From: Betaproteobacteria bacterium
GTDB taxonomy: Bacteria > Pseudomonadota > Gammaproteobacteria > Burkholderiales > SG8-39
Assembly (NCBI GenBank): GCA_016195915.1
Contig: JACPYS010000038.1
Location: forward strand, 136,929 to 200,928
DNA: 64,000 nucleotides
Direction: 5' to 3'
Both the position numbers and the translations under genes were made by a program. Positions 1-64,000 of this stretch are shown here, piece after piece. A model generated the notes under the pieces. It made no database searches. It was given only the letters and a program-made list of their open reading frames with translations, and had not been told where the DNA came from. Position 1 is the stretch's first letter, and the number at the start of each line of letters is the position of its first letter.

Positions 1-205
1 TCACCACCCGGCCGCCGATCACGATCTCGCCGCCGGTGATGGTCTCCAGCCCCGCCACCATGCGCAACAGCGTCGACTTGCCGCAGCCCGAGGGCCCGAG
101 GATGACGATGAACTCGCCGTCCTTGATCTCCATCGAGACGCCGTGGATGACCTGGAGGTCGGAGGTGTAGCTCTTGCGCACATCCTTCAGCGAGACGGCG
201 GCCAT
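1..205 (-). CDS. ugpC: ABC transporter ATP-binding protein, N-terminal part (gene continues beyond the left edge); UgpC by context
   Basis: Reverse translation from the ATG at 203-205 reads [54 protein letters not shown]... with Walker [10 protein letters not shown]. Its start overlaps the ugpE stop (TAATG). Confidence 0.8.
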
Positions 206-1053
206 TATTTTTCAGTCTCCACAAGTCCCTTGACGAACCATTTCTGCATCAACACCACGACGAGCGCCGGGGGCAGCAGCGCGAGGATCGCGGTGGCCAT
301 CACCAGGTGCCATTCGGTGAGCGCATCCCCGCCGGTGATCATGCGCTTGATGCCGATCACCGCGGTATACATGGATTCGTCGGTGGTGATGAGCAGCGGC
401 CACAGGTACTGGTTCCAGCCATAGATAAACTGGATCACGAACAGCGCGGCGATGCTGGTCTTGGACAGGGGCAGCAGCACATCCACAAAAAACCGCATCG
501 GCGAGGCGCCGTCGACGCGCGCCGCCTCGGCCAGTTCGTCGGGGACGGTCATGAAAAACTGCCGGAACAGGAAGGTGGCGGTGGCCGAAGCGATCAGCGG
601 CAGGGTGAGGCCGACGTAAGAGTTGAGGATGCCGAGATCGGAGGCCACCTTGAAGGTCGGGATGATGCGCACCTCAACCGGCAGCATCAGGGTGATGAAG
701 ATCATCCAGAAAAAGAAATTGCGCAGGGGAAAGCGGAAGTAGACGATCGCAAACGAAGCGATGATCGAGATCGCGATCTTGCCGAAGGCGATCACCAGCG
801 CCATCACGAGGCTGTTGAACATCATACGTCCCACCGGCGCCGCCGCGCCGCGCTCCGAGCCCGCCGTCAGCACTTGCGAATAGTTCTCCCAGAAGTGCGG
901 ACCCGGCACCAGTGGCATCGGCACCTTGACGATATCTTCGAGCGTCAGCGTCGAAGCGACGAAAGTGATGTAGAGCGGAAACGCGACCGCCACCACTCCG
1001 GCGATCAGCACCGCATGCGAGAAAAACGTCAGCCAGGGACGATTTTCTACCAT
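205..1053 (-). CDS. ugpE: sn-glycerol-3-phosphate ABC transporter permease UgpE
   Basis: 282-aa ORF. The N-terminus [35 protein letters not shown] closely resembles E. coli UgpE. Multi-TM MalG-type permease in ugpB-A-E-C order. Confidence 0.88.
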
Positions 1054-1064
1054 CGATCGGCCAT

Positions 1065-1946
1065 CTAGTAATGCACCTTGCGCTCGACGAAGCGGAACTG
1101 GATCACTGTGAGCGCGATCACGATGATCATCAGCACCACCGACTGCGCGGAGGAGCCGCCGAGGTCCTGCGATTTAAAGCCGTCGTGGTAGACCTTGTAG
1201 ACGAGGATCTGCGTGGCGCCGGCCGGCCCGCCCTGAGTGGTCGCGTCGATCACGCCGAAGGTCTCGAAGAACGCATACACCATGTTCACCACCAGCAGAA
1301 AAAAGGTGGTCGGCGCGAGTAACGGGAACACCACTGTCCAGAAGCGCCGCATCGGACCCGCGCCGTCGATCGCCGCTGCCTCGATGAGCGATTTCGGCAC
1401 CGATTGCAGCCAGGCGAGAAAGAACAGGAAGTTATAGCTGATCTGCTTCCACACCGAGGCGATCACCACCAGCGCCATCGCCTGGTCGCCCTGCAGCACA
1501 TAGTTCCACTCGACCCCGATCTGCTTGAGCGCGAAGGTGATGATGCCGACCGACGGCGCGAACAGGAACGCCCACAGCACCGCCGCAACCGCGGGCGCCA
1601 CCGCGTAGGGCCAGATCAGCAGCGTCTTGTAGGCGAGCGCGCCGCGCAGCACGCGGTCGGCCATCGTCGCGAGCAGCAGCGACACTGCGATACCGATGAC
1701 GGCGACCAGCACGCTGAACAGCGCAGTGATCTTGAACGACTTGAGATAATGCGGGTCGTTGAACAGCTCGGCGAAGTTGCGCAGGCCGACGAATTCCGTC
1801 TTCAGCCCGAACGCGTCCTGCAACTGAAACGAGAACCAGGCCGCCTGGAACGCCGGCCAGAAAAAAAACACGATCGTGATCGCGAGCTGGGGTGCCACCA
1901 GCGCGTACGGCAGCCACGCCGAGCGAAATACTACGCGCTTTTCCAT
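1065..1946 (-). CDS. ugpA: sn-glycerol-3-phosphate ABC transporter permease UgpA
   Basis: 293-aa [30 protein letters not shown] matches the UgpA N-terminus. MalF-type permease. Confidence 0.88.
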
Positions 1947-1999
1947 TTTCCGGAGGAACCGTGCGGGAAGAGCGCGCGCCCTTCCCGCTGATCACTTCA

Positions 2000-3406
2000 C
2001 TATTTGTTAGCGGCTTCGAACTTGCGCAGGATGTCGTTGGCGCGCTTGACGGCTTCGTCCATTGCGGCCTTGGGCTGCTTCTTGCCAGCAAAAACCGCCT
2101 CCATTTCCTCCTCGATCACCTCGCGCCCCTGCACGAAGTTGCCGAAGCGCAGGCCTTTGGAGTTCGCCGTCGGCGCCTTGTTGTTGAGTTGCCTGATCGC
2201 CACGTCGGTGCCCGGGTTCTTCTCGTAGTAGCCCGCCTTCTTGGTTGCCTCGAACGCGGCGTTGGTGATCGGGACGTAGCCGGTGCCCTGGTGCCAGACC
2301 GTCTGCACGTCGGTCGAAGAGAGATACGCGAAGAACTTCGTCACTCCCTTGTACTCGTCCGGCTTCTTGCCCGACATCACCCAAAGCGTCGCCCCGCCGA
2401 TAATCGAGTTCTGCGGCGCACCCTTGATGGTATCGTTGTACGGCAGGAAGTTCACCGAAAATTCGAACTTGGCATTCTTGCGGATGTTGCCCTGCGCCGC
2501 CGAGCTTGAGGTGAGCATCGCGCACTCGCCGCTGAAGAAGCGCGCCTCGGCTTCATTGCGCCGGCCAGAGTAGGTGAACCAGCCCTTCTTGGCGTAGTCC
2601 GCGAGCATTGCGATGTGGGCGACGTGTTGCGGGGAGTTGACGGTGAACTGGGTGTCAAAGCCGTCGAAGCCGTTCGATTTCGTGCCGATCGGCAGGTTGT
2701 GCCAGGAACTGAAATTCTCGACGTGCACCCAGGACGGCCAACCCGTGCTGTAGACGCAAGCTTGGCCCGAGGCCTTCAGCTTTTCGGCGGCGGCCGCGAA
2801 CTCCTTCCACGTCTTGGGTGCCTTGTCCGGGTCGAGGCCGGCCTTCTTGTAGGCGTCCTTGTTGACATAGAACACCGGCGTCGAGCTGTTGAAGGGCATC
2901 GACAGCATGTTGCCCTTACTATCGGTGTAATAGCCGGCGACGGCCGCGAGGTAGTTCTTCGGGTCGAACGGCTCGTTCGCCTCCTTCATCATTTGGTATA
3001 CGGGCTTGATGGCACCTTTGGCCGCCATCATCGTCGCCGTGCCTACCTCGAACACCTGCAGGATGTGCGGCGCGCTGCCGGCGCGGAACGCAGCGATCGC
3101 GGCGGTCATGGACTCCGGATACTGGCCCTTGAAGACCGGCGTCACCTTGTAGTCCTTCTGGCTCGCGTTGAAGCCGTTGGCGATATCGTTAACCCGGTCG
3201 TTGAGGGCGCCGGTCATCGAGTGCCACCACTGGATTTCCATCCCCGGGTGCACCTCCGCGACTGGCTTCGGCGCTTCGGCCGCGGGCTTGGGGGCTTCGG
3301 GTGCGGGCTTTGGCGGCTCAGGTTTCTTCTGCTCGCAGCCAAAAAGACCTATAACCATGGTCACCCAAACGCAGGCAAGCGCCGCAGCCGTTCTATTGAA
3401 TTTCAT
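2000..3406 (-). CDS. ugpB: sn-glycerol-3-phosphate-binding protein UgpB (lipoprotein form with Pro/Ala/Lys linker)
   Basis: 468-aa ORF. The core (WWHSMTGAL..., AAFRAGSAPHILQVFEVGTATMMAAKGAIKPVY) is clearly UgpB-like. The N-terminus has a lipobox-like GLFGC followed by KKPEPPKPAPEAPKPAAEAPKPVAE. Confidence 0.88.
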   Translation of the reverse strand: MKFNRTAAALACVWVTMVIGLFGCEQKKPEPPKPAPEAPKPAAEAPKPVAEVHPGMEIQWWHSMTGALNDRVNDIANGFNASQKDYKVTPVFKGQYPESMTAAIAAFRAGSAPHILQVFEVGTATMMAAKGAIKPVYQMMKEANEPFDPKNYLAAVAGYYTDSKGNMLSMPFNSSTPVFYVNKDAYKKAGLDPDKAPKTWKEFAAAAEKLKASGQACVYSTGWPSWVHVENFSSWHNLPIGTKSNGFDGFDTQFTVNSPQHVAHIAMLADYAKKGWFTYSGRRNEAEARFFSGECAMLTSSSAAQGNIRKNAKFEFSVNFLPYNDTIKGAPQNSIIGGATLWVMSGKKPDEYKGVTKFFAYLSSTDVQTVWHQGTGYVPITNAAFEATKKAGYYEKNPGTDVAIRQLNNKAPTANSKGLRFGNFVQGREVIEEEMEAVFAGKKQPKAAMDEAVKRANDILRKFEAANK

Positions 3407-3568
3407 GGGTCCGCTCCTCTAGTTGTTTTCCCCGGCCATTGGATTATTTTCCACCGAGAATTGAGAATTAGTATAGCTTGAAACAACTACAAAATGGGAT
3501 GTAACCGACCGCTAACATGGAATGCTTCCCATCTTCCCGGAGCGACCCATGCACGCAGCATCCGCTGC

Positions 3569-5263
3569 TTAATCGGCGCCGGCTGCAGGCTTTCCGCCAC
3601 GCGCCTCGTCGCGCAATGCACGCCGTAGAATCTTGCCGACATTGGTCTTCGGGAGATCGGCCCTGAATTCGAAGTACCGCGGCAGCTTGTAGCCGGTGAG
3701 ATTCCGGCGGCAATGCTCGACGAGGTCTTTTTCGGTCAGCGCCGGATTCTGCTTCACCACGAATACCTTGGGCACTTCGCCCGACTTCTCGTCGGCAACG
3801 CCGATCGCGCAGCACTCGAGCACGCCGGGACAGGCAACCACCACCTCCTCGATTTCGTTCGGGTACACGTTGAACCCGGACACCAGGATCATGTCCTTCT
3901 TGCGGTCGACGATTTTCACGTAACCGCGCTCGTCCATCACGCCGACGTCGCCGGTCATGAACGCGCCGTCCGCCGCCATCACGCGCGCGGTTTCGTCGGG
4001 GCACTTCCAGTAGCCCTGCATGACCTGTGGACCGGAGATGCAGATCTCGCCAGCCTGCCCCGGCGGCAGGACCGCGCCCGCCTCGTCGCGGATCGTGATC
4101 GTCGTGGACGGCACCGGCAGTCCGATCGTGCCCGAGTAGGAGGTGAGGGTCACGGGATTGGTGGTCGCGACCGGGGAAGTCTCTGACAGTCCGTATCCCT
4201 CCAGGATCGGCACTTTCGTCAGATGTTGCCAGCGGTCTGCCACGACCTTTTGCATTGCCATCCCCCCGGCGGTCGCCAAGCGCAGCGCCGAGAAATCGAC
4301 GCTCGCGAAATCGGGGTGATTGAGCAGCGCGGCGTAGAGCGTGTTGAGCCCGGCGATCGCCGTGAAGCGGTTGGCGCGAAGTTCCTTGATGAATCCGGGA
4401 ATGTCGCGCGGATTCGGAATCAGCAGGTTGCAGCCGCCCTCCTTCATCATGAAGAGGCAATTGCAGGTGAGCGCATAGATATGGTAGAGCGGCAACGGCG
4501 CCACCATCACGTGCGGGTTCTTCTCGATGCGCACGGGCGCGAACCACGCCGCAACCTGCTCGAGGTTCGCGATGATGTTGCGGTGCAGGAGCACGGCACC
4601 CTTGGAGACGCCCGTGGTGCCGCCGGTGTATTGCAGGAAAGCGATGTCCTCCGGGCCCAGGTCCGCCACCGGCCGGAGCTGGCAGCCGGCGCCGGAAGCG
4701 AGCATGGCCTTGTACGCGGTCGCGTCCGGCAGCTCGTACGGCGGCACCATCTTCTTCAGCTTGCGCACCACGAAGTTGACGAGCAGGCCCTTGAAGCCGA
4801 GCAGATCTCCCATCGTCGCCACGACCGCGTGGCGCACCTGCGTGCGGGCGATCACCTGTTGCACGGTAGAGGCGAAGTTCTCCAGAACGACAATGGCTTC
4901 CGCGCCCGAGTCCTTGAGCTGATGCTCCAATTCGCGTGGCGTGTACAGCGGGTTGACGTTGACCACGGTGCAACCGGCGCGCAGGATGCCAAAGATCGAA
5001 ACGGGATATTGCAGCACGTTCGGCATCATCACCGCGACGCGCGCCCCTTTGTCGAGACCCTTCGACTGCAGCCACGCGGCGACGTTCCGCGACAACCGGT
5101 CGACCTCGCCGAAGCTGAGGCTCGCGCCCATGCAGCGGTAGGCCTCCCGATCGCGGTACTTGCCGACGCATTCCTCGAACAGATGCGGGATGGAGCGGTA
5201 GGCGTTCGCGTCGATGTCCGCAGGAACGCCGACGGGGTATTGCGCGAGCCAGATTCTCTCCAT
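3569..5263 (-). CDS. fadD: long-chain-fatty-acid--CoA ligase
   Basis: The ORF 3569..5404 was trimmed to the ATG at 5263 (MERIWLAQYPVGVPADID..., FadD-like N-terminus), preceded by GGAGGAGG. AMP-binding motifs YTGGTTGVSKGA and GYGLSE are present. Confidence 0.85.
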   Translation of the reverse strand: MERIWLAQYPVGVPADIDANAYRSIPHLFEECVGKYRDREAYRCMGASLSFGEVDRLSRNVAAWLQSKGLDKGARVAVMMPNVLQYPVSIFGILRAGCTVVNVNPLYTPRELEHQLKDSGAEAIVVLENFASTVQQVIARTQVRHAVVATMGDLLGFKGLLVNFVVRKLKKMVPPYELPDATAYKAMLASGAGCQLRPVADLGPEDIAFLQYTGGTTGVSKGAVLLHRNIIANLEQVAAWFAPVRIEKNPHVMVAPLPLYHIYALTCNCLFMMKEGGCNLLIPNPRDIPGFIKELRANRFTAIAGLNTLYAALLNHPDFASVDFSALRLATAGGMAMQKVVADRWQHLTKVPILEGYGLSETSPVATTNPVTLTSYSGTIGLPVPSTTITIRDEAGAVLPPGQAGEICISGPQVMQGYWKCPDETARVMAADGAFMTGDVGVMDERGYVKIVDRKKDMILVSGFNVYPNEIEEVVVACPGVLECCAIGVADEKSGEVPKVFVVKQNPALTEKDLVEHCRRNLTGYKLPRYFEFRADLPKTNVGKILRRALRDEARGGKPAAGAD

Positions 5264-5422
5264 GAAACGACCTCCTCCCGGTTGATGTTGCAAGCGTCGC
5301 GGCACCCGCAAGGCGAGTGAGGTTAGCCCGATCGCAGCGTAGCCGAAAGGCCGGATTGAGAGGTGGACACCGCCACTCTCATCGGTAACAATTAATGATA
5401 CCAATCACGAAAACGCAGCCCC

Positions 5423-6238
5423 ATGCCTCACTCCGCGGCCTTGCTGGAGGCGCTCAAGCGCGAGCTGCGCGTCCGGCGTATCACCTACGCCCGGGTCGCG
5501 CGCCACCTCGGACTGAGCCTGACCAGCGTCAAGCGCCTGTTTTCCCGCAACGGATTCAATCTGCAGCGCATCGACCGCATCTGCGCGCTGATGGACATCG
5601 AGTTCACCGACCTGGCGCACGTCGCGGTGGCGCGAACCAGCGTGATCTCCCAGCTCAGCTTCGAGCAGGAAAAGGAGTTCGTCGACGATCCCCGGCTGAT
5701 GCTGGTCGCCTGCGCCGCGCTCAGCTACTGGAATCTGGAGCAGATCGTCGAGCACTACGATTTTACCCCCGCCCAGTGCATCCGGCTCCTGGTGAAACTT
5801 GACCGGCTGAAATTCATCGAGCTGGGCGCCAACAACCGGTTCAGGCTGCGCGTCAGCCAGACCTTCTCATGGTTGCCCGACGGTCCCATCCAGCAGCAGT
5901 TCCGCAAGTACATGCAACTTGACTACTTCCGCTCGCGCTTCAACAGCGAGAACGAGCTCATGCTGCAGGTGTTCGGCGCTCTTTCGAAACCGTCACGGGC
6001 CGCGCTGCTGACGAGGTTGAAGCGCCTGGCGCACGAATTCTCTGAAATGAACCGGCAGGATGGCCCTCTGCCGCTCGGCGAGCGCCAGAGCATGACCCTG
6101 CTGCTCGCAGTGCGCCCTTGGGAGCCGCTGCACCTTCGCGCCTTGCGGCGCAAGCGGCCGGAGACGAGACAGGCGGACCGGTCCGGCGCGGCATCGCCGC
6201 CTCACCGCATCGCCGCCGCACCGGGGACCAGGACTTGA
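5423..6238 (+). CDS. helix-turn-helix transcriptional regulator
   Basis: 271-aa ORF. The N-terminal ITYARVARHLGLSLTSVKRLFSRNG is a typical HTH. Divergent from fadD; its stop overlaps the proposed glpD start. Confidence 0.6.
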   Translation: MPHSAALLEALKRELRVRRITYARVARHLGLSLTSVKRLFSRNGFNLQRIDRICALMDIEFTDLAHVAVARTSVISQLSFEQEKEFVDDPRLMLVACAALSYWNLEQIVEHYDFTPAQCIRLLVKLDRLKFIELGANNRFRLRVSQTFSWLPDGPIQQQFRKYMQLDYFRSRFNSENELMLQVFGALSKPSRAALLTRLKRLAHEFSEMNRQDGPLPLGERQSMTLLLAVRPWEPLHLRALRRKRPETRQADRSGAASPPHRIAAAPGTRT

Positions 6239-7872
6239 ACCTCAGGAACAGCAACATCGGCAAGCTCCGCTCGCAGCGCTTCGACGTGCTCGTCGTCGGC
6301 GGCGGAATCAACGGCGCGGTGGCGGCCGCGGCGCTGGCGGCGCGCGGCGCGTCGGTGGCCCTGATCGAGCGCGGCGACTTCGCAGGCTTCACCAGCCAGC
6401 AGTCCTCGAACCTGGCCTGGGGCGGCATCAAGTACATGGAGAGCGGCGAGTACCTGCTGGTGCGCAGACTGTGCATGAGCCGCAATCACCTGATCCGCAG
6501 CTACCCGTCCACGGTGCGCGAGGTCCGCTTCTTCACTACCGTGCAGCGCGGCTTTCGCTGGCACCCGCTGATCCTGTGGGCCGGCACCTGGCTGTACTGG
6601 CTGATCGGCAACTGCTTCACGCGCTATCCGCGCCTGCGCCCGAAGCGCGCCATCCAGGCCGAAGAGCCAGTGATCAGGCTCGACGACGTGAGCGGCGGCT
6701 TCGAATATTCGGATGCCTTCCTGTACGACAACGACGCGCGCTTCGTGTTCAACTTCATCCGCTCGGCGCTATCCTACGGCGCGATCTGCGCCAACTACGT
6801 CGAGTCGCTCGGCGCGCGGCGCGTGGCGCAGGCGGGCGACCACGAGTGGCACACGCAGGCGCGCGACACGACCAGCGGTGAGTCCTTCACGATCCGCTCG
6901 CAGGTCCTGATCAACGCCGCCGGCCCGTTCGTGGACGCGCACAACCGACTCAGCGGCCAGAGCACCGAGCACCGCCACGTGTTCTCCAAGGGCATCCACC
7001 TGATCGTCGCGCGGCTGACGCCGAGCAAGCGCGTGCTGGCGTTCTTCGCCGACGACGGGCGGTTGTTCTTCGCCATCCCGATGGGCGCGCGCACCTGCAT
7101 CGGCACCACCGATACGCGCGTCGACTCGCCGCAGGTCGAGGTCACGCCGGAGGACCGGCGCTTCGTGCTCGACAACATCAACAAGCGCCTGAAGCTCGGC
7201 CAGCCGCTGGACGAGCGCGACATCATCGCCGAGCGCTGCGGCGTGCGGCCGCTGGCGGTCTGGGGCGGCGACGGCAGCGAGCGCGACTTCCTGCAGTTGT
7301 CACGCAAGCACGCGATCGAGGTCAACCGCGCGGACCGGCACCTGAGCATCTTCGGCGGCAAGCTCACCGACTGCCTGAACGTCGGCGAGGAGATCAGCCG
7401 CCTGGCCGCCGGGCTCGGCGTGCCGATCCCGCATCCCGGGTTCCGCTGGTACGGCGAGCCCGCCGAGGCGACGCGCCGCGAATTCTTCCACCAGGCCGAG
7501 CTGATGAAGCTCGACGGCTACACCGCGCCCGAGTCCAGCGAGCCGCTCAGCAGCCGGCTGTGGCGCCGCTACGGCGCGCAGGCGATCGGCCTGCTCGAGA
7601 CCATCCGCGAGGACCCGCGCGAGGCCGAGGTGCTGATCAAGGGCACCGAATACATCCGCTGCGAGCTGCGCCAGGCCGCGCGCCGCGAGATGATCGTCAC
7701 CCTCGAGGACTTCCTGCGCCGCCGCTCCAAGATCGCGCTGGTCGAGCGCACCGAAGTGATTCGCGCGGCGCCCGGGCTGATGGAAGCCTGCCGCATCCTG
7801 TTCGGCGGCAAGGCGCAGCAGCGCTTCGACGAGTATTTCGGCCACCCGGGCCGACCGGCCGAGGCAACTTGA
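6235..7872 (+). CDS. glpD: FAD-dependent glycerol-3-phosphate dehydrogenase
   Basis: Rossmann motif DVLVVGGGINGAVAAAALAARG followed by SSNLAWGGIKYME, as in GlpD. The track ORF starts at 6118 but overlaps the regulator by 121 nt. TTG at 6235-6237 overlaps the regulator TGA (TTGA) and leaves 17 aa before the FAD fold. The start is uncertain. Confidence 0.7.
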   Translation: MNLRNSNIGKLRSQRFDVLVVGGGINGAVAAAALAARGASVALIERGDFAGFTSQQSSNLAWGGIKYMESGEYLLVRRLCMSRNHLIRSYPSTVREVRFFTTVQRGFRWHPLILWAGTWLYWLIGNCFTRYPRLRPKRAIQAEEPVIRLDDVSGGFEYSDAFLYDNDARFVFNFIRSALSYGAICANYVESLGARRVAQAGDHEWHTQARDTTSGESFTIRSQVLINAAGPFVDAHNRLSGQSTEHRHVFSKGIHLIVARLTPSKRVLAFFADDGRLFFAIPMGARTCIGTTDTRVDSPQVEVTPEDRRFVLDNINKRLKLGQPLDERDIIAERCGVRPLAVWGGDGSERDFLQLSRKHAIEVNRADRHLSIFGGKLTDCLNVGEEISRLAAGLGVPIPHPGFRWYGEPAEATRREFFHQAELMKLDGYTAPESSEPLSSRLWRRYGAQAIGLLETIREDPREAEVLIKGTEYIRCELRQAARREMIVTLEDFLRRRSKIALVERTEVIRAAPGLMEACRILFGGKAQQRFDEYFGHPGRPAEAT

Positions 7873-7962
7873 CGAGCGTCGGCCGCGCGCCGCGATGATG
7901 CGAGAGTTGAACCTGTGCGGGGCAAAGGCGGCGTAAACTGAACGGCAACGGAGGAGGACGCC

Positions 7963-9441
7963 ATGATTCGTACGACGAAGACCGTAACTGCGGCGATCGC
8001 GCTCGTGTTCAGCGCGGGCGCGGCGGCGCAGGGCGCGCTGCAAGAGCTTTCGGCAAGCGAAGCGGCGAAGCTGATTCGCGCAGGCAAGCTGAAAAGCGAG
8101 GACCTGGTCAAGGCGCTCGCCGACCAGATCGAGAAGAAGAAGGACTTGAACGCCTTCATCAGCTTCGACCGCGACTCAGCGCTCAAGGCGGCGCGCGAGG
8201 CCGACGCGCTCGCGTCGAAGAAGAAGTTCAAGGGCCCGCTGCACGGCGTGCCGCTGGTGGTGAAGGACAACATCCGCGTCGCCGGCTTTTCGAACAGCGC
8301 CGGCACGCCGGCGCTGAAGGATTTCCGGCCGAAGCAGCACGCCCCGGTCGTCGCCAAGCTCGTCAAGGCGGGCGCGATCGTGCTCGGCAAGACCAACATG
8401 CACGAGCTCGCCTTCGGCATCACTACCAACAACGCCGCCTTCGGCCCCGCGCGCAATCCGTACGACCCGAAGCGCATTGCCGGGGGATCCTCTGGCGGAA
8501 ACGGGGTCGCGATCGCGGCGCGCATGGCGCCCGCGGGCCTTGGGTCGGACACGGGCGGCTCGGTGCGCATTCCCGCGGCGTTGAACGGCATCGCGGGCCT
8601 GCGACCAACGCTGAAGCGCTATTCACAGGAAGGCATCACGCCGATCGCGCACACGCGCGACACTGCCGGCCAGATGGCGCGCACGGTCGAAGACCTTGCG
8701 TTGCTCGACAGCGTCATCACGGGAGCGGCAGACAAAGTCGTTCCTGCGGAGCTGAAGGGGCTGCGCGTCGGCGTGCACAAGGCGTACTTCTTCAAGGGCC
8801 TGGACGCCGAGACGGAGAAGTTGACGCTCGCCGCGCTCGACAAGATGAAGGCCGCGGGCGCAGACATCGTCGAGGTGGACATGCCAGGGCTCGCCGACCT
8901 CAACAACAAGGTGAGCTTTCCGGTCGCGCTCTTCGAGGCCAACGTCGATCTCGCGAAATACCTAAAGAAATTCGGCATCCCGCTCGACGTGAAAGGCGTT
9001 GCCGCGCAGATCAGGAGTCCGGACGTCAAAGGCGTGTTCGACGGCGTGATCGTGCCCGGTGCCGCGAAACCGATGCCGCCCGAAGCGTACCAGGCGGCGC
9101 TCGCGACACGGCCGAAGCTGCAGAAGCTCTACGCCGACACGTTCGCGATGAACAGGATCTCCGCGCTTGCGTTCCCGACCACTCCGCTGCCGGCGGCACC
9201 GATCGGCGACGACGAGAAGACCAGGCTCAACGGCCAGGACGTGCCGACCTTCCCGACCTTCATCCAGAACACCGATCCCGGCTCGAACGCCGGCGTTCCC
9301 GGGATCACCGTGCCGATCGCGCGCACGCAAGCCGGATTGCCGCTCGGCATCGAGCTCGACGGCCCGGCCGGCAGCGATCGCAAATTGCTCGCGCTCGGGC
9401 TGGCGTTGGAGAAGCTTTTCGGCCGGCTGCCCGCGCCTTGA
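7963..9441 (+). CDS. secreted amidase-signature family amidase
   Basis: 492 aa. Signal-like N-terminus MIRTTKTVTAAIALVFSAGAAAQGA. Amidase signature GGSSGGNGVAIAA...GSDTGGSVRIPA. RBS GGAGGAGG upstream. Confidence 0.85.
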   Translation: MIRTTKTVTAAIALVFSAGAAAQGALQELSASEAAKLIRAGKLKSEDLVKALADQIEKKKDLNAFISFDRDSALKAAREADALASKKKFKGPLHGVPLVVKDNIRVAGFSNSAGTPALKDFRPKQHAPVVAKLVKAGAIVLGKTNMHELAFGITTNNAAFGPARNPYDPKRIAGGSSGGNGVAIAARMAPAGLGSDTGGSVRIPAALNGIAGLRPTLKRYSQEGITPIAHTRDTAGQMARTVEDLALLDSVITGAADKVVPAELKGLRVGVHKAYFFKGLDAETEKLTLAALDKMKAAGADIVEVDMPGLADLNNKVSFPVALFEANVDLAKYLKKFGIPLDVKGVAAQIRSPDVKGVFDGVIVPGAAKPMPPEAYQAALATRPKLQKLYADTFAMNRISALAFPTTPLPAAPIGDDEKTRLNGQDVPTFPTFIQNTDPGSNAGVPGITVPIARTQAGLPLGIELDGPAGSDRKLLALGLALEKLFGRLPAP

Positions 9442-9481
9442 ACCGGATTCCCGTCTGAACCCATGAGAGAAGGAGGATCAA

Positions 9482-10648
9482 ATGGCTAACGCGCAAGCGA
9501 TCGATCAAGTCCTGAAGCGGGCAGCGGAAGCGAACGATGTGCCCGGTGTCGTCGCGCTGGCGGCGACGGACCGGAGTGTCATCTACGAGGGAGCGTTCGG
9601 CAAGCGCGAGCTCGGCAAGGAGGCAGGAATGACCCTCGACACGGTCGTGTGGATCGCCTCGATGACGAAGGCGATGACCGCTGCCGGCGCGATGCAGCTG
9701 GTGGAGCACGGCAGGCTGAAGCTCGACTCGGCGGCGGCCGAAGTGGTGCCGGACCTGGCGAAGGCAACAGTGCTCGAAGGCTTCGACGCGGCCGGCAAGC
9801 CGAAGCTGCGCGCGCCCAGACGGCCGATCACGCTGCGGCAGCTGTTGACGCACACCGCGGGATTCAGCTACGAGATCTGGAGCGCCGACATCGCGAAATA
9901 TCAGGCCGCCACCGGTACGCCGGGCATCACCACCTGCGAGAACGCAGCGCTTACCACGCCGCTGCTGTTCGATCCGGGCACGCGCTGGGATTACGGCATC
10001 AATATGGATTGGGTCGGCAAGATGGTCGAAGCCGCGAGCGGCCAGAAGCTCGGCGACTACCTGCAGCAGAACCTGTTCGCGCCGCTCGGCATGACGAGTA
10101 CCTCGTTCAAGCTGACCCCGTCGCAGCGATCGCGGCTCGCGAGCGTGCACGCGCGCGGGCCGGATGGCGCGCTGGCAGTGTTTCCGTTCGAGCTGCCGCA
10201 GGAGCCGCAGTTCCAGATTGGTGGAGGCGGGTTGTACTGCACTGCGCAGGACTACATCCGGTTCACGCAGATGATCCTGAACCGCGGCAAGTCGAACGGC
10301 AACCAGGTGCTCATGCCCGAGACCGTTCAGATGATGTCGCAGAACCAGATGGGCGACATCGACGTCGGCGTACTGAAGACCGCCGCGCCGCCGCTGTCGA
10401 ACGACGTGGCGCTCTTCCCGGGAATGAAGCTCAAATGGGGCCTGAGCTTCCTGATCAATACGGCGCAGACGCCGCAGGGTCGCTCGGCAGGCAGTCTCGC
10501 GTGGGCGGGGCTCGCCAATACTTTCTTCTGGATCGATCCGGTGAAGCGCGTGACGGGCGTGTTCCTGACCCAGGTGCTGCCCTTCTTCGACCAGAAGACC
10601 ATCGGGCTCCTGGGCGATTTCGAGACAGCGGTATACCAGTCGCTCTGA
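9482..10648 (+). CDS. serine hydrolase, beta-lactamase/esterase (class C-like) family
   Basis: 388 aa. S-x-x-K nucleophile motif ASMTKAMT. RBS GAAGGAGGA upstream. Confidence 0.8.
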   Translation: MANAQAIDQVLKRAAEANDVPGVVALAATDRSVIYEGAFGKRELGKEAGMTLDTVVWIASMTKAMTAAGAMQLVEHGRLKLDSAAAEVVPDLAKATVLEGFDAAGKPKLRAPRRPITLRQLLTHTAGFSYEIWSADIAKYQAATGTPGITTCENAALTTPLLFDPGTRWDYGINMDWVGKMVEAASGQKLGDYLQQNLFAPLGMTSTSFKLTPSQRSRLASVHARGPDGALAVFPFELPQEPQFQIGGGGLYCTAQDYIRFTQMILNRGKSNGNQVLMPETVQMMSQNQMGDIDVGVLKTAAPPLSNDVALFPGMKLKWGLSFLINTAQTPQGRSAGSLAWAGLANTFFWIDPVKRVTGVFLTQVLPFFDQKTIGLLGDFETAVYQSL

Positions 10649-10722
10649 GCAGGAGTGGCGAGCGCTGTGCCGGACGAGCGCTGACCGAGATCCTTGCGTC
10701 CGTCTTGAACTGAGCAGGTTGT

Positions 10723-12135
10723 ATGATGCCTGCAATGAGCGGGATTCAGGATCTATCTGGCGCAGAAATCGCGGCGAAGTATTCGGCCGGAGTTCTGTCG
10801 CCGGTCGAGGTCACGCGGGCCTGCCTCGCGCGCATTGCCGGCTGCGAGACGCGCATCAACGCCATGTACCGGATCGACCGGGACAAGGCGCTCGCGCAGG
10901 CAAGCGCCTCCGAGGCTCGCTGGCGGGCCGGCAATCCGCTTTCGCCGCTCGATGGCGTACCGCTCACCATCAAGGAGAACATCAATACGAAGGGCGACCC
11001 GGCACCGATCGGCACCGCGGCGAATGCAGATCTCCCGCCCGCCGCCGAGGACGCGCCGCCCGCCGCTCGCTGCCGCGAGGCGGGCTGCGTGGTCCTGGGC
11101 AAGACCACCATGCCCGACTACGGCATGCTCTCGTCCGGACTATCGAGCATGCACGGCATCACGCGTAATCCCTGGCGGCTCGAGCGCAACACCTCGGGCT
11201 CCAGTTCCGGCGCGGGTGCGGCAGCGGCGGCCGGATACGCGCCGCTGCACATCGGCACGGACATCGGCGGCTCGGTGCGTCTTCCCGCCGCGCACTGCGG
11301 CGTCTTCGCGCTCAAGCCCAGCCTCGGCCGCGTTCCCGTGTACCCGCCGTACATGGGCCGCGTAGCGGGTCCGATGACGCGCACGGTCGCGGATGCGGCG
11401 CTGCTGCTTAACGCGTTGTCGCGGCCGGACGCGCGCGATTTCATGAGCCTGCCCTGCGCGTCTGTGGATTATTCGGGGGGACTCGATTCGATCGAAGCCA
11501 AGGGATTGCGCATCGGATTTCTCCCCGATATGCGCGTGGGCCTGCCGGTGCATCCCGAGGTACGTGCTGCCTCGCAATCCGCAGCGCGAGCACTCGAGCA
11601 TGCCGGCGCAGTGGTCGAAGAGCTCGGGTCTTTTCTGACCGCCGACATGCTCGATGGCATGTGCCGGTTCTTCGAGGCGCGCTCACACAACGATCTGGTG
11701 GCGCTGGCGCCGGAGCGGCGCGCAAAGGTGTTGCCTTTCATCAATGAATGGTGCACCTGGCGCGCGAAATCCTTCACCGGCGCTGAAGTCATGGCGGCGT
11801 ATACGCAGGTGATGCTGATGCGCGAGGCCGCAGTGAAAACCTGCCAGCCCTACGACTTCGTCATCTCGCCCACCTCGCCGATCCTGCCGTACGAGGCGGA
11901 ACTCCCCTGCCCGGGGAACGACCCGCACGACGCATTGCCGCACATCGCGTTCACCGTCGCGTGGAACATGTCGGAGCAGCCTGCCGCGTCGCTCAACTGG
12001 AGTTTCAGTGCGGATGGATTGCCGATCGGCGTGCAGGTGATCGGCCGGCGCTTCGACGACCTGGGCGTGCTGAAGCTGTCGCGGCTGCTGGAGAAGCTGC
12101 GGCCGGCGCAGAAGGCGTGGCCCGAACTCGCTTAG
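10723..12135 (+). CDS. amidase-signature family amidase (cytoplasmic)
   Basis: 470 aa. GSSSGAGAAAAAGYAPLHIGTDIGGSVRLPA amidase signature. No signal peptide. Confidence 0.85.
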   Translation: MMPAMSGIQDLSGAEIAAKYSAGVLSPVEVTRACLARIAGCETRINAMYRIDRDKALAQASASEARWRAGNPLSPLDGVPLTIKENINTKGDPAPIGTAANADLPPAAEDAPPAARCREAGCVVLGKTTMPDYGMLSSGLSSMHGITRNPWRLERNTSGSSSGAGAAAAAGYAPLHIGTDIGGSVRLPAAHCGVFALKPSLGRVPVYPPYMGRVAGPMTRTVADAALLLNALSRPDARDFMSLPCASVDYSGGLDSIEAKGLRIGFLPDMRVGLPVHPEVRAASQSAARALEHAGAVVEELGSFLTADMLDGMCRFFEARSHNDLVALAPERRAKVLPFINEWCTWRAKSFTGAEVMAAYTQVMLMREAAVKTCQPYDFVISPTSPILPYEAELPCPGNDPHDALPHIAFTVAWNMSEQPAASLNWSFSADGLPIGVQVIGRRFDDLGVLKLSRLLEKLRPAQKAWPELA

Positions 12136-12174
12136 GGGATCGGCCCTCCCGTTAGCGGGCGAGCTGTGGCGTCC

Positions 12175-12750
12175 TTAGTTGGCGGGCGGGCCGGACTCGC
12201 CGCCGACGATCACCCAATCGATTCCGGCTAGGGGAAGGTTTTCAAGCGGGCCGATGAGCGGTTCCAGCGACAGAAAACGGACCGCTGCCGGAACCTGAAG
12301 CAAATGCCGAATACGCGATATCACGCGCGAACTCTCGACGCTCACTCCCATCCACACGTTCGGAGGCCACGGAAGGCGCCGCGACATCGTCGCCAGCCGT
12401 TCCGCCCGATTGGTCAAAATCTGAAACGCGTGACGGGGGCAGTCCTGCATCGTCGCGAACACCCGCGCGATGTAAGTTTCCGGAATGTCCTCGTGAAACA
12501 GGTCACTCATTGAATTCACGAACACCACTCGCGGCTTCCGCCACCATCGCGGAACATCGAGCAGGTCGGGATGAAGCGTGACTCGAAAACCGTCGCGATA
12601 GCGCACGCTGCCCATCGCATGCAGGCGCTTTGCCATGCGCTCCGCATAGCAATTCCTGCAGCCCTGGCTGATCTTCGTGCAACCCGTTACCGGATTCCAG
12701 GTCATCTCGGTCCATTCGATGCTAGATTTCGATCCCATGGGGTGCCTCAA
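12175..12750 (-). CDS. phage Gp37/Gp68 (DUF5131) family protein, apparently 3'-truncated
   Basis: 191 aa. [35 protein letters not shown] (CX6CX2C), [22 protein letters not shown] and [12 protein letters not shown] are the family hallmarks as I recall them. The ORF stops right after GGESGP, where family members normally continue for about 50-60 more aa. Confidence 0.7.
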
Positions 12751-12917
12751 TGATCAGCTTGCGTCCATCCATTGGTACCGAATCCTTTTAAGTCAGCATC
12801 TTAGCCAGCTCGCACCAATATATGTTGTTTTATACAGTAGGTTGACGCGCTCTGCCATCGTGACCGTGCTATTGTTTACCCTGAGGTGAAGATCACTCCC
12901 AGTGGCAGCGCGTACAT

Positions 12918-15107
12918 ATGACTATCGAATCTCGATTTGACGTAACGCTGATTGCCGCTCTTGCACTAAGAGAGAAGCAGATACAGCAAATCTACAGACC
13001 GCTCATCGCCATTCACAAATGGTTCGCCCGCCGTCCGGGTACGCTTTTCCGCGGACTCATCCTTTCCGAGTTTGCCGACAAACCGCTGACGGATACTTTT
13101 TTCAAGGCGAACGACTTCCCCGACCGGAAGATTGCCGATCCCTTCATGGGTGGCGGGACACCATTGATGGAAGCCAATCGGGTGGGTTGCGATGTGTTCG
13201 GATTCGATATTAATCCCATGGCGGCCTGGATCGTCAGAGAGGAGATCGAGCATGTCGATTTACCCGCATATCGCCAGGCGGCAACTCGGCTTCTAACTTA
13301 TCTCGAGCGAGACGTAGGAGCGCTTTATCGAACTGATTGTCCGATCTATGGCGACGAGAACGTGCCAGTCAAGTATTTCCTTTGGGTGAAAGTGCTCGAA
13401 TGTGAGAAATGCCGGCGGAAGGTTGATCTTTTTCCGGGGTATCTGATAGCAGATGACACGCGGCACCCGCGCAACGTGCTGGTATGCGCGAACTGCGGAG
13501 AGTTGAATGAGGTTGGCCGGCTCGATCGTCCAGGCCAATGCCGGGAATGTGGCAAACAACTTTCTGAACATGGCCCAGCGCGCAGAAACGGGTGCGAATG
13601 CCGTCATTGTGGACATTCAAACCGATATCCAAACGCCGCCCTTGGACCAATGCGGCACCGGCTATTCGCCATTGAGTACTTTAATCCGGCGAGGAAGAGC
13701 GCACACAAGGGCCGCTTCTTCAAGAAACCGGACCTCAAGGATCTAGCACGAGCGGCAGAGGCCACGGACCGTTGGAATCGGACCAAGTCGCGCTATGTTC
13801 CAACGGATGTAATTCCGGGTGGTGACGAAACGGACAGATTGCACCGCTGGGGTTACACAAGGTACCGCGAACTTTTTAATGAACGGCAACTCCTCGGGCT
13901 GGAAATCAGCTGCCGCCTTGTCGCGAAAGAGCCGGACGAACGATTGCAAAAGGCGTTGGCCACTAATCTTTCAGACCTACTTCGGTACCAAAACATGCTG
14001 TGTCGGTATGACACAATGGCACTGAAATCGCTCGACATCTTTTCGGTACATGGATTTCCGGTTGGTCTCATTCAGTGCGAATCGAACCTCCTCGGTATTG
14101 TGAACATTAACGGCGCAAATGTCGGTTCCGGCGGGTGGTCAAACATCAGCGAGAAGTACGCCAAGGCTAAGCAATATTGCGATACTCCGTTCGAAGTACG
14201 TCCGGGGGGATCTCGCAAGGTGATCGTTCCAATTCATGGCGAATGGATTGGTGAGCGGATCGATGGCGCGCGTCATCGGACTGTCAAAATCCGATGCCAA
14301 AGCGCAACCTACGCGACTCTTCCGCAAGGAAGTCTCGACGCGGTGTTTACCGATCCCCCCTATTTCGGAAACGTGCAATACAGCGAGTTGATGGACTTCT
14401 GCTACGTCTGGCTGCGGCGACTCACGAAAAGCAGAATCCATGGATTTGAGCAGTTGACGACCCGATCCAAGAATGAGTTGAATGGCAACGCATCACAAGC
14501 GCGCGGCTTGGAACACTTCACGGAGGGCCTTTCGACTGTTTATCGGAAGATGGCTCATGCGCTCAAAGATGGAGCGCCTTTGGCGTTCACCTATCACCAC
14601 AACAAGATTGAGGCGTATCACGCGGTAGGCGTTGCGATCTTGGATGCGGGACTAGTGTGCTCCGCGTCAATCCCGTGTCCCGCGGAAATGGGCGGATCCA
14701 TTCACATCCACGGTACCAACTCTTCGATCGTGGATAGTATTTTTGTCTGCCGAGCCAATCCGCGCATTTCTTCCGCATCACTTTTTGATCGCGTGGATCA
14801 GCTCCTACCGATTGTTCGAGATGAGCTGCGCCAGCTGTGTTCAGCTGGCATGCTTCCGACGACGGGTGACGTGCGCTGCATCGTATTCGGACACCTTACG
14901 CGGATGGCCATTTATCGCCTTAGGACACACTGGGATAGCGCCGGGCCAACGCGACAACGATTGGAACAGTTCTCGCAGGCTGTTGAAGGATTTGGCGATC
15001 CACAGCCCGTTGTCACCCGACTGGCCAAAGAAGTGAGTCGCAAGGCAAGGATACCAACCACCATGCCGTTGTTTGATGGGATAGACAGCGATGCCGTTCC
15101 CGTTTGA
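12918..15107 (+). CDS. DUF1156-type putative DNA (N6-adenine/N4-cytosine) methyltransferase with zinc-ribbon insert
   Basis: 729 aa. HKWFARRPG near the N-terminus, SAM motif I DPFMGGGT and DINP, motif IV DPPY followed by SELMDFCYVWLRR. Four CxxC pairs (CEKC, CANC, CREC, CRHC) lie between motifs I and IV. GC is lower than in the flanks. Confidence 0.75.
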   Translation: MTIESRFDVTLIAALALREKQIQQIYRPLIAIHKWFARRPGTLFRGLILSEFADKPLTDTFFKANDFPDRKIADPFMGGGTPLMEANRVGCDVFGFDINPMAAWIVREEIEHVDLPAYRQAATRLLTYLERDVGALYRTDCPIYGDENVPVKYFLWVKVLECEKCRRKVDLFPGYLIADDTRHPRNVLVCANCGELNEVGRLDRPGQCRECGKQLSEHGPARRNGCECRHCGHSNRYPNAALGPMRHRLFAIEYFNPARKSAHKGRFFKKPDLKDLARAAEATDRWNRTKSRYVPTDVIPGGDETDRLHRWGYTRYRELFNERQLLGLEISCRLVAKEPDERLQKALATNLSDLLRYQNMLCRYDTMALKSLDIFSVHGFPVGLIQCESNLLGIVNINGANVGSGGWSNISEKYAKAKQYCDTPFEVRPGGSRKVIVPIHGEWIGERIDGARHRTVKIRCQSATYATLPQGSLDAVFTDPPYFGNVQYSELMDFCYVWLRRLTKSRIHGFEQLTTRSKNELNGNASQARGLEHFTEGLSTVYRKMAHALKDGAPLAFTYHHNKIEAYHAVGVAILDAGLVCSASIPCPAEMGGSIHIHGTNSSIVDSIFVCRANPRISSASLFDRVDQLLPIVRDELRQLCSAGMLPTTGDVRCIVFGHLTRMAIYRLRTHWDSAGPTRQRLEQFSQAVEGFGDPQPVVTRLAKEVSRKARIPTTMPLFDGIDSDAVPV

Positions 15108-16117
15108 GGTTCCGTTCAGAACGGTTCAGGCAGACCTAGATTTTTATGTCGACGAGATTTTCGCAAGTCTGCAATCCGAATTCTTGATGTTGCCAAAAGG
15201 GCCGGGATTTATCGAGTACCCGGTTTTCGAGCATGGCTACGAGGCGCTCAAGCAAACGACCAATAATTTCCAAAATCTGGCGCCCAAGTCGGTACTAAGA
15301 ACCGTACATAAATCGCCGATAGCCTTCATTGTGCTGCGCGCCCCACACGCCCCCGGAACTCGCCTACGTAACGTCGCAGCGAGGAAAGATCGAGGTGTCG
15401 CAGGGAGCAATTCGGTCGATCGACCGAAAGATCCGGATGGCCCCGCTCACCCAGCTAAGCGCAAGCGGTAGTCTGACCGTGCAACGAATTGAAGCGCTTG
15501 TCGAGACTGCATGCAGGCTCTTAATGGAGGGTGCGCCGAAAGGCCCACCGGATATTCTTCACAGGCTCGACAAGGCGGATACACGAAATGGCCTTAAGAG
15601 CATCCAACCTCTTGCCGACCTTGGCGTTCCGTATGCGATGCTCCTGTACGAGCGATTCCTCGGTCGCCCATTTGCCGGTCACCGTGATTCGGTGAGTGAA
15701 CTGGTCGGGGATGTACTGGAGAGTGCGATTGAGGGCGTTCTCACCGGAGCCAAGGTAAGCTTCCGGAAGACCAAGCGCGCTGAGCGCGTAGCGGGATTCG
15801 ATCAGGCACCGGACTTTATCGTGCCCGATGAATTCAATCCGAAAATTGTGATCGAGGCAAAGATCACCGAGGACGACGGTACCGCACGGGATAAGGTGAC
15901 CCGTGTTCAACATCTTGGATCGCTAAGCATGAAAGGTCGCCGACCGAGTCAAGCGCCTCGATTCGAAGTTGTCGCTTGCATTGCCGGAAGAGGTTTTAAG
16001 GTGCGGCGTGAAGACATGAAGAAACTCCTTCTCGCCACGCGTGGCAAGGTGTTTACGCTTCGAAACCTCGACAGGTTGGTCGCGAGCACCAAGCTCTCAG
16101 AGTTTCGCGTCAGGTAG
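15091..16117 (+). pseudogene. PD-(D/E)xK nuclease-like (restriction endonuclease-like) gene, apparently disrupted by a +1 frameshift near 15341-15354
   Basis: ORF 15091..15471 (frame 1) degenerates into Arg/Pro-rich sequence after ...SPIAFIVLRA. ORF 15329..16117 (frame 2) has only a TTG start just after a stop and reads ...TPPELAYVTSQ... through to APDFIVPDEFNPKIVIEAKITEDDGTARDK. The C4 and C5 runs sit at the junction. The ATG at 15091 overlaps the methyltransferase end by 17 nt. Confidence 0.6.
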
Positions 16118-16269
16118 CCGCGTCCGGCGGCAAGAATCGGACGCGTTCAGCGGCCTCGTGGCATGCGTGATCCTTGATCGTAAGTTGCTGACGTTCCCGA
16201 GCTACGGCGTAAAGTGACAGTCCCCGGCGCCCCTTCAGCAGGCGCCTGATTTCGTCCGCGCTGGACCGC

Positions 16270-16920
16270 TCAGCGGCGAGTTGACCGGCGCGCTCTAGAT
16301 TTTCGAGGTTGTTCTTGCCGGAGGTCGTTCAGTGTGTGCTCGTCGCCGATCAACCGGATCTTCGGACCATTGAGAATGGCGCTGATGAAATGATGCTGCC
16401 CACGAATCATTGAGCCGAACTCGCGGACGGAGTAACTGACAAGCGAGATCTTCCGTCCAAGCCGGTCGCTCAACCCGGCGAGCGGCACGGCGAGTTCGGA
16501 TGGTGGCAGGTCGTCGGCCACGAGAAGCACATCGATGTCGCTGGTTGCGTGGGCCGTTCCCTTTGCAATCGATCCATAGACAAAGGCCAATCGCACACGG
16601 TCCTTGAATTGGGCCAGCCCTTCGCGCAGGACATCGGCGATGCCGAATGTCTTCGTCACGATTCCAAGCAACTCCTCATAAATCGACGCCTCGGGGTTCG
16701 CGTGGAAATGCACCTGGTTTGCGCACCGCTCGCGCAGAACAAGACCGGCGCCCACGAGCTGCTCCAGCTCCTTTTGAACCTGGCTTATGCCGGTGCCGGA
16801 CCAGGAAACAATCTCTCGCAAATAAAACGTCTTGCCCGGCTGTCCAAATAGCAGCGCGAGCACATTGCGGCGCGTCTTTCCGAACAGCGCGATTGCGAGA
16901 TCTGTCTGGGCAGAATTCAT
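16270..16920 (-). CDS. winged-HTH (ArsR/MarR-like) plus nucleotidyltransferase (MNT-like) fusion protein
   Basis: 216 aa. N-terminal RRNVLALLFGQPGKTFYLREIVSWSGTGISQVQKELEQLVGAGLV (wHTH). Central FVYGSIAKGTAHATSDIDVLLV (GS-x10-DxD NTase motif). Confidence 0.75.
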   Translation of the reverse strand: MNSAQTDLAIALFGKTRRNVLALLFGQPGKTFYLREIVSWSGTGISQVQKELEQLVGAGLVLRERCANQVHFHANPEASIYEELLGIVTKTFGIADVLREGLAQFKDRVRLAFVYGSIAKGTAHATSDIDVLLVADDLPPSELAVPLAGLSDRLGRKISLVSYSVREFGSMIRGQHHFISAILNGPKIRLIGDEHTLNDLRQEQPRKSRARRSTRR

Positions 16921-16931
16921 CCAACAAAAAT

Positions 16932-16971
16932 CGTACCTTATTTCGGTACGATCGTACCGTTTTCAGGTACG
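16932..16971. promoter_or_regulatory. tandem palindromic operator-like site upstream of the wHTH-NTase gene
   Basis: CGTACC-N7-GGTACG occurs twice (16932-16950 and 16953-16971), with centres 21 bp apart, 12-51 bp upstream of the ATG at 16920. Confidence 0.55.
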
Positions 16972-17036
16972 CCCTCGCTCCCCCCGTTTACCGATGCGGC
17001 GCACAAGTCAGCGCGATCGAAAACCGAGTGGCTGCG

Positions 17037-17804
17037 TCAGACCTCGATCTCTTCCGGCGGCACCACCACGACCTTGCCGTCTCGCCAAGTCACAATCGGA
17101 ATTCCGAGCGCCTTGTGGCGCGCGAGCGCCTCGCGACCTGCACGGTCGAAGATCTCCATCACCTCGCTAATGGGAATCCCCGCGAACCGCGGTTCTGCTC
17201 CGGTCTCGTATTGCGTTTCTTTCTCTTTCGTCTGCATGTGGCCCTGAACGGTTTCCCAAAGTTCCGGATTGGAGATGTGAATCGGCCGACTTCCGTCCCT
17301 CATGGCAATCAGCTTCGGTGGCGGCGAGCTATTCTCATGCATCTCCCAGGAGTCGGCAATCGGCAAATAAAGCCGGAAGAAATTGGCGATCCCGCGTTCG
17401 TAGCGCCGCCGGATATCGCCAGGCGGCACGGAATGGCCGCCATGACGCACGCGCCCGGCCACCCGTTGCACCGCCGTCTCAGCGTCCGGAATCCAGAGGA
17501 ATGCGAGATGGAACCGGTAGCCGTGCGCGCTCCTCAGTTGCGCGATCCAGGGCGCGAAGCTGCGGCTCGCAAGCGTGGTTTCAAACGCGAAGTCCTTCCC
17601 CTCGTCCGCCAGTTGCCGAACCCGCTTCAGCATGATCCGCCCGGCTTCCAGGGCTACGGTCTCCGGAGAGAAAGCCAAGAGGCCGGCGGCAATGACGTCC
17701 GCGTTCACGAACTCCGCGATACCCAGGCGCCTCCCGATGAGCAATGGCGCCGCGGTCGATTTTCCCGCGCCGTTCGGCCTCGCGATCACGATGAGATTCG
17801 GCAT
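17037..17804 (-). CDS. zeta-toxin/COG4185-like P-loop ATPase with extra C-terminal domain
   Basis: 255 aa. Walker A ARPNGAGKST, FVNADVIA, FAFETTLASR, RVRHGGHSVP and IRRRYERG are typical of the zeta-like kinase family. The last ~70 aa (…REALARHKALGIPIVTWRDGKVVVVPPEEIEV) resemble the small partner protein of such ATPases. Confidence 0.7.
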   Translation of the reverse strand: MPNLIVIARPNGAGKSTAAPLLIGRRLGIAEFVNADVIAAGLLAFSPETVALEAGRIMLKRVRQLADEGKDFAFETTLASRSFAPWIAQLRSAHGYRFHLAFLWIPDAETAVQRVAGRVRHGGHSVPPGDIRRRYERGIANFFRLYLPIADSWEMHENSSPPPKLIAMRDGSRPIHISNPELWETVQGHMQTKEKETQYETGAEPRFAGIPISEVMEIFDRAGREALARHKALGIPIVTWRDGKVVVVPPEEIEV

Positions 17805-19310
17805 TCAGCCCTCGAACACCGGCCCCAACGGCCGCATCCGCACACCCTTTCTAAGCTTCGTCCACTTGAACTCCGACGGATCGGCGAGCGCGGGGCCGGG
17901 CGAGCGCACCACCAGCACCTGCTTCGCGATCGGCTGAAAATCCGCCCGAAAGTGCACCGAACTCTTCAACGCCAGCATGCGCTCGCGCCGTGGCTCCACG
18001 CCGAGGTGGCGGAACATCTCCTGGTCGGCGGCCTGGCATTTCTTTGACGCGAGCAGCACGCGCACGCCGGGCGCAGCACGGCTGCGCAGCAGCGCCATGG
18101 GACCGAGGGTCATGCGAAATCCCTTGAACATCGGCCCGCTGCAGATGAATTTCCCGTCCCCCAGGCGCTCGACCGAGAACTCGCCCTCGAACGGCGCGTC
18201 GCCCGGGACGCGCGAGCGCCCGCCCAGTGCGAACGCCAGCGTCACGCCCTGTCCGGCTTCGTGCGCCCGCGCCGCGGCGGCGGGATCGATCAAAAGCCCG
18301 AGCGCAGCGTCCTGCGCGTTGTGCCGCACCAGCGCCGCGAGCAGACCCGTGGTATCGCCGTTGCCGCCGGCGCCGGGATTGTCCTGCGTATCGGCCATGA
18401 CTACGGGAGCGCCCGGCGCGCCGTATTCCCGCGCCCGGCGCACCGCCTCGTCCGGCGTGTGCAGTTCCAGCGCGAAGTCGCTCTCGGCGCCATCGATGCG
18501 CTCGCGCAGTTCTTCCACCGAGCGTGTCACCGCCTTCGCATCCGCCCCGTAGCCGAACACCGCCATGCCGCACTCGTGGAAATCGGCCATCGGAAAACCC
18601 GGCGTGAACGAAAGCGAAGCGCCGTCACGCATCTCGAGTTCGCCGAGCGCGGCGTAGATGCTGTGGCAGGGCTCGATGAAGGAGCACTGCGACGGGATTC
18701 CCGTGAGGTAGTCGAAGGTCCGCATCGCCGATGGCAGGCGCGCGCCGGATCTCAGCGTCGCATCGAGCAGGCGCGCCGCGCGCGCGCCGGTCTCGGCCAT
18801 GTCTACGTGCGGGTAGGTGCGATACGCCACCATGGCGTCGACGCGCTCGAACATCGCGCGGGTCACATTCGCGTGCAGATCGAGGCTCGCCACGATCGGA
18901 ACGCGCGGCCCCACCGCCTCGCGCACACGGCGCAACAGTTCGCCTTCGCCGTCGTCGAACCGATCGGTGACCATCGCGCCGTGCAGATCGAGATAGACCG
19001 CGTCCACGCTGCCGGCGCTCTTCAACCGCTTCACGATCTCGCCTGCAATCCGCTCGAACGCCTCATGCGTCACCTGCGCCGACGGGCTCGCCGCCGCCCA
19101 GGCAGTGGCGACGAGCGTATGACCCATCGCGCGCAATGCCTGAATCGCACCCTCGGCGGGAATGTTGGCGCCCTGCACGGCGTCGAACAACGGATCGCCG
19201 AACTGCACGCCGGGCCAACCGCCGCCGGCCTCGAAGGCGGTGTAGTCCGCCAGCGACGGCGCGAACGTATTTGTCTCGTGCTGAAAACCTCCGATCGCAA
19301 CGCGCGCCAC
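17805..19310 (-). CDS. M81 family metallopeptidase (MlrC-like)
   Basis: 501 aa. MARVAIGGFQHETNTFAPS is the classic MlrC N-terminus. C-terminal MlrC_C-like region. Confidence 0.85.
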   Translation of the reverse strand: MARVAIGGFQHETNTFAPSLADYTAFEAGGGWPGVQFGDPLFDAVQGANIPAEGAIQALRAMGHTLVATAWAAASPSAQVTHEAFERIAGEIVKRLKSAGSVDAVYLDLHGAMVTDRFDDGEGELLRRVREAVGPRVPIVASLDLHANVTRAMFERVDAMVAYRTYPHVDMAETGARAARLLDATLRSGARLPSAMRTFDYLTGIPSQCSFIEPCHSIYAALGELEMRDGASLSFTPGFPMADFHECGMAVFGYGADAKAVTRSVEELRERIDGAESDFALELHTPDEAVRRAREYGAPGAPVVMADTQDNPGAGGNGDTTGLLAALVRHNAQDAALGLLIDPAAAARAHEAGQGVTLAFALGGRSRVPGDAPFEGEFSVERLGDGKFICSGPMFKGFRMTLGPMALLRSRAAPGVRVLLASKKCQAADQEMFRHLGVEPRRERMLALKSSVHFRADFQPIAKQVLVVRSPGPALADPSEFKWTKLRKGVRMRPLGPVFEG

Positions 19311-19313
19311 CGA

Positions 19314-20804
19314 TCAACTCCTCGCTGTCGCGCGGCGCAGCGCCCGGCCCGGGCGCAAGCCCGTGGCCCGGCCTTGTTCCACCGCCTTAACGCCGTTCAC
19401 GAACACCGAAACGATCCCGTCCGGAGCCCGATGCGGATCGGCGAACGTGCCGCGGTCGATGATGCGTTCCGGATCGAACAGCACCAGGTCCGCATGCGCA
19501 CCCGGCTTCACCACGCCGCGGCCTTCCAGAGCGAACTTGGCGGCCGGAAAACCCGTCATCCGGTAAATCGCCTCCGCGAGGGGGAACAGTCCCAGGTCAC
19601 GCGCATAGCGGCCGAGCACGCGCGCGAACGTGCCATAGAGCCGAGGGTGCGGCTTTCCCTCGAGCGTCGGTATCCCGTCCGAACCGATCATGGTGCTCCG
19701 ATGGCGCATCACCGTGCGCACGTCATCCTCGCTCATCACGTGCAGCACGACGGTCGCCCCCGGCTCTTCGGCGAGGATGCGGGTGGCGGCCGCTTCGGGC
19801 TCGCAACCCATCGCCAGTGCAAGCTCGACGACGGTCTTGCCCTCCCACTCGGGACGCGCGGCGCTCGATGCGATCACCACGTCTCCGGCGCTCAGCTCGC
19901 CGATTCCGCCGCCGAACTTCCCGTCCCTGAATACGGCCGAGAGAATCGTGCTTCCCGCCGTATACGGATACTGGTCCGCGTGCACGCCGAGGCCGCGCGC
20001 CTGCGCACGCTCGATCAATTGAAGCGATTCGCGCACCAGGCCCCATGCGGAACGGCCCGAAGCCTTGTGATGCGAAATCTGCACCGGCACCCCCGCGCGC
20101 TCGCCGATGGCGATCGCCTCATTCACCGATTCGAGCAGGCCGGTGCTCTCGTCGCGCATGTGGGTCGCATACAGCGCCCCGGTGCCGCGCATCAATGATG
20201 CCAACTCGACCAGTTCGTCGGTGCCCGCGAAACGCCCCGGGTCGTAGATCAGGCCGGAGGACAGCCCGAGCGCGCCCGCTTCGAGGCCTTCCGTGATGAT
20301 CGCCTTCATGCGCGCCATTTCCTTCGCCTCGGGCGCGCGCACCTCCTGGCCCATCGCCGCCATGCGCGCCGTGCCATGCCCGATGAGCACGCCGACGTTC
20401 ACCGCCGGAGGCGCGGCATCGAGCTGCGCGAGATAGCCCGCATACCCCCGCCACTCCGGCAGCACCGCATGCGGATGGAACGCGCGCGCCATCACCGAGG
20501 CTTCTGCGAACGGCGCCGCGCCCATGCCGCAGTTGCCCACCACGCAGGTGGTGACGCCGCCGCACAGCTTGAATTCCATCTGTGGATGCAGCACGGCCGC
20601 GAAATCATCGTGCGTGTGCACGTCGATGAAACCGGGTGACAGCGCGAGGCCGCGCCCGTCGAGCGAGGCGCGTGCGGTCCCGCCCGCCGCACCGACCTCC
20701 GCGATGCGACCGCCTTCGATCGCAATGTCCGCGATCACCGGCGGCGCGCCCGTGCCGTCGTACAGGCTCGCTTCGCGGATGACCCAGTCGTATGTGTGAC
20801 TCAT
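19314..20804 (-). CDS. N-acyl-D-amino-acid deacylase (D-aminoacylase) family amidohydrolase
   Basis: The track ORF was trimmed to the ATG at 20804 (MSHTYDWVIREASLYDGTGAPPVIADIAIEGGRI). GFIDVHTHDD metal-binding motif. ATGA overlap with the upstream M20 gene. Confidence 0.85.
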   Translation of the reverse strand: MSHTYDWVIREASLYDGTGAPPVIADIAIEGGRIAEVGAAGGTARASLDGRGLALSPGFIDVHTHDDFAAVLHPQMEFKLCGGVTTCVVGNCGMGAAPFAEASVMARAFHPHAVLPEWRGYAGYLAQLDAAPPAVNVGVLIGHGTARMAAMGQEVRAPEAKEMARMKAIITEGLEAGALGLSSGLIYDPGRFAGTDELVELASLMRGTGALYATHMRDESTGLLESVNEAIAIGERAGVPVQISHHKASGRSAWGLVRESLQLIERAQARGLGVHADQYPYTAGSTILSAVFRDGKFGGGIGELSAGDVVIASSAARPEWEGKTVVELALAMGCEPEAAATRILAEEPGATVVLHVMSEDDVRTVMRHRSTMIGSDGIPTLEGKPHPRLYGTFARVLGRYARDLGLFPLAEAIYRMTGFPAAKFALEGRGVVKPGAHADLVLFDPERIIDRGTFADPHRAPDGIVSVFVNGVKAVEQGRATGLRPGRALRRATARS

Positions 20805-22093
20805 ATCCGGTTCAACCCGCACCAGCGCGCGATGAACAGCGCAAGCACCGCAGTGACTTCCTGCATGCTGCAAATCGACACCCATTCGTCGATGCCGTGG
20901 CCATTGCCATGGAGCGGGCCGTAACAGGTCGCCGGAATTCCTCCATACCGGTGGAAGAACCTCGCATCGGTGGTGGCCGTGGACGCACGCAGCGCCGCGC
21001 CGGCGCCGGCAATGTCCCGGTGACTTTGCGTGAGCGTCGCGATCATCGGCTGATCCATGTCGACCAGAAAACCTTCCGCCTGAAAGCCCTTATAGACGAC
21101 CTCGTAGCGGACGCTGGCCTTGTCCGGGTGGGCATCATGGGCCGCCTTCAGAAGCGCTTCGACTTCGCGGCGCACCTCAGATGGCTTCGTGCCCGGATAG
21201 AAGCCGAGCCGGAGGTCGGCACGGCAATGCGTCGACACCGACGACGCCCATTCGCCGCCCGAAATCTTGCCGAGGTTGAAGTTGATCGGATGATCGTGCC
21301 CGCGGTAATGCGAATGTCGGGCCGACGGCTCGTTCCACCGGCGCTCGAGTTCCATCAGCTTGCCGGCCAGGTACTGCGTGAACTGAATTGCGCCGACACC
21401 GGTGTGCGCAATGGACGCGTGCACCGGCACCCCGAGCACCTCGATGGCCAGCCACATCACGCCCATCTGGCTGGTCAGAATGCCGTCGACCGGTTCGGGT
21501 ATCAACGCCGCGTCGGCCTGGTACCCCTCGACCAGGCAGGCAAGCGCGCCGTTGCCGGTGCATTCCTCCTCGATCACCGATTGCAGATAGACCGGCGCCG
21601 CCGGCTCCCATCCCATTCGCTGCAGGGCCAGGAAAGCCATGGTGTACGCGACGATGCCCGCTTTCATGTCGCCGGCGCCGCGCCCATAGATCCGGTCGCC
21701 ATCGATAACCGGCTGAAATGGGGGGTGGCTCCACAACGCGTCCGCTCCAACGGGCACCACGTCGATGTGGCCGTTGAGGATCAGCGATTTTCCCCGCACC
21801 GGACCCCTCGGCTGGTGGATGCCTACGACGTTGCTGCGCCCGTCATAGGAGACGATGGACGGGGAGTAGCCGGGATGCGTCCTGATCTTTTCCTCATCGA
21901 TCTGGAATTCGTGCACCCGCAGGCCCATGGCCTCGAACCGGTCTTCCACATAGGCCTGCGCCGGCGCCTCGTCGCCAAGCAGCGAGGGGTGGCGGACAAG
22001 ATCGCACAGCATCGCCACCGCATCCGGGCGCAGGGCGTCGACCGAATCGACGATCGCCTGCCGGTCCAGTGTTTCGGAAAACTCGACGTTCAT
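20801..22093 (-). CDS. ArgE/DapE family M20 deacylase
   Basis: 430 aa. LILNGHIDVVP, GRGAGDMKAG and IEEECTGNGA motifs of M20 peptidases. Confidence 0.85.
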   Translation of the reverse strand: MNVEFSETLDRQAIVDSVDALRPDAVAMLCDLVRHPSLLGDEAPAQAYVEDRFEAMGLRVHEFQIDEEKIRTHPGYSPSIVSYDGRSNVVGIHQPRGPVRGKSLILNGHIDVVPVGADALWSHPPFQPVIDGDRIYGRGAGDMKAGIVAYTMAFLALQRMGWEPAAPVYLQSVIEEECTGNGALACLVEGYQADAALIPEPVDGILTSQMGVMWLAIEVLGVPVHASIAHTGVGAIQFTQYLAGKLMELERRWNEPSARHSHYRGHDHPINFNLGKISGGEWASSVSTHCRADLRLGFYPGTKPSEVRREVEALLKAAHDAHPDKASVRYEVVYKGFQAEGFLVDMDQPMIATLTQSHRDIAGAGAALRASTATTDARFFHRYGGIPATCYGPLHGNGHGIDEWVSICSMQEVTAVLALFIARWCGLNRI

Positions 22094-22267
22094 GCCCGCG
22101 CTCCTCGAGTGACTCGTGGCCAGCAGAAAAGCAGGCAGGGTACCGCCCGGCGCGCGGCGCCTGCAAGCGCCGGTTCGCCGCCGGGTCTATTGCGCACTGC
22201 CGCGAACCCGGCTATGTTCGCACCGCACGCTTCCGCACAACAACCGAGCCCCCGGAGGAGTACGACC

Positions 22268-23854
22268 ATGTCCGCATCGAGTTCGCTCAAGCGCACCGCC
22301 ATCGGTGCGGTGTTCGCCGCAGCAATGCTGGCGCTTTGCCCGTCGCAGGCGCAGCAGAACACGCTGAAGGTGGTGATGCACTCGGACCTGAAGATCGTCG
22401 ATCCGATCTGGACCACCGCCTACATCACCCGCAACCATGGCTACATGATCTACGACACGCTGTTCGCGATGGACGCCAAGGGTGACATCAAGCCGCAGAT
22501 GGTCGGCAAATACGGCGTCAGTGCCGACAACCTGACCTGGACCTTCACGCTGCGCGACGGGCTGATGTTTCACGACGATAAGCCGGTCACCAGCGAAGAT
22601 GTGATCGCCTCGCTCAAGCGCTGGGGCGCCAAGGATTCGCTCGGCCAGAAGCTGATGAGCTTCGTCAAGGAGATGAAGCCGGCCGACGCGAAGACTTTCA
22701 CGATCTCGCTGAATTCGCCGACCGGCCTGATGCTGCAGGCGCTGGGCAAGCCCTCGTCGAATGTGCCCTTCATCATGCCCAAGCGCATCGCCGACACCAG
22801 CCCCAACGAGCAGATCAAGGAGTACGTCGGCTCGGGTCCGTTCGTGTTCAAGGCCGACGAGTGGAAGCCGGGCGACAAGGCGGTGTACGTGAAGTTCGCC
22901 AAGTACAGGGCGCGCAGCGAGCCGGCTTCAGGCGTGGCCGGCGGCAAGCTGGCCAAGGTCGAGCGCGTCGAGTGGCGCTGGATTCCGGATGCGCAGACCG
23001 CGGTCAACGCGCTGGTCGCAGGCGAGATCGACATGGTCGAGGATCCGCTCAACGATCTGCTGCCGGCGCTCAAGAAGAACCCCAGCGTGAAGCTGTTCGA
23101 CGGCAATCCGCTCGGCAACCAGTACACTTTCCGGTTCAACGTGCTGCACAAGCCGTTCGACAACCCGAAGATCCGCCAGGCGCTGTTCTATGCGTTCAAC
23201 CAGGAGGACTTCCTCAAGGCCGTGCACGGCGAGAAGGAGTTCTACCAGGTCTGCAAGGCGCTGTTTCCGTGCGGCACGCCGCTCTCGAGCACCCGGGGCA
23301 TGGAGGACAAGTACGAGTCAAACTTCAAGAAGGCGCGCGAGCTGTTGCAGGAAGCCGGCTACGACGGGACGCCGGTGGTGCTGATGCACTCGACCGATCT
23401 GACGGTGCTCACCAACCTGGCGCCGGTCGCCAAATCGCTGATGGAGCGCGCGGGATTCAAGGTCGACATGCAGTCGATGGACTGGCAGAGCCTGGTGGCG
23501 CGCCGTTCCAAGAAGGATCCGCCGGGCGCGGGCGGCTGGAATGCGTTCCTCACCTCGTGGGTGTCGGCCGACGTGCTCAACCCGGTCGGCGCGGGATTCC
23601 TCAACGCCAGCTGCGACAAGGCGATGTTCGGCTGGCCCTGCGATGAACAGATGGAGAAGCTGCGCGACACGTTCGCCCGCGAAACCGATGCGGGCAAGCA
23701 GAAGGCGATCGCCGAGCAGGTCCAGCAGCGCTTGATCGAGTACCCGACCCACATCCCGCTGGGCCAGTGGAAAAAACCCCAGGTGCTGCGCAAGAACATC
23801 GACGGCAACGTGGTCGCCCCGGTGACCGTGTTCTGGAACGTAACCAAGAAATGA
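22268..23854 (+). CDS. ABC transporter substrate-binding protein, peptide/nickel family 5
   Basis: ATG at 22268 after GGAGGA. MSASSSLKRTAIGAVFAAAMLALCPSQAQQ signal peptide, then a DppA/OppA-like body. The upstream part of the 1020-aa track ORF is a shadow of the antisense M20 gene. Confidence 0.85.
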   Translation: MSASSSLKRTAIGAVFAAAMLALCPSQAQQNTLKVVMHSDLKIVDPIWTTAYITRNHGYMIYDTLFAMDAKGDIKPQMVGKYGVSADNLTWTFTLRDGLMFHDDKPVTSEDVIASLKRWGAKDSLGQKLMSFVKEMKPADAKTFTISLNSPTGLMLQALGKPSSNVPFIMPKRIADTSPNEQIKEYVGSGPFVFKADEWKPGDKAVYVKFAKYRARSEPASGVAGGKLAKVERVEWRWIPDAQTAVNALVAGEIDMVEDPLNDLLPALKKNPSVKLFDGNPLGNQYTFRFNVLHKPFDNPKIRQALFYAFNQEDFLKAVHGEKEFYQVCKALFPCGTPLSSTRGMEDKYESNFKKARELLQEAGYDGTPVVLMHSTDLTVLTNLAPVAKSLMERAGFKVDMQSMDWQSLVARRSKKDPPGAGGWNAFLTSWVSADVLNPVGAGFLNASCDKAMFGWPCDEQMEKLRDTFARETDAGKQKAIAEQVQQRLIEYPTHIPLGQWKKPQVLRKNIDGNVVAPVTVFWNVTKK

Positions 23855-23912
23855 GTCGTCGTGACGGGCGGAAGCGTTCCGCCCGTCTGAGCGGCTTGCG
23901 GTAATTCGTTCC

Positions 23913-24854
23913 ATGTGGAACTACATCGGGCGCCGCATTCTGGCGACGCTGCCTGTGCTGCTGATCGTCGCGGTGCTCGTGTTTCTGATGCTGCGCCTCA
24001 CGCCGGGCGACCCGGCCGCGGTGATCGCCGGTGATGCGGCCACCTCCCAGGACGTGGCCGAGATCCGCGCCAAACTCGGGCTCGACCGCCCGGTGGTGAC
24101 GCAGTTTTTCATCTGGATCGGCCGCGGCCTGCAGGGCGACTTCGGCGAGTCGTTCTTCTACAAGAAGACCGTGGCCTCGCTGATCGCCGACCGGATCGAG
24201 CCGACGCTGGCACTCGCGACGCTGACCATCATCCTGGCCACCCTGATCGCCGTGCCGCTGGGCACACTGGCGGCCTACCGCCAGGGTTCGTGGATCGACC
24301 GCATCGTGATGGGAATCTCGGTGATCGGCTTCTCGGTACCGGTGTTCGTGATCGGCTATGTCCTGATCTACGTGTTCGCGCTGCAACTCGGCTGGTTTCC
24401 GGTGCAGGGCTACCAGCGCCTGGCCGACGGCTTCGGCGGTTTCCTGCACCGGCTGATCCTGCCTTCGATCACGCTGGCCATGGTGTACGTCGCGCTGCTG
24501 GCGCGGATGACGCGCACCAGCGTGCTCGAGGTGCTCAACGAGGATTACGTCCGCACCGCGCGGGCCAAGGGCCTGCCCAACCTGAAGGTGCTGGTGTTCC
24601 ATGCGCTGCGCAATGCCGCGGTGCCGATCGTCACCGTGATCGGCATCGGGATTGCCGTGCTGATCGGCGGCGTGGTGGTGACCGAGAGCGTCTACAACAT
24701 TCCCGGACTTGGGCGACTGACCGTCGATGCGGTGCTGGCCCGCGACTATCCGACGGTGCAGGCCGTGATCCTGCTGTTTTCGTTTGCCTACGTGGTGATC
24801 AACCTGGCGATCGACCTGATGTACACGGTTCTCGATCCGCGCATCCGTTACTGA
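23913..24854 (+). CDS. ABC transporter permease (DppB/OppB-like)
   Basis: 313 aa. MWNYIGRRILATLPVLLIVAVLVFLMLRLTPGDP is the canonical DppB N-terminus. Confidence 0.88.
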   Translation: MWNYIGRRILATLPVLLIVAVLVFLMLRLTPGDPAAVIAGDAATSQDVAEIRAKLGLDRPVVTQFFIWIGRGLQGDFGESFFYKKTVASLIADRIEPTLALATLTIILATLIAVPLGTLAAYRQGSWIDRIVMGISVIGFSVPVFVIGYVLIYVFALQLGWFPVQGYQRLADGFGGFLHRLILPSITLAMVYVALLARMTRTSVLEVLNEDYVRTARAKGLPNLKVLVFHALRNAAVPIVTVIGIGIAVLIGGVVVTESVYNIPGLGRLTVDAVLARDYPTVQAVILLFSFAYVVINLAIDLMYTVLDPRIRY

Positions 24855-24862
24855 CCGAGCGC

Positions 24863-25789
24863 ATGTCTGCCGTGCCGAGCATGATCGTGGAAGCGCCCGC
24901 CGTCACGGCCCGCAAGCCGGGGGCGTGGCTGCGGCTGCTGCACAACCCGAGCGTGCTGATCGGCGCGCTGCTGTTCGCGTTGATCGCGCTTATGGGCATC
25001 GCGGCACCGCTGCTCTCGAGCATCGATCCGGGCGCGATCAACCCGAGCAACCGCAACAAGACCCCCGGGTACGAAACTTCCGAACGCGATGACGAGGGCC
25101 GCAAGATCACCCGCAAGGCGATCATGGGGACGGACAGCCTCGGCCGTGACATCTACACGCGGGTCGTCTACGGCGCGCGGGTGTCGCTGATCGTCGGCAT
25201 CACGGTGTCGGTGCTCAGCGTCGTCGCCGGACTGGCGATCGGATTGTTCGCGGGCTATTTCCGCTGGCTCGACGGTGTCGTCATGCGGGTCATGGACGGC
25301 CTGATGGCGATCCCCGCGATCCTGCTCGCGATCGCGCTGGTATCGCTCTCTGGCGCAAGCATGATGACCGTGATCGTTGCGGTCGCAATACCGGAGATCC
25401 CGCGGGTGGTGCGGCTGGTGCGCGCGATCGTGCTGTCGATTCGCGAGGAGCCCTATGTCGAGGCCGCGATTTCGGTGGGCACCCCCGCCGTCAAGGTGCT
25501 GTGGCGGCACGTGCTACCCAACACGATCGCGCCGCTGATCGTTCAGGCCACCTTCATCTGCGGCTCGGCGATCCTGCTCGAGGCGATCCTCTCGTTCCTC
25601 GGCGTGGGTATCCCGCCCGAGACGCCGACCTGGGGCAACATCATGGCCGAGGGCCGCTCGCTGTTCCAGGTGTACCCGCACAACATCCTCTACCCCGGCG
25701 CCTTCCTGACGCTCACCGTGCTCGCGATCAACATGCTCGGCGATGGCCTGCGCGACACGCTCGACCCGAGAATGTCGAAAAGGCTGTGA
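24863..25789 (+). CDS. ABC transporter permease (DppC/OppC-like)
   Basis: In-frame ATG at 24863 (MSAVPSMIVEAP...). GTDSLGRDIYTRVVYGARVSL motif. Confidence 0.85.
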   Translation: MSAVPSMIVEAPAVTARKPGAWLRLLHNPSVLIGALLFALIALMGIAAPLLSSIDPGAINPSNRNKTPGYETSERDDEGRKITRKAIMGTDSLGRDIYTRVVYGARVSLIVGITVSVLSVVAGLAIGLFAGYFRWLDGVVMRVMDGLMAIPAILLAIALVSLSGASMMTVIVAVAIPEIPRVVRLVRAIVLSIREEPYVEAAISVGTPAVKVLWRHVLPNTIAPLIVQATFICGSAILLEAILSFLGVGIPPETPTWGNIMAEGRSLFQVYPHNILYPGAFLTLTVLAINMLGDGLRDTLDPRMSKRL

Positions 25790-27438
25790 TGAGCGCGCCG
25801 CCGCGCGAGGGATTGCCGATGGCCGAACCGGTTCTCGAGATCCGCGGACTGCGCATCGCGTTGCCCAAGGACAGCGATCGAGCGGAAGCCGTCTCCGGCG
25901 TTTCCTTCTCGGTCGCCGCCGGCGAGATCGTGTGCCTGGTCGGCGAGTCCGGCTCGGGCAAGTCGGTGATCGCCTTCTCCGCGATGGGTCTGCTGCCCAA
26001 GAGCCTGCCGGTCGTGTCCGGCACGATCGCGCTGCAGGGCGAAAACCTGGTCGGCGCGAGCGAGTACCGGCTGCGCGAACTGCGCTGTACGCGCATGGGC
26101 ATGATCTTCCAGGAACCGATGACTGCGCTCAATCCGGTGATGCGCTGCGGCGACCAGATCGACGAGGTGCTGCGCGCGCATACGCAGCTCGCGGCGGCCG
26201 TGCGCCGCGAGAAGATCATCGCCATGATCGCTCAGGTGCACCTGCCCGATCCGGTGCGCATGGTCGACTCGTTCCCGCATCAGCTCTCGGGCGGCCAGCG
26301 TCAGCGCATCATGATCGCGATGGCGCTGGTCCTCGGACCGTCGCTGCTGATCGCCGACGAGCCGACCACGGCGCTCGACGTCACCACGCAGGCACAGATC
26401 CTGAAGCTGATCAGGGAGCTTCAGCGCGACCGCGGCACCGGCGTGCTGTTCATCACACACGATTTCGGCGTAGTGGCCGAAATCGCCGATCGCGTCGCGG
26501 TGCTGCAGTACGGCGAGCTGGTCGAGATGGGGCCGACCGCGCAGATCCTGAGCGCGCCCCAGCATCCGTACACCCGGATGCTGATCGCCTCGGTACCCAG
26601 CCACACGCCGCCCGCTCGTCCGCCGGTCGCGGGGGCGGGCGATGCGATCGTGCTCAGCACCGAAGCACTGGCCAAGACTTATTCGACCGCCGGCCTGTTC
26701 GGCGGAGCACGCAAGGTCGACGCGGCACGCGATGTCAGCATCGAGATCCGCAAGGGAGAAACGCTGGGGATTGTCGGCGAGTCCGGTTCCGGCAAGTCGA
26801 CGGTGGCGCGCTGTATCGCCCGGCTGATCGACCCCAGCGGCGGCAAGATCCTGCTTTGCGGCACCGACATTGCGCGCATGCCGGCCGGACGCCTGCGCGA
26901 GCTTCGGCACAAGGTGCAGATCGTGTTCCAGGACCCCTACCGTTCGCTCAATCCAAGACGCACGGTCGGTGAATCGATCATCGAAGGTCCGATGAACTAC
27001 GGCCTCGCGAGGCACGACGCGCTGGAGCGCTCCCGCAAGCTGATGGAACTGGTGCGGCTGGACCCCGGCGCGCTCGAGCGCTACCCCCATCAGTTTTCCG
27101 GCGGGCAGCGGCAGCGCATCTGCATCGCGCGGGCCCTGGCGATGGAACCGGAACTGCTGATCGCCGACGAAGCGGTCTCCGCGCTCGACGTGTCGGTGCA
27201 GGCGCAGGTTCTGAAGCTGCTCGAAGAGATCCGCCACTCGCTGCACCTGGCGGTCCTGTTCATCACCCATGACCTGCGCGTGGCCGCGCAGGTCTGCGAC
27301 AAGGTCGCCGTGATGTCCAAGGGAATCGTGGTGGAATACGGCCCCGCCGAACAGGTGTTCAGGGCGCCACAACATGAATACACGCGCGCCCTGTTCGACG
27401 CGGCTCCCGGCCGCGGATTCGAATTCGCGGCGGCCTGA
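25789..27438 (+). CDS. fused double ATPase of the peptide ABC transporter (DppD/DppF-like)
   Basis: The ATG at 25789 overlaps the permease TGA (TGATG). Two Walker A motifs (GESGSGKS twice) and two LSGGQRQR signatures. Confidence 0.88.
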   Translation: MSAPPREGLPMAEPVLEIRGLRIALPKDSDRAEAVSGVSFSVAAGEIVCLVGESGSGKSVIAFSAMGLLPKSLPVVSGTIALQGENLVGASEYRLRELRCTRMGMIFQEPMTALNPVMRCGDQIDEVLRAHTQLAAAVRREKIIAMIAQVHLPDPVRMVDSFPHQLSGGQRQRIMIAMALVLGPSLLIADEPTTALDVTTQAQILKLIRELQRDRGTGVLFITHDFGVVAEIADRVAVLQYGELVEMGPTAQILSAPQHPYTRMLIASVPSHTPPARPPVAGAGDAIVLSTEALAKTYSTAGLFGGARKVDAARDVSIEIRKGETLGIVGESGSGKSTVARCIARLIDPSGGKILLCGTDIARMPAGRLRELRHKVQIVFQDPYRSLNPRRTVGESIIEGPMNYGLARHDALERSRKLMELVRLDPGALERYPHQFSGGQRQRICIARALAMEPELLIADEAVSALDVSVQAQVLKLLEEIRHSLHLAVLFITHDLRVAAQVCDKVAVMSKGIVVEYGPAEQVFRAPQHEYTRALFDAAPGRGFEFAAA

Positions 27439-27467
27439 ACGCACCGCGTTCGGCTAGCATTGCGCCT

Positions 27468-28265
27468 ATGGCACTCGATGATCTCGATTCCGCGGCAATT
27501 GCGCGAGCGCTCGAGCGCGAAGGCGTTTCGCTCGAGCTCGAAGTGCTTGCCACCTGCACCTCCACCAACAGCGTGCTGCTCGAGCGCGCGGCCGAACCTC
27601 GCGCGCTGCTGCTGATTGCCGATGAGCAACGCGCTGGCAGAGGGCGCCGCGGGCGGCAGTGGCTCACGCAGCGTGGCGCGGCGCTCACTTTTTCGCTGCG
27701 CTGGCAGTTTCGCGCTCCCGCGCAGGCCCTGCGCGGCCTGTCGCTCGCCGCCGGCGTCGCGCTCGCGCGTGCGCTGCGCGAGCTGGGCGCGCGCGCGGTC
27801 GGGCTCAAGTGGCCCAACGATCTGCTGGTCGCGGGCAGCAATGCGAAGCTCGGCGGCATCCTGGTCGAAACGCACGCCACCGCCGGCGGCACGGCCGCAA
27901 TCATCGGCGTTGGCCTGAATTACCGGACGGTTCCTGCTCTCGAGGACAGCCTGATGCGCCGCATCGCCGCGCTCGAGGAACTGCTCGAGCCGCTGCCGCG
28001 GCGGGACATGCTCGCGGCTCGTCTCGCCGCGGAACTCGTGCGGGCGCTGCGCGCCTTCGAAACGGGTGGACTCGCCGCGTTCAGCGAGGAATGGGAATCG
28101 CTGCACGCCTTCCGCGGACAATACTTGAGCGTGAGCACCGACGACGGACTCACGCTCGCGGGCACGGCCGAGGGCATCGCCGCCGACGGGGCGCTGCTGC
28201 TGCGCACCGGCAGCGGCGTGCACAGCATCTACAGCGGCAGTGTCGTCCCGGCGAGGACCGCATGA
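27468..28265 (+). CDS. birA: biotin--[acetyl-CoA-carboxylase] ligase (no N-terminal HTH domain)
   Basis: 265 aa. DEQRAGRGRRGRQW and KWPNDLL motifs. Confidence 0.85.
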   Translation: MALDDLDSAAIARALEREGVSLELEVLATCTSTNSVLLERAAEPRALLLIADEQRAGRGRRGRQWLTQRGAALTFSLRWQFRAPAQALRGLSLAAGVALARALRELGARAVGLKWPNDLLVAGSNAKLGGILVETHATAGGTAAIIGVGLNYRTVPALEDSLMRRIAALEELLEPLPRRDMLAARLAAELVRALRAFETGGLAAFSEEWESLHAFRGQYLSVSTDDGLTLAGTAEGIAADGALLLRTGSGVHSIYSGSVVPARTA

Positions 28266-29011
28266 TTCTCGCGATCGACGCGGGCAATTCGCGTGTCAAG
28301 TGGGGCTGGCACGACGGCGCCGATTGGACCAGCCTCGCGACGGTGTCGCTGATCGAGTTTGCCGCGGCCAATAACGACATCAACCCTTTTGCCGCAACGC
28401 ACGCCGACCCCGAGCGCATCATCATCTCCAACGTCGCCGGCGAAGGCGTGCACCAGTTGCTCATCAACTGGACGAGCATTTTCGAGACCGAGTCGCTCTG
28501 GCTGCGCGGCGAGGCCGATCGCTGCGGCGTGAAAAACAGCTACGAGCGGCCCGAGCTGCTCGGACCCGACCGCTGGGCCGCGCTGATTGCCGCGCACGCC
28601 CTGCATTGGGGGCAGCCCTGCCTGGTGGTCAACGCGGGTACCGCCACCACGATCGACATGCTCTCCGCGCAAGGCGTGTTCGAAGGCGGGCTGATCATGC
28701 CGGGCATCGACCTGATGCGCTTCGTGCTGCACGAACACACAGGACGCCTGCCGTTGCAGGAAGGCCAATACGTACGCGCGCCGACCAACACCGTCGACGC
28801 GATCGAAACCGGCTGCCGGCACGCGCAGGCCGGTGCCGTGGAACGCATGTTCCGGCTGCTCGGGCGCGGGGCGCAGTGCATCGTCTCGGGCGGAGGCGGA
28901 CCGGCCCTGATCGAAAAGCTTCCCGGCCTGCCCTGCCGTTTTGTCGATACGCTCGTGCTCGAAGGGCTCGGGCGCATCGGGCTGGATGAGTTGTTGCGCA
29001 CATCCCCATGA
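28262..29011 (+). CDS. coaX: type III pantothenate kinase
   Basis: The ATG at 28262 overlaps the birA stop. MILAIDAGNSRVKWG and NAGTATTID motifs. Its stop TGA (29009-29011) lies in the first 17-bp repeat unit. Confidence 0.88.
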   Translation: MILAIDAGNSRVKWGWHDGADWTSLATVSLIEFAAANNDINPFAATHADPERIIISNVAGEGVHQLLINWTSIFETESLWLRGEADRCGVKNSYERPELLGPDRWAALIAAHALHWGQPCLVVNAGTATTIDMLSAQGVFEGGLIMPGIDLMRFVLHEHTGRLPLQEGQYVRAPTNTVDAIETGCRHAQAGAVERMFRLLGRGAQCIVSGGGGPALIEKLPGLPCRFVDTLVLEGLGRIGLDELLRTSP

Positions 29012-29091
29012 GGACCTGTTTCCCATGAGGACCTGTTTCCCATGAGGACCTGTTTCCCATGAGGACCTGTTTCCCATGAGGACTCTGTTTC
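29007..29091 (+). repeat. 17-bp tandem repeat, four perfect copies of CATGAGGACCTGTTTCC plus one 18-bp variant
   Basis: Units start at 29007, 29024, 29041 and 29058. The variant CATGAGGACTCTGTTTC at 29075 holds the real start of the SPOR gene. Each unit contains ATGA and an AGGA. Confidence 0.95.
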
Positions 29092-29762
29092 TGCTGCTGC
29101 TGCTCGCGAACCTTGGGTTTTTCGCCTGGATGCAGTTTTACGGCGGCGACGGCGCGCAGCGCGACCCGCGCCCGCTGCAGCAGCAGGTGGCGGCCGACCA
29201 GATCCGCATCCTGAGCCCGCGCGAGATCGGCATCGCGGCGCCTGTGAAACCCGCCGCGCAAAGGCCTGAACCGGATACGCGCGCCTGCGTCGAGTGGGGA
29301 AGCTTCGTCGTCACCGATGCTCCGCAAGCGGAGAAATCGCTCGAGCCGCTCGCGCTGGGCGCGCGGCTCACGCAGCGCCGCGCCGAGGAAGTTGCGGGTT
29401 GGTGGGTCTATTTTCCTGCGCAAGGCAGCCGGGCAGGCGCCACAAAGAAGGCCGGTGAGTTGAAGGCACGCGGCATCGAAGACTTCTTCATCGTACTCGA
29501 GGAAGGCCCATGGCGCTGGGCGCTTTCGCTCGGCGTGTTCAAGACCGAGGAAGCGGCCAAGGGCCGGCTCGAGGCGCTGCGCGCCAAGGGGGTGCGCACC
29601 GCGCTGCTCGGCCAGCGCGAAACGCAGGTGCAGAAGGTGCTGTTCGAAGTGCGCGGCGTCGATGCCGCGCTGCTGGCGCGGCTAAGGGTGGTCGCCGAAA
29701 CCTTCCCCGGCAGCGAGATCAGGGACTGCGCCTCGCCCGCGGGCGGAGCGCGTAGCGGTTAG
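29076..29762 (+). CDS. SPOR domain-containing protein
   Basis: 228 aa. N-terminal TM MRTLFLLLLLANLGFFAWM. C-terminal WWVYFPAQGSRAGATKKAGELKARGIEDFFIV...LGVFKTEEAAKGRLEALRAKGV is SPOR-like. This is the usual neighbour of birA-coaX. Confidence 0.75.
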   Translation: MRTLFLLLLLANLGFFAWMQFYGGDGAQRDPRPLQQQVAADQIRILSPREIGIAAPVKPAAQRPEPDTRACVEWGSFVVTDAPQAEKSLEPLALGARLTQRRAEEVAGWWVYFPAQGSRAGATKKAGELKARGIEDFFIVLEEGPWRWALSLGVFKTEEAAKGRLEALRAKGVRTALLGQRETQVQKVLFEVRGVDAALLARLRVVAETFPGSEIRDCASPAGGARSG

Positions 29763-30139
29763 GGCCGGAACTGCCGCGCCTTGAGCGGCAGATGCTCTGC
29801 CACCATCGCCGCAAGCCGCTCGGCGCGCACCGGCTTGGTGAGATAACCGACCGCGCCGAGTTCCTTGCCGCGGCCATTGCCATCGGTCACGGAAGTGAGA
29901 AAGATCACCGGGATCTCCGGCAAGGTCCGGTCCGACTTCAGCGCGGAGATGAACTCGAAACCGTCCATGTACGGCATCATGACATCGGTGATGATCATGT
30001 CGGGCGGGCTCTCGAGCACCCTGTGGCCCGCCTCGATCGCATCCTTGGCGATCTGCACCTGGTAGCCGTGCGAGGTGAGGTGCAGCTTCAGCAGCTCGAG
30101 CAGGCTTTCGTCGTCATCGACGATCAGGATGGTGGCCAT
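29759..30139 (-). CDS. single-domain response regulator (CheY-like receiver)
   Basis: 126 aa. MATILIVDDDESLLELLK..., ITDVMMPYMDGFEF (phospho-acceptor Asp) and GAVGYLTKP. Confidence 0.85.
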   Translation of the reverse strand: MATILIVDDDESLLELLKLHLTSHGYQVQIAKDAIEAGHRVLESPPDMIITDVMMPYMDGFEFISALKSDRTLPEIPVIFLTSVTDGNGRGKELGAVGYLTKPVRAERLAAMVAEHLPLKARQFRP

Positions 30140-30197
30140 AGGGCGGACGCGGACTCGGGTATCGGCGCATTTCGGCGCCTGACTCGGCGTCGGATCC

Positions 30198-30273
<76 letters not shown>

Positions 30274-30418
30274 GTTAAAAGATAAATTTTACGCCGAAAC
30301 GCGCCCCCTTCCAAGAACCGGACCTGCGGGATGCGCTCAGAAATCTTCTGGAATTTGCCGCGGGTGGAAATGGAAACCCCGCCGGTGCGAGGACCGTATG
30401 AGCGCTGCCAGAAGACGG

Positions 30419-31180
30419 CTAGTTCACTTCCCGTTGCCGGCGACGCCGGGCGGCGAAACCCATTAAACCAAGGCTCGCCAGCAGCATCGCGCAGGGCTCC
30501 GGCTCGGGAACGGACGCAACCATCCCCTGCGCGTCGTGCGAGAACGGGGCGAAACTGTTGACGTCGACATCGCCATTCGTGCAATTCTTGGCTTTCCCGC
30601 AGACGCTAATGATCTCGTTATAGAGATCGAAGTGGAGGCCGTAGCCCGCCGCGAGACCCGCGAGATTGAAATCGAATCGCTCGTAATACATCCCGGCACC
30701 TGCCTGCGGCCCCCAGCCGGCATGATCCTGCGTGTTATACACGCCGGACTGGTTAGTCGAAGGCGTAGAGAATGTAAATTGTTTCTCGGCGAAGTAGGTC
30801 GGGAAGATGTCGTGCGTGGGCAAGTCACCCGGATCGAACCCCTGCAGAGACGAAAGCGCTTCGATCGGCGCGGTGCCGTAGGTCATACCGCTCGTCACGC
30901 TGACCGGCGTGCCATTGATCGTGAAGGAGCCGAAATTTCCGGGTGAACTCACGGCTGGCAGCAACGCCATCGAAAGGAAGAACTTTGCCGTAGTCGAGAC
31001 GCCCGTCCCGTAGGCATAAAGCGAGAAGCTATTGCCAGACGCCATGATCGTTTGCGTGACGGCGTCGTAAGTCCCACCGGCAATGTCCAACTGCAGCATC
31101 GGCACCGCATGGGCCGGCGCTCCGGCAAGCATGCCCGCCACCACGATTGGCGCAAGTGCGAATTTCTTGGTTATGTTCAC
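30419..31180 (-). CDS. PEP-CTERM sorting domain-containing secreted protein
   Basis: 253 aa. Signal peptide MNITKKFALAPIVVAGMLAGAPAHA. C-terminal VPEPEPCAMLLASLGLMGFAARRRR (PEP motif, TM helix, Arg cluster). Confidence 0.85.
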   Translation of the reverse strand: MNITKKFALAPIVVAGMLAGAPAHAVPMLQLDIAGGTYDAVTQTIMASGNSFSLYAYGTGVSTTAKFFLSMALLPAVSSPGNFGSFTINGTPVSVTSGMTYGTAPIEALSSLQGFDPGDLPTHDIFPTYFAEKQFTFSTPSTNQSGVYNTQDHAGWGPQAGAGMYYERFDFNLAGLAAGYGLHFDLYNEIISVCGKAKNCTNGDVDVNSFAPFSHDAQGMVASVPEPEPCAMLLASLGLMGFAARRRRQREVN

Positions 31181-31298
31181 GTAGGAGTTTCTCTGTCGTT
31201 AGCCAACCCGGCTGCCATAAATTCCATTTCGCGTTGGCCCAGTATGTATCACCACCCGCAAAATTTCTGTTAACGAATGTTGCTAGCTGTCATCGCCG

Positions 31299-31325
31299 AA
31301 AAAACAAACCCCGCGGCAACGGGGT
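31299..31325 (-). terminator. rho-independent terminator after the second PEP-CTERM gene
   Basis: On the minus strand: stem ACCCCG/CGGGGT with a 6-nt loop, followed by TTTGTTTTTT, 27 nt downstream of the stop at 31352. Confidence 0.7.
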
Positions 31326-31351
31326 CTGCGTAAGTGGTGCTGAGGGCGAAA

Positions 31352-32041
31352 CTACGCACCTTGTTCCTGCATCCTGCGCCTGCTGAATCCGAGTGCGAAG
31401 AGGCCCAGGCCGAGAAGGGCGAGAGAGGCGGGTTCGGGAACGTTACGATTGAAGGTCAGGTCGTCAAGGACCGAGAACGACCCGCTCCAGCGAACGGCAA
31501 AAATGTCGCTCGTCGCGTGGCTGATGCCGCGGAACGCGCCGGCGTTCAGCCCGCTGGGGGTGCTGATGGCAGCCTCCGCGCCGATATCGTGCGACTCGAG
31601 AACGTTGCTTAGGGCGTCAAGAACCTCCAGACGCGCGACGCCGTTGCCAGGAGCGTAATTGACGAACGCCCCGACATCGGAAACGGCGCCGGCCGCGAAC
31701 GTGAACGTCATGAAACTGGTACTGGAGTTGTCGCCCACGTAGCCGTTACGGCCGCTGTTCCAGGTACCATTGCCCCCCAGCCCGAAACCACCGTTATAGA
31801 CGGACGCACCGTTGAACCCCGGAGTGCCTGTGAACGTGACGGTTTCGCCAACCAGCCCGCCCACGTTGAGCGGCCCCTGGCATCCAGCGGCCGCGAAACC
31901 GCCGCAGGTCGCGGCGAATTGGGAGAAATCAATGACCGACGGGCTCGTAAAGCCGACATTGGTCGTAATCAGCGTCGCCGCGGCCTGGCCCGCCCATAGT
32001 CCGCTCGCCACCAACATGCTTGCAATCAATTGTCGCTTCAT
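31352..32041 (-). CDS. PEP-CTERM sorting domain-containing secreted protein
   Basis: 229 aa. Signal peptide MKRQLIASMLVASGLWAGQAAA. C-terminal VPEPASLALLGLGLFALGFSRRR. Confidence 0.85.
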   Translation of the reverse strand: MKRQLIASMLVASGLWAGQAAATLITTNVGFTSPSVIDFSQFAATCGGFAAAGCQGPLNVGGLVGETVTFTGTPGFNGASVYNGGFGLGGNGTWNSGRNGYVGDNSSTSFMTFTFAAGAVSDVGAFVNYAPGNGVARLEVLDALSNVLESHDIGAEAAISTPSGLNAGAFRGISHATSDIFAVRWSGSFSVLDDLTFNRNVPEPASLALLGLGLFALGFSRRRMQEQGA

Positions 32042-32399
32042 GGCTCTCTCCTTCTTTCCACATCACGATGACCAAGGCCAAGAAGCAGCCTGTTGAGTTC
32101 AATCTCTAAGCATGAATTGGGCCCGTATGCCATAACGTGTTGTTTTTATTATTCTCTGTCTTCAGAGAGGCGGGCGTGTCGGGGCGACGCCGAGAAGAAT
32201 GTAAAGTTTTTCGACAGAAATTCAGTCCGGTTGGCTAGTTAGCTACGCGGGCTTCACGCTCACGTAGTCGTTCTGAAATCGGACTCCAAAGCACAGCGCT
32301 ACTAAAATCACGTCGCGAGGCAGTGCGCCCATTCCCGCGTTACGCACTCCTCGAGTGCCGCGACAAAATCAGGTGCGGCTGGGGCTTGAACGATGGGAT

Positions 32400-33062
32400 T
32401 CACGGGCCGTCGGCGCCCGAGTCGCGCGGCGTGAACTCAATCTCGACAAGCTTCCTGCTTTTGACCGGCCGCCCCGACTTCATCGCGGGCGAAAACCGTG
32501 TTTCGCGCGCTGCCTGCACCGCGACCTGCTCGAAATAACCCGGAGGATCGGCCCAGCCCAAAATCACGTCGTCGACGCTCCCATTCTCGTTGATCAGCAG
32601 CATCAGAACGACTTTTCCGGAGATCCCCTCCAGGAATGCCTGCTCCGGATACTCCAGCATCACATCGTTGATTGGATCCGCTCGCACGTCTACGGCGCTG
32701 GCCGGCAGATAAATATCGGGGATCGGCGGCGAAAAGGCGATCAGCGGCCGTGCGATGCCCGGGCCCGCGGGCGGCGATGCCCGGCGCACGTCGGACGGAC
32801 TGCGGGCTTGCAGATCCGTCGCGGGCGACGGGACGGGCTGCGGTTGCCCGGGCGGGGTATCGGCAATTGGCAGGGCGGCGCTTGCCGGCGGCACTGCGCG
32901 CGCCGGCAGTTCGACCAGCGCTGCTGCCAGCCGCGCAGAGAATTTCCATCCCTGGCTGAACCCCTTTCCCAAGGGTGGATTGAGCCAGACAATCGCGAGC
33001 GTATGCAAGCAAAGTGAAGCCACCAACGCTCCGGCGAGACGTTGCCCGGATCGTGCATTCAT
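32400..33062 (-). CDS. TonB C-terminal domain protein (TonB-like)
   Basis: The track ORF was trimmed to the ATG at 33062 to avoid overlap with pilY1. N-terminal TM LAGALVASLCLHTLAIVWL, a Pro-rich middle, and C-terminal LEYPEQAFLEGISGKVVLMLLINENGSVDDV...FSPAMKSGRPVKS (TonB_C). Confidence 0.7.
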   Translation of the reverse strand: MNARSGQRLAGALVASLCLHTLAIVWLNPPLGKGFSQGWKFSARLAAALVELPARAVPPASAALPIADTPPGQPQPVPSPATDLQARSPSDVRRASPPAGPGIARPLIAFSPPIPDIYLPASAVDVRADPINDVMLEYPEQAFLEGISGKVVLMLLINENGSVDDVILGWADPPGYFEQVAVQAARETRFSPAMKSGRPVKSRKLVEIEFTPRDSGADGP

Positions 33063-33138
33063 CGGCGCGCGGAAGTGTTTCGACGAGCCATGTGCAACAG
33101 AAATCTTGGGTGGGCAAGACGCGATCGCGTCCGCGCCG

Positions 33139-36100
33139 CTAGCCGTCGATCTCCTTGTACCAGAATTTGCGCACGCGGTTATTGAGCGCCGCACCGGGCG
33201 GCGTCTGCACGCTCACCCCGGAGACGATCGCCTGCACCGTCTTGCCGCCGATCGACACCACCACCGGCACCGGCGAGGGCAGGAACCCGCCGCCGGCGTA
33301 GATGGTCGAACGGGAAGGGGTGGTGGCGCCGCCGCTGCCGGTGACGTAGATGAGCGCCTTCGCGTCCTTAAAGCTCACCGCGTACTGACGGGCCGTGCCG
33401 AGGTTACTGGTGCAACTGCCCGCAGCGGCCTGCGATGCCGGCTGGTTGGTATTGAAGAACGTCGTGCCAGCAACCGAGACGGCATTGCCGACCGTCTTTT
33501 CTCCGGCCGCGAGCTTGATGAACCAGCCGCCGTTGCTGCTGGCGTTGAGTTGCGTGAGGGCGCTGTCCTGCGTCTGGCTGCTGGCGGTGTCGCAGCTCCC
33601 GGCGATCTGGAGGCAGTTGTTGGTCGCATCGAACATCGTCGCCTCGGTGATGGTGGAGTACAGAGGTGTGGTTGGGTCGCCTGTCACGGTCGATATCGCG
33701 CCGGTGGCCTTGTCCTTGATCATGTAGAAGCGGTTGTTCACCGTGGTCTCGAACGGGTGCTCGCGGTCCCCCGATCCGATCAGCACGGCATCGAATCCGT
33801 CGCCGTACACCACGTCGGGCGGGAACTGGAACTTGCGCCGGTCGGCGTTCATCGACGCGTCCGAGACGGAGCCGGTGACGCCGAGCGACGCAAGCTTGGT
33901 GACAGTCCAATCGGCGAGGGTGGTCGCGTTGAAATCGATGCGCCAGACGTTGCCGCAGGAATCGCCGACGTAGCCACGGTTGATCTTCGTGCCGCCGCGT
34001 TCCTTGAGCACCGTGATATCCGAGGAGATGGCGCAATCCATGCCGGTGACCCGAAGGTAAACTGCGCCCGATGGCGCGGTTTGCGACGTTCCCCCCGCGT
34101 ACCAGATGAGCTGGCCCGTGAACGCGTCGACCATGTAGATTCCGCGTCCCTGGCCGCGGTTCACCTGACCCTGGCCGGTCGTGGTCACACTGCTGGAGTC
34201 GGACGCGCTGATGGTCGACGTATCGAGATCTTCGACGCCGTCGTCGTAGCCCGCGCCGAACAGCAGCACCGGGTTGGTGAAGCTCGGATGCTTGATCGAG
34301 TCGATCACCCGGGGCTCCGACCAGGTCTGGCCGAGTTCGCTCATGCCCGGCGACGAGGTGTCCTTTTTCCACAGCACCTTCGGCGCGGCCGGATCGGTGA
34401 CGTCGAGCGCATAGAAGAACCGGCCGCCACGCCGCATGGCGATGTACAGGTACGCCTTGGCGCCCGTGCCGCTGATCTTCCCGCTCACGGTCTTGGTGTA
34501 AACGCCGATCGGGCCGTCGGCGAAATAGTTCTTCCTGAACGAGCTGGAAATCGTCGGCGCGTCGTTGCGCAGGCGCTTGAGATTGCCGAAAGACTCGCTC
34601 GGGATGAAGCCCCAGACCTCGTGTCCCGGCAAGGGCTGGCCGGATGTGCTGCCGAAGCCGCCTTTCACCGCGCGGAACACCCCGTCGTTCGAGCCGTAGA
34701 ACACGAACACGTCGTTGTCCTGGTTTCCGGTATCGGTAAAGCGGTTGTAGTTGATGACCGCGGGGCGCGAGTGCAGCACGTCGCCGTGGATCGAGGCGCG
34801 CACGTCGGTGAAGCTCAGGTCCGCGTTTTCGTCGGCGAAGTTGTCCGCCCCGCGCACCCAGTTGATCACGTTGTCGCGCTCGGCGCCGGACGCACTCGTG
34901 CCGCTGGCCGTGATCGTGCCGGTCGCATCGCCCTGCGCGGTGGGCAGCGTGTACGTGAAGGTATCGTTGTCGATCCTCGTGATCGTACCGACGGGATGAT
35001 TGAAGTCGTCCGGTGTCGCGCCCACGATGGCGACCGTGTCGCCGGTGACAAAACCGTGGGCGACCGAGGAGGCGCGTGCCGTGGTGGTCTTCTTCGACGC
35101 CGTGACCGCGGTGCCGGTGTTGGCGCCGGGCGCCGAGGCCATGGTGTAGTAGAAATTATCGTTGTCCTGCTTCGTGATCGACGCGTCGGTGACGTTGTAG
35201 GCCGCGGGCGAAGCGCCGGCAATGGTGATCTGGTCGAGGGTCGAGTATCCATGCGCCGGCAGGTTGACGAACGCCCGGGGGGTGCTCGGGCGCACGGTGA
35301 TCGTTCCCGAGGGTGCCTGACCGGCCGCCGCCGCCGCCGCGTTGGCGTAGGTGAAAGTATTGACGTTAGGCACGGTTGCGACCTGGAAGGTCGTGCCGTT
35401 ATGCAATGCAGTGGTCGAGCCCTCGATGGTGAAGAAATCGTTCACCGCGAGGCTGTGCAGGGCCGCCGTAGCAGTGACCGTATTGGAAAGCCCGCCCGCC
35501 GCGGTGACAGAAGTACTCGTGTTGCCTCCCAGAGCCGTGGTGGTCGAGTATTTGAACGTGTTTGCGTCGGGAACGTTGGTAAGGGCGAAAGTGCCGTTGT
35601 AGTCGCCGGGGTTCGCGCCGGCGATGATGACACTGCCCGTCGGAGTCGACGTCACGGTAAACCCGTGTCCGGGCGCCGTCGCCGTGACCGTGGTCGTTGC
35701 GCCGACGGTCGCCGTGATCGTCCCGGAAGCGGTGGAGGGCGTGTTCGTCACCGGATAGGTGAAGGTATCGTTGTCGATTTTCGTGAGCGTTGTCCCGGTG
35801 ACGTTGTAATCCGTCGGCGTGGCGCCCGTCACCGTGACCAGGTTACCGGTGGAAAAACCGTGCGCCGTGACCGTCGCGCGCGCGACGTTGGTGTTGCCGG
35901 CCGCGGTGCCGAGCGTCGTGGCGGCGCCCTGCGCCGTAGAAATGCTGTAGGTGAAGTGGTCGCTATCGACGACCGTCACTGTGCCCGTGCGGTTGAACGC
36001 GGTGGGCACCGCGCCCGCGATGGTGACCGAGGTGACGCCGCTCACAAACCCGTGACCTGAAACGGTCGCAGTCGCGGTGACCGAAGTGACCGAGCCGGTT

Positions 36101-37260
36101 GCCGTTCCCACGGTGGTGGCCGGAGAAACCGGGGTGATGTCGGTGGCGGGGGAGGGGTTGCCGCTGGGGTTGACTTCGAATGTGGTGGAGGTGAGGTTGC
36201 TCCCACTCAGGACCGCCATCGTCTGATTCCAGCCGGAGGTCGAAACGCCGGTAACCGATACGCTCGTGCCCGAGGTAAAACCGTGCGCCGCCGCGGTGGT
36301 AATCACGAACTTGCCGCTGACCTTGGCAATCTTGGTGATGCCGACGCCACTGGAAAACAAGCCCGTGAGCGCGGTGATCGCCTGCGGCGTCGAGGTGGTC
36401 AGCGCGGTGATGGTCTTGCTGACGCCGCCATTGCTGAGCGACGTCACGGCCACCGGCGATTGCGAGTTGCTGAGCGAAACGGACTTGCGGTCGGCGATCG
36501 AGGTCACGTTCTGGGTCTGGAACGCCGTGAGCGGCGAAACCTGGCGCGCATCGAGCGCGAGGCTGGTGACGGCGCCGGTGATATTGGCATTGGCGGTGTT
36601 GAAAAGCGCGAACGTGCCCGGGGTCGGCGCCGAGGTCCACGGGCTCGGCGGGGTGACGACGCAGCTGCCGGTGCAGGTGTAGAGCGTGCGCGCGGTTTGC
36701 GAGGTGGCGAGATCGATGCGCTGCTGCTCCGCCGAGCCGCCCTTTTCCACCAGGTCGCCGTCGGGTTTGTCGGAGGCCGCGCCGACGCCGTTCTCCTCGG
36801 GCGTGCGGTAGCCCCAGTACGAGGAAGCCACAGTCCAGAAGCTCGGCGAGCTGCCGGAAATAAAGCCGGTGGTGGTGTTCTCCGCGGAGTTCCCCGCGGC
36901 GTCGGCGAGAAAAGCCGTGTCGGTCGACGTATTGAGCCCCAGCTGGTAGAGCTTCAGGTTGCCGAACCAGCGCGGCTTTTTTTGCGGGTCCGGCCGAAAC
37001 ACGCCGATGTACACCTGGTTGAGGTTGGTGCCGCGCACGTTCACGCTCACCGGCAGGGTGGTCGAGGCGAACACGCTGTTGACCGCCTGCACTTCAGAGA
37101 AGATCTGGTTGAGCGCGTCGACGATGCTCGCTCCGCCGCTGCCGCTCGAAACGGCGAAATACTTGCCCTTGCCGTTGGTCGCCACGCTCTTCATCAGCGC
37201 AGTCATGTCGGTGTCCGATTTCTGCGAACCCGGGTCGACTTCGACCGTGTAGGTGGTCAC
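33139..37260 (-). CDS. pilY1: PilY1-like type IV pilus tip adhesin, portion downstream of an in-frame TAG (second half of vWA domain, 7 tandem modules, beta-propeller)
   Basis: 1373 codons. The N-terminus completes a vWA fold (TTYTVEVD...KYFAVSSG...IVDALNQIF). aa 308-787 are tandem repeats. The C-terminal half has PilY1-type propeller motifs (VFVFYGSNDGVFRAV, YIAMRRGGRFFYALDVTDP, LFGAGYD, YVGDSCGNVWRIDF). The only start in frame is a GTG 2 codons after the TAG. Confidence 0.8.
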   Translation of the reverse strand: MTTYTVEVDPGSQKSDTDMTALMKSVATNGKGKYFAVSSGSGGASIVDALNQIFSEVQAVNSVFASTTLPVSVNVRGTNLNQVYIGVFRPDPQKKPRWFGNLKLYQLGLNTSTDTAFLADAAGNSAENTTTGFISGSSPSFWTVASSYWGYRTPEENGVGAASDKPDGDLVEKGGSAEQQRIDLATSQTARTLYTCTGSCVVTPPSPWTSAPTPGTFALFNTANANITGAVTSLALDARQVSPLTAFQTQNVTSIADRKSVSLSNSQSPVAVTSLSNGGVSKTITALTTSTPQAITALTGLFSSGVGITKIAKVSGKFVITTAAAHGFTSGTSVSVTGVSTSGWNQTMAVLSGSNLTSTTFEVNPSGNPSPATDITPVSPATTVGTATGSVTSVTATATVSGHGFVSGVTSVTIAGAVPTAFNRTGTVTVVDSDHFTYSISTAQGAATTLGTAAGNTNVARATVTAHGFSTGNLVTVTGATPTDYNVTGTTLTKIDNDTFTYPVTNTPSTASGTITATVGATTTVTATAPGHGFTVTSTPTGSVIIAGANPGDYNGTFALTNVPDANTFKYSTTTALGGNTSTSVTAAGGLSNTVTATAALHSLAVNDFFTIEGSTTALHNGTTFQVATVPNVNTFTYANAAAAAAGQAPSGTITVRPSTPRAFVNLPAHGYSTLDQITIAGASPAAYNVTDASITKQDNDNFYYTMASAPGANTGTAVTASKKTTTARASSVAHGFVTGDTVAIVGATPDDFNHPVGTITRIDNDTFTYTLPTAQGDATGTITASGTSASGAERDNVINWVRGADNFADENADLSFTDVRASIHGDVLHSRPAVINYNRFTDTGNQDNDVFVFYGSNDGVFRAVKGGFGSTSGQPLPGHEVWGFIPSESFGNLKRLRNDAPTISSSFRKNYFADGPIGVYTKTVSGKISGTGAKAYLYIAMRRGGRFFYALDVTDPAAPKVLWKKDTSSPGMSELGQTWSEPRVIDSIKHPSFTNPVLLFGAGYDDGVEDLDTSTISASDSSSVTTTGQGQVNRGQGRGIYMVDAFTGQLIWYAGGTSQTAPSGAVYLRVTGMDCAISSDITVLKERGGTKINRGYVGDSCGNVWRIDFNATTLADWTVTKLASLGVTGSVSDASMNADRRKFQFPPDVVYGDGFDAVLIGSGDREHPFETTVNNRFYMIKDKATGAISTVTGDPTTPLYSTITEATMFDATNNCLQIAGSCDTASSQTQDSALTQLNASSNGGWFIKLAAGEKTVGNAVSVAGTTFFNTNQPASQAAAGSCTSNLGTARQYAVSFKDAKALIYVTGSGGATTPSRSTIYAGGGFLPSPVPVVVSIGGKTVQAIVSGVSVQTPPGAALNNRVRKFWYKEIDG
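34900..36339 (-). repeat. seven tandem ~65-aa modules inside pilY1 (consensus A-x-V-x-A-x-GHGF-x-[ST]G-x-x-V-x-[IV]-x-GA-x-P-x-x-[YF]N-x(8-12)-D-x-[DN]-TF-x-Y)
   Basis: Read directly from the translation, e.g. ARASSVAHGFVTGDTVAIVGATPDDFNHPVGTITRIDNDTFTYTL and ARATVTAHGFSTGNLVTVTGATPTDYNVTGTTLTKIDNDTFTYPV. Confidence 0.85.
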
Positions 37261-37263
37261 CGA

Positions 37264-38073
37264 CTAGCTGCCCGTGATGCCGGAATTCACGTCCGCGTTG
37301 GCCATGAACTTGGCGTACTCGTCGGCCCAGTTCACCTGCTGGCCGCTCGGTGAAATCGCGATCACCGGGGGCGGCGCCGCCACGCCCATGGCGGTGGCGA
37401 GCAGCCCCTCGGCAATACTCCGGGCATTCGCGTTCTCGTTGGCCGGGCCGTTGCTGATGTAGATGATGAAATTCTTCTGGCAGCCGTTCGAGATCGCCGG
37501 GTTGTACACCGCGGTGGACGAGTTGCTCGGAAGCGCCTGGCCCGGCAGTGCCGAGGCCGGGTTGTTGGCATCGTTGCCGGCGTAGTCGGTTTTTACCTTG
37601 CCGTAGCTCGCACGCGAAGCCTGCCCTGAGAAATACAGGTAGGCCTCGTGCATCGCAAGGCCCACCGTGGAGTTGTTGCCCACGTCTCCGAGCTTGCTCA
37701 GGTTGCCGACGATCGAGGCGAGCGTCGTCTTGTTGGTCCCCGTCATCTGGCGGATGCCGAAGCGAACGTACCCGCCGTCGATATTGTCGTTGCCGTTGCC
37801 GGTTTCCGGAAACAGCATCAAGCCCACGTTGAACTGGTCGGACAGGCCGTTCACCACCTGCACCAGCGCCGATTTTTCGTTGGTGAACGCGAGGTTCCAG
37901 TTCGCCGTGTTGTCGAGGATGATCAGCACGTTCGGCCGCTCTGCCGCGATGGTCGGGTTGGCGAGGAAGATGTCGGTGTCGTCGTTCACGGGGTCGAACG
38001 CCGAATGCCCGGACGGCGCGAGCCCGCCCAGCAGGGCGGCGGCAAAGGCGATAAGGATTTTCCGGAACTTCAT
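37264..38073 (-). CDS. pilY1: PilY1-like protein, N-terminal portion (signal peptide plus first half of vWA domain) ending at in-frame TAG
   Basis: ATG at 38073 (MKFRKILIAFAAALLGGLAPSGHSA) after GGAG. VLIILDNTANWN and FNVGLMLF are vWA strands. It ends ...NSGITGS-TAG (37264-37266), in the same frame as ORF 33139..37260. Confidence 0.75.
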   Translation of the reverse strand: MKFRKILIAFAAALLGGLAPSGHSAFDPVNDDTDIFLANPTIAAERPNVLIILDNTANWNLAFTNEKSALVQVVNGLSDQFNVGLMLFPETGNGNDNIDGGYVRFGIRQMTGTNKTTLASIVGNLSKLGDVGNNSTVGLAMHEAYLYFSGQASRASYGKVKTDYAGNDANNPASALPGQALPSNSSTAVYNPAISNGCQKNFIIYISNGPANENANARSIAEGLLATAMGVAAPPPVIAISPSGQQVNWADEYAKFMANADVNSGITGS

Positions 38074-38101
38074 GGTGTTTCTCCATTTGCGCCCAGCGGA
38101 A

Positions 38102-38536
38102 TCACGGACAATTTCCTGCCAGCATGCGGATGCGCACGCCCTGGTGGACGACCGCACTCGCCGAGGTGAGCGAATCCGTGACGCGGGCGACGAGTTCCCA
38201 GTCGGTGTCCTCGGGGGTGATCGCCGCGACCGAGGCCACCGCGCTGTAGCCGGCCGCGGGGGACGCGTACAGGCAGCTCGGCGTGTCCAGATTCACGGTC
38301 ATGCCGTTCACGGTGGTGGTCGAGGCCGCCGCCGTGAGGCCGTAGGCGCTCGGGCTGTTGAGCAGGGCTTCGATCGCCTGCTGGGCGTTCGCCTCCATGG
38401 TCTTCTGGTTCTGCAGGTTGCCCACCACCTTCAGGTTGATGCTGCTCAGGTTGATCGACGACACGGCGAACAGCGTCATCACCACCAGCATGATAAGAAC
38501 TACGAGCAGCGTGACGCCGCGCTGTTGTTTCCTCAT
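38102..38536 (-). CDS. pilX: type IV pilus minor pilin/assembly protein PilX
   Basis: C-terminal 144 codons of the track ORF 38102..40099. MRKQQRGVTLLVVLIMLVVMTLFAVSS is a PilX N-terminal domain. ATGA overlap with pilW. Confidence 0.75.
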   Translation of the reverse strand: MRKQQRGVTLLVVLIMLVVMTLFAVSSINLSSINLKVVGNLQNQKTMEANAQQAIEALLNSPSAYGLTAAASTTTVNGMTVNLDTPSCLYASPAAGYSAVASVAAITPEDTDWELVARVTDSLTSASAVVHQGVRIRMLAGNCP

Positions 38537-39636
38537 GGTGTCGGTGCCTCCCGCCGGCCCGCGGCATTGTTGATGCGGAACTCCGCCGTATAGACGTGGC
38601 GCTTGAAGCGGTCGTTCTGCGCCGGCACGGCGACGCCCGTGCCAAGCGAGTAGGTCTTGATATCCGTATAGCCGACCGACCCCTCCGTACTGCGCGCGAG
38701 CAGGCTCACCCGCGCCGAGATCACGAGGGGCCATTGGCTCGCCGAAGGTGTCGCGGTATAGGTCTCGACGACACCGTCCCCGCTCAACCCGGTGGTGGGA
38801 TCGACCGCGCTCGGAGCGGTGTCGGCGCCGTACTCCAGCTTCAGGTACTGGATGCCCTCGACCAGCGGCTCGATGGTCATGGTGGCGCCACCGAGCACTA
38901 GGCGTTTGAGGGTGGGCACGCTGCCGTCGGAGGACTGGCACACGCCGTTGTAGCCGGTGCCGGCGCTGCACGGCGCGACAAAATACACGTGCACGTTGAA
39001 GCGCCGCGTGTCGGCTGCCGCGCCGCTTTTCTTGAGGATCGCAGGGTCCGTATTGTCGACATTCTTGGTCGGCACGCTCGCTGCTGCAACACCCACTTGC
39101 AGCGCGGCGGCGACCGTATTCGCCTGAAGATAGACGTCGCCCGCAGTCGGGGTGCCGGTGAAAACGTTCGTCTCGGCGCGCCGCACCACGACGATGTCGC
39201 TGCCCGGCGCAAGGTTGGCGCTGGTCAACCAGGTGCCGCAACTCCATGCGCTCACATCGGGCCGGGTGCTGAGATCCGCGGCTCGCACGCCCTGCACCGG
39301 GTAGGTCAGCGAACTGATATTCAGCGCGTCGGTCGCCACCGGGGGTATGCTCACCGAGGTAGCGCAGGGATCGGGGACCGAAGTGGCATCCGGCGGCGTA
39401 CCGAAGACGCCGTAGTAACCCGCGAGGCGCAGGTCGGTGCCCAGAGTGTCGAGTGCGTAACGCCCGTTCTCGATCTGCTGGGCCGCCTTGAGCAGTTCGC
39501 GGTTGCTGGTGCTGGAATTGACGAAAATCGTCGTCAGGCCGGCGAGCAGCAGCAGGGAGATGGTCAGCGCCACCATCAGTTCGATCAGCGAAAGGCCGGA
39601 TTGCGTGCCGCGCGGGCGAAGCATGGAATTTCGCAT
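38533..39636 (-). CDS. pilW: type IV pilus assembly protein PilW
   Basis: 367 aa. Prepilin-type N-terminus GLSLIELMVALTISLLLLAG. Position between pilV and pilX. Confidence 0.8.
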   Translation of the reverse strand: MRNSMLRPRGTQSGLSLIELMVALTISLLLLAGLTTIFVNSSTSNRELLKAAQQIENGRYALDTLGTDLRLAGYYGVFGTPPDATSVPDPCATSVSIPPVATDALNISSLTYPVQGVRAADLSTRPDVSAWSCGTWLTSANLAPGSDIVVVRRAETNVFTGTPTAGDVYLQANTVAAALQVGVAAASVPTKNVDNTDPAILKKSGAAADTRRFNVHVYFVAPCSAGTGYNGVCQSSDGSVPTLKRLVLGGATMTIEPLVEGIQYLKLEYGADTAPSAVDPTTGLSGDGVVETYTATPSASQWPLVISARVSLLARSTEGSVGYTDIKTYSLGTGVAVPAQNDRFKRHVYTAEFRINNAAGRREAPTP

Positions 39637-39639
39637 GGC

Positions 39640-40293
39640 TCAGCTGCTCGCGAGCTTCGCCAGCCGCAGCGTCGTGTAGACCGCGCGGCGTTTGGTTTCG
39701 CCCGTGCCGTAGAGGGTATTGGCGCAATTGAGCGCGACCGCCGTGCCGGTCGCCGGATTGATCCGCGTGGGCGCAACGGTGTCGATGCGGCCCTGCCAGA
39801 CCACCGCCACCGTGTAAATGCCGGAGCCGGTGACGGCCGCGCCCGAACTCGGGCTCGTGAGCTCGGTGGTGGAATCGTAAAACACGCAACCGCGCGCGCC
39901 GACCATCGCACCGACCGACGCGGTGCCGAGCGTCTCCGAAGAGCCCTGCAGCAATCCATCCCAGGCCGTCATGGCTGCGACGGCCGCGGCACTTACGGTG
40001 GATGTTCCGGCCGTGCAGGTGGGCGTGCCAACGTGTCCAGCCTGGGTATTGTCGCCAAAATAAGGTGTCCCCGCGCTCGCGTCCGTAATGGCGAAACACG
40101 ATGCCACGGAGCGGTTCGATCCCAGCCGGTCGACCATGTCCGAGAGCAGCAACAGCGCCTGGGCGCGCTGATAGGACTCGAATTCGGCGAGCTGTGCCTG
40201 CGCTTGCATCCCGGCCAGCCCGAGCAGGCCGATGACCGTGATCATGATCGAAACCAGCACCTCGATCATGGAGGTGCCGCGCGCCGAGCGCAT
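39640..40293 (-). CDS. pilV: type IV pilus modification protein PilV
   Basis: Start chosen at M14 of the track ORF (MRSARGTSMIEVLVSIMITVIGLLGLAGMQ) to clear the fimT stop. PilV-type N-terminus. Confidence 0.75.
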   Translation of the reverse strand: MRSARGTSMIEVLVSIMITVIGLLGLAGMQAQAQLAEFESYQRAQALLLLSDMVDRLGSNRSVASCFAITDASAGTPYFGDNTQAGHVGTPTCTAGTSTVSAAAVAAMTAWDGLLQGSSETLGTASVGAMVGARGCVFYDSTTELTSPSSGAAVTGSGIYTVAVVWQGRIDTVAPTRINPATGTAVALNCANTLYGTGETKRRAVYTTLRLAKLASS

Positions 40294-40303
40294 CTTCGAA
40301 ACG

Positions 40304-40789
40304 TTAATTGCAGCCATCGGTGACATCGCCATTGGTATCCGTCTTGGTAAGAGGCCGTCCGCTCAGGTCGATCGAGATGCAGCGCATCTGGACCGTCGGC
40401 GAGGCGGCCACCTTGAACTGGATGGGCGCCACGGCAGTCGCCACGCGCCCGTCGCGCCGGTAGGTAATCGCCGACCCGGCTGCGGCGTCGATCGAAGAAA
40501 CAGCCTCCTGGCTCTGCAGCGTGACGCCACCGACCGCGACCGTCCAGCCGTTCCTCCAGTCGCCGGAGGCCGGGGTGACCGTCACCGAGGCGCTGCGTTT
40601 GATCGCCTCGCTGCGCGCAAGAACCAGCGAAGCATAAAGATCCGAGGCCGCCGTGCGCACGCGCGTCGCAAGCACGAAATCCTTGAAACTCGGCGCCGCG
40701 ATCGTCGCCAGGATGCCGGTCAACGCCACCACCATCATGAGCTCGATCATCGTGAAGCCCTGCCGGTAACGGTTCACCGGGGATGGCAT
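40304..40789 (-). CDS. fimT: GspH/FimT family minor pilin
   Basis: 161 aa. QGFTMIELMMVVALTGILATIAAPSF and LVLARSEAIKR are FimT/GspH-like. Confidence 0.75.
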   Translation of the reverse strand: MPSPVNRYRQGFTMIELMMVVALTGILATIAAPSFKDFVLATRVRTAASDLYASLVLARSEAIKRSASVTVTPASGDWRNGWTVAVGGVTLQSQEAVSSIDAAAGSAITYRRDGRVATAVAPIQFKVAASPTVQMRCISIDLSGRPLTKTDTNGDVTDGCN

Positions 40790-40819
40790 GGCTCTAGCCT
40801 CCGTGCGCTCCGCGGCCGC

Positions 40820-41245
40820 TTACCACTTGCCGTCGCCGGCCGAGCGCGTCTTGGCGCCCGCGCTGGTCAAGGTGAGGTTGCCATCACTCACCTGAGAACT
40901 CAGGGCGGTCGCGACCACGTTATATCCGGGCGGCGGGCCGTTAACCAGTGTCACCGCGACGGAATAGAAAGTATTGGTACACGTGGTTCCGGAGCATGTC
41001 CAGCCGTTGGCGCTGGCCATCGGGATGCCGCTGCCGGCGGCGGTGAGCGCCGTCGTATAGGTACGCGCGTCGAGCACGTACTGCTCTTCCTTGTTCTGTA
41101 TATCGAGCATCAACTGCGCCGCGTCGGCGCGCCGGGCCTTGGTCGTATAGTAGCTGTAGGATGGGATCGCGATCCACGCGAGGATCGCGATCACTGCCAC
41201 GACCATCATCAGTTCGACAAGCGTAAATCCGCGCGATTTCGGCAT
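40820..41245 (-). CDS. pilE: type IV pilin (PilE-like)
   Basis: ATG at 41245 after GGGAGA. MPKSRGFTLVELMMVVAVIAILAWIAIPSY is a class III signal peptide with Glu at +5. Confidence 0.8.
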   Translation of the reverse strand: MPKSRGFTLVELMMVVAVIAILAWIAIPSYSYYTTKARRADAAQLMLDIQNKEEQYVLDARTYTTALTAAGSGIPMASANGWTCSGTTCTNTFYSVAVTLVNGPPPGYNVVATALSSQVSDGNLTLTSAGAKTRSAGDGKW

Positions 41246-41799
41246 TTCAGTCTCCCAATGGTTGCGAATGCTAGTCGCTCGACGGGGCTGGTGCACCGCG
41301 CGCGCGACGGCGGGTCGATATTAGACGATGGACGGCGGGGCAGACGCATCAGGACGTGATTTTTTTCACGTTCGGTTTCCGGACCGCGCGCCTCACACGC
41401 AGCTTCGGGGCCGGAGTAACAGATGCCGTCGCCGCGCAGGCCGCGCGATGGCGATCCCGGGAAAATGCGCGTTGAGCGGTTGGGCACCACGGAGATAGCC
41501 GGCATCTTGACGACCTATTCCGCCTGACGCGTGCCGCCCGAGGCTTTGGCGCATCGTGCCATGGATCTCGAGGCGTCCGCGGTGGCCGATCGAGCACCGC
41601 GGTGCGCGCGACCTTGAATCTGCCTGGCGCGAAGATTACCGAGGCGATTAACGCGAAAGGATAAGTGCGTGGCTCGCCCGCGTATCGATCGTTCACGGCA
41701 GCGACACACGGCAGAGACAATGTTGATATTAAATGCAGAAAGCGGCACGATGGTTCCTGCACTCGCGGGCAAGAATGGTGCTCCCCGAGGAGGTGAACT

Positions 41800-42828
41800 G
41801 TGAAACTGCTGTCGCTTCTTTTTCTTTGCATTGCGATGATGCTGCGCGCTGGAGCGACCTGGTCAGGCGCATTCGAAGATGGCGTCGCTGCGCAAAAGGA
41901 CGGTGACTACGCGAATGCTTTGAAAATATTCGGGTCGCTCGCGGCACAAGGGGACGCGCGAGCGCAATACAATCTTGCGCTGATGTATGCACACGAGCGA
42001 GGTGTTGCGCGCGACTATCCAGAAGCACTCAAGTGGTTTCATCTGGCAGCAGCACAGGGAATCGCCAGTGCACAATATAATCTTGGCGTGATGTACGAGA
42101 ACGGCCTCGGCGGGGCGCGGAATCACTCTCAGGCGCTCAAATGGTATCGACTGGCAGCAGCTCAAGGCGATGCTGACGCGCAATACAATCTTGCCTTAAT
42201 TTATGAGAGGGGGCGAGACGTTAAGCAGGACTATGCTCAGGCGCGCAAGTGGTTTCAGCTGGCGGCGGCGCGAGGGCTTGCGCAGGCGCAATTCAATCTC
42301 GGCGTGATGTATGCGGAGCGGCGCGGGGGTGCACAGGATTACGCAGGAGCGCTCAAGTGCTATCGGCTGGCCGCAGCGCAGGGGCTTGCGGCGGCACAAT
42401 ACAATCTAGGCATGATGTACGCCAACGGTCGAGGCGTTGCGCAGGACCATGCTGAAGCGGTCAATTGGTATCGACTGGCAGCCGAGCGGGGGGACGCGTA
42501 CGCGCAATACAATCTCGGCCTGATGTATAAAAATGGAAGGGGAATCGCACAGGACTATGTGCAAGCGCTCAAGTGGTTGAGGCTGGCAGCAACGCAGGGG
42601 ATTACGGGAGCCCAATATAATCTCGGCTTGATGTTTGCAGAGGGGCAAGGGGTCGGGCAGCATGACGTTCGCGCTTACATGTGGATCGATCTGGCCGCCG
42701 AATCGGGCAACGCAAATGCGGGCAGGGTTCGCGACATCATCGGAAAGCGAATGACACCACAGCAAGTCGCCGAAGCGCGGAAGAGCGCGAGTGACTGTCG
42801 GTTGCGCAATATCAAGGGATGTGAGTGA
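41800..42828 (+). CDS. Sel1 (SLR) repeat protein, secreted
   Basis: GTG start after GAGGAGG. Signal peptide, then about 8 tandem 36-aa units of the type AQYNLGVMYENGLGGARNHSQALKWYRLAAAQGDA. Confidence 0.85.
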   Translation: MKLLSLLFLCIAMMLRAGATWSGAFEDGVAAQKDGDYANALKIFGSLAAQGDARAQYNLALMYAHERGVARDYPEALKWFHLAAAQGIASAQYNLGVMYENGLGGARNHSQALKWYRLAAAQGDADAQYNLALIYERGRDVKQDYAQARKWFQLAAARGLAQAQFNLGVMYAERRGGAQDYAGALKCYRLAAAQGLAAAQYNLGMMYANGRGVAQDHAEAVNWYRLAAERGDAYAQYNLGLMYKNGRGIAQDYVQALKWLRLAATQGITGAQYNLGLMFAEGQGVGQHDVRAYMWIDLAAESGNANAGRVRDIIGKRMTPQQVAEARKSASDCRLRNIKGCE

Positions 42829-43036
42829 GAGTCGAAATTATTTCTCTACTGCTCACCCGCTTGATGATAATCGGCGAGGCGGTCACATCTGATTTGAATT
42901 GAATTGGTTCGCGAGCCGAAAGGAGTAGATCTGCCTCGATTGGAGCGCGTATGCGATCAGCGGCACCGCCACAAACGCGCTCGCGGCAATCGCCGGTCCG
43001 GCGTAATTCGCGCCTCACGAACTCGACCGGCGCCCC

Positions 43037-43312
43037 GTGCCCCTGTCTTCCATCGAGCCGGAGTTTCCGGAACTTCGCCCGCACGACGAAGGCCATCTGG
43101 TGGTGCGCGTGCTGATCAACGAGCACGGGCGCGCCGACCAGGTCCAGCTACTGGTCTCGGACCCCGAACGAAAATTCGACCGCGCCGTCATCGACGCCTT
43201 CTCCGCGGGCCAGTACCAGCCGGGCATCAAGGACGGCGTGTCCGTGAAAAGCCAGTTTCTCGTCGAGGTGAAATTCCATCCCGAGGGCGCGCCGCCGGGG
43301 CCGGTAAGGTAG
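43037..43312 (+). CDS. TonB C-terminal domain-only fragment
   Basis: 91 codons from a GTG. PEFPELRPHDEGHLVVRVLINEHGRADQVQLLVSDPERKFDRAVIDAFSAGQYQPGIKDGVSV is TonB_C-like. An in-frame TAA lies 13 codons upstream, so there is no TM or Pro-rich part. Confidence 0.45.
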   Translation: MPLSSIEPEFPELRPHDEGHLVVRVLINEHGRADQVQLLVSDPERKFDRAVIDAFSAGQYQPGIKDGVSVKSQFLVEVKFHPEGAPPGPVR

Positions 43313-43390
43313 CTGAAAGTCTCACCGAAAAATGCGGCCTTGAGAGTATAGGGCTTTACGCACCCCATACCGCAGGGCACAATACGTCAC

Positions 43391-43669
43391 ATGAAGGCGC
43401 GCCTTATCGTTCGGATCAAGGAAGCCTATGGGCACGGTTCGGTTGAGGGCGTAGTTTGGGAGGTACCCGCGCCGGCGCAGCCGTCGACGCATCGCATCAA
43501 GTATCGCCTGGTCTATTTGGTCGGCGGCGAGCGCGTGGTGGGGTACGACAACGAGCGCGGCAAGGGTGATCACAAGCACATCCGCGGAACGCAAGCAGCT
43601 TATGCCTTCAAGGATGTGCCGACGCTGATCCGCGATTTTTTGCAGGACGTGCAGGAGACTGAATCATGA
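43391..43669 (+). CDS. TumE-family (DUF6516) toxin-like protein
   Basis: 92 aa. VWEVPAPAQPSTHRIKYRLVYLVGGERVVGYDNERGKGDHKHIRG matches my recollection of the family. ATGA overlap with the next gene. Confidence 0.65.
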   Translation: MKARLIVRIKEAYGHGSVEGVVWEVPAPAQPSTHRIKYRLVYLVGGERVVGYDNERGKGDHKHIRGTQAAYAFKDVPTLIRDFLQDVQETES

Positions 43670-44034
43670 GTGTGCTGGAAGTACGAATTGGGGAAGAAAT
43701 CAAGACGAGTCTTGCGCGGTTTGGACAGACGCTGTCAGCTGCAAAAGCCGGCAAGAAAGTGAAACCGTATTTCGGCATCGGCTTTCGCACCATGGCGCAA
43801 TTCGGCGAGGTGTTCACCCCGAAGCGCTGGGAGCTGGTGGAGTCCCTGAAAGCCTCCGGACCGCTGACGATCTACGCCCTTGCCAAGCGCCTCGGGCGCC
43901 ATTACCGCAACGTGCACAAGGATGTTACCGCCATGATCGAATGGACGGTGATCGAGAAGGACGATGCCGGACGGGTGTTCGTGCCATGGGATGAAATCGA
44001 CGTACGCTGGCCATTGCTCAGGCACGCGGCTTGA
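43666..44034 (+). CDS. HTH DNA-binding partner (TumA/HVO_A0114-like antitoxin)
   Basis: 122 aa. TPKRWELVESLKASGPLTIYALAKRLGRHYRNVHKDVTAMIEW is a winged HTH. Coupled to the preceding gene. Confidence 0.6.
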   Translation: MSVLEVRIGEEIKTSLARFGQTLSAAKAGKKVKPYFGIGFRTMAQFGEVFTPKRWELVESLKASGPLTIYALAKRLGRHYRNVHKDVTAMIEWTVIEKDDAGRVFVPWDEIDVRWPLLRHAA

Positions 44035-44152
44035 ATGCGGCCCGCGACCGGCTATAGCTTTGGCGACGTGCTCTTGGTGCCACACCCTTCGCCGACTCGC
44101 GGGTACTTGACCGGGGCTGAATAGCATGCGCCTGAAGCTCCGACGTTCACGG

Positions 44153-44446
44153 TCAATCGCCCCTCCGCGCCCGGTACCATCTTTGCACAATGATCCGTGT
44201 GCTTTTTATCCGGTAATTCACTACGTGCCCGGTATTCGGAATCGGGTATCGGCGCACGCCGGGCGCCGCGGTCGGCGTGCCGATCATCGGCATATCCTGA
44301 ATGGTAGCCAATGACCTTTCCACGCGCTGCGCTACCTGCCGCGCCGCGTTCTCATCCTCGCGGGCGATGTATTCCAGGCTTTCGAGGTACGCGGCTCGCG
44401 CGCTGGGCAGCCACTCAAGCGGCCTGGCGGCGCGGCGCTCGGGCAT
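44153..44446 (-). CDS. parE: RelE/ParE family toxin
   Basis: 97 aa. ...AAYLESLEYIAREDENAARQVAQRVERSL...GVRRYPIPNTGHVVNYRI is the ParE pattern. Confidence 0.75.
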   Translation of the reverse strand: MPERRAARPLEWLPSARAAYLESLEYIAREDENAARQVAQRVERSLATIQDMPMIGTPTAAPGVRRYPIPNTGHVVNYRIKSTRIIVQRWYRARRGD

Positions 44447-44672
44447 GGCGGGCGATCACGGCGCGGGCCTCACTGGATACCTGGCGGTGCGGCACGGTAC
44501 CCGATGTTGCTAATTCCGCCGCAGCGCTGCGCGCCGTAGCCAAGTCTTCTTCGCATAGCTCGAATCCGTCCCTCAGTACGAATCGCAGCATGGCTTGAGG
44601 CGTGCGCCCGGCTTCTCGGGCGAGCTCTTCCAGGCGACGCTGCTGCGCTCTGGTGAGTGCTGGTTGCTGCAT
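44415..44672 (-). CDS. antitoxin partner of ParE
   Basis: ATG at 44672 (MQQPALTRAQQRRLEELAREAGRTPQAMLRFVLRDGFE). Overlaps the toxin start by 32 nt. Confidence 0.6.
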   Translation of the reverse strand: MQQPALTRAQQRRLEELAREAGRTPQAMLRFVLRDGFELCEEDLATARSAAAELATSGTVPHRQVSSEARAVIARHARAPRRQAA

Positions 44673-44821
44673 GCGGTGTACTCTTGCCGGTAGCGAGTGC
44701 CAAAAGTATAGCACCGGTTCGCAGCGCGCCGACGTGTTCTGCAATCGCACGGAACCCCTGGCCCAACCTCAGTCATGGGTAAAACACGGCAACCGCAACT
44801 ACCCCCGGAGGGCACACTCCA

Positions 44822-45760
44822 TCAAGCGAGCTGTTTCGGAATCCCGAAACTGATGTTCTCCGCCACGCCCTCGAGGGGAGTGACGCGCCTCGCGCCGAGT
44901 TCCTTCAACCGCTCGATCGCCTGCTCGACCAGCGTCTCGGGCGCGGAAGCACCCGCGGTGACGCCAATGCGGCGCTTGCCTTCGATCCATTCCGCGCGCA
45001 GTTCCTCCGCTCGATCGACCATGTAGGCGGGCACCCCCGCATTCTCCGCCACCTCACGCAGCCGGTTGGAGTTGGAACTGTTGGGTGAGCCGACCACGAT
45101 GACTACATCGCATTGCGCGGACATGGATTTGACCGCGTCCTGCCGGTTCTGCGTGGCGTAACAGATGTCGTCCTTGCGCGGGCCGGAGATGCCGGGAAAA
45201 CGCGCGCCGAGCGCGGCGACGATCACGGCCGCATCGTCCACCGAGAGCGTGGTCTGGGTCACGTAGGCGAGCCGCGCCGGGTCGCTCACTTGAAGCTTCG
45301 CCACGTCGGCAACCGTTTCCACCAGGTGCATGCCGCCTTCGCTCTGGCCCATGGTGCCTTCGGCCTCGGGGTGGCCGCGGTGGCCGATCATGACCAGCTC
45401 GTAGCCTCGCTTGCGCATGCCCGCGACTTCGACGTGCACCTTGGTGACGAGGGGGCAGGTCGCATCGAACACCTTGAGCCCGCGCGCCGCCGCTTCGCGC
45501 TGCACCGCGAGCGACACGCCGTGCGCGCTGAAGATCACGGTGCCGCCGGCCGGCACCTCGGCGAGTTCATCGACGAACACCGCGCCCTTCGCGCGCAGCC
45601 CGTCCACCACGTACCTGTTGTGCACGATCTCGTGGCGCACGTAGACCGGCGCGCCGAAACGCTCGAGCGCGCGCTCGACGATCTTGATCGCGCGCTCGAC
45701 ACCGGCGCAGAACCCGCGCGGATTGGCGAGCAGGACCTCCATGGGCGCATTCTGCACCAT
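44822..45760 (-). CDS. ispH: 4-hydroxy-3-methylbut-2-enyl diphosphate reductase
   Basis: [16 protein letters not shown], three conserved Cys contexts and [10 protein letters not shown]. The start is either 45760 or the ATG at 45742 (which aligns with the E. coli start). Confidence 0.9.
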
Positions 45761-46321
45761 TCAAAGCGGCCGCTTTTCGCAGGCGCGGTCGAACACCGCC
45801 TCGAGCACGGGATGCACGCCGCGCAGGGCATCGATCACCTGCTTCGCCCAGTCGAAATACTCGCGTTTGCGCTCGATGCTCCAGTGGGCGGGCGGGGTCT
45901 CGGCGACATCGCGCAGATTGCAGATCTTGTCGGCCAGCTTCACGAGCTTTGCTTCGCGGCTGATGTGGGCCGCGTGCGCGATCTGCAGGCGCTTGCGCTC
46001 CGCCTTCTCGAGATTCTTGTCGTCGGTGACTTCGAGCACCACCTCGAGGATCGCCGCGCCGAACGCGGCCTCGATTTCAGCCGGGCTGGTTTCCGTGTCC
46101 TCGAGCGTGTCGTGCAGCAGCGCAGCCACGAGCACGTTCACCTCGTGCACCTGGCCCTCGTTCACCAGCACGTCGGCAAGCGCGATCGGGTGGTTGATGT
46201 AGGGCGAAGCGCCCGCGTCCTTGCGCCGCTGGTCGCGGTGCCGGGCCGCCGAGAAGGCGAGCGCCCTGAGCAGCAGCGCGAGTTCGGCGTGGCCGAAACC
46301 GGCGTCAAGCGCTTTTTTCAT
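45761..46321 (-). CDS. HD-domain (RelA/SpoT-type) phosphohydrolase, small alarmone hydrolase-like
   Basis: 186 aa. HRDQRRKD...PYINHPIALADVL...LLHDTLEDT is the (p)ppGpp-hydrolase HD signature. Confidence 0.7.
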   Translation of the reverse strand: MKKALDAGFGHAELALLLRALAFSAARHRDQRRKDAGASPYINHPIALADVLVNEGQVHEVNVLVAALLHDTLEDTETSPAEIEAAFGAAILEVVLEVTDDKNLEKAERKRLQIAHAAHISREAKLVKLADKICNLRDVAETPPAHWSIERKREYFDWAKQVIDALRGVHPVLEAVFDRACEKRPL

Positions 46322-46796
46322 CGCGATGCATGAAGCTCTCTAGGATCAGGATCGCCGCGCCCACGGTGATCGCGGAGTCGGCCACGTTGAACGCAGGCCA
46401 GTGCCGGCCCCAGGCGTGAAAATCGAGGAAATCGACCACCTGGCCGAGCGTGAGACGGTCCCACAGGTTGCCGAGTGCGCCGCCGAGGATCAGCGCCAGT
46501 CCCGCGCACAATAAGTACTTACCCTGTTCGCGCACGATCATCCAGCCGACCACGCCGACCGCGACCACCGCCACGGTGACGAAGAACGGCGTCTGCCAGC
46601 CGGAAGCGGAGGCAAACAGGCTGAACGCGGCGCCTTTGTTGGTCACCAGCACCAGGTTGAAGAATGGCGCGACCACAAGCGTCTCACCGTGGCGCAGACA
46701 GGCCATCACCAGCGCCTTGGTCACCTGATCGAACATGAGCACGGCGGCAGCCGCGGCGAACCAGGGCCAGCTTCCGCGCAAGGCGGATTCAGGCAT
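46305..46796 (-). CDS. lspA: lipoprotein signal peptidase II
   Basis: ATG at 46796, just after the ileS stop. [28 protein letters not shown] and FNVADSAI motifs. Confidence 0.88.
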
Positions 46797-49629
46797 GGAC
46801 GCGCTTCTCGCCGCTGCCATGCAGATTGGAAACGCAGCGCCCGCAGAGCAACGGATGCCCGGCATGCGTGCCGACGTCCGCGACGCAATGCCAGCAGCGT
46901 TCGCACTTCGCATGCGCGCTGGGCCGCGCGATCACTTCGAGCGCCTCACCGCGCTCGAGCGTCGCGGCCGAGGTGATCATGACGAAGCGCAAATCCTCGC
47001 CCAGGCTCGCGAGCAGGGCGTGGTCGGCTTCGGGCGCTGCGATCGTAATCTCGGCGCGCAGCGAAGAGCCGATCTCGCCCGTCTTGCGCAGCGACTCGAG
47101 CACGCGCGTCACCTCGGCGCGAATTTCGCGCAGCCGGCGCCACTTGGGTCTCAGCGCTCTGCCCGCGGTGTCCGCCGGCGCCACGTTGCTCCAGTCGCCC
47201 ACGAAGATGCTCGGGTCCGAAGGCACGAGGATGCTCCAGGCCTCTTCGGCGGTGAAACTGAGCACCGGCGCCATCAGGTGCAACAGCGTGCGCGTGATGT
47301 GGTGCAGCGCGGTCTGCGCCGAGCGGCGCGCCCGCCCGCCTGCCGCGGTGGTGTACAGACGGTCCTTGAGAATGTCCAGATAGAAACCGCCGAGATCCTC
47401 CGAGCACCACGTCTGCAGCCGCTGCATCACGCGATGGAACTCGTAGTCGGCGTAGGCGCCAGTCACTTCGGACCACATCTCGCGGTTGAGCGAGAGCGCA
47501 TACCGGTCGATCTCAAGCATCTCCTGCGGCGCCACGGCGTGCCGGGCAAGGTCGAAGTCGGCGGTGTTGGCGAGCAGGAAGCGCATCGTGTTGCGGATGC
47601 GGCGGTAGCTCTCGACCACGCGCTTGAGGATCTCGTTCGAGATCGACAGCTCGCCCGAGTAGTCGGTGCTCGCGACCCACAGGCGCAGCGCCTCGGCGCC
47701 GAGCGTGCCCGCGATTTCCTGCGGCGCAATCATGTTGCCCTTGGACTTGGACATCTTGCGCCCTTCGCCATCGACGAAGAAGCCGTGCGTGAGCAGGCCC
47801 TGGTAGGGCGGCACGCCGTTCAGCATGCACGACACGAGCAGCGACGAGTGGAACCAGCCGCGGTGCTGGTCCGAGCCTTCGAGATAGAGATCGGCCGGAA
47901 ATTGCGTGTCCGCGGCGTGCGAACCGATGCCAGCGGCGCGGCCCTCCGGCCCGCCCATCACCGTCTGGTGCGTCGAACCCGAGTCGAACCACACGTCGAG
48001 CGTGTCGCGGCTTTTCGCGTACTGCGCGGCGTCGGCGCCGATGAGCGAGGCGGGTTCGAGCGTCTGCCACACCTCGATGCCGCCCCGCTCGATGAGCTTC
48101 GCCACCTGCTCGAGCAGCTCGGGCGTGCGCGGGTGCAGTTCGCCGGTTTCCCGGTGCAGGAAAAACGGCATCGGCACGCCCCACTGGCGCTGGCGCGAAA
48201 GCGTCCAGTCGGGCCGGTTGGCGATCATGCCGTGCAGCCGCGCCTGTCCCCAGGCGGGAAAGAATTTCGTCGCCTCGATGCCGCGCAGCGCCGTCGCGCG
48301 CAGGGTCTCCGGAGGGCGCGCGCCGTTGAAACCCGGAACTGCGTCCATGCCCGCGAACCATTGGGTGGTGGCGCGCAGGATCACCGGCGTCTTGTGGCGC
48401 CAGCAATGCATGTAACTGTGAGGCGTGTTCTCCTTGGCGAACAAAACGCCGTTGCCGGGCAACTGGGCCGCCATGTGCGCGATGATCTTTCCGTTCGCCG
48501 CCCAGATCATCATCCCGCCGAACAGCGGCAGGCTCGCGGCGAATTTGCCGTCGCCCTGGACCGGGGTGAGAATCTCCTCGTCCTTCATGCCGTAGCGCCG
48601 GCAGGAAACGAAGTCCTCCACGCCGTAGGCGGGTGCCGAGTGCACGAGCCCGGTGCCGGTGTCGAGCGTCACGTAATCGCCCAGGTATACCGGCGCCGGA
48701 CGATCGTAAAACGGATGGCGGAAGGCGATTCTTTCCAGCGCCCTGCCCTTGGCGCGCGCGATCACCGTGCCGTTGAGCTTGTAGCGCGCGAGGCAGACGT
48801 CCCTGAGTTCCGCGGCAAGGATCAGCAAACCCTTCTCGCTATCGACCAGTTCATAGTCGAAATCCGCATGCGCGTTGATTGCCTGGTTGCCCGGCAGCGT
48901 CCAGGGCGTGGTGGTCCAGATCACCGCATAGCCGGGTTTGTCCGGCAGGCGCGCGAGGCCGAATGCCCGTGCGACTCTCTCGCGCTCCGCGAACGGAAAT
49001 CCGACGTCGATCGCGGGGTCCTTGCGATCCTCGTATTCCACTTCCGCTTCGGCGAGCGCGGAGCCGCAATCGAAGCACCAGTTCACCGGCTTGAGCCCGC
49101 GGTAAAGATAACCCTTTTGCAGCAGGCGACCGAGCACGCGCACTTCGTCGGCCTCGTTGCGGTACGCCATCGTCGTGTAGGGCCGGTCCCAGTCGCCGAG
49201 CACGCCGAGGCGCCGGAATCCCGCCTTCTGACGCTCGATCTGTTCGGTGGCATAGGCACGGCACAGGCGCAGCGTTTCCTCGGTGGAAAGGTTCTTGCCG
49301 TGCTGTTTCTCGATCTGCGCCTCGATCGGCATGCCGTGGCAATCCCAGCCGGGAACGTAAGGCGCGTCGAACCCGGCCAGGGTCTTGGACTTGACGATGA
49401 TGTCCTTGAGGATCTTGTTGAGCGCGTGGCCCAGGTGCAGGTCGCCGTTGGCGTAGGGCGGACCGTCGTGCAGCACGAATCGCGGCCTGCCCTGCGATGC
49501 GGAGCGGATGCTCCGGTACACGTCCTTGTCCTGCCACTGCCTGACCCATTGCGGCTCTCGCTTTGCGAGGTCGCCCTTCATGGGGAAAGGCGTGTCGGGG
49601 AGATTCAGCGTTTTCTTGTAGTCAGCCAT
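46789..49629 (-). CDS. ileS: isoleucine--tRNA ligase
   Basis: ATG at 49629 ([21 protein letters not shown]). [15 protein letters not shown] (HIGH), KMSKSKGN (KMSKS) and a C-terminal CERCW...CGRC zinc site. Confidence 0.95.
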
Positions 49630-50578
49630 GTCGTCGTGTCGCAAAATAATCCTTCGCCCGGGCGACGTCGCGCGCGATGGCGGCGCGCAACGCGTCGAGC
49701 CCTTCGTATTTTTCCTCCTCGCGCAGCTTGGCGAGGAAATTCACCTCCAGGCGCCGGCCATAAAGTTCGTCCGAAAAATCGAACAGGTGAACTTCGAGCA
49801 CCGTCGCCCCGTCGGCCTTCACGGTCGGGCGCACGCCGAGGCTTGCAACGCCCGGCCACGGCTTCGATCCCTGCACACCCGTTCCGACGCCGAGCGCTTC
49901 TACCACGAAGATGCCGCGCAATGGTGCGCGGCCGGGCCCGAGCGGAATATTCGCGGTAGCGAACCCGAGATCGCGGCCGAGCTTGTCTCCGTGGGCCACG
50001 TGGCCGCCGAGCGCGAAAGGGCGGCCAAGGTGGGATGCGGCCCGCTGCATGTCGCCGGCAGCCAGTGCCGCGCGCACCGCGGAGCTGGAAATGCGTTCGC
50101 CCGCATGCAGGATTTCGGGCATCGCCTCGAGCACGAAACCGTGGCGCGCAGCCGCAGCTTCCAGCGCCGCAAAATCACCGGCACGCTTCGCGCCGTAGCG
50201 AAAGTCGCGCCCCGCCAGCAGCCACGCGCAACCCAGGCCGTTCACGAGCACTTCCGCGACGAAGCGCTCCGGGCTGAGCGAAGCAAACTGCGCGTTGAAT
50301 CTCGCCACATGCGCGTGATCGACGCCGGCCGCCTCGAGCAGCTCGAGCTTGATGTGCATCGGCGTCAGGCGTGCCGGCGCCCCGGCGGGGGTGAAAAATT
50401 CGCGCGGATGCGGCTCGAAGGTAATCACGGTGGCGGGCAGGCCAAGTCGCCGTGCCGCCTCCTTCAGACGCGCGAGCATGGCCTGATGGCCGAGATGCAC
50501 GCCATCGAAGTTGCCGATGGTCAGCGCCGAGCGCGTTGTGCCGCCCGATGCGGCCACAGACCCGTGCGTGATCCGCAT
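49622..50578 (-). CDS. ribF: bifunctional riboflavin kinase/FAD synthetase
   Basis: 318 aa. [16 protein letters not shown], and C-terminal GFATANI...[19 protein letters not shown]. Confidence 0.9.
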
Positions 50579-50684
50579 AGTGGGAGCAGTTAAAAGTTTG
50601 AATTATAGCGGATTTCGGGGTTTTTCCGTGCGCTGGGCGGCACGCTAGACTAACGGATACTGGTCGGGGAAAACGTGGCGAAAT

Positions 50685-52436
50685 ATGAATCGGGCGGGGT
50701 CGGCAATGCATGGCGGTGATCGGGTCGCGGCAACGCTCCAAGTGCACGGGGTGCGGTTCGTATTCACGCTGTGCGGCGGGCACATCTCGCCGATCCTCGC
50801 CGCTGCGAAAGCGCGCGGCCTGCGCATCGTCGATGTGCGCGACGAAGCCACGGCGGTATTCGCGGCGGACGCGGTCGCGCGCCTCACGGGCGTCCCCGGC
50901 GTCGCCGCGGTGACCGCGGGGCCCGGGGTCACCAACATCATTACCGCGCTGAAGAACGCCCAGCTCGCGCAATCGCCGGTGGTGGTGCTCGGCGGCGCGG
51001 CGCCTACGGCGCTGCAGGGGCGCGGCGCATTGCAGGACATCGATCAGCGCTCGCTGGTCGAGCCGCACGTGAAACTGGTAAAGACGGTGCGCCAGGTGCG
51101 CGAACTGGCTCCCGCGGTGGAACAGGCTTTCGCGGTCGCGCGAGAAGGCGTGCCGGGGCCCGTGTTCGTCGAATGTCCGGTGGACCTGCTCTACGAGGAA
51201 GCGACGATCCGCGAGTGGTACGCGAGCGCCGCTGGCAAGGGCGGTTCGGTGGCAGAGCGCGTGCTGCGCTTTTACCTGAACCGCCACGTAGAGAAGATGT
51301 TCGCCGGCAGCCAGGAACCGGCGCCGGTGCGCGCTCGCGCCGTGAGCGCAGCCGCGCCGCCCGTTGCGAGCCTGCGCGCCGCGGCAGCGGCTCTCGCGAA
51401 GGCCGAACGGCCGTTGATGATCGTCGGCAGCCAGGCGCTCGCCCTCGCCGCCGAGGCGCCGCGCATCGCGCAGGCAGTTACGAGCCTCGGCATTCCCGCC
51501 TATCTCTCAGGGATGGCGCGCGGGCTGCTCGGACGCGATGCGGAGCTGCAGATGCGCCACCAGCGCAGGCAGGCATTGCGCGAGGCCGACTGCGTGGTGC
51601 TGGCCGGCGTGCCCTGCGATTTCCGCCTCGACTACGGCCGCCACATCCGCCGATCGAGCACGCTCATCGCGGCCAATCGCAGTCGCAGCGACGCGCGCCT
51701 GAACCGCCGGCCGGATATCGCCGCGATCGGCGACGCGGGGCTGTTCCTCTGCCTCCTCGCGGAAACACTCGGCCCACAGCGTGCGCGGCGCGACGGGTGG
51801 ATCCATGCAATGCGCAACCGCGACCAGGAGCGTGAAACCGAAATCGACCGGCAGGCTGGCGCTCCGGGCCAATACGTCAACCCGATCGCGCTGTGCCGGG
51901 CGATCGACGCGGCGGCCGGCGAAAACGCGGTAATGGTCGCCGATGGCGGCGATTTCGTCGCCACCGCCGCCTACACCGTCCACCCGCGCTCGCCGCTGTC
52001 CTGGCTCGATCCGGGCGTATTCGGCACGCTCGGCGTCGGCGCGGGATTTGCGCTCGGAGCGAAACTCTGCCGTCCCGAATCGGAAGTCTGGATCATCTAC
52101 GGCGACGGCGCCTGCGGTTTCGGCCTCACCGAATTCGACACCTTCGTGCGTCATGGATTGCCGGTAATCGCGGTGGTCGGTAACGACGCGGGATGGACGC
52201 AGATCGCGCGCGAACAGGTGAAGATGCTCAACGACGACGTCGCCACCGTGCTCAGCCGCACCGCCTATCACGAAGTGGCTGCCGGCTTCGGGGCGCAGGG
52301 GATCCTGATGAGCAAGGCTTCCGAAATGCCCGCAGCGCTGGCGCAGGCGCGCGCTGCGGCGAAAGCGGGACGGCCGGTGCTCGTCAACGCCTGGCTCGAC
52401 CGGACGGATTTCAGGGACGGCTCGATCTCGATGTGA
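50685..52436 (+). CDS. thiamine pyrophosphate-binding enzyme (acetolactate synthase/oxalyl-CoA decarboxylase superfamily)
   Basis: 583 aa. [26 protein letters not shown], and the TPP motif GDGACGF...VVGNDAGW. Confidence 0.8.
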
Positions 52437-52461
52437 TTGCGGGAATGACCACCCCGGGCGG

Positions 52462-53319
52462 CTAGTTCAGGCGCGCGCACTTCCCCGAGAGTTCGACCGC
52501 CTTGGCGCGGATCTCGTCGCTGTCGGCGGCATCGGGCACGGCCTCGAGGTAATCGTTGAGGTCTTTGAGCGCCGGCCGCCAGCACTCGAGGCGCTGGTAC
52601 ACCAGCCCGCGGTCGCGCAACTCGTGATGCGCATCGGGCGACACCGTCAGGATGCGGTTCATCACGCGCAGCAGCTGCTCGGGCTTTTCGTCCATGCGAT
52701 AGATGCCCTTGAGGTTGCGCAACACCCGTGCGAGGATCTGCCGGCGCGTCGCGGACTCGAGCAGCTGCTCGAGCGGAACCTGGTCGACGGTCATGCCGCC
52801 GAGCGCAGCCCTGCGCTGGCTGCTTTCATTCACGACACGGCGCAGGCGCTCGCGCAGGTCCTCCTCGTCGAGCGGCTCACCGCCGCGGAACGGATCGAGC
52901 ACGAGGACTCCGCCCCGCAACTTCAGTTTCACGAGGAAGTGCCCAGGGAAGGAAACGCCCGCGAGCGGCAATCCGATGCGCCGGCCGATCTCCATGTACA
53001 GGATCGAGAGCGTGATCGGGATACCGGTGCGGCGCTCGAGGACTTCGTTCAGGTAGCTGTTGCGGGCGTCGTAATACTCCCGCGCGTTGCCGCTGAAGCC
53101 GAGATCGTCGAACAGAAACTGGTTGAGCGCGATGATGCGTTCTTCGGCGCCGTTCGCTTGCGGCAGGCGCGCGCGCAGGCGGATCGCCATGCGTTCGATC
53201 TCGCCGAGGTAATGCTCCACGCGCAGCCCGGGATAGGCGTCTTCGGCGATCAGCAGGCAGGACTCGGCGAGGTCGATGCGCACGTCCTGGCGCTGCAACA
53301 TCTCGTCGAAGCGTTCCAT
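52462..53319 (-). CDS. SirB1/YchA-like transglutaminase-fold plus TPR protein
   Basis: 285 aa. NQFLFDDLGFSGNAREYYDARNSYLNEVLERRTGIPITLSILY is the family signature as I recall it. Confidence 0.65.
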   Translation of the reverse strand: MERFDEMLQRQDVRIDLAESCLLIAEDAYPGLRVEHYLGEIERMAIRLRARLPQANGAEERIIALNQFLFDDLGFSGNAREYYDARNSYLNEVLERRTGIPITLSILYMEIGRRIGLPLAGVSFPGHFLVKLKLRGGVLVLDPFRGGEPLDEEDLRERLRRVVNESSQRRAALGGMTVDQVPLEQLLESATRRQILARVLRNLKGIYRMDEKPEQLLRVMNRILTVSPDAHHELRDRGLVYQRLECWRPALKDLNDYLEAVPDAADSDEIRAKAVELSGKCARLN

Positions 53320-53334
53320 TGCGATGCGCCTTGC

Positions 53335-54870
53335 CTAAGCGCCGCGGCGGGAAAAATCCCTCAGGCGAAAGCCTAGCGCAAGAAGGACCCCGCCGTACAG
53401 GCCCAGCCCGAGTCCCACCAAACCGGCGATGCCGGTGACGCGCCACTGCCACGCGGCCGCGACCCACCACGCTCCGGCCGGCATCGCGACCACGAGCGCC
53501 GCCGCCATCAGGACCACAGCGCAAAGTACCTTTACGGTGAAAACAGCCCAGCCGGGTTCGGGCGTGTAGATGCCAAGCCGGCGCAGGTTGCGATAGAGCA
53601 GGCCGGCATTGAGGCAGGCGCCGAGCGATATCGCGAGCGCGAGGCCGGCGTGCGCCAGGATGCCGATGAACGCGAGGTTCATCAATTGCGTCGCAACCAG
53701 CGTTGCAACTCCGATCTTCACCGGCGTGACCACGTTCTGCCGCGCATAAAAACCGGGCGCGAGGATTTTTACCAGGATCAGGCCCGTCAGCCCGACGCTG
53801 TAGGCGACGAGCGCCTGCTGGGTCATGCGCGCGTCCTCCGCGGTGAACCGCCCGTACTGGAAAAGCGTACTGACCAGCGGGAGCGCGAGCACGGCCAGGG
53901 CGGCGGCCGCCGGCAGCGCGAGCATCAGCGTCAGGCGCAGGCCCCAGTCGAGGAGCTTCGAATACTCGATCGCGTTCGAATCGGCATGATACCTCGAGAG
54001 GCTCGGCAGGAGCACCGTGCCGAGCGCCACGCCGAGCATCGCGGTGGGGAACTCCATGAGGCGATCGGCGTAGTACAGCCACGAAACGCTCCCCGACACG
54101 AGGAAGGACGCGAAGATGGTGTTGATGAGCAGCGAGATCTGCCCGATCGACACGCCGAACAGCGCAGGCGCCATCAGCTTCAGCACGCGATTGACGCCCG
54201 GATGGCGGAAATCGAGCCGCCAGCGCGGCAACATGCCGATCTTCGCCAGAAAGGGCAATTGGAAGGCGAGTTGCAGCACACCGCCCGCGAACACTGCCCA
54301 GGCGAGGGCCATCACCGGCGGGTTGAACCAGGGCGCCGCGAACGCCGCCGCGACGATGAACGACAGGTTGAGGAGCACCGGGGTAAATGCCGGCACCGCG
54401 AACCGGCTCCAGCTGTTGAGGATGCCGGCGGCAAGGGCCACCAGCGAGATGAACAGCAGGTACGGAAAAGTGATTCTCAGCATCGCCACGGTGAGCGTGA
54501 ACTTCTCGGCGTCGGCGGCGAAACCGGGCGCGGACACGTAAATGATCAATGGCGCTGCGGCGATGCCGAGCGCGGCGGCGGCGGCCAGCGCGAGCGCGAG
54601 CAGGCTTGCCACGCTATCGACCAGCGTGCGGGTCTTGTCCTCTCCCTCCCGGTTGCGGTACTCCGCGAGGATGGGCACGAATGCCTGCGAAAACGCGCCC
54701 TCGGCGAACAGGCGCCGCAGCAGGTTCGGAATGCGGAAAGCGACGAAGAACGCGTCGGTCGCGAGACCTGCGCCGAATGCGCGCGCGATGAGCGCGTCGC
54801 GCACGTAGCCGAGGATCCTCGACACCAGCGTCAGGCTGCTGACCGTGGCGAGGGCCTTGAGCAGGCTCAT
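53335..54870 (-). CDS. murJ: lipid II flippase MurJ
   Basis: ATG at 54870 (MSLLKALATVSSLTLVSRILGYVRDALIARAFGAG...DAFFVAFRIPNLLRRLFAEGAFSQAFVP). Divergent from rpsT as usual. Confidence 0.92.
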   Translation of the reverse strand: MSLLKALATVSSLTLVSRILGYVRDALIARAFGAGLATDAFFVAFRIPNLLRRLFAEGAFSQAFVPILAEYRNREGEDKTRTLVDSVASLLALALAAAAALGIAAAPLIIYVSAPGFAADAEKFTLTVAMLRITFPYLLFISLVALAAGILNSWSRFAVPAFTPVLLNLSFIVAAAFAAPWFNPPVMALAWAVFAGGVLQLAFQLPFLAKIGMLPRWRLDFRHPGVNRVLKLMAPALFGVSIGQISLLINTIFASFLVSGSVSWLYYADRLMEFPTAMLGVALGTVLLPSLSRYHADSNAIEYSKLLDWGLRLTLMLALPAAAALAVLALPLVSTLFQYGRFTAEDARMTQQALVAYSVGLTGLILVKILAPGFYARQNVVTPVKIGVATLVATQLMNLAFIGILAHAGLALAISLGACLNAGLLYRNLRRLGIYTPEPGWAVFTVKVLCAVVLMAAALVVAMPAGAWWVAAAWQWRVTGIAGLVGLGLGLYGGVLLALGFRLRDFSRRGA

Positions 54871-54948
54871 CGTCCGCGGAGAAATGCCTTGCCCGCCGGG
54901 CGCTGAGCGAATAGAATGCGCCCCTTTTTCCGATTCCCGGATTCGCCC

Positions 54949-55212
54949 ATGGCCAACATCAAGTCCGCCCGCAAACGCGCGCGCCAGTCCGAAGAGCACC
55001 GCAAGCGCAATGCGAGCCATCTTTCCGCGATGCGCACCGCGATCAAGACACTCGGGAAGGCCGTTGCCGCCGGAGACAAGGCCGCCGCGACCGCCGCGCT
55101 GTCGCGCTCGATGAGCACGGTCGATCGCACCGCTTCAAAAGGCGTGATCCACCGCAACGTCGCCGCGCGCGCCAAGCGCCAGCTCGCGCACGCGCTCAAG
55201 TCGCTGGGCTGA
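54949..55212 (+). CDS. rpsT: 30S ribosomal protein S20
   Basis: ATG at 54949. MANIKSARKRARQSEEHRKRNAS... Confidence 0.93.
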   Translation: MANIKSARKRARQSEEHRKRNASHLSAMRTAIKTLGKAVAAGDKAAATAALSRSMSTVDRTASKGVIHRNVAARAKRQLAHALKSLG

Positions 55213-55561
55213 GCGCGGCTCCGGCCGCATCGCCCCCTCCGCGCTCCAGCTGGGCGAGCATCGTTCTGTCGGCGACCCGCCCGTCGCGCACGCGCAGTTC
55301 GTTCTCCGACGCAAAACCGAGCAGGAACCGGTAAGCCATGGGCTCGATCTTCTCGAGCCGGATGTCGACCACCACACATTTCTGGCCGCTCGCGGTGATC
55401 GGATGCACGTACGGCGAATAGGCCATGCGGTGGTCCCCGCCGAACGCGGACATCACCCCGCACAAGCGCTCGGCCCAATCGCTGGGCCGGAACGGTTTGC
55501 CATCTGCGGTGACTCCCTGGATCACGAATTCGACGACGACGGTGGATGAGAGCTGGCTCAT
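55196..55561 (-). CDS. DUF3579 domain-containing protein
   Basis: 121 aa. FVIQGVTADGKPFRPSDWAERLCGVMSAF...VVVDIRLEKIEPMAYRFL. Recalled as a conserved betaproteobacterial family near rpsT. Confidence 0.6.
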   Translation of the reverse strand: MSQLSSTVVVEFVIQGVTADGKPFRPSDWAERLCGVMSAFGGDHRMAYSPYVHPITASGQKCVVVDIRLEKIEPMAYRFLLGFASENELRVRDGRVADRTMLAQLERGGGDAAGAALSPAT

Positions 55562-55621
55562 AGGGCGGCGATTATAGCCGCCGGATCCGGCCTTCCCCTG
55601 TGCCCCGGCGCAACCCAGCCG

Positions 55622-55861
55622 TCAATGCCCTGGCGTGACGATCTGGATGTGATCAAGGCTCACGTTGATGAACGGCGCCGCGAGAATCTGCCGCCCGCCG
55701 ATAGCGAGTTCCCACACCTCGGCGTCCGTCACCGCGATGAACTCCTTCGAATCGGCGAGGAAATCCGTCACCCGCGCGCCGGAGATCAGCTCGATGTAGC
55801 CCTTGATGCGGTAAGCGTCGGTCAGGATCGTGACCTTCGTCTTCGTTTCATCGCCGTTCAT
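55622..55861 (-). CDS. small hypothetical protein
   Basis: 79 codons from the ATG at 55861 (MNGDETKTKVTILTDAYRIKGYIELISGARVTDFLADSKEFIAVTDAEVWE...). The composition is protein-like, while the upstream part of the track ORF is Arg-rich junk. Confidence 0.45.
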   Translation of the reverse strand: MNGDETKTKVTILTDAYRIKGYIELISGARVTDFLADSKEFIAVTDAEVWELAIGGRQILAAPFINVSLDHIQIVTPGH

Positions 55862-55949
55862 ATTGCATGCTCCCTGGTCGGTCCGGCCGCCATTGTCCCC
55901 CGCGTGGCGGTTTGCCTCAAGCCAACGTCTGACGCGCTGGCAAAGCCCT

Positions 55950-56366
55950 CTACCACGGCGCAATAAGCGGAATGCGTTCCCGTCCGTTGCGCCGGTAAGT
56001 CGCAAAATCCTTATCGAGAGTAAACACCTGCGAACTGCGGTGCATTTCGCTCATACGTACCAGACAGGCATCGGCAAAACTCATCGGAATGTCGGAGTAC
56101 TTGCGCAGCAGCCGCAAGGTGGCTTCGCTCTCATCCTGAAAATCGAAGCGGACCTCGAGCAGACCACGATCGATCATGGCGGCGAGCGCCTCGCTCCCTC
56201 CGAGCACGCCTTGAAGCAGAAAGAACGTCTCCGACAACACGGCCTCACAGGTCACAAGAGGCGCAGGACGCGCACCGAGTTGCGCGCGCGCCCAGGGATG
56301 ATGCCGGTCCCGTTTGCGCAATACGGCGACCAGCGGCCCGGTATCAGCGAGAACGGGACCGGCCAT
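55950..56366 (-). CDS. vapC: PIN-domain toxin VapC
   Basis: Start at M19 of the track ORF (MAGPVLADTGPLVAVL...). Acidic residues in PIN positions (ADTG, CEAVLSE, FADACL, TLDKDF). Confidence 0.75.
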   Translation of the reverse strand: MAGPVLADTGPLVAVLRKRDRHHPWARAQLGARPAPLVTCEAVLSETFFLLQGVLGGSEALAAMIDRGLLEVRFDFQDESEATLRLLRKYSDIPMSFADACLVRMSEMHRSSQVFTLDKDFATYRRNGRERIPLIAPW

Positions 56367-56589
56367 AACCGCGCAGGCGCGCCTTGTTCGACGACAGGTC
56401 GGCTGGTGCACGATCCTCATCGATCACGAGATCCTGCATGCGATCCCAAACCGAACCTGCCGACGATTCCGCCTGTTCGAGCCGCGCGCGCAGGATTTCG
56501 GAGCGCGACACGCCGCGTGCGCGCGCCACGCCTTCGATTTCGGCGAGCAAGCGGTCCTGGAGCTTGACGGTGACGGTACGCAATGACAT
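56344..56589 (-). CDS. vapB: ribbon-helix-helix (CopG-like) antitoxin VapB
   Basis: 81 aa. VTVKLQDRLLAEIEGVARARGVSRSEILRARLE is a typical RHH. Overlaps the vapC start. Confidence 0.7.
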   Translation of the reverse strand: MSLRTVTVKLQDRLLAEIEGVARARGVSRSEILRARLEQAESSAGSVWDRMQDLVIDEDRAPADLSSNKARLRGYGRSRSR

Positions 56590-56756
56590 GCGTTCATAGT
56601 ATTACCATATTGACACAATCGCAATACTGGGTCTTCCAAGACTCCGCAGCCGGGCGCAAACCTCACCCGGGCCGGTCTCCTGTACGGTTCCGCGCCGCCG
56701 CCGGAAAGAAGCCTCCCTTTTCTCCATAGTGCTGTGATAGCATTCGCAAAAGAGCA

Positions 56757-56788
56757 AAACGGCGGCCCGAGCCGCCGTTTTTTCTTTG
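56757..56788 (+). terminator. strong intrinsic terminator-like hairpin with no upstream plus-strand gene, 28 nt before the argD ATG
   Basis: AACGGCGGC-CCGA-GCCGCCGTT followed by TTTTTCTTT. The reverse strand also ends in a T-rich run. Confidence 0.6.
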
Positions 56789-56815
56789 CAGCTACGCGTT
56801 TGAGGGGGCACACAC

Positions 56816-58090
56816 ATGTCGCAGGTGATGAACACCTATGCCCGGTTGCCGGTTGCATTCGTGCGCGGCGAGGGGGTGTGGCTGTACGACGAGGCGGGTC
56901 GCAAGTATCTCGATGCGCTGGCGGGCATCGCGGTGAACACGCTCGGCCACAACCACCCGAAGCTGGTGAAAGCGCTGTGCGAGCAGATCGCGCGAGTGAT
57001 TCACACCTCGAATCTGTTCCAGATTCCGGCACAGGAGGCCGCGGCCGATCGCGTCGCCGAGATCACCGGGCTCGACGAGGTGTTCTTTTGCAACTCGGGC
57101 TGCGAGGCCAACGAGGCGGCGATCAAGATCGCGCGCCTGTACGGCCACAAGCGCGGTGTCGAGCGCCCCGAGATCATCGTGTTCGAAAAAGCGTTTCACG
57201 GGCGCACCCTCGCCACGCTCTCGGCGACCGGCAGCCGCAAGGTGCAGGCGGGTTTCGAGCCGCTGGTGCCGGGCTTCGTGCGCGTTCCCCTGGGCGATCT
57301 GGATGCCATCCGCAACATTGCCGCGCACAACCAGAATGTGGTCGCGGTGCTGATCGAGCCGATCCAGGGCGAAGGCGGCATCAACGTGTCGCGCATGGAT
57401 TACCTGCGCGGCCTGGCGGAAATCAGCGACCGGAAAGAATGGCTGTTCATTGCCGACGAAATCCAGTGCGGCCTCGGGCGCAGCGGAAAGTGGTTCGTCT
57501 ACCAGCATGCCGGGGTGATGCCGGATGTGGTGCCGCTGGCGAAGGGCCTCGCGGGCGGGGTACCCGTGGGGGCGTGTGCCGCCGGCCGGCGCGCCAAGGG
57601 CGTGTTCAAGCCGGGTAACCACGGTTCGACGTTCGGCGGCAATCCGCTGGCGATGACCGGCGTGGTGACCACGATCGATACGATGAAGGAGCTCGATCTG
57701 CTCGGCAACGCGGAGCGCGTCGGCCACGTAATTCGCGACGGCCTGGCCAGAGAGCTGGGCGGCGTCCCCGGAGTGAGGGAGATCCGCGGTCTGGGCCTCA
57801 TGATCGGCGTGGAACTCGACCGGACGTGTACTGACCTGGTGAAGCTGGGACTGGAGCGGGGGCTGGTGTTCAACGTCACCGCCGACACCGTGATCCGCAT
57901 GCTCCCGCCGCTCATCATGAGCGAAGCCGAAGGCAGGCAGGTGGTGGCAATCCTCGCGCCGCTGGTAAAGGAATTCCTTGCGGCCACGGCGCAGCCGTCC
58001 AACTTGGCGCAGCCGTCCGGTGCGGCACGGCCGTCCGGTGCGGCACGGCCGTCCGGTGCGACGCAACCGTCCAGTCTGGCGCAGGCCTGA
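56816..58090 (+). CDS. argD: acetylornithine aminotransferase with repeat-encoded C-terminal tail
   Basis: 424 aa. MNTYARLPVAFVRGEGVWLYDEAGRKYLD, the PLP-Lys context and GSTFGGNPLA. The last ~34 aa are hexapeptide repeats. Confidence 0.88.
   Translation: MSQVMNTYARLPVAFVRGEGVWLYDEAGRKYLDALAGIAVNTLGHNHPKLVKALCEQIARVIHTSNLFQIPAQEAAADRVAEITGLDEVFFCNSGCEANEAAIKIARLYGHKRGVERPEIIVFEKAFHGRTLATLSATGSRKVQAGFEPLVPGFVRVPLGDLDAIRNIAAHNQNVVAVLIEPIQGEGGINVSRMDYLRGLAEISDRKEWLFIADEIQCGLGRSGKWFVYQHAGVMPDVVPLAKGLAGGVPVGACAAGRRAKGVFKPGNHGSTFGGNPLAMTGVVTTIDTMKELDLLGNAERVGHVIRDGLARELGGVPGVREIRGLGLMIGVELDRTCTDLVKLGLERGLVFNVTADTVIRMLPPLIMSEAEGRQVVAILAPLVKEFLAATAQPSNLAQPSGAARPSGAARPSGATQPSSLAQA
57989..58090 (+). 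repeat. 18-bp tandem repeat (about 5.6 units) forming the argD 3' end
   Basis: GCGCAGCCGTCCAACTTG / GCGCAGCCGTCCGGTGCG / GCACGGCCGTCCGGTGCG (twice) / ACGCAACCGTCCAGTCTG / GCGCAGGCCTGA, encoding AQPSNL AQPSGA ARPSGA ARPSGA TQPSSL AQA. Confidence 0.9.
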
Positions 58091-58092
58091 AG

Positions 58093-59022
58093 GTGATGGG
58101 CGTGGCGGTTCGCCATTTCCTGCAGTTCAAGGATCTCTCGCTCGACGAGCTGACGCACGTTCTTACACGTACGCGCTGGATCAAGGACCGTTTCAGGCGT
58201 TACGAGCGGTACTGGCCGCTCACGGACCGCACGCTGGTGATGATCTTCGAGAAGCAGTCGACGCGCACCCGCCTTTCGTTCGAGGCGGGCATGCAGCAGC
58301 TCGGCGGCAACGCCGTATTCCTCAGCACGCGCGACTCGCAGCTCGGCCGCGGCGAACCGGTGGAGGACGCGGCGCAGGTGATCTCCAGGATGTCGGACAT
58401 CGTCATGATTCGCACCTTCGAGCAGGACGTCGTGGAGCGTTTCGCCGGCGTCTCCCGCGTGCCGGTGATCAACGGCCTCACCAACGAGTACCACCCTTGC
58501 CAGATCCTCGCCGACCTCTACACGTTCATCGAGCAGCGAGGTGACATCCGGGGCAGGACGGTGGCGTGGATCGGCGATTCGAACAACGTATGCAACACCT
58601 GGCTGCAGGCCGCGGAAGTTTTCGAATTCAACGTTCACGTCTCGACCCCGCCGGGCTACGAGGTCGAGCCCGAGCGCGCGGGGCTCTACGGCACCGACCA
58701 TTACGAGGAATTCCGCGACCCGATGGATGCTGCGCGGGGCGCGGACCTGGTCACCACGGACGTGTGGACCAGCATGGGTTTCGAGGCGGAGAACGAGGCG
58801 CGCAAGCGCGACTTCGAGGACTGGCAGGTGGACGCGGACATGATGCGCGTGGCGAACAAGGGAGCGCTTTTCATGCACTGCCTGCCCGCGCACCGCGGCG
58901 AGGAAGTGGCCGCGGACGTGATCGACGGGCCCCACAGCGTCGTATGGGACGAGGCGGAGAACCGCCTGCACGCGCAGAAGGCGCTGATGGAATTTCTGCT
59001 GTTGGGGAAGGTGGAGGCGTGA
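58093..59022 (+). CDS. argF: ornithine carbamoyltransferase
   Basis: [17 protein letters not shown] and [11 protein letters not shown] motifs. The start is ambiguous among GTG 58093, ATG 58096 and GTG 58102. Confidence 0.9.
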
Positions 59023-59026
59023 GGAA

Positions 59027-60316
59027 GTGACCGATCAAGGCAAGGGCACAGTGAAGAAGGTGGTGCTCGCGTATTCTGGCGGGCTCGACACTTCGGTGAT
59101 TCTCAAGTGGCTGCAGGACGTCTATCGCTGCGAGGTCGTGACCTTCACTGCCGACATCGGCCAGGGCGAGGAGGTCGCGCCGGCGCGCGCCAAGGCGCTC
59201 AAGATGGGGATCCGGAAAGGCAACATCTTCGTCGAGAATCTGCGCGAGGAATTCGTGCGCGATTTCGTGTTCCCGATGTTCCGCGCGAATGCCGTATACG
59301 AGGGGGAGTACCTGCTCGGGACGTCGATCGCAAGGCCGCTGATCGCCAAGCGCCTGGTCGAGATCGCGAGGATGACCGGCGCCGACGCCATATCGCACGG
59401 CGCCACGGGCAAGGGAAATGACCAGGTCAGGTTCGAGCTGGGCGCCTACGCGCTGATGCCCGAGGTGCAGGTCATTGCGCCCTGGCGCGAGTGGGACCTG
59501 CTGTCGCGCGAAAAACTGCTCGCCTACGCCGACCAGCACGGCATTCCGGTGGATTTCAAGAAGCGAAAAGGCGGCGGCGCGCCCTACTCGATGGACGCAA
59601 ACCTGCTGCACATCTCCTATGAGGGCGGCGTGCTCGAGGACCCGGAATTCGAGCCCGAAGAATCGATGTGGCGCATCACCGTTTCTCCGCAGCAGGCACC
59701 CGATCGCCCGGAATACGTGGACCTGAGCTACCGGCGCGGCGACATCGTCGCGGTCAACGGCAGAAAGATGTCGCCCGCGCAGGTGCTCGCCCGGCTGAAC
59801 ACGATCGGCGGCCGCAACGGCGTCGGCCGCCTCGACCTGGTGGAGAACCGCTATGTCGGCATGAAGTCGCGCGGCTGCTACGAGACCCCGGGCGGCACGA
59901 TCATGCTGCGCGCGCACCGCGCGATGGAATCGCTTACGCTCGACCGCGAAGTGCTTGCGCTGAAAGACGACCTGATGCCGCGTTACGCCCGCCAGGTTTA
60001 CAACGGCTACTGGTTCAGTCCCGAGCGGCAGCTGTTGCAGACGCTGATCGACGCGTCGCAGGTGTCGGTGAACGGCACCGTGCGCGTGAAGCTTTACAAG
60101 GGCACGGTCCTGGTCACCGGACGAAGCTCAAAATCCGATTCGCTGTTCGATCCGAAGATCTCCACCTTCGAGGATGACCAGGGCGCCTACAACCAGGCGG
60201 ACGCCGCCGGCTTCATCCGGCTGAACGCGTTGAGAATGCGCATCGCAGCTCGTCTGCGATCCAAGCCGGCGGCCAGGCTTCGATCCAAGTCGTCTGCGGG
60301 AAAACGCGGGCGTTAA
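59027..60316 (+). CDS. argG: argininosuccinate synthase
   Basis: GTG start after [36 protein letters not shown] and [19 protein letters not shown]. Short repeated basic tail. Confidence 0.92.
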
Positions 60317-60321
60317 CCACC

Positions 60322-61005
60322 ATGCGCGCGGCAACCCACGCACGAACCTGGCTATGCGCCCTCGGCGTCGCTTGGGCGGCGGTCACCGGTGCCGCGCCTT
60401 TCGTGGTCCCGTTCGGCATCGACCGCCTCGTGCTCGACGTGCCTCCCGGGTTCTCCGATTCACTGTCGATGGGTTCACCGCGCCTGAGCGAACTTGCCGA
60501 AACGGTCGCCGGTCCGAGCAATCGTGTTCTGGCGTTCGGGCTGACCGACGGCGACCTGCGCCGCTTCATGGTGGGCGACTCCACGAGCCTGAAGCGATAC
60601 GTGGTGGCCGCCATGCCGCGAGAATTCGAAAGGCAGCGCAGCACTCAGGCCGAGTTCGGCGGTTTCGTCACCGAAGCACTGCGCGGCCTGGGCGAAGTTC
60701 CGCCCGCCGGCAGCGACCCTCGCGGGGTATTGCGCGCGGCGCGCGAGGGAAGACCGGTGTTGCTCGAATTCCTGCGGCGCGATCCCGCGGCGGTGAGCTA
60801 TGTCCAGGGCACGCGCCTGCCTGGCGTTCCGCGCGACAGCGATGCACCCCCCGTGTTCGTGCTCGTCTCCACCAGCCTGGTGCTGGTGCGCGGCAAGCCG
60901 ATGAATTTTTCGATCTATACCTCCTTTGACGATCCGTCCGACGTGGAGTGGTTGCAGCTCACCACCCGCCGCTGGCTGGAGCAGATCCAACGACTGAATC
61001 AATAA
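60322..61005 (+). CDS. hypothetical secreted protein
   Basis: 227 aa. Signal-like [26 protein letters not shown] recognise no family. The coding call rests on length, position and composition. Confidence 0.5.
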
Positions 61006-61010
61006 AGGCC

Positions 61011-61496
61011 ATGCCCTCATTCGATATCGTGTCCCAGGTGGACAAGCAGGAAGTGAAGAACGCGCTCGAGCAGGCCAACAAGGAAGTCGCCAACCGCTTC
61101 GATTTCAAGGGTTCGGATGCGCGCATCGAGCAGGCCGAATTCGTGCTCACGGTATTCGCCGACGACGAGTTCAAGCTCGGTCAGGTGACCGATGTGCTGC
61201 GCGGCCGCATGGCCAAGCGCAGCATCGACGTGCGCAGCCTCGAACTCGGAAGCGTGGAAAAGATCTCCGGCGACAAGGTGAAGCGACCGATCACCGTAAA
61301 GGTCGGGATCCCGACCGACAAGGCCAAGCAGATCCAGAAGATGCTGAAGGACTCGAAGCTCAAGGTGCAGGCCTCGATCCAGGGCGACGCAGTGCGCGTG
61401 CAGGGCGCAAAGAAGGACGACCTGCAGAGCGCGATCCAGCTGGTGCGCGGATCGGTCACCGATATTCCGGTGCAGTTCATCAATTTTCGCGACTGA
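61011..61496 (+). CDS. yajQ: YajQ family cyclic di-GMP/nucleotide-binding protein
   Basis: ATG at 61011. [35 protein letters not shown] is the canonical YajQ start. Confidence 0.9.
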
Positions 61497-61508
61497 CGCT
61501 CCGGCGTG

Positions 61509-62219
61509 CTAGCTGCGCGCCAGTCCTTCGAACCATCTCTCGTAGACCCGGTCGGCCACCTTGTGCAGACTGGCGACGCGCTCGTCGAGGTCTGCCTCGA
61601 TCATGTCCGCGGTCTGCACGCCGGGGCTCGCCGCGGCGGCGGCGATCTCGGCGGCACCGCTGCGACACCACGAATGGACCAGGTCCCGGGTCATCTCGAT
61701 GTGCATCTGCATGCCGAGGTGCCTGCCGAGCGCAAACGCCTGGTTGGCACAGTGACTGCTCGAGGCAATGCGCGTGGCACCCGGCGGGATGGTGAATGTC
61801 TCGCCGTGCCAGTGAAACGACAGAAACGACTGCAGCTCGCCGAACCAGGCGCGCGCCACTTCGTTTTCGGCTATGCCCACCTCGCCCCAGCCGATTTCCT
61901 TCACAGGATTTGCCGAAACGATCCCTCCAAAGGCCTTCGACATCAGTTGCCCGCCGAGACAGTGGCCGAGCGCGGGCACGTCATTGCGCACCCCTTCGCG
62001 GATCAACTCGAGCAGCGGCGGGATCCACGGCAGCGCGTCGTTGACGCTCATCGGGCCGCCCATGATCGCCATGCCGCAGAAGGCGCGCGCGTCCTTCGGC
62101 ACCGGCGCGCCCTCGTCGAGCGCGATCAGCTTCCACGGGATTGAGCGCCGCTCCAGGACCGTGGCAAAATACCCCGGTCCTTCAGTCGGAGCGCATCTGA
62201 ATATGGCCACGGGTTTCAT
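61509..62219 (-). CDS. class I glutamine amidotransferase-like protein
   Basis: 236 aa. VPALGHCLGGQLM (nucleophile Cys elbow) and SFHWHGETF. Confidence 0.75.
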   Translation of the reverse strand: MKPVAIFRCAPTEGPGYFATVLERRSIPWKLIALDEGAPVPKDARAFCGMAIMGGPMSVNDALPWIPPLLELIREGVRNDVPALGHCLGGQLMSKAFGGIVSANPVKEIGWGEVGIAENEVARAWFGELQSFLSFHWHGETFTIPPGATRIASSSHCANQAFALGRHLGMQMHIEMTRDLVHSWCRSGAAEIAAAAASPGVQTADMIEADLDERVASLHKVADRVYERWFEGLARS

Positions 62220-62862
62220 GGGTCGTCATTCTAGTGCGCTTCTCGCCGTGATCGCAGCGTTCCCGGCGTTTGCGACCGATGTCAGCGTGGTCGGCGTGAT
62301 CGGCGACAGGGCGGCGGTGCTGGTGATCGACGGCGCCGAGCCGCGCACGGTTCGCCTCGGGCAGAAACTCAATGGCGTGAGCCTGATCGCCGTCACGCGG
62401 CAGGGTGCGACGCTCGAGTTCGACGGCAAGCGGCGCACGCTTGCGCTCGGGCAGCACCTGCGCGACAACGCACCCGCGGCGCCTGCGGGCACCACCTCCG
62501 TGACGCTCGCCGCAGACACCCGCGGGCATTTCGTCGGCGAGGGCCAGGTCAACAACCTGCCGGTGCGATTCCTCGTCGACACGGGCGCCACCATGGTTTC
62601 GCTCCCGGAAGATGACGCGCGGAAGCTGGGAATCGACTATTCGCACGGGCAGCGCGGCGCGGTAAAGACCGCCAACGGCGTGGTGACGGTCTACCGCGTC
62701 AAGCTCGACACGGTGCGCGTCGGAAGCATCGAGCTCCATAACGTCGATGCACTGGTGCACGAAGGCAGCGGCCTCGACGTCGTCCTGCTCGGCATGAGCT
62801 TCCTCAACCGCGTCGAGATGCAACGCGCCGGCGACCGCCTCACTCTGAAGCGGAGGTTCTGA
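62218..62862 (+). CDS. retropepsin-like aspartic protease (TIGR02281-type), secreted
   Basis: Signal peptide MGRHSSALLAVIAAFPAFA, FLVDTGATMVSL (D-T-G active site), and C-terminal LLGMSFLNRV. An alternative ATG lies at 62203. Confidence 0.75.
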   Translation: MGRHSSALLAVIAAFPAFATDVSVVGVIGDRAAVLVIDGAEPRTVRLGQKLNGVSLIAVTRQGATLEFDGKRRTLALGQHLRDNAPAAPAGTTSVTLAADTRGHFVGEGQVNNLPVRFLVDTGATMVSLPEDDARKLGIDYSHGQRGAVKTANGVVTVYRVKLDTVRVGSIELHNVDALVHEGSGLDVVLLGMSFLNRVEMQRAGDRLTLKRRF

Positions 62863-62892
62863 AACCCGTCGCTCCGGCAGAGGCGACACGGG

Positions 62893-63636
62893 TCACTTTC
62901 CCGGCACCAGCGGGACGAAGCGGACCGGAAGCACCTTCCGGATATCGGTGCCGCCGTCCGGACGCTTGGCGACGACGAGTAGTTGCTGAATCTCCCAGGC
63001 GCTGCCAACCGGAATCACCAGCTTCCCGCCCGGCTTGAGTTGCGCCACCAGCGCCGGCGGAATGCTCGGCGCGGCCGCGGTGACGACGATGGAATCGAAG
63101 GGCGCGTGCTCGGGCCAGCCCTGGTAGCCGTCCCCGACGCGCGCTTCGACGTTCCGATAGCCCAGATGAGCAAGGCGCGCGGCAGCCTCCCTGCCGAGCG
63201 GCTCGAGCAGTTCGATCGTGTACACCTGCCGCACGAGTTCCGCCAGCACCGCCGCCTGGTAGCCCGAGCCGGTGCCGATCTCGAGCACGACATGCTCGGT
63301 GCGAGGTTCGGCCAATTCGGTCGAGAGGGCGACGATGTAGGGCTGGGAGATCGTCTGCCCGCGGCCGATCGGCAACGGGGAGTTGCGGTAGGCATCGCGC
63401 ACGAGCTCCGGAGGCACGAACCGGTGCCGTGGCACCTTCGCCATCGCTGCCATCACACGCTCGTTGAAACGCTCGCGCCCGGTCTCGACCCGCGTTTCGC
63501 GCGCCAAGGCTTCGATCTCGGCCACCATGCGCGCGCGCTGCGCGCCGAAGTCCCCGGCGCTGCCCTGGGCGTGTGCGTCGTTCACGGGAAAATAGGCGAG
63601 TGCTGCGAGCGACGCGAGCAGCAAGCGGCGCCGCAT
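62893..63636 (-). CDS. pcm: protein-L-isoaspartate O-methyltransferase with N-terminal signal peptide
   Basis: 247 aa. VPRHRFVP, TISQPYIVA and LEIGTGSGYQAAVLA motifs. N-terminal MRRRLLLASLAALAYFPVNDAHA. Confidence 0.85.
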   Translation of the reverse strand: MRRRLLLASLAALAYFPVNDAHAQGSAGDFGAQRARMVAEIEALARETRVETGRERFNERVMAAMAKVPRHRFVPPELVRDAYRNSPLPIGRGQTISQPYIVALSTELAEPRTEHVVLEIGTGSGYQAAVLAELVRQVYTIELLEPLGREAAARLAHLGYRNVEARVGDGYQGWPEHAPFDSIVVTAAAPSIPPALVAQLKPGGKLVIPVGSAWEIQQLLVVAKRPDGGTDIRKVLPVRFVPLVPGK

Positions 63637-63640
63637 CGCT

Positions 63641-64000
63641 TCAGGCGGGCTTCGCGCGCTTCGGGGCCTTCTTGTCTTTTCGGATCAGCGCGTAGGCGGA
63701 GTGATTGTGGATCGACTCGAAGTTCTCCGATTCGACGACATAGGCCTCGACGCGCTGGTCGAGATTGAGGATCGCGGCGACGTCGCGCACCATGTCCTCC
63801 ACGAACTTCGGGTTGTCGTAGGCCTGCTCGGTGACGAATTTCTCGTCCGGGCGCTTGAGCAGGCCGTAGAGTTCCGACGAGGCCTGCTTTTCCACCGCCT
63901 CGATGATCTCCTCGATCCACACGAAATCGTTGGTGCGCGCGGTCACCGTGACGTGCGAGCGCTGGTTATGTGCGCCGTAGTCCGAAATCTTCTTCGAACA
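63641..64000 (-). CDS. folE2: GTP cyclohydrolase FolE2, C-terminal part (gene continues beyond the right edge)
   Basis: The frame is open to the window edge: [73 protein letters not shown]... is FolE2-like. Confidence 0.8.

Follow-up and report, generated by a model that had tools for sequence, protein, structure and literature searches.

The locus described here is, with a probability of roughly 80%, a restriction-modification (R-M) module of two genes, self-contained in kind and now in decay. Our verdict is that the kind of system is ordinary (Type II-like R-M), that its component families are uncharacterised, and that the copy in the window (the whole stretch of 64,000 nucleotides that was analysed) is a remnant with an orphan methyltransferase. 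In the mechanism proposed, a 730-aa enzyme, laid out as DUF1156-like N-terminal helices, SAM motif I, a putative zinc-ribbon recognition insert and DPPY, would methylate DNA at a defined sequence, with adenine N6 as the probable target. The partner would be translated from a start codon that lies within the methyltransferase gene, 17 nt from its end, and its product, predicted to have a helical HTH-like domain at the N-terminus and a PD-(D/E)xK domain at the C-terminus (E213, D244, E258 and K260), would cut the same sequence where it is unmethylated, free of any ATPase or helicase; methylation would thereby protect the sequence. In the window, a net 8-bp deletion appears to have killed the nuclease gene recently, so that the host would keep an orphan methyltransferase. 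The features of the locus are collected in Table 1.

Table 1. Features of the two-gene locus, in window coordinates.
Feature	Position	Strand	Basis
DNA methyltransferase gene, 729 aa, intact	12918..15107	+	ORF, profile matches, homologues, dN/dS
HKWFARRPG, signature of the DUF1156-like N-terminal helical element	13014..13040	+	Pfam match covers residues 11-58
Motif I (SAM binding), DPFMGGGT	13137..13160	+	conservation and profile matches
Cys cluster C162/C165, C190/C193, C208/C211, C226/C228/C231 (predicted zinc ribbon in the recognition insert)	13401..13613	+	
Motif IV (catalytic), DPPY	14352..14363	+	invariant in close and distant relatives
Partner pseudogene, intact length 344 aa, predicted PD-(D/E)xK restriction endonuclease	15091..16117	+	tblastn, DNA alignment
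Overlap of methyltransferase end with partner start, 17 nt	15091..15107	+	sequence; ATG 15091, stop 15105-15107
Net 8-bp deletion site	15340..15346	+	DNA alignment to the 95%-identical locus L003
E213 codon, conserved acidic position in the helix that precedes the beta-sheet of the nuclease	15719..15721	+	conservation, model
Nuclease core P243-D244 ... E258-A-K260 (PDFIVPD-x7-IEAK), then DDGTARDK	15809..15862	+	conservation, model

The methyltransferase and its family

The HKWFARRPG motif named in an earlier note on this DNA, and the positions that the note had given for motif I, DPPY and the cysteine motifs, were confirmed from the sequence. No variation of HKWFARRPG was observed across 24 homologues (65–75% identity), and H33, K34, A37, R39 and G41 are fixed also in relatives at 27–30% identity. 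Residues D74, P75, F76, G78, G79 and G80 of motif I are invariant in close and distant relatives, and the stretch aligns with the motif-I end of the N6_N4_Mtase, D12 and UPF0020 profiles. The catalytic DPPY, followed by SELMDFCYVWLRR, matches the DPPY end of the CcrM profile and also the HmaB and PglX profiles; in the Pfam and NCBIfam scans, the N6_N4_Mtase, D12 and CcrM profiles matched the motif I and DPPY stretches separately. The window protein therefore has both motif I (FxGxG) and motif IV ((D/S)PPY), by which the amino (N6-A / N4-C) methyltransferases are recognised, and it retains all of the family-invariant residues.

The recognition insert comprises about 330 aa. Its cysteines are spelled CEKC, CANC, CREC and C-x-C-RH-C, and all of them are fixed in the 24 homologues; C190/C193 and C208/C211 are unchanged in distant relatives too, and the remaining two pairs recur, fully or almost fully, in a canonical DUF499-linked relative. 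From these alignments, the four-CxxC segment is not peculiar to the compact form of the methyltransferase. Short beta-hairpins were modelled by AlphaFold in this region (pLDDT means of 53–89 in 10-residue blocks, residues 141–250). The model of the whole enzyme was poor (pLDDT 58, with the core below 50) and a fold search with it was dropped for this reason; one helical bundle alone was modelled, at residues 626–709, the overall model being too poor for domain counting.

More than 5000 homologues of about 730 aa were found; a tblastn search of phage genomes with the methyltransferase gave no match. The description of the 729-aa protein as a DUF1156-like methyltransferase stood as far as its motifs and partial profile matches go, but not at the Pfam gathering scores: the matches to DUF1156 (PF06634; 20.7 bits, E 4.5e-4, residues 11–58) and N6_N4_Mtase (23.8 bits) lie below the respective gathering scores of 24 and 26.7. 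The link to DUF1156-type methylases was drawn because of partial matches to the PADLOC models HmaB, PglX and DUF1156_MTase (E 1e-23 to 1e-26) and to the NCBIfam model DUF1156_antiphage (NF042963; E 1.7e-30, 105.9 bits in three partial stretches, below its cut-off of 1000). Since some close homologues have a precomputed PF06634 match and the NCBI name "DUF1156 domain-containing", and the window protein is sub-threshold, the family stands at the edge of the DUF1156 model. As judged from sequence, the 729-aa protein is a distant, compact relative of the DUF1156-type methyltransferases, putatively acting on adenine N6.

The broken partner gene

When the intact homologue P0121 was used as the tblastn query, the partner gene was recovered in two pieces, 15091–15342 and 15347–16114, with codons 1–84 in a first frame and codons 89–344 in a different one. 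The deletion, after 15342, falls within the conserved helix LR-x-x-LG-x-TPPE; R83 is invariant, and G87 nearly so, across the partner superfamily. Of the continuous reading frame described in the earlier note, the ATG at 15091 and the 17-nt overlap, at which translation may be coupled, were upheld, but not its extension to the nuclease core. The frame opened by this ATG has 126 codons and a premature stop at 15469–15471, and the core is located in the ORF 15329–16117, out of frame because of the net 8-bp deletion seen against L003. The coordinates given for PDFIVPD...IEAK were correct; its spacer had been given as nine residues and is actually seven.

Low dN/dS values against L003 (0.18 for the methyltransferase and 0.11 for the partner), together with the intact residues of the methyltransferase, indicate that the frameshift is recent. 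Because the nuclease gene of the window is a pseudogene, only the orphan methyltransferase can still work. An assembly error is a possible source of the 8-bp difference. Decay was considered more likely than a rescue of the broken partner by programmed frameshifting, given that broken partners, truncated to varying lengths, occur at 10 other loci.

Nuclease signature and fold of the partner

Among 27 diverse members of the partner family, down to 26% identity, E258 and K260 are invariant, and E213, P243 and D244 are nearly so. The residues follow the order E ... PD ... (D/E)xK that is characteristic of PD-(D/E)xK nucleases, and the partner model, which is of moderate confidence (pLDDT 77.6), has a helix at 203–222 where E213 lies, strands at 245–247 and 255–261, a helix at 268–283 and a strand at 295–301, with D244 immediately before the first strand and E258/K260 on the second. 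No P-loop or helicase domain was found in the 344-aa protein.

The scans of Pfam, NCBIfam and PADLOC gave no match to the partner itself, which agrees with the earlier statement that the pair could not be placed in a named system. Sub-threshold matches to nuclease families were detected in some of the 27 members (TPD in 14, PDDEXK_11 in 5 and EcoRII-C in 3); these and DpnII all remained below their gathering scores. A Foldseek search with the partner model gave nothing reaching E 0.001. Its best viral match was a putative endodeoxyribonuclease I (E 0.012, probability 1.00, TM 0.51 on the target); restriction endonucleases, DUF2726, VRR-NUC and resolvases ranked after it, and the weak list of PDB folds includes EcoT38I, MspJI, McrC and Bse634I. 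PDB chains searched by sequence with the partner and the 27-member profile yielded nothing meaningful, the best being a sigma-factor HTH at E 0.097. Motif conservation, together with these weak fold and HMM matches, predicts that the partner belongs in the PD-(D/E)xK superfamily.

Conservation of the pair

An intact 344-aa partner was found directly downstream of the methyltransferase in 61 of the 76 informative loci, with the identical 17-nt overlap in 55 of these 61 pairs. The survey of gene neighbourhoods that had been proposed for close homologues thus showed that the two genes form a conserved module, present in at least 61 genomes. The pair spans more than 15 phyla and its distribution is patchy, with 59–75% protein identity across phyla; the taxa include alpha-, beta-, gamma- and deltaproteobacteria, Acidobacteriota, Binatia, Nitrospirota, Latescibacterota, Cyanobacteria, Spirochaetia and an archaeon. 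Among the cultured hosts of intact pairs are Paracoccus aerius KCTC 42845, Siccirubricoccus phaeus 1-3, Imhoffiella purpurea AK35 and Ostreiculturibacter nitratireducens FR2A1. GmrSD genes lie close by in 8 loci.

In the other loci the partner is broken (11 of 76) or absent (4 of 76), and no substitute nuclease was evident in those without it. The methyltransferase ORF is uninterrupted in all of the loci except one (L058), where a methyltransferase with an internal stop stands beside an intact partner. Such asymmetric decay is the expectation for a toxic nuclease and a protective methylase.

The wider nuclease superfamily

Distant homologues of the partner directly follow beta-class TSPPY methyltransferases of about 300 aa in 51 of 65 informative loci, and DUF1156-type methylases in 10 more. 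A conserved nuclease-methyltransferase gene pair, as in Type II R-M systems, was therefore present in 61/76 loci of the close family and in 61/65 of the wider superfamily, and the domains and neighbourhood of the partner are those of a nuclease free of ATPase and translocase. From the pairing of distant partners with TSPPY enzymes, the partner behaves like a family of restriction endonucleases in which the associated methyltransferase is exchanged. Synteny and methyltransferase adjacency support the reading put forward in the earlier note, by which a DUF1156-type methyltransferase and a PD-(D/E)xK nuclease form a compact, R-M-like pair.

The nuclease of this sister branch is homologous to the partner over its full length (26–30% identity), shares E, PD, ExK and DxGTARDK with it and is likewise encoded directly downstream of its methyltransferase. 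The methyltransferase differs from the 729-aa DPPY enzyme in its size, in its permuted beta-class order and in the sequence of motif IV, where it has the TSPPY typically seen in N4-cytosine enzymes; its closest solved structure is M.PvuII. The genes abut in the sister branch, whereas those of the compact module overlap by 17 nt. The branch is uncharacterised; its members come from metagenome contigs, viral contigs and a Microbacterium plasmid. One of 14 sister-branch members, and none of the 27 members of the set scanned earlier, matched the DpnII profile (PF04556) in its C-terminal half (E 3.4e-4; 20.4 bits, below the gathering score of 23), a hint of a possible, remote kinship between the partner superfamily and DpnII. 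A 272-aa protein upstream of compact Acidiphilium and Tabrizicola methylases was also considered as a relative of the partner and found to be unrelated (hhalign E 0.88).

The islet and alternative explanations

The pair lies in a low-GC islet at about 12150–17800 (5.6 kb; 54–59% GC per 1-kb window, against 63–70% in the flanks), together with a DUF5131 fragment, a nucleotidyltransferase and a zeta-like kinase. No flanking direct repeats, tRNA or integrase were found at its boundaries, and a promoter scan gave nothing above chance. That the five genes form one islet-wide system is suggested by their common islet, by the PADLOC defence candidates matched by the DUF5131 gene (PDC-M41B) and the nucleotidyltransferase (PDC-M05A), and by the same gene order in L003. 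However, the flanks of L001 (75% identity) are unrelated, the DUF5131 gene is cut short at the edge of the islet, and ORF clustering of 80 related loci revealed no further conserved neighbour beside the pair. The three genes were rejected as system members because they are absent from other loci as conserved neighbours, and a larger system is extremely unlikely. A repair or housekeeping role for the nuclease, with the methyltransferase as an epigenetic regulator, is very unlikely as well. It would have a precedent in dcm-vsr, where the methylase and nuclease genes overlap, and the 20% of loci that keep the methylase alone show that it is tolerated, and perhaps useful, without the nuclease. Vsr-type repair acts on the deamination of 5-methylcytosine, to which DPPY, an amino-methyltransferase motif, does not fit. 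Mobile defence fits better with the patchy spread at 59–75% identity over more than 15 phyla and an archaeon, the low-GC islet, the pairing of the partner family with two unrelated methylase architectures and the GmrSD genes nearby in 8 loci.

The two proteins might also form an obligate complex, Type III or Type IIS-like, in which the zinc-ribbon insert of the methyltransferase recognises DNA and a nuclease without specificity of its own cuts when docked. The near-universal overlap (55/61) would suit coupled translation and a fixed stoichiometry, the insert of about 330 aa is like that of BREX-related methylases acting in multi-protein complexes, and the N-terminal half of the partner matches no recognised DNA-binding family. 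Yet this domain is conserved (R83, G87, E92, R161, D166 and R191) in nucleases whose TSPPY methyltransferases lack the insert, and the DUF1156-type methylase is divergently oriented at L174 and L175, which argues that the nuclease recognises DNA itself and leaves the obligate complex improbable. A bolder proposal, also improbable though slightly less so, is that the module is a missing link between Type II R-M and BREX/Hma: a BREX-type methyltransferase with its large zinc-ribbon recognition insert would work with, and possibly guide, a plain PD-(D/E)xK nuclease in the absence of ATPase and helicase, the overlap would reflect an obligate complex, and a variant fused to S24 (LexA-like, with a putative self-cleavage site VAAG) would add SOS-triggered control of restriction. 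The self-contained Type II-like module remains the preferred reading.

Significance of the module

The pair is widespread: species-level genomes that have it number in the hundreds, and metagenome clusters in the thousands. The predicted nuclease superfamily, clustered at 50% identity, comprises about 900 clusters (E <= 0.001), with fragments as many of the representatives. The genes of the pair are labelled only "hypothetical protein" (partner) and "DUF1156 domain-containing" or "putative DNA methylase" (methyltransferase). Since the PADLOC models see the methyltransferase only, and no nuclease is named by Pfam or NCBIfam, the pair would escape being called as a system by tools of this kind. 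If the preferred reading is true, annotation pipelines could gain a restriction endonuclease superfamily unseen by Pfam, NCBIfam and PADLOC, DUF1156/BREX-type methyltransferases would prove able to act in a minimal setting free of ATPases, and a likely single-specificity enzyme could be characterised. For the window the message is narrower: an orphan methyltransferase may still mark the host genome after the recent loss of its nuclease.

Comparison with known systems

In HmaB and Type-1 BREX-related systems, a DUF1156 N6-methyltransferase works together with a DUF499 ATPase and an Snf2/DUF3883 helicase-nuclease (PMC11232893; bioRxiv 10.1101/2025.10.09.681413). The window protein shares with these enzymes the order of parts, namely an N-terminal HKW(F/W)ARR element, motif I, a long Cys-rich recognition insert and DPPY, and is 27–30% identical over about 90% of the length to plasmid-borne examples, including a DUF499-linked Haloplanus gene. 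It is shorter: its 729 aa compare with 878 aa in the Haloplanus gene and with 944–973 positions in the HmaB, DUF1156_MTase and DUF1156_antiphage profiles. It has no C-terminal extension, and the Haloplanus relative continues past its end for about 110 alignment columns (about 108 residues). The DUF499 ATPase, DUF3780 and helicase of those systems were found neither among the islet genes, all of which were scanned (also for Snf2/DUF3883), nor in the 80 related loci, in agreement with the earlier note as regards DUF499 and DUF3780. The Snf2/DUF3883 helicase adjoins distant relatives in Klebsiella and Haloplanus plasmids, but not the window methyltransferase, and the predicted effector of the compact module is, unlike theirs, a stand-alone 344-aa nuclease.

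Compared with orthodox Type II R-M systems such as PvuII, the methyltransferase of the compact module, a member of the BREX-related clade, exceeds twice the usual size, the partner matches no restriction-enzyme model of Pfam, NCBIfam or PADLOC, and there is no controller gene. The two have in common a co-oriented two-gene operon with the methyltransferase before the nuclease, a nuclease with a PD...(D/E)xK motif and without an ATPase domain, horizontal movement, and decay to an orphan methylase.

Conservation of the Methyltransferase-Nuclease Module

In a scan with each species represented by one genome, at least 563 stretches encoded relatives of the 729-aa methyltransferase; the best 80 of these were 59–75% identical. 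Hosts of these 80 were Alpha-, Beta-, Gamma- and Deltaproteobacteria, Acidobacteriota, Binatia, Latescibacterota, Nitrospirota, Gemmatimonadota, PVC, Spirochaetia, a Synechococcus and the archaeon Methanoculleus. The locus set (n = 82) was composed of the window, L001, L003 and 79 scan loci (L006–L084), with L002 and L005 omitted as duplicates of L001; six loci were uninformative, the contig edge being too close. The partner, a predicted PD-(D/E)xK nuclease, was intact and directly downstream of the methyltransferase in 61 of the 76 informative loci, broken at varying points in 11, the window among them, and absent from 4. Of the 61 intact pairs, 55 had a gene overlap of exactly 17 nt.

The methyltransferase ORF was unbroken in all loci except L058 (6001–8094), the sole locus with an internal stop in this gene beside an intact partner. 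This stop could be a MAG sequencing error or a counter-example to the expected toxicity of the nuclease.

Clustering of all the ORFs within ~5–6 kb of the loci revealed no recurrent neighbour genes beyond GmrSD (DUF262/DUF1524) type IV restriction genes; 8 of the 80 loci have one just downstream of the pair (e.g., L043 9207–10910). DUF499, DUF3780, helicases and DUF5131 were not module components by this clustering, which extends to the related loci the absence of DUF499 and DUF3780 pointed out in the earlier note. By sequence and gene order, the pair is a conserved, self-contained module. On an 8-kb Tabrizicola plasmid (L085), a DUF262 gene and a HEPN nuclease follow another compact methylase; the GmrSD, DUF262 and HEPN neighbours represent a defence-island association.

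The Methyltransferase Is a Distant Relative of DUF1156 Methylases

The methyltransferase motifs described in the earlier note, including the four-CxxC segment, were all found in place, and motif I, DPPY and the four Cys pairs were invariant in an alignment of 24 of the best 120 homologues. These 120, out of more than 5000 at E ≤ 0.001, measured 703–748 aa and were 65–75% identical, with one more at 95%. The assignment to the DUF1156 type held as a distant relationship only: the Pfam models DUF1156 (20.7 bits, cut-off 24) and N6_N4_Mtase (23.8 bits, cut-off 26.7) remained below threshold, the PADLOC profiles HmaB, PglX and DUF1156_MTase matched parts of the protein (E 1e-23 to 1e-26), and NCBIfam DUF1156_antiphage gave E 1.7e-30 (106 bits, cut-off 1000). 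Such sub-threshold and partial matches indicate a distant, compact relative of these methylases, outside the curated anti-phage equivalog.

Plasmid-borne relatives at 27–30% identity included an 878-aa DUF499-linked Haloplanus gene and a Klebsiella gene between HerA and SNF2 genes. When the methyltransferase, the Haloplanus protein and two compact plasmid relatives were aligned, C190/C193 and C208/C211 did not vary among the four proteins. The Haloplanus protein kept the first Cys pair as CxxC, its fourth site was a CxxC (TCPDCG) shifted by two alignment columns, with C228 alone shared, and its C-terminus was ~110 alignment columns longer. From this alignment, the Cys-rich insert is ancestral in the methylase clade, the special trait here being the short C-terminus.

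Additionally, Tabrizicola and Acidiphilium plasmids (L085 1543–4493; L086 4129–7112) encode another compact DUF1156-like methylase (708–722 aa, 29% identical), preceded by an overlapping 272–275-aa protein without Pfam match and unrelated to the partner. The two genes may represent a second compact pairing in the clade.

The Partner Family Is a Probable Restriction Endonuclease

The partner was not recognised by Pfam, NCBIfam or PADLOC. Approximately 6000 homologues, all unnamed, were 70–80% identical and without a Pfam domain, and an exhaustive search yielded 926 cluster representatives at E ≤ 0.001. E213, P243-D244, E258-x-K260 and a following D-x-G-T-A-R-D-K were conserved in 27 members, down to 26% identity. 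In the AlphaFold model (pLDDT 77.6), E213 lies on helix 203–222, D244 directly before strand 245–247, and E258 and K260 on strand 255–261, with a helix and one more strand coming after, an order that is usual in PD-(D/E)xK nucleases. The N-terminal half is made of helices and includes an HTH-like stretch. Weak, repeated HMM matches were obtained to nuclease-type families, namely TPD (14/27), PDDEXK_11 (5/27) and EcoRII-C (3/27), and one sister-branch member matched DpnII weakly (E 3.4e-4). Foldseek with the model gave no match at E ≤ 0.001; the best viral match was a putative endodeoxyribonuclease I (E 0.012, probability 1.00), and many of the listed matches were restriction endonucleases, DUF2726, VRR-NUC, resolvases, EcoT38I, MspJI, McrC and Bse634I.

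Distant partner homologues were gathered from a plasmid, viral contigs and metagenomes, giving 65 loci with enough upstream sequence. A 300-aa beta-class methyltransferase was directly adjacent upstream on the same strand in 51; another 10 had a DUF1156-type enzyme (two divergently oriented), and 4 had neither type. The beta-class enzymes match Pfam N6_N4_Mtase (E 1e-35 to 1e-38), carry TSPPY as motif IV, and have M.PvuII as nearest solved structure. In this sister branch (L097–L099, L004, L100–L179), common in metagenomes and likewise unannotated, the methyltransferase, probably of N4-cytosine type, accompanies a partner-like nuclease of ~370 aa. Because the family stands nearly always beside a DNA methyltransferase, and with two unrelated methylase architectures, by its gene context it behaves as a restriction endonuclease.

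Among the 120 closest homologues of the partner, five (P0155, P0176, P0177, P0189, and P0194; 517–521 aa; loci L090 and L091) carry a C-terminal Peptidase_S24 (LexA/UmuD-like) domain. The P0155 linker contains VAAG, resembling a LexA cleavage site, and its domain contains GKSMEP and VKRY, a possible Ser/Lys dyad; a GmrSD gene adjoins an S24-fused partner. The fusion hints at restriction enzyme processing triggered by SOS/RecA.

The Window Copy and Its Islet

The module lies in a low-GC islet (~12150–17800; 54–59% GC versus 63–70% in the flanks, 1-kb windows) of five genes, flanked by ordinary metabolic genes.

Genes of the low-GC islet in the window
Feature	Position	Strand	Profile match
DUF5131 gene, C-terminally truncated	12175–12750	minus	Pfam E 1.5e-77; PADLOC PDC-M41B E 1e-92
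Methyltransferase, 729-aa ORF	12918–15107	plus	
Partner gene, broken	15091–16117	plus	
wHTH-nucleotidyltransferase, MntA-like	16270–16920	minus	PADLOC PDC-M05A E 1.4e-67
Zeta-toxin/AAA_33-like P-loop kinase	17037–17804	minus	

The downstream reading frame read earlier as ending in the nuclease core does start at ATG 15091, but a stop ends it after 126 codons, and the PD...EAK core is encoded in a different frame. In L003, which was obtained by sequencing of a related organism and is syntenic with window 12622–18812, the methyltransferase is 95% identical and the 344-aa partner is intact, likewise with a 17-nt overlap. DNA alignment with L003 located a net 8-bp deletion after 15342, within the conserved helix LRAMLGFTPPE. 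The dN/dS between the two loci (0.18 for the methyltransferase, 0.11 for the partner) indicates purifying selection on both genes until recently.

The DUF5131 gene (phage Gp37/Gp68-like) covers only profile positions 1–188 of 243, is cut at the left islet edge next to an amidase gene ending at 12135, and is not kept beside the methylase in other loci. The nucleotidyltransferase and kinase genes adjoin; their 116-nt gap holds a 22-nt imperfect palindrome (16932–16971, 82% complementary) overlapping a minus-strand hairpin that resembles a terminator. L003 has ~500 extra bases (5209–5714) with a dnstrm_HI1420 'antidote' gene that the window lacks. The islet is mosaic, since the kinase is only 71% identical to that of L003 versus 95% for the methylase. 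Two more GC dips (~0.58–0.61 versus ~0.66), at 30001–33000, adjoining tRNA-Thr (30198–30273, minus), and at 41001–44000, with strong positive GC skew, may be other acquired islets.

Proposed Function

The module would be an orthodox Type II-like R-M system, in which the methyltransferase methylates its own site, presumably at adenine N6 given DPPY and the kinship to HmaB and BR enzymes, and the partner cuts sites left unmethylated. The 17-nt overlap would couple translation, tying nuclease synthesis to methylase synthesis. An obligate methylase-nuclease complex, favoured by this overlap and the big recognition insert and by nothing else, seems improbable: the conserved N-terminal domain of the partner is kept with both methylase types, which argues that the partner recognises DNA itself, without borrowing the insert of the large methylase. 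A Vsr-like repair role for the partner is unlikely because the methylase is an amino-methyltransferase and the module is mobile and patchily distributed, and a system including the other islet genes runs counter to the absence of conserved neighbours. The window copy is a remnant only, with a dead nuclease and an orphan methylase.

The canonical DUF1156 context described in the literature joins a DUF499 ATPase, a DUF1156 N6-methyltransferase and a Snf2/DUF3883 helicase-nuclease (PMC11232893; bioRxiv 10.1101/2025.10.09.681413); by contrast, the window module has neither DUF499 nor a helicase. Standard tools do not call the pair as a system, and it would be useful in annotation and enzyme discovery while unsurprising to a specialist: the kind of system is already known, and its component families are uncharacterised.
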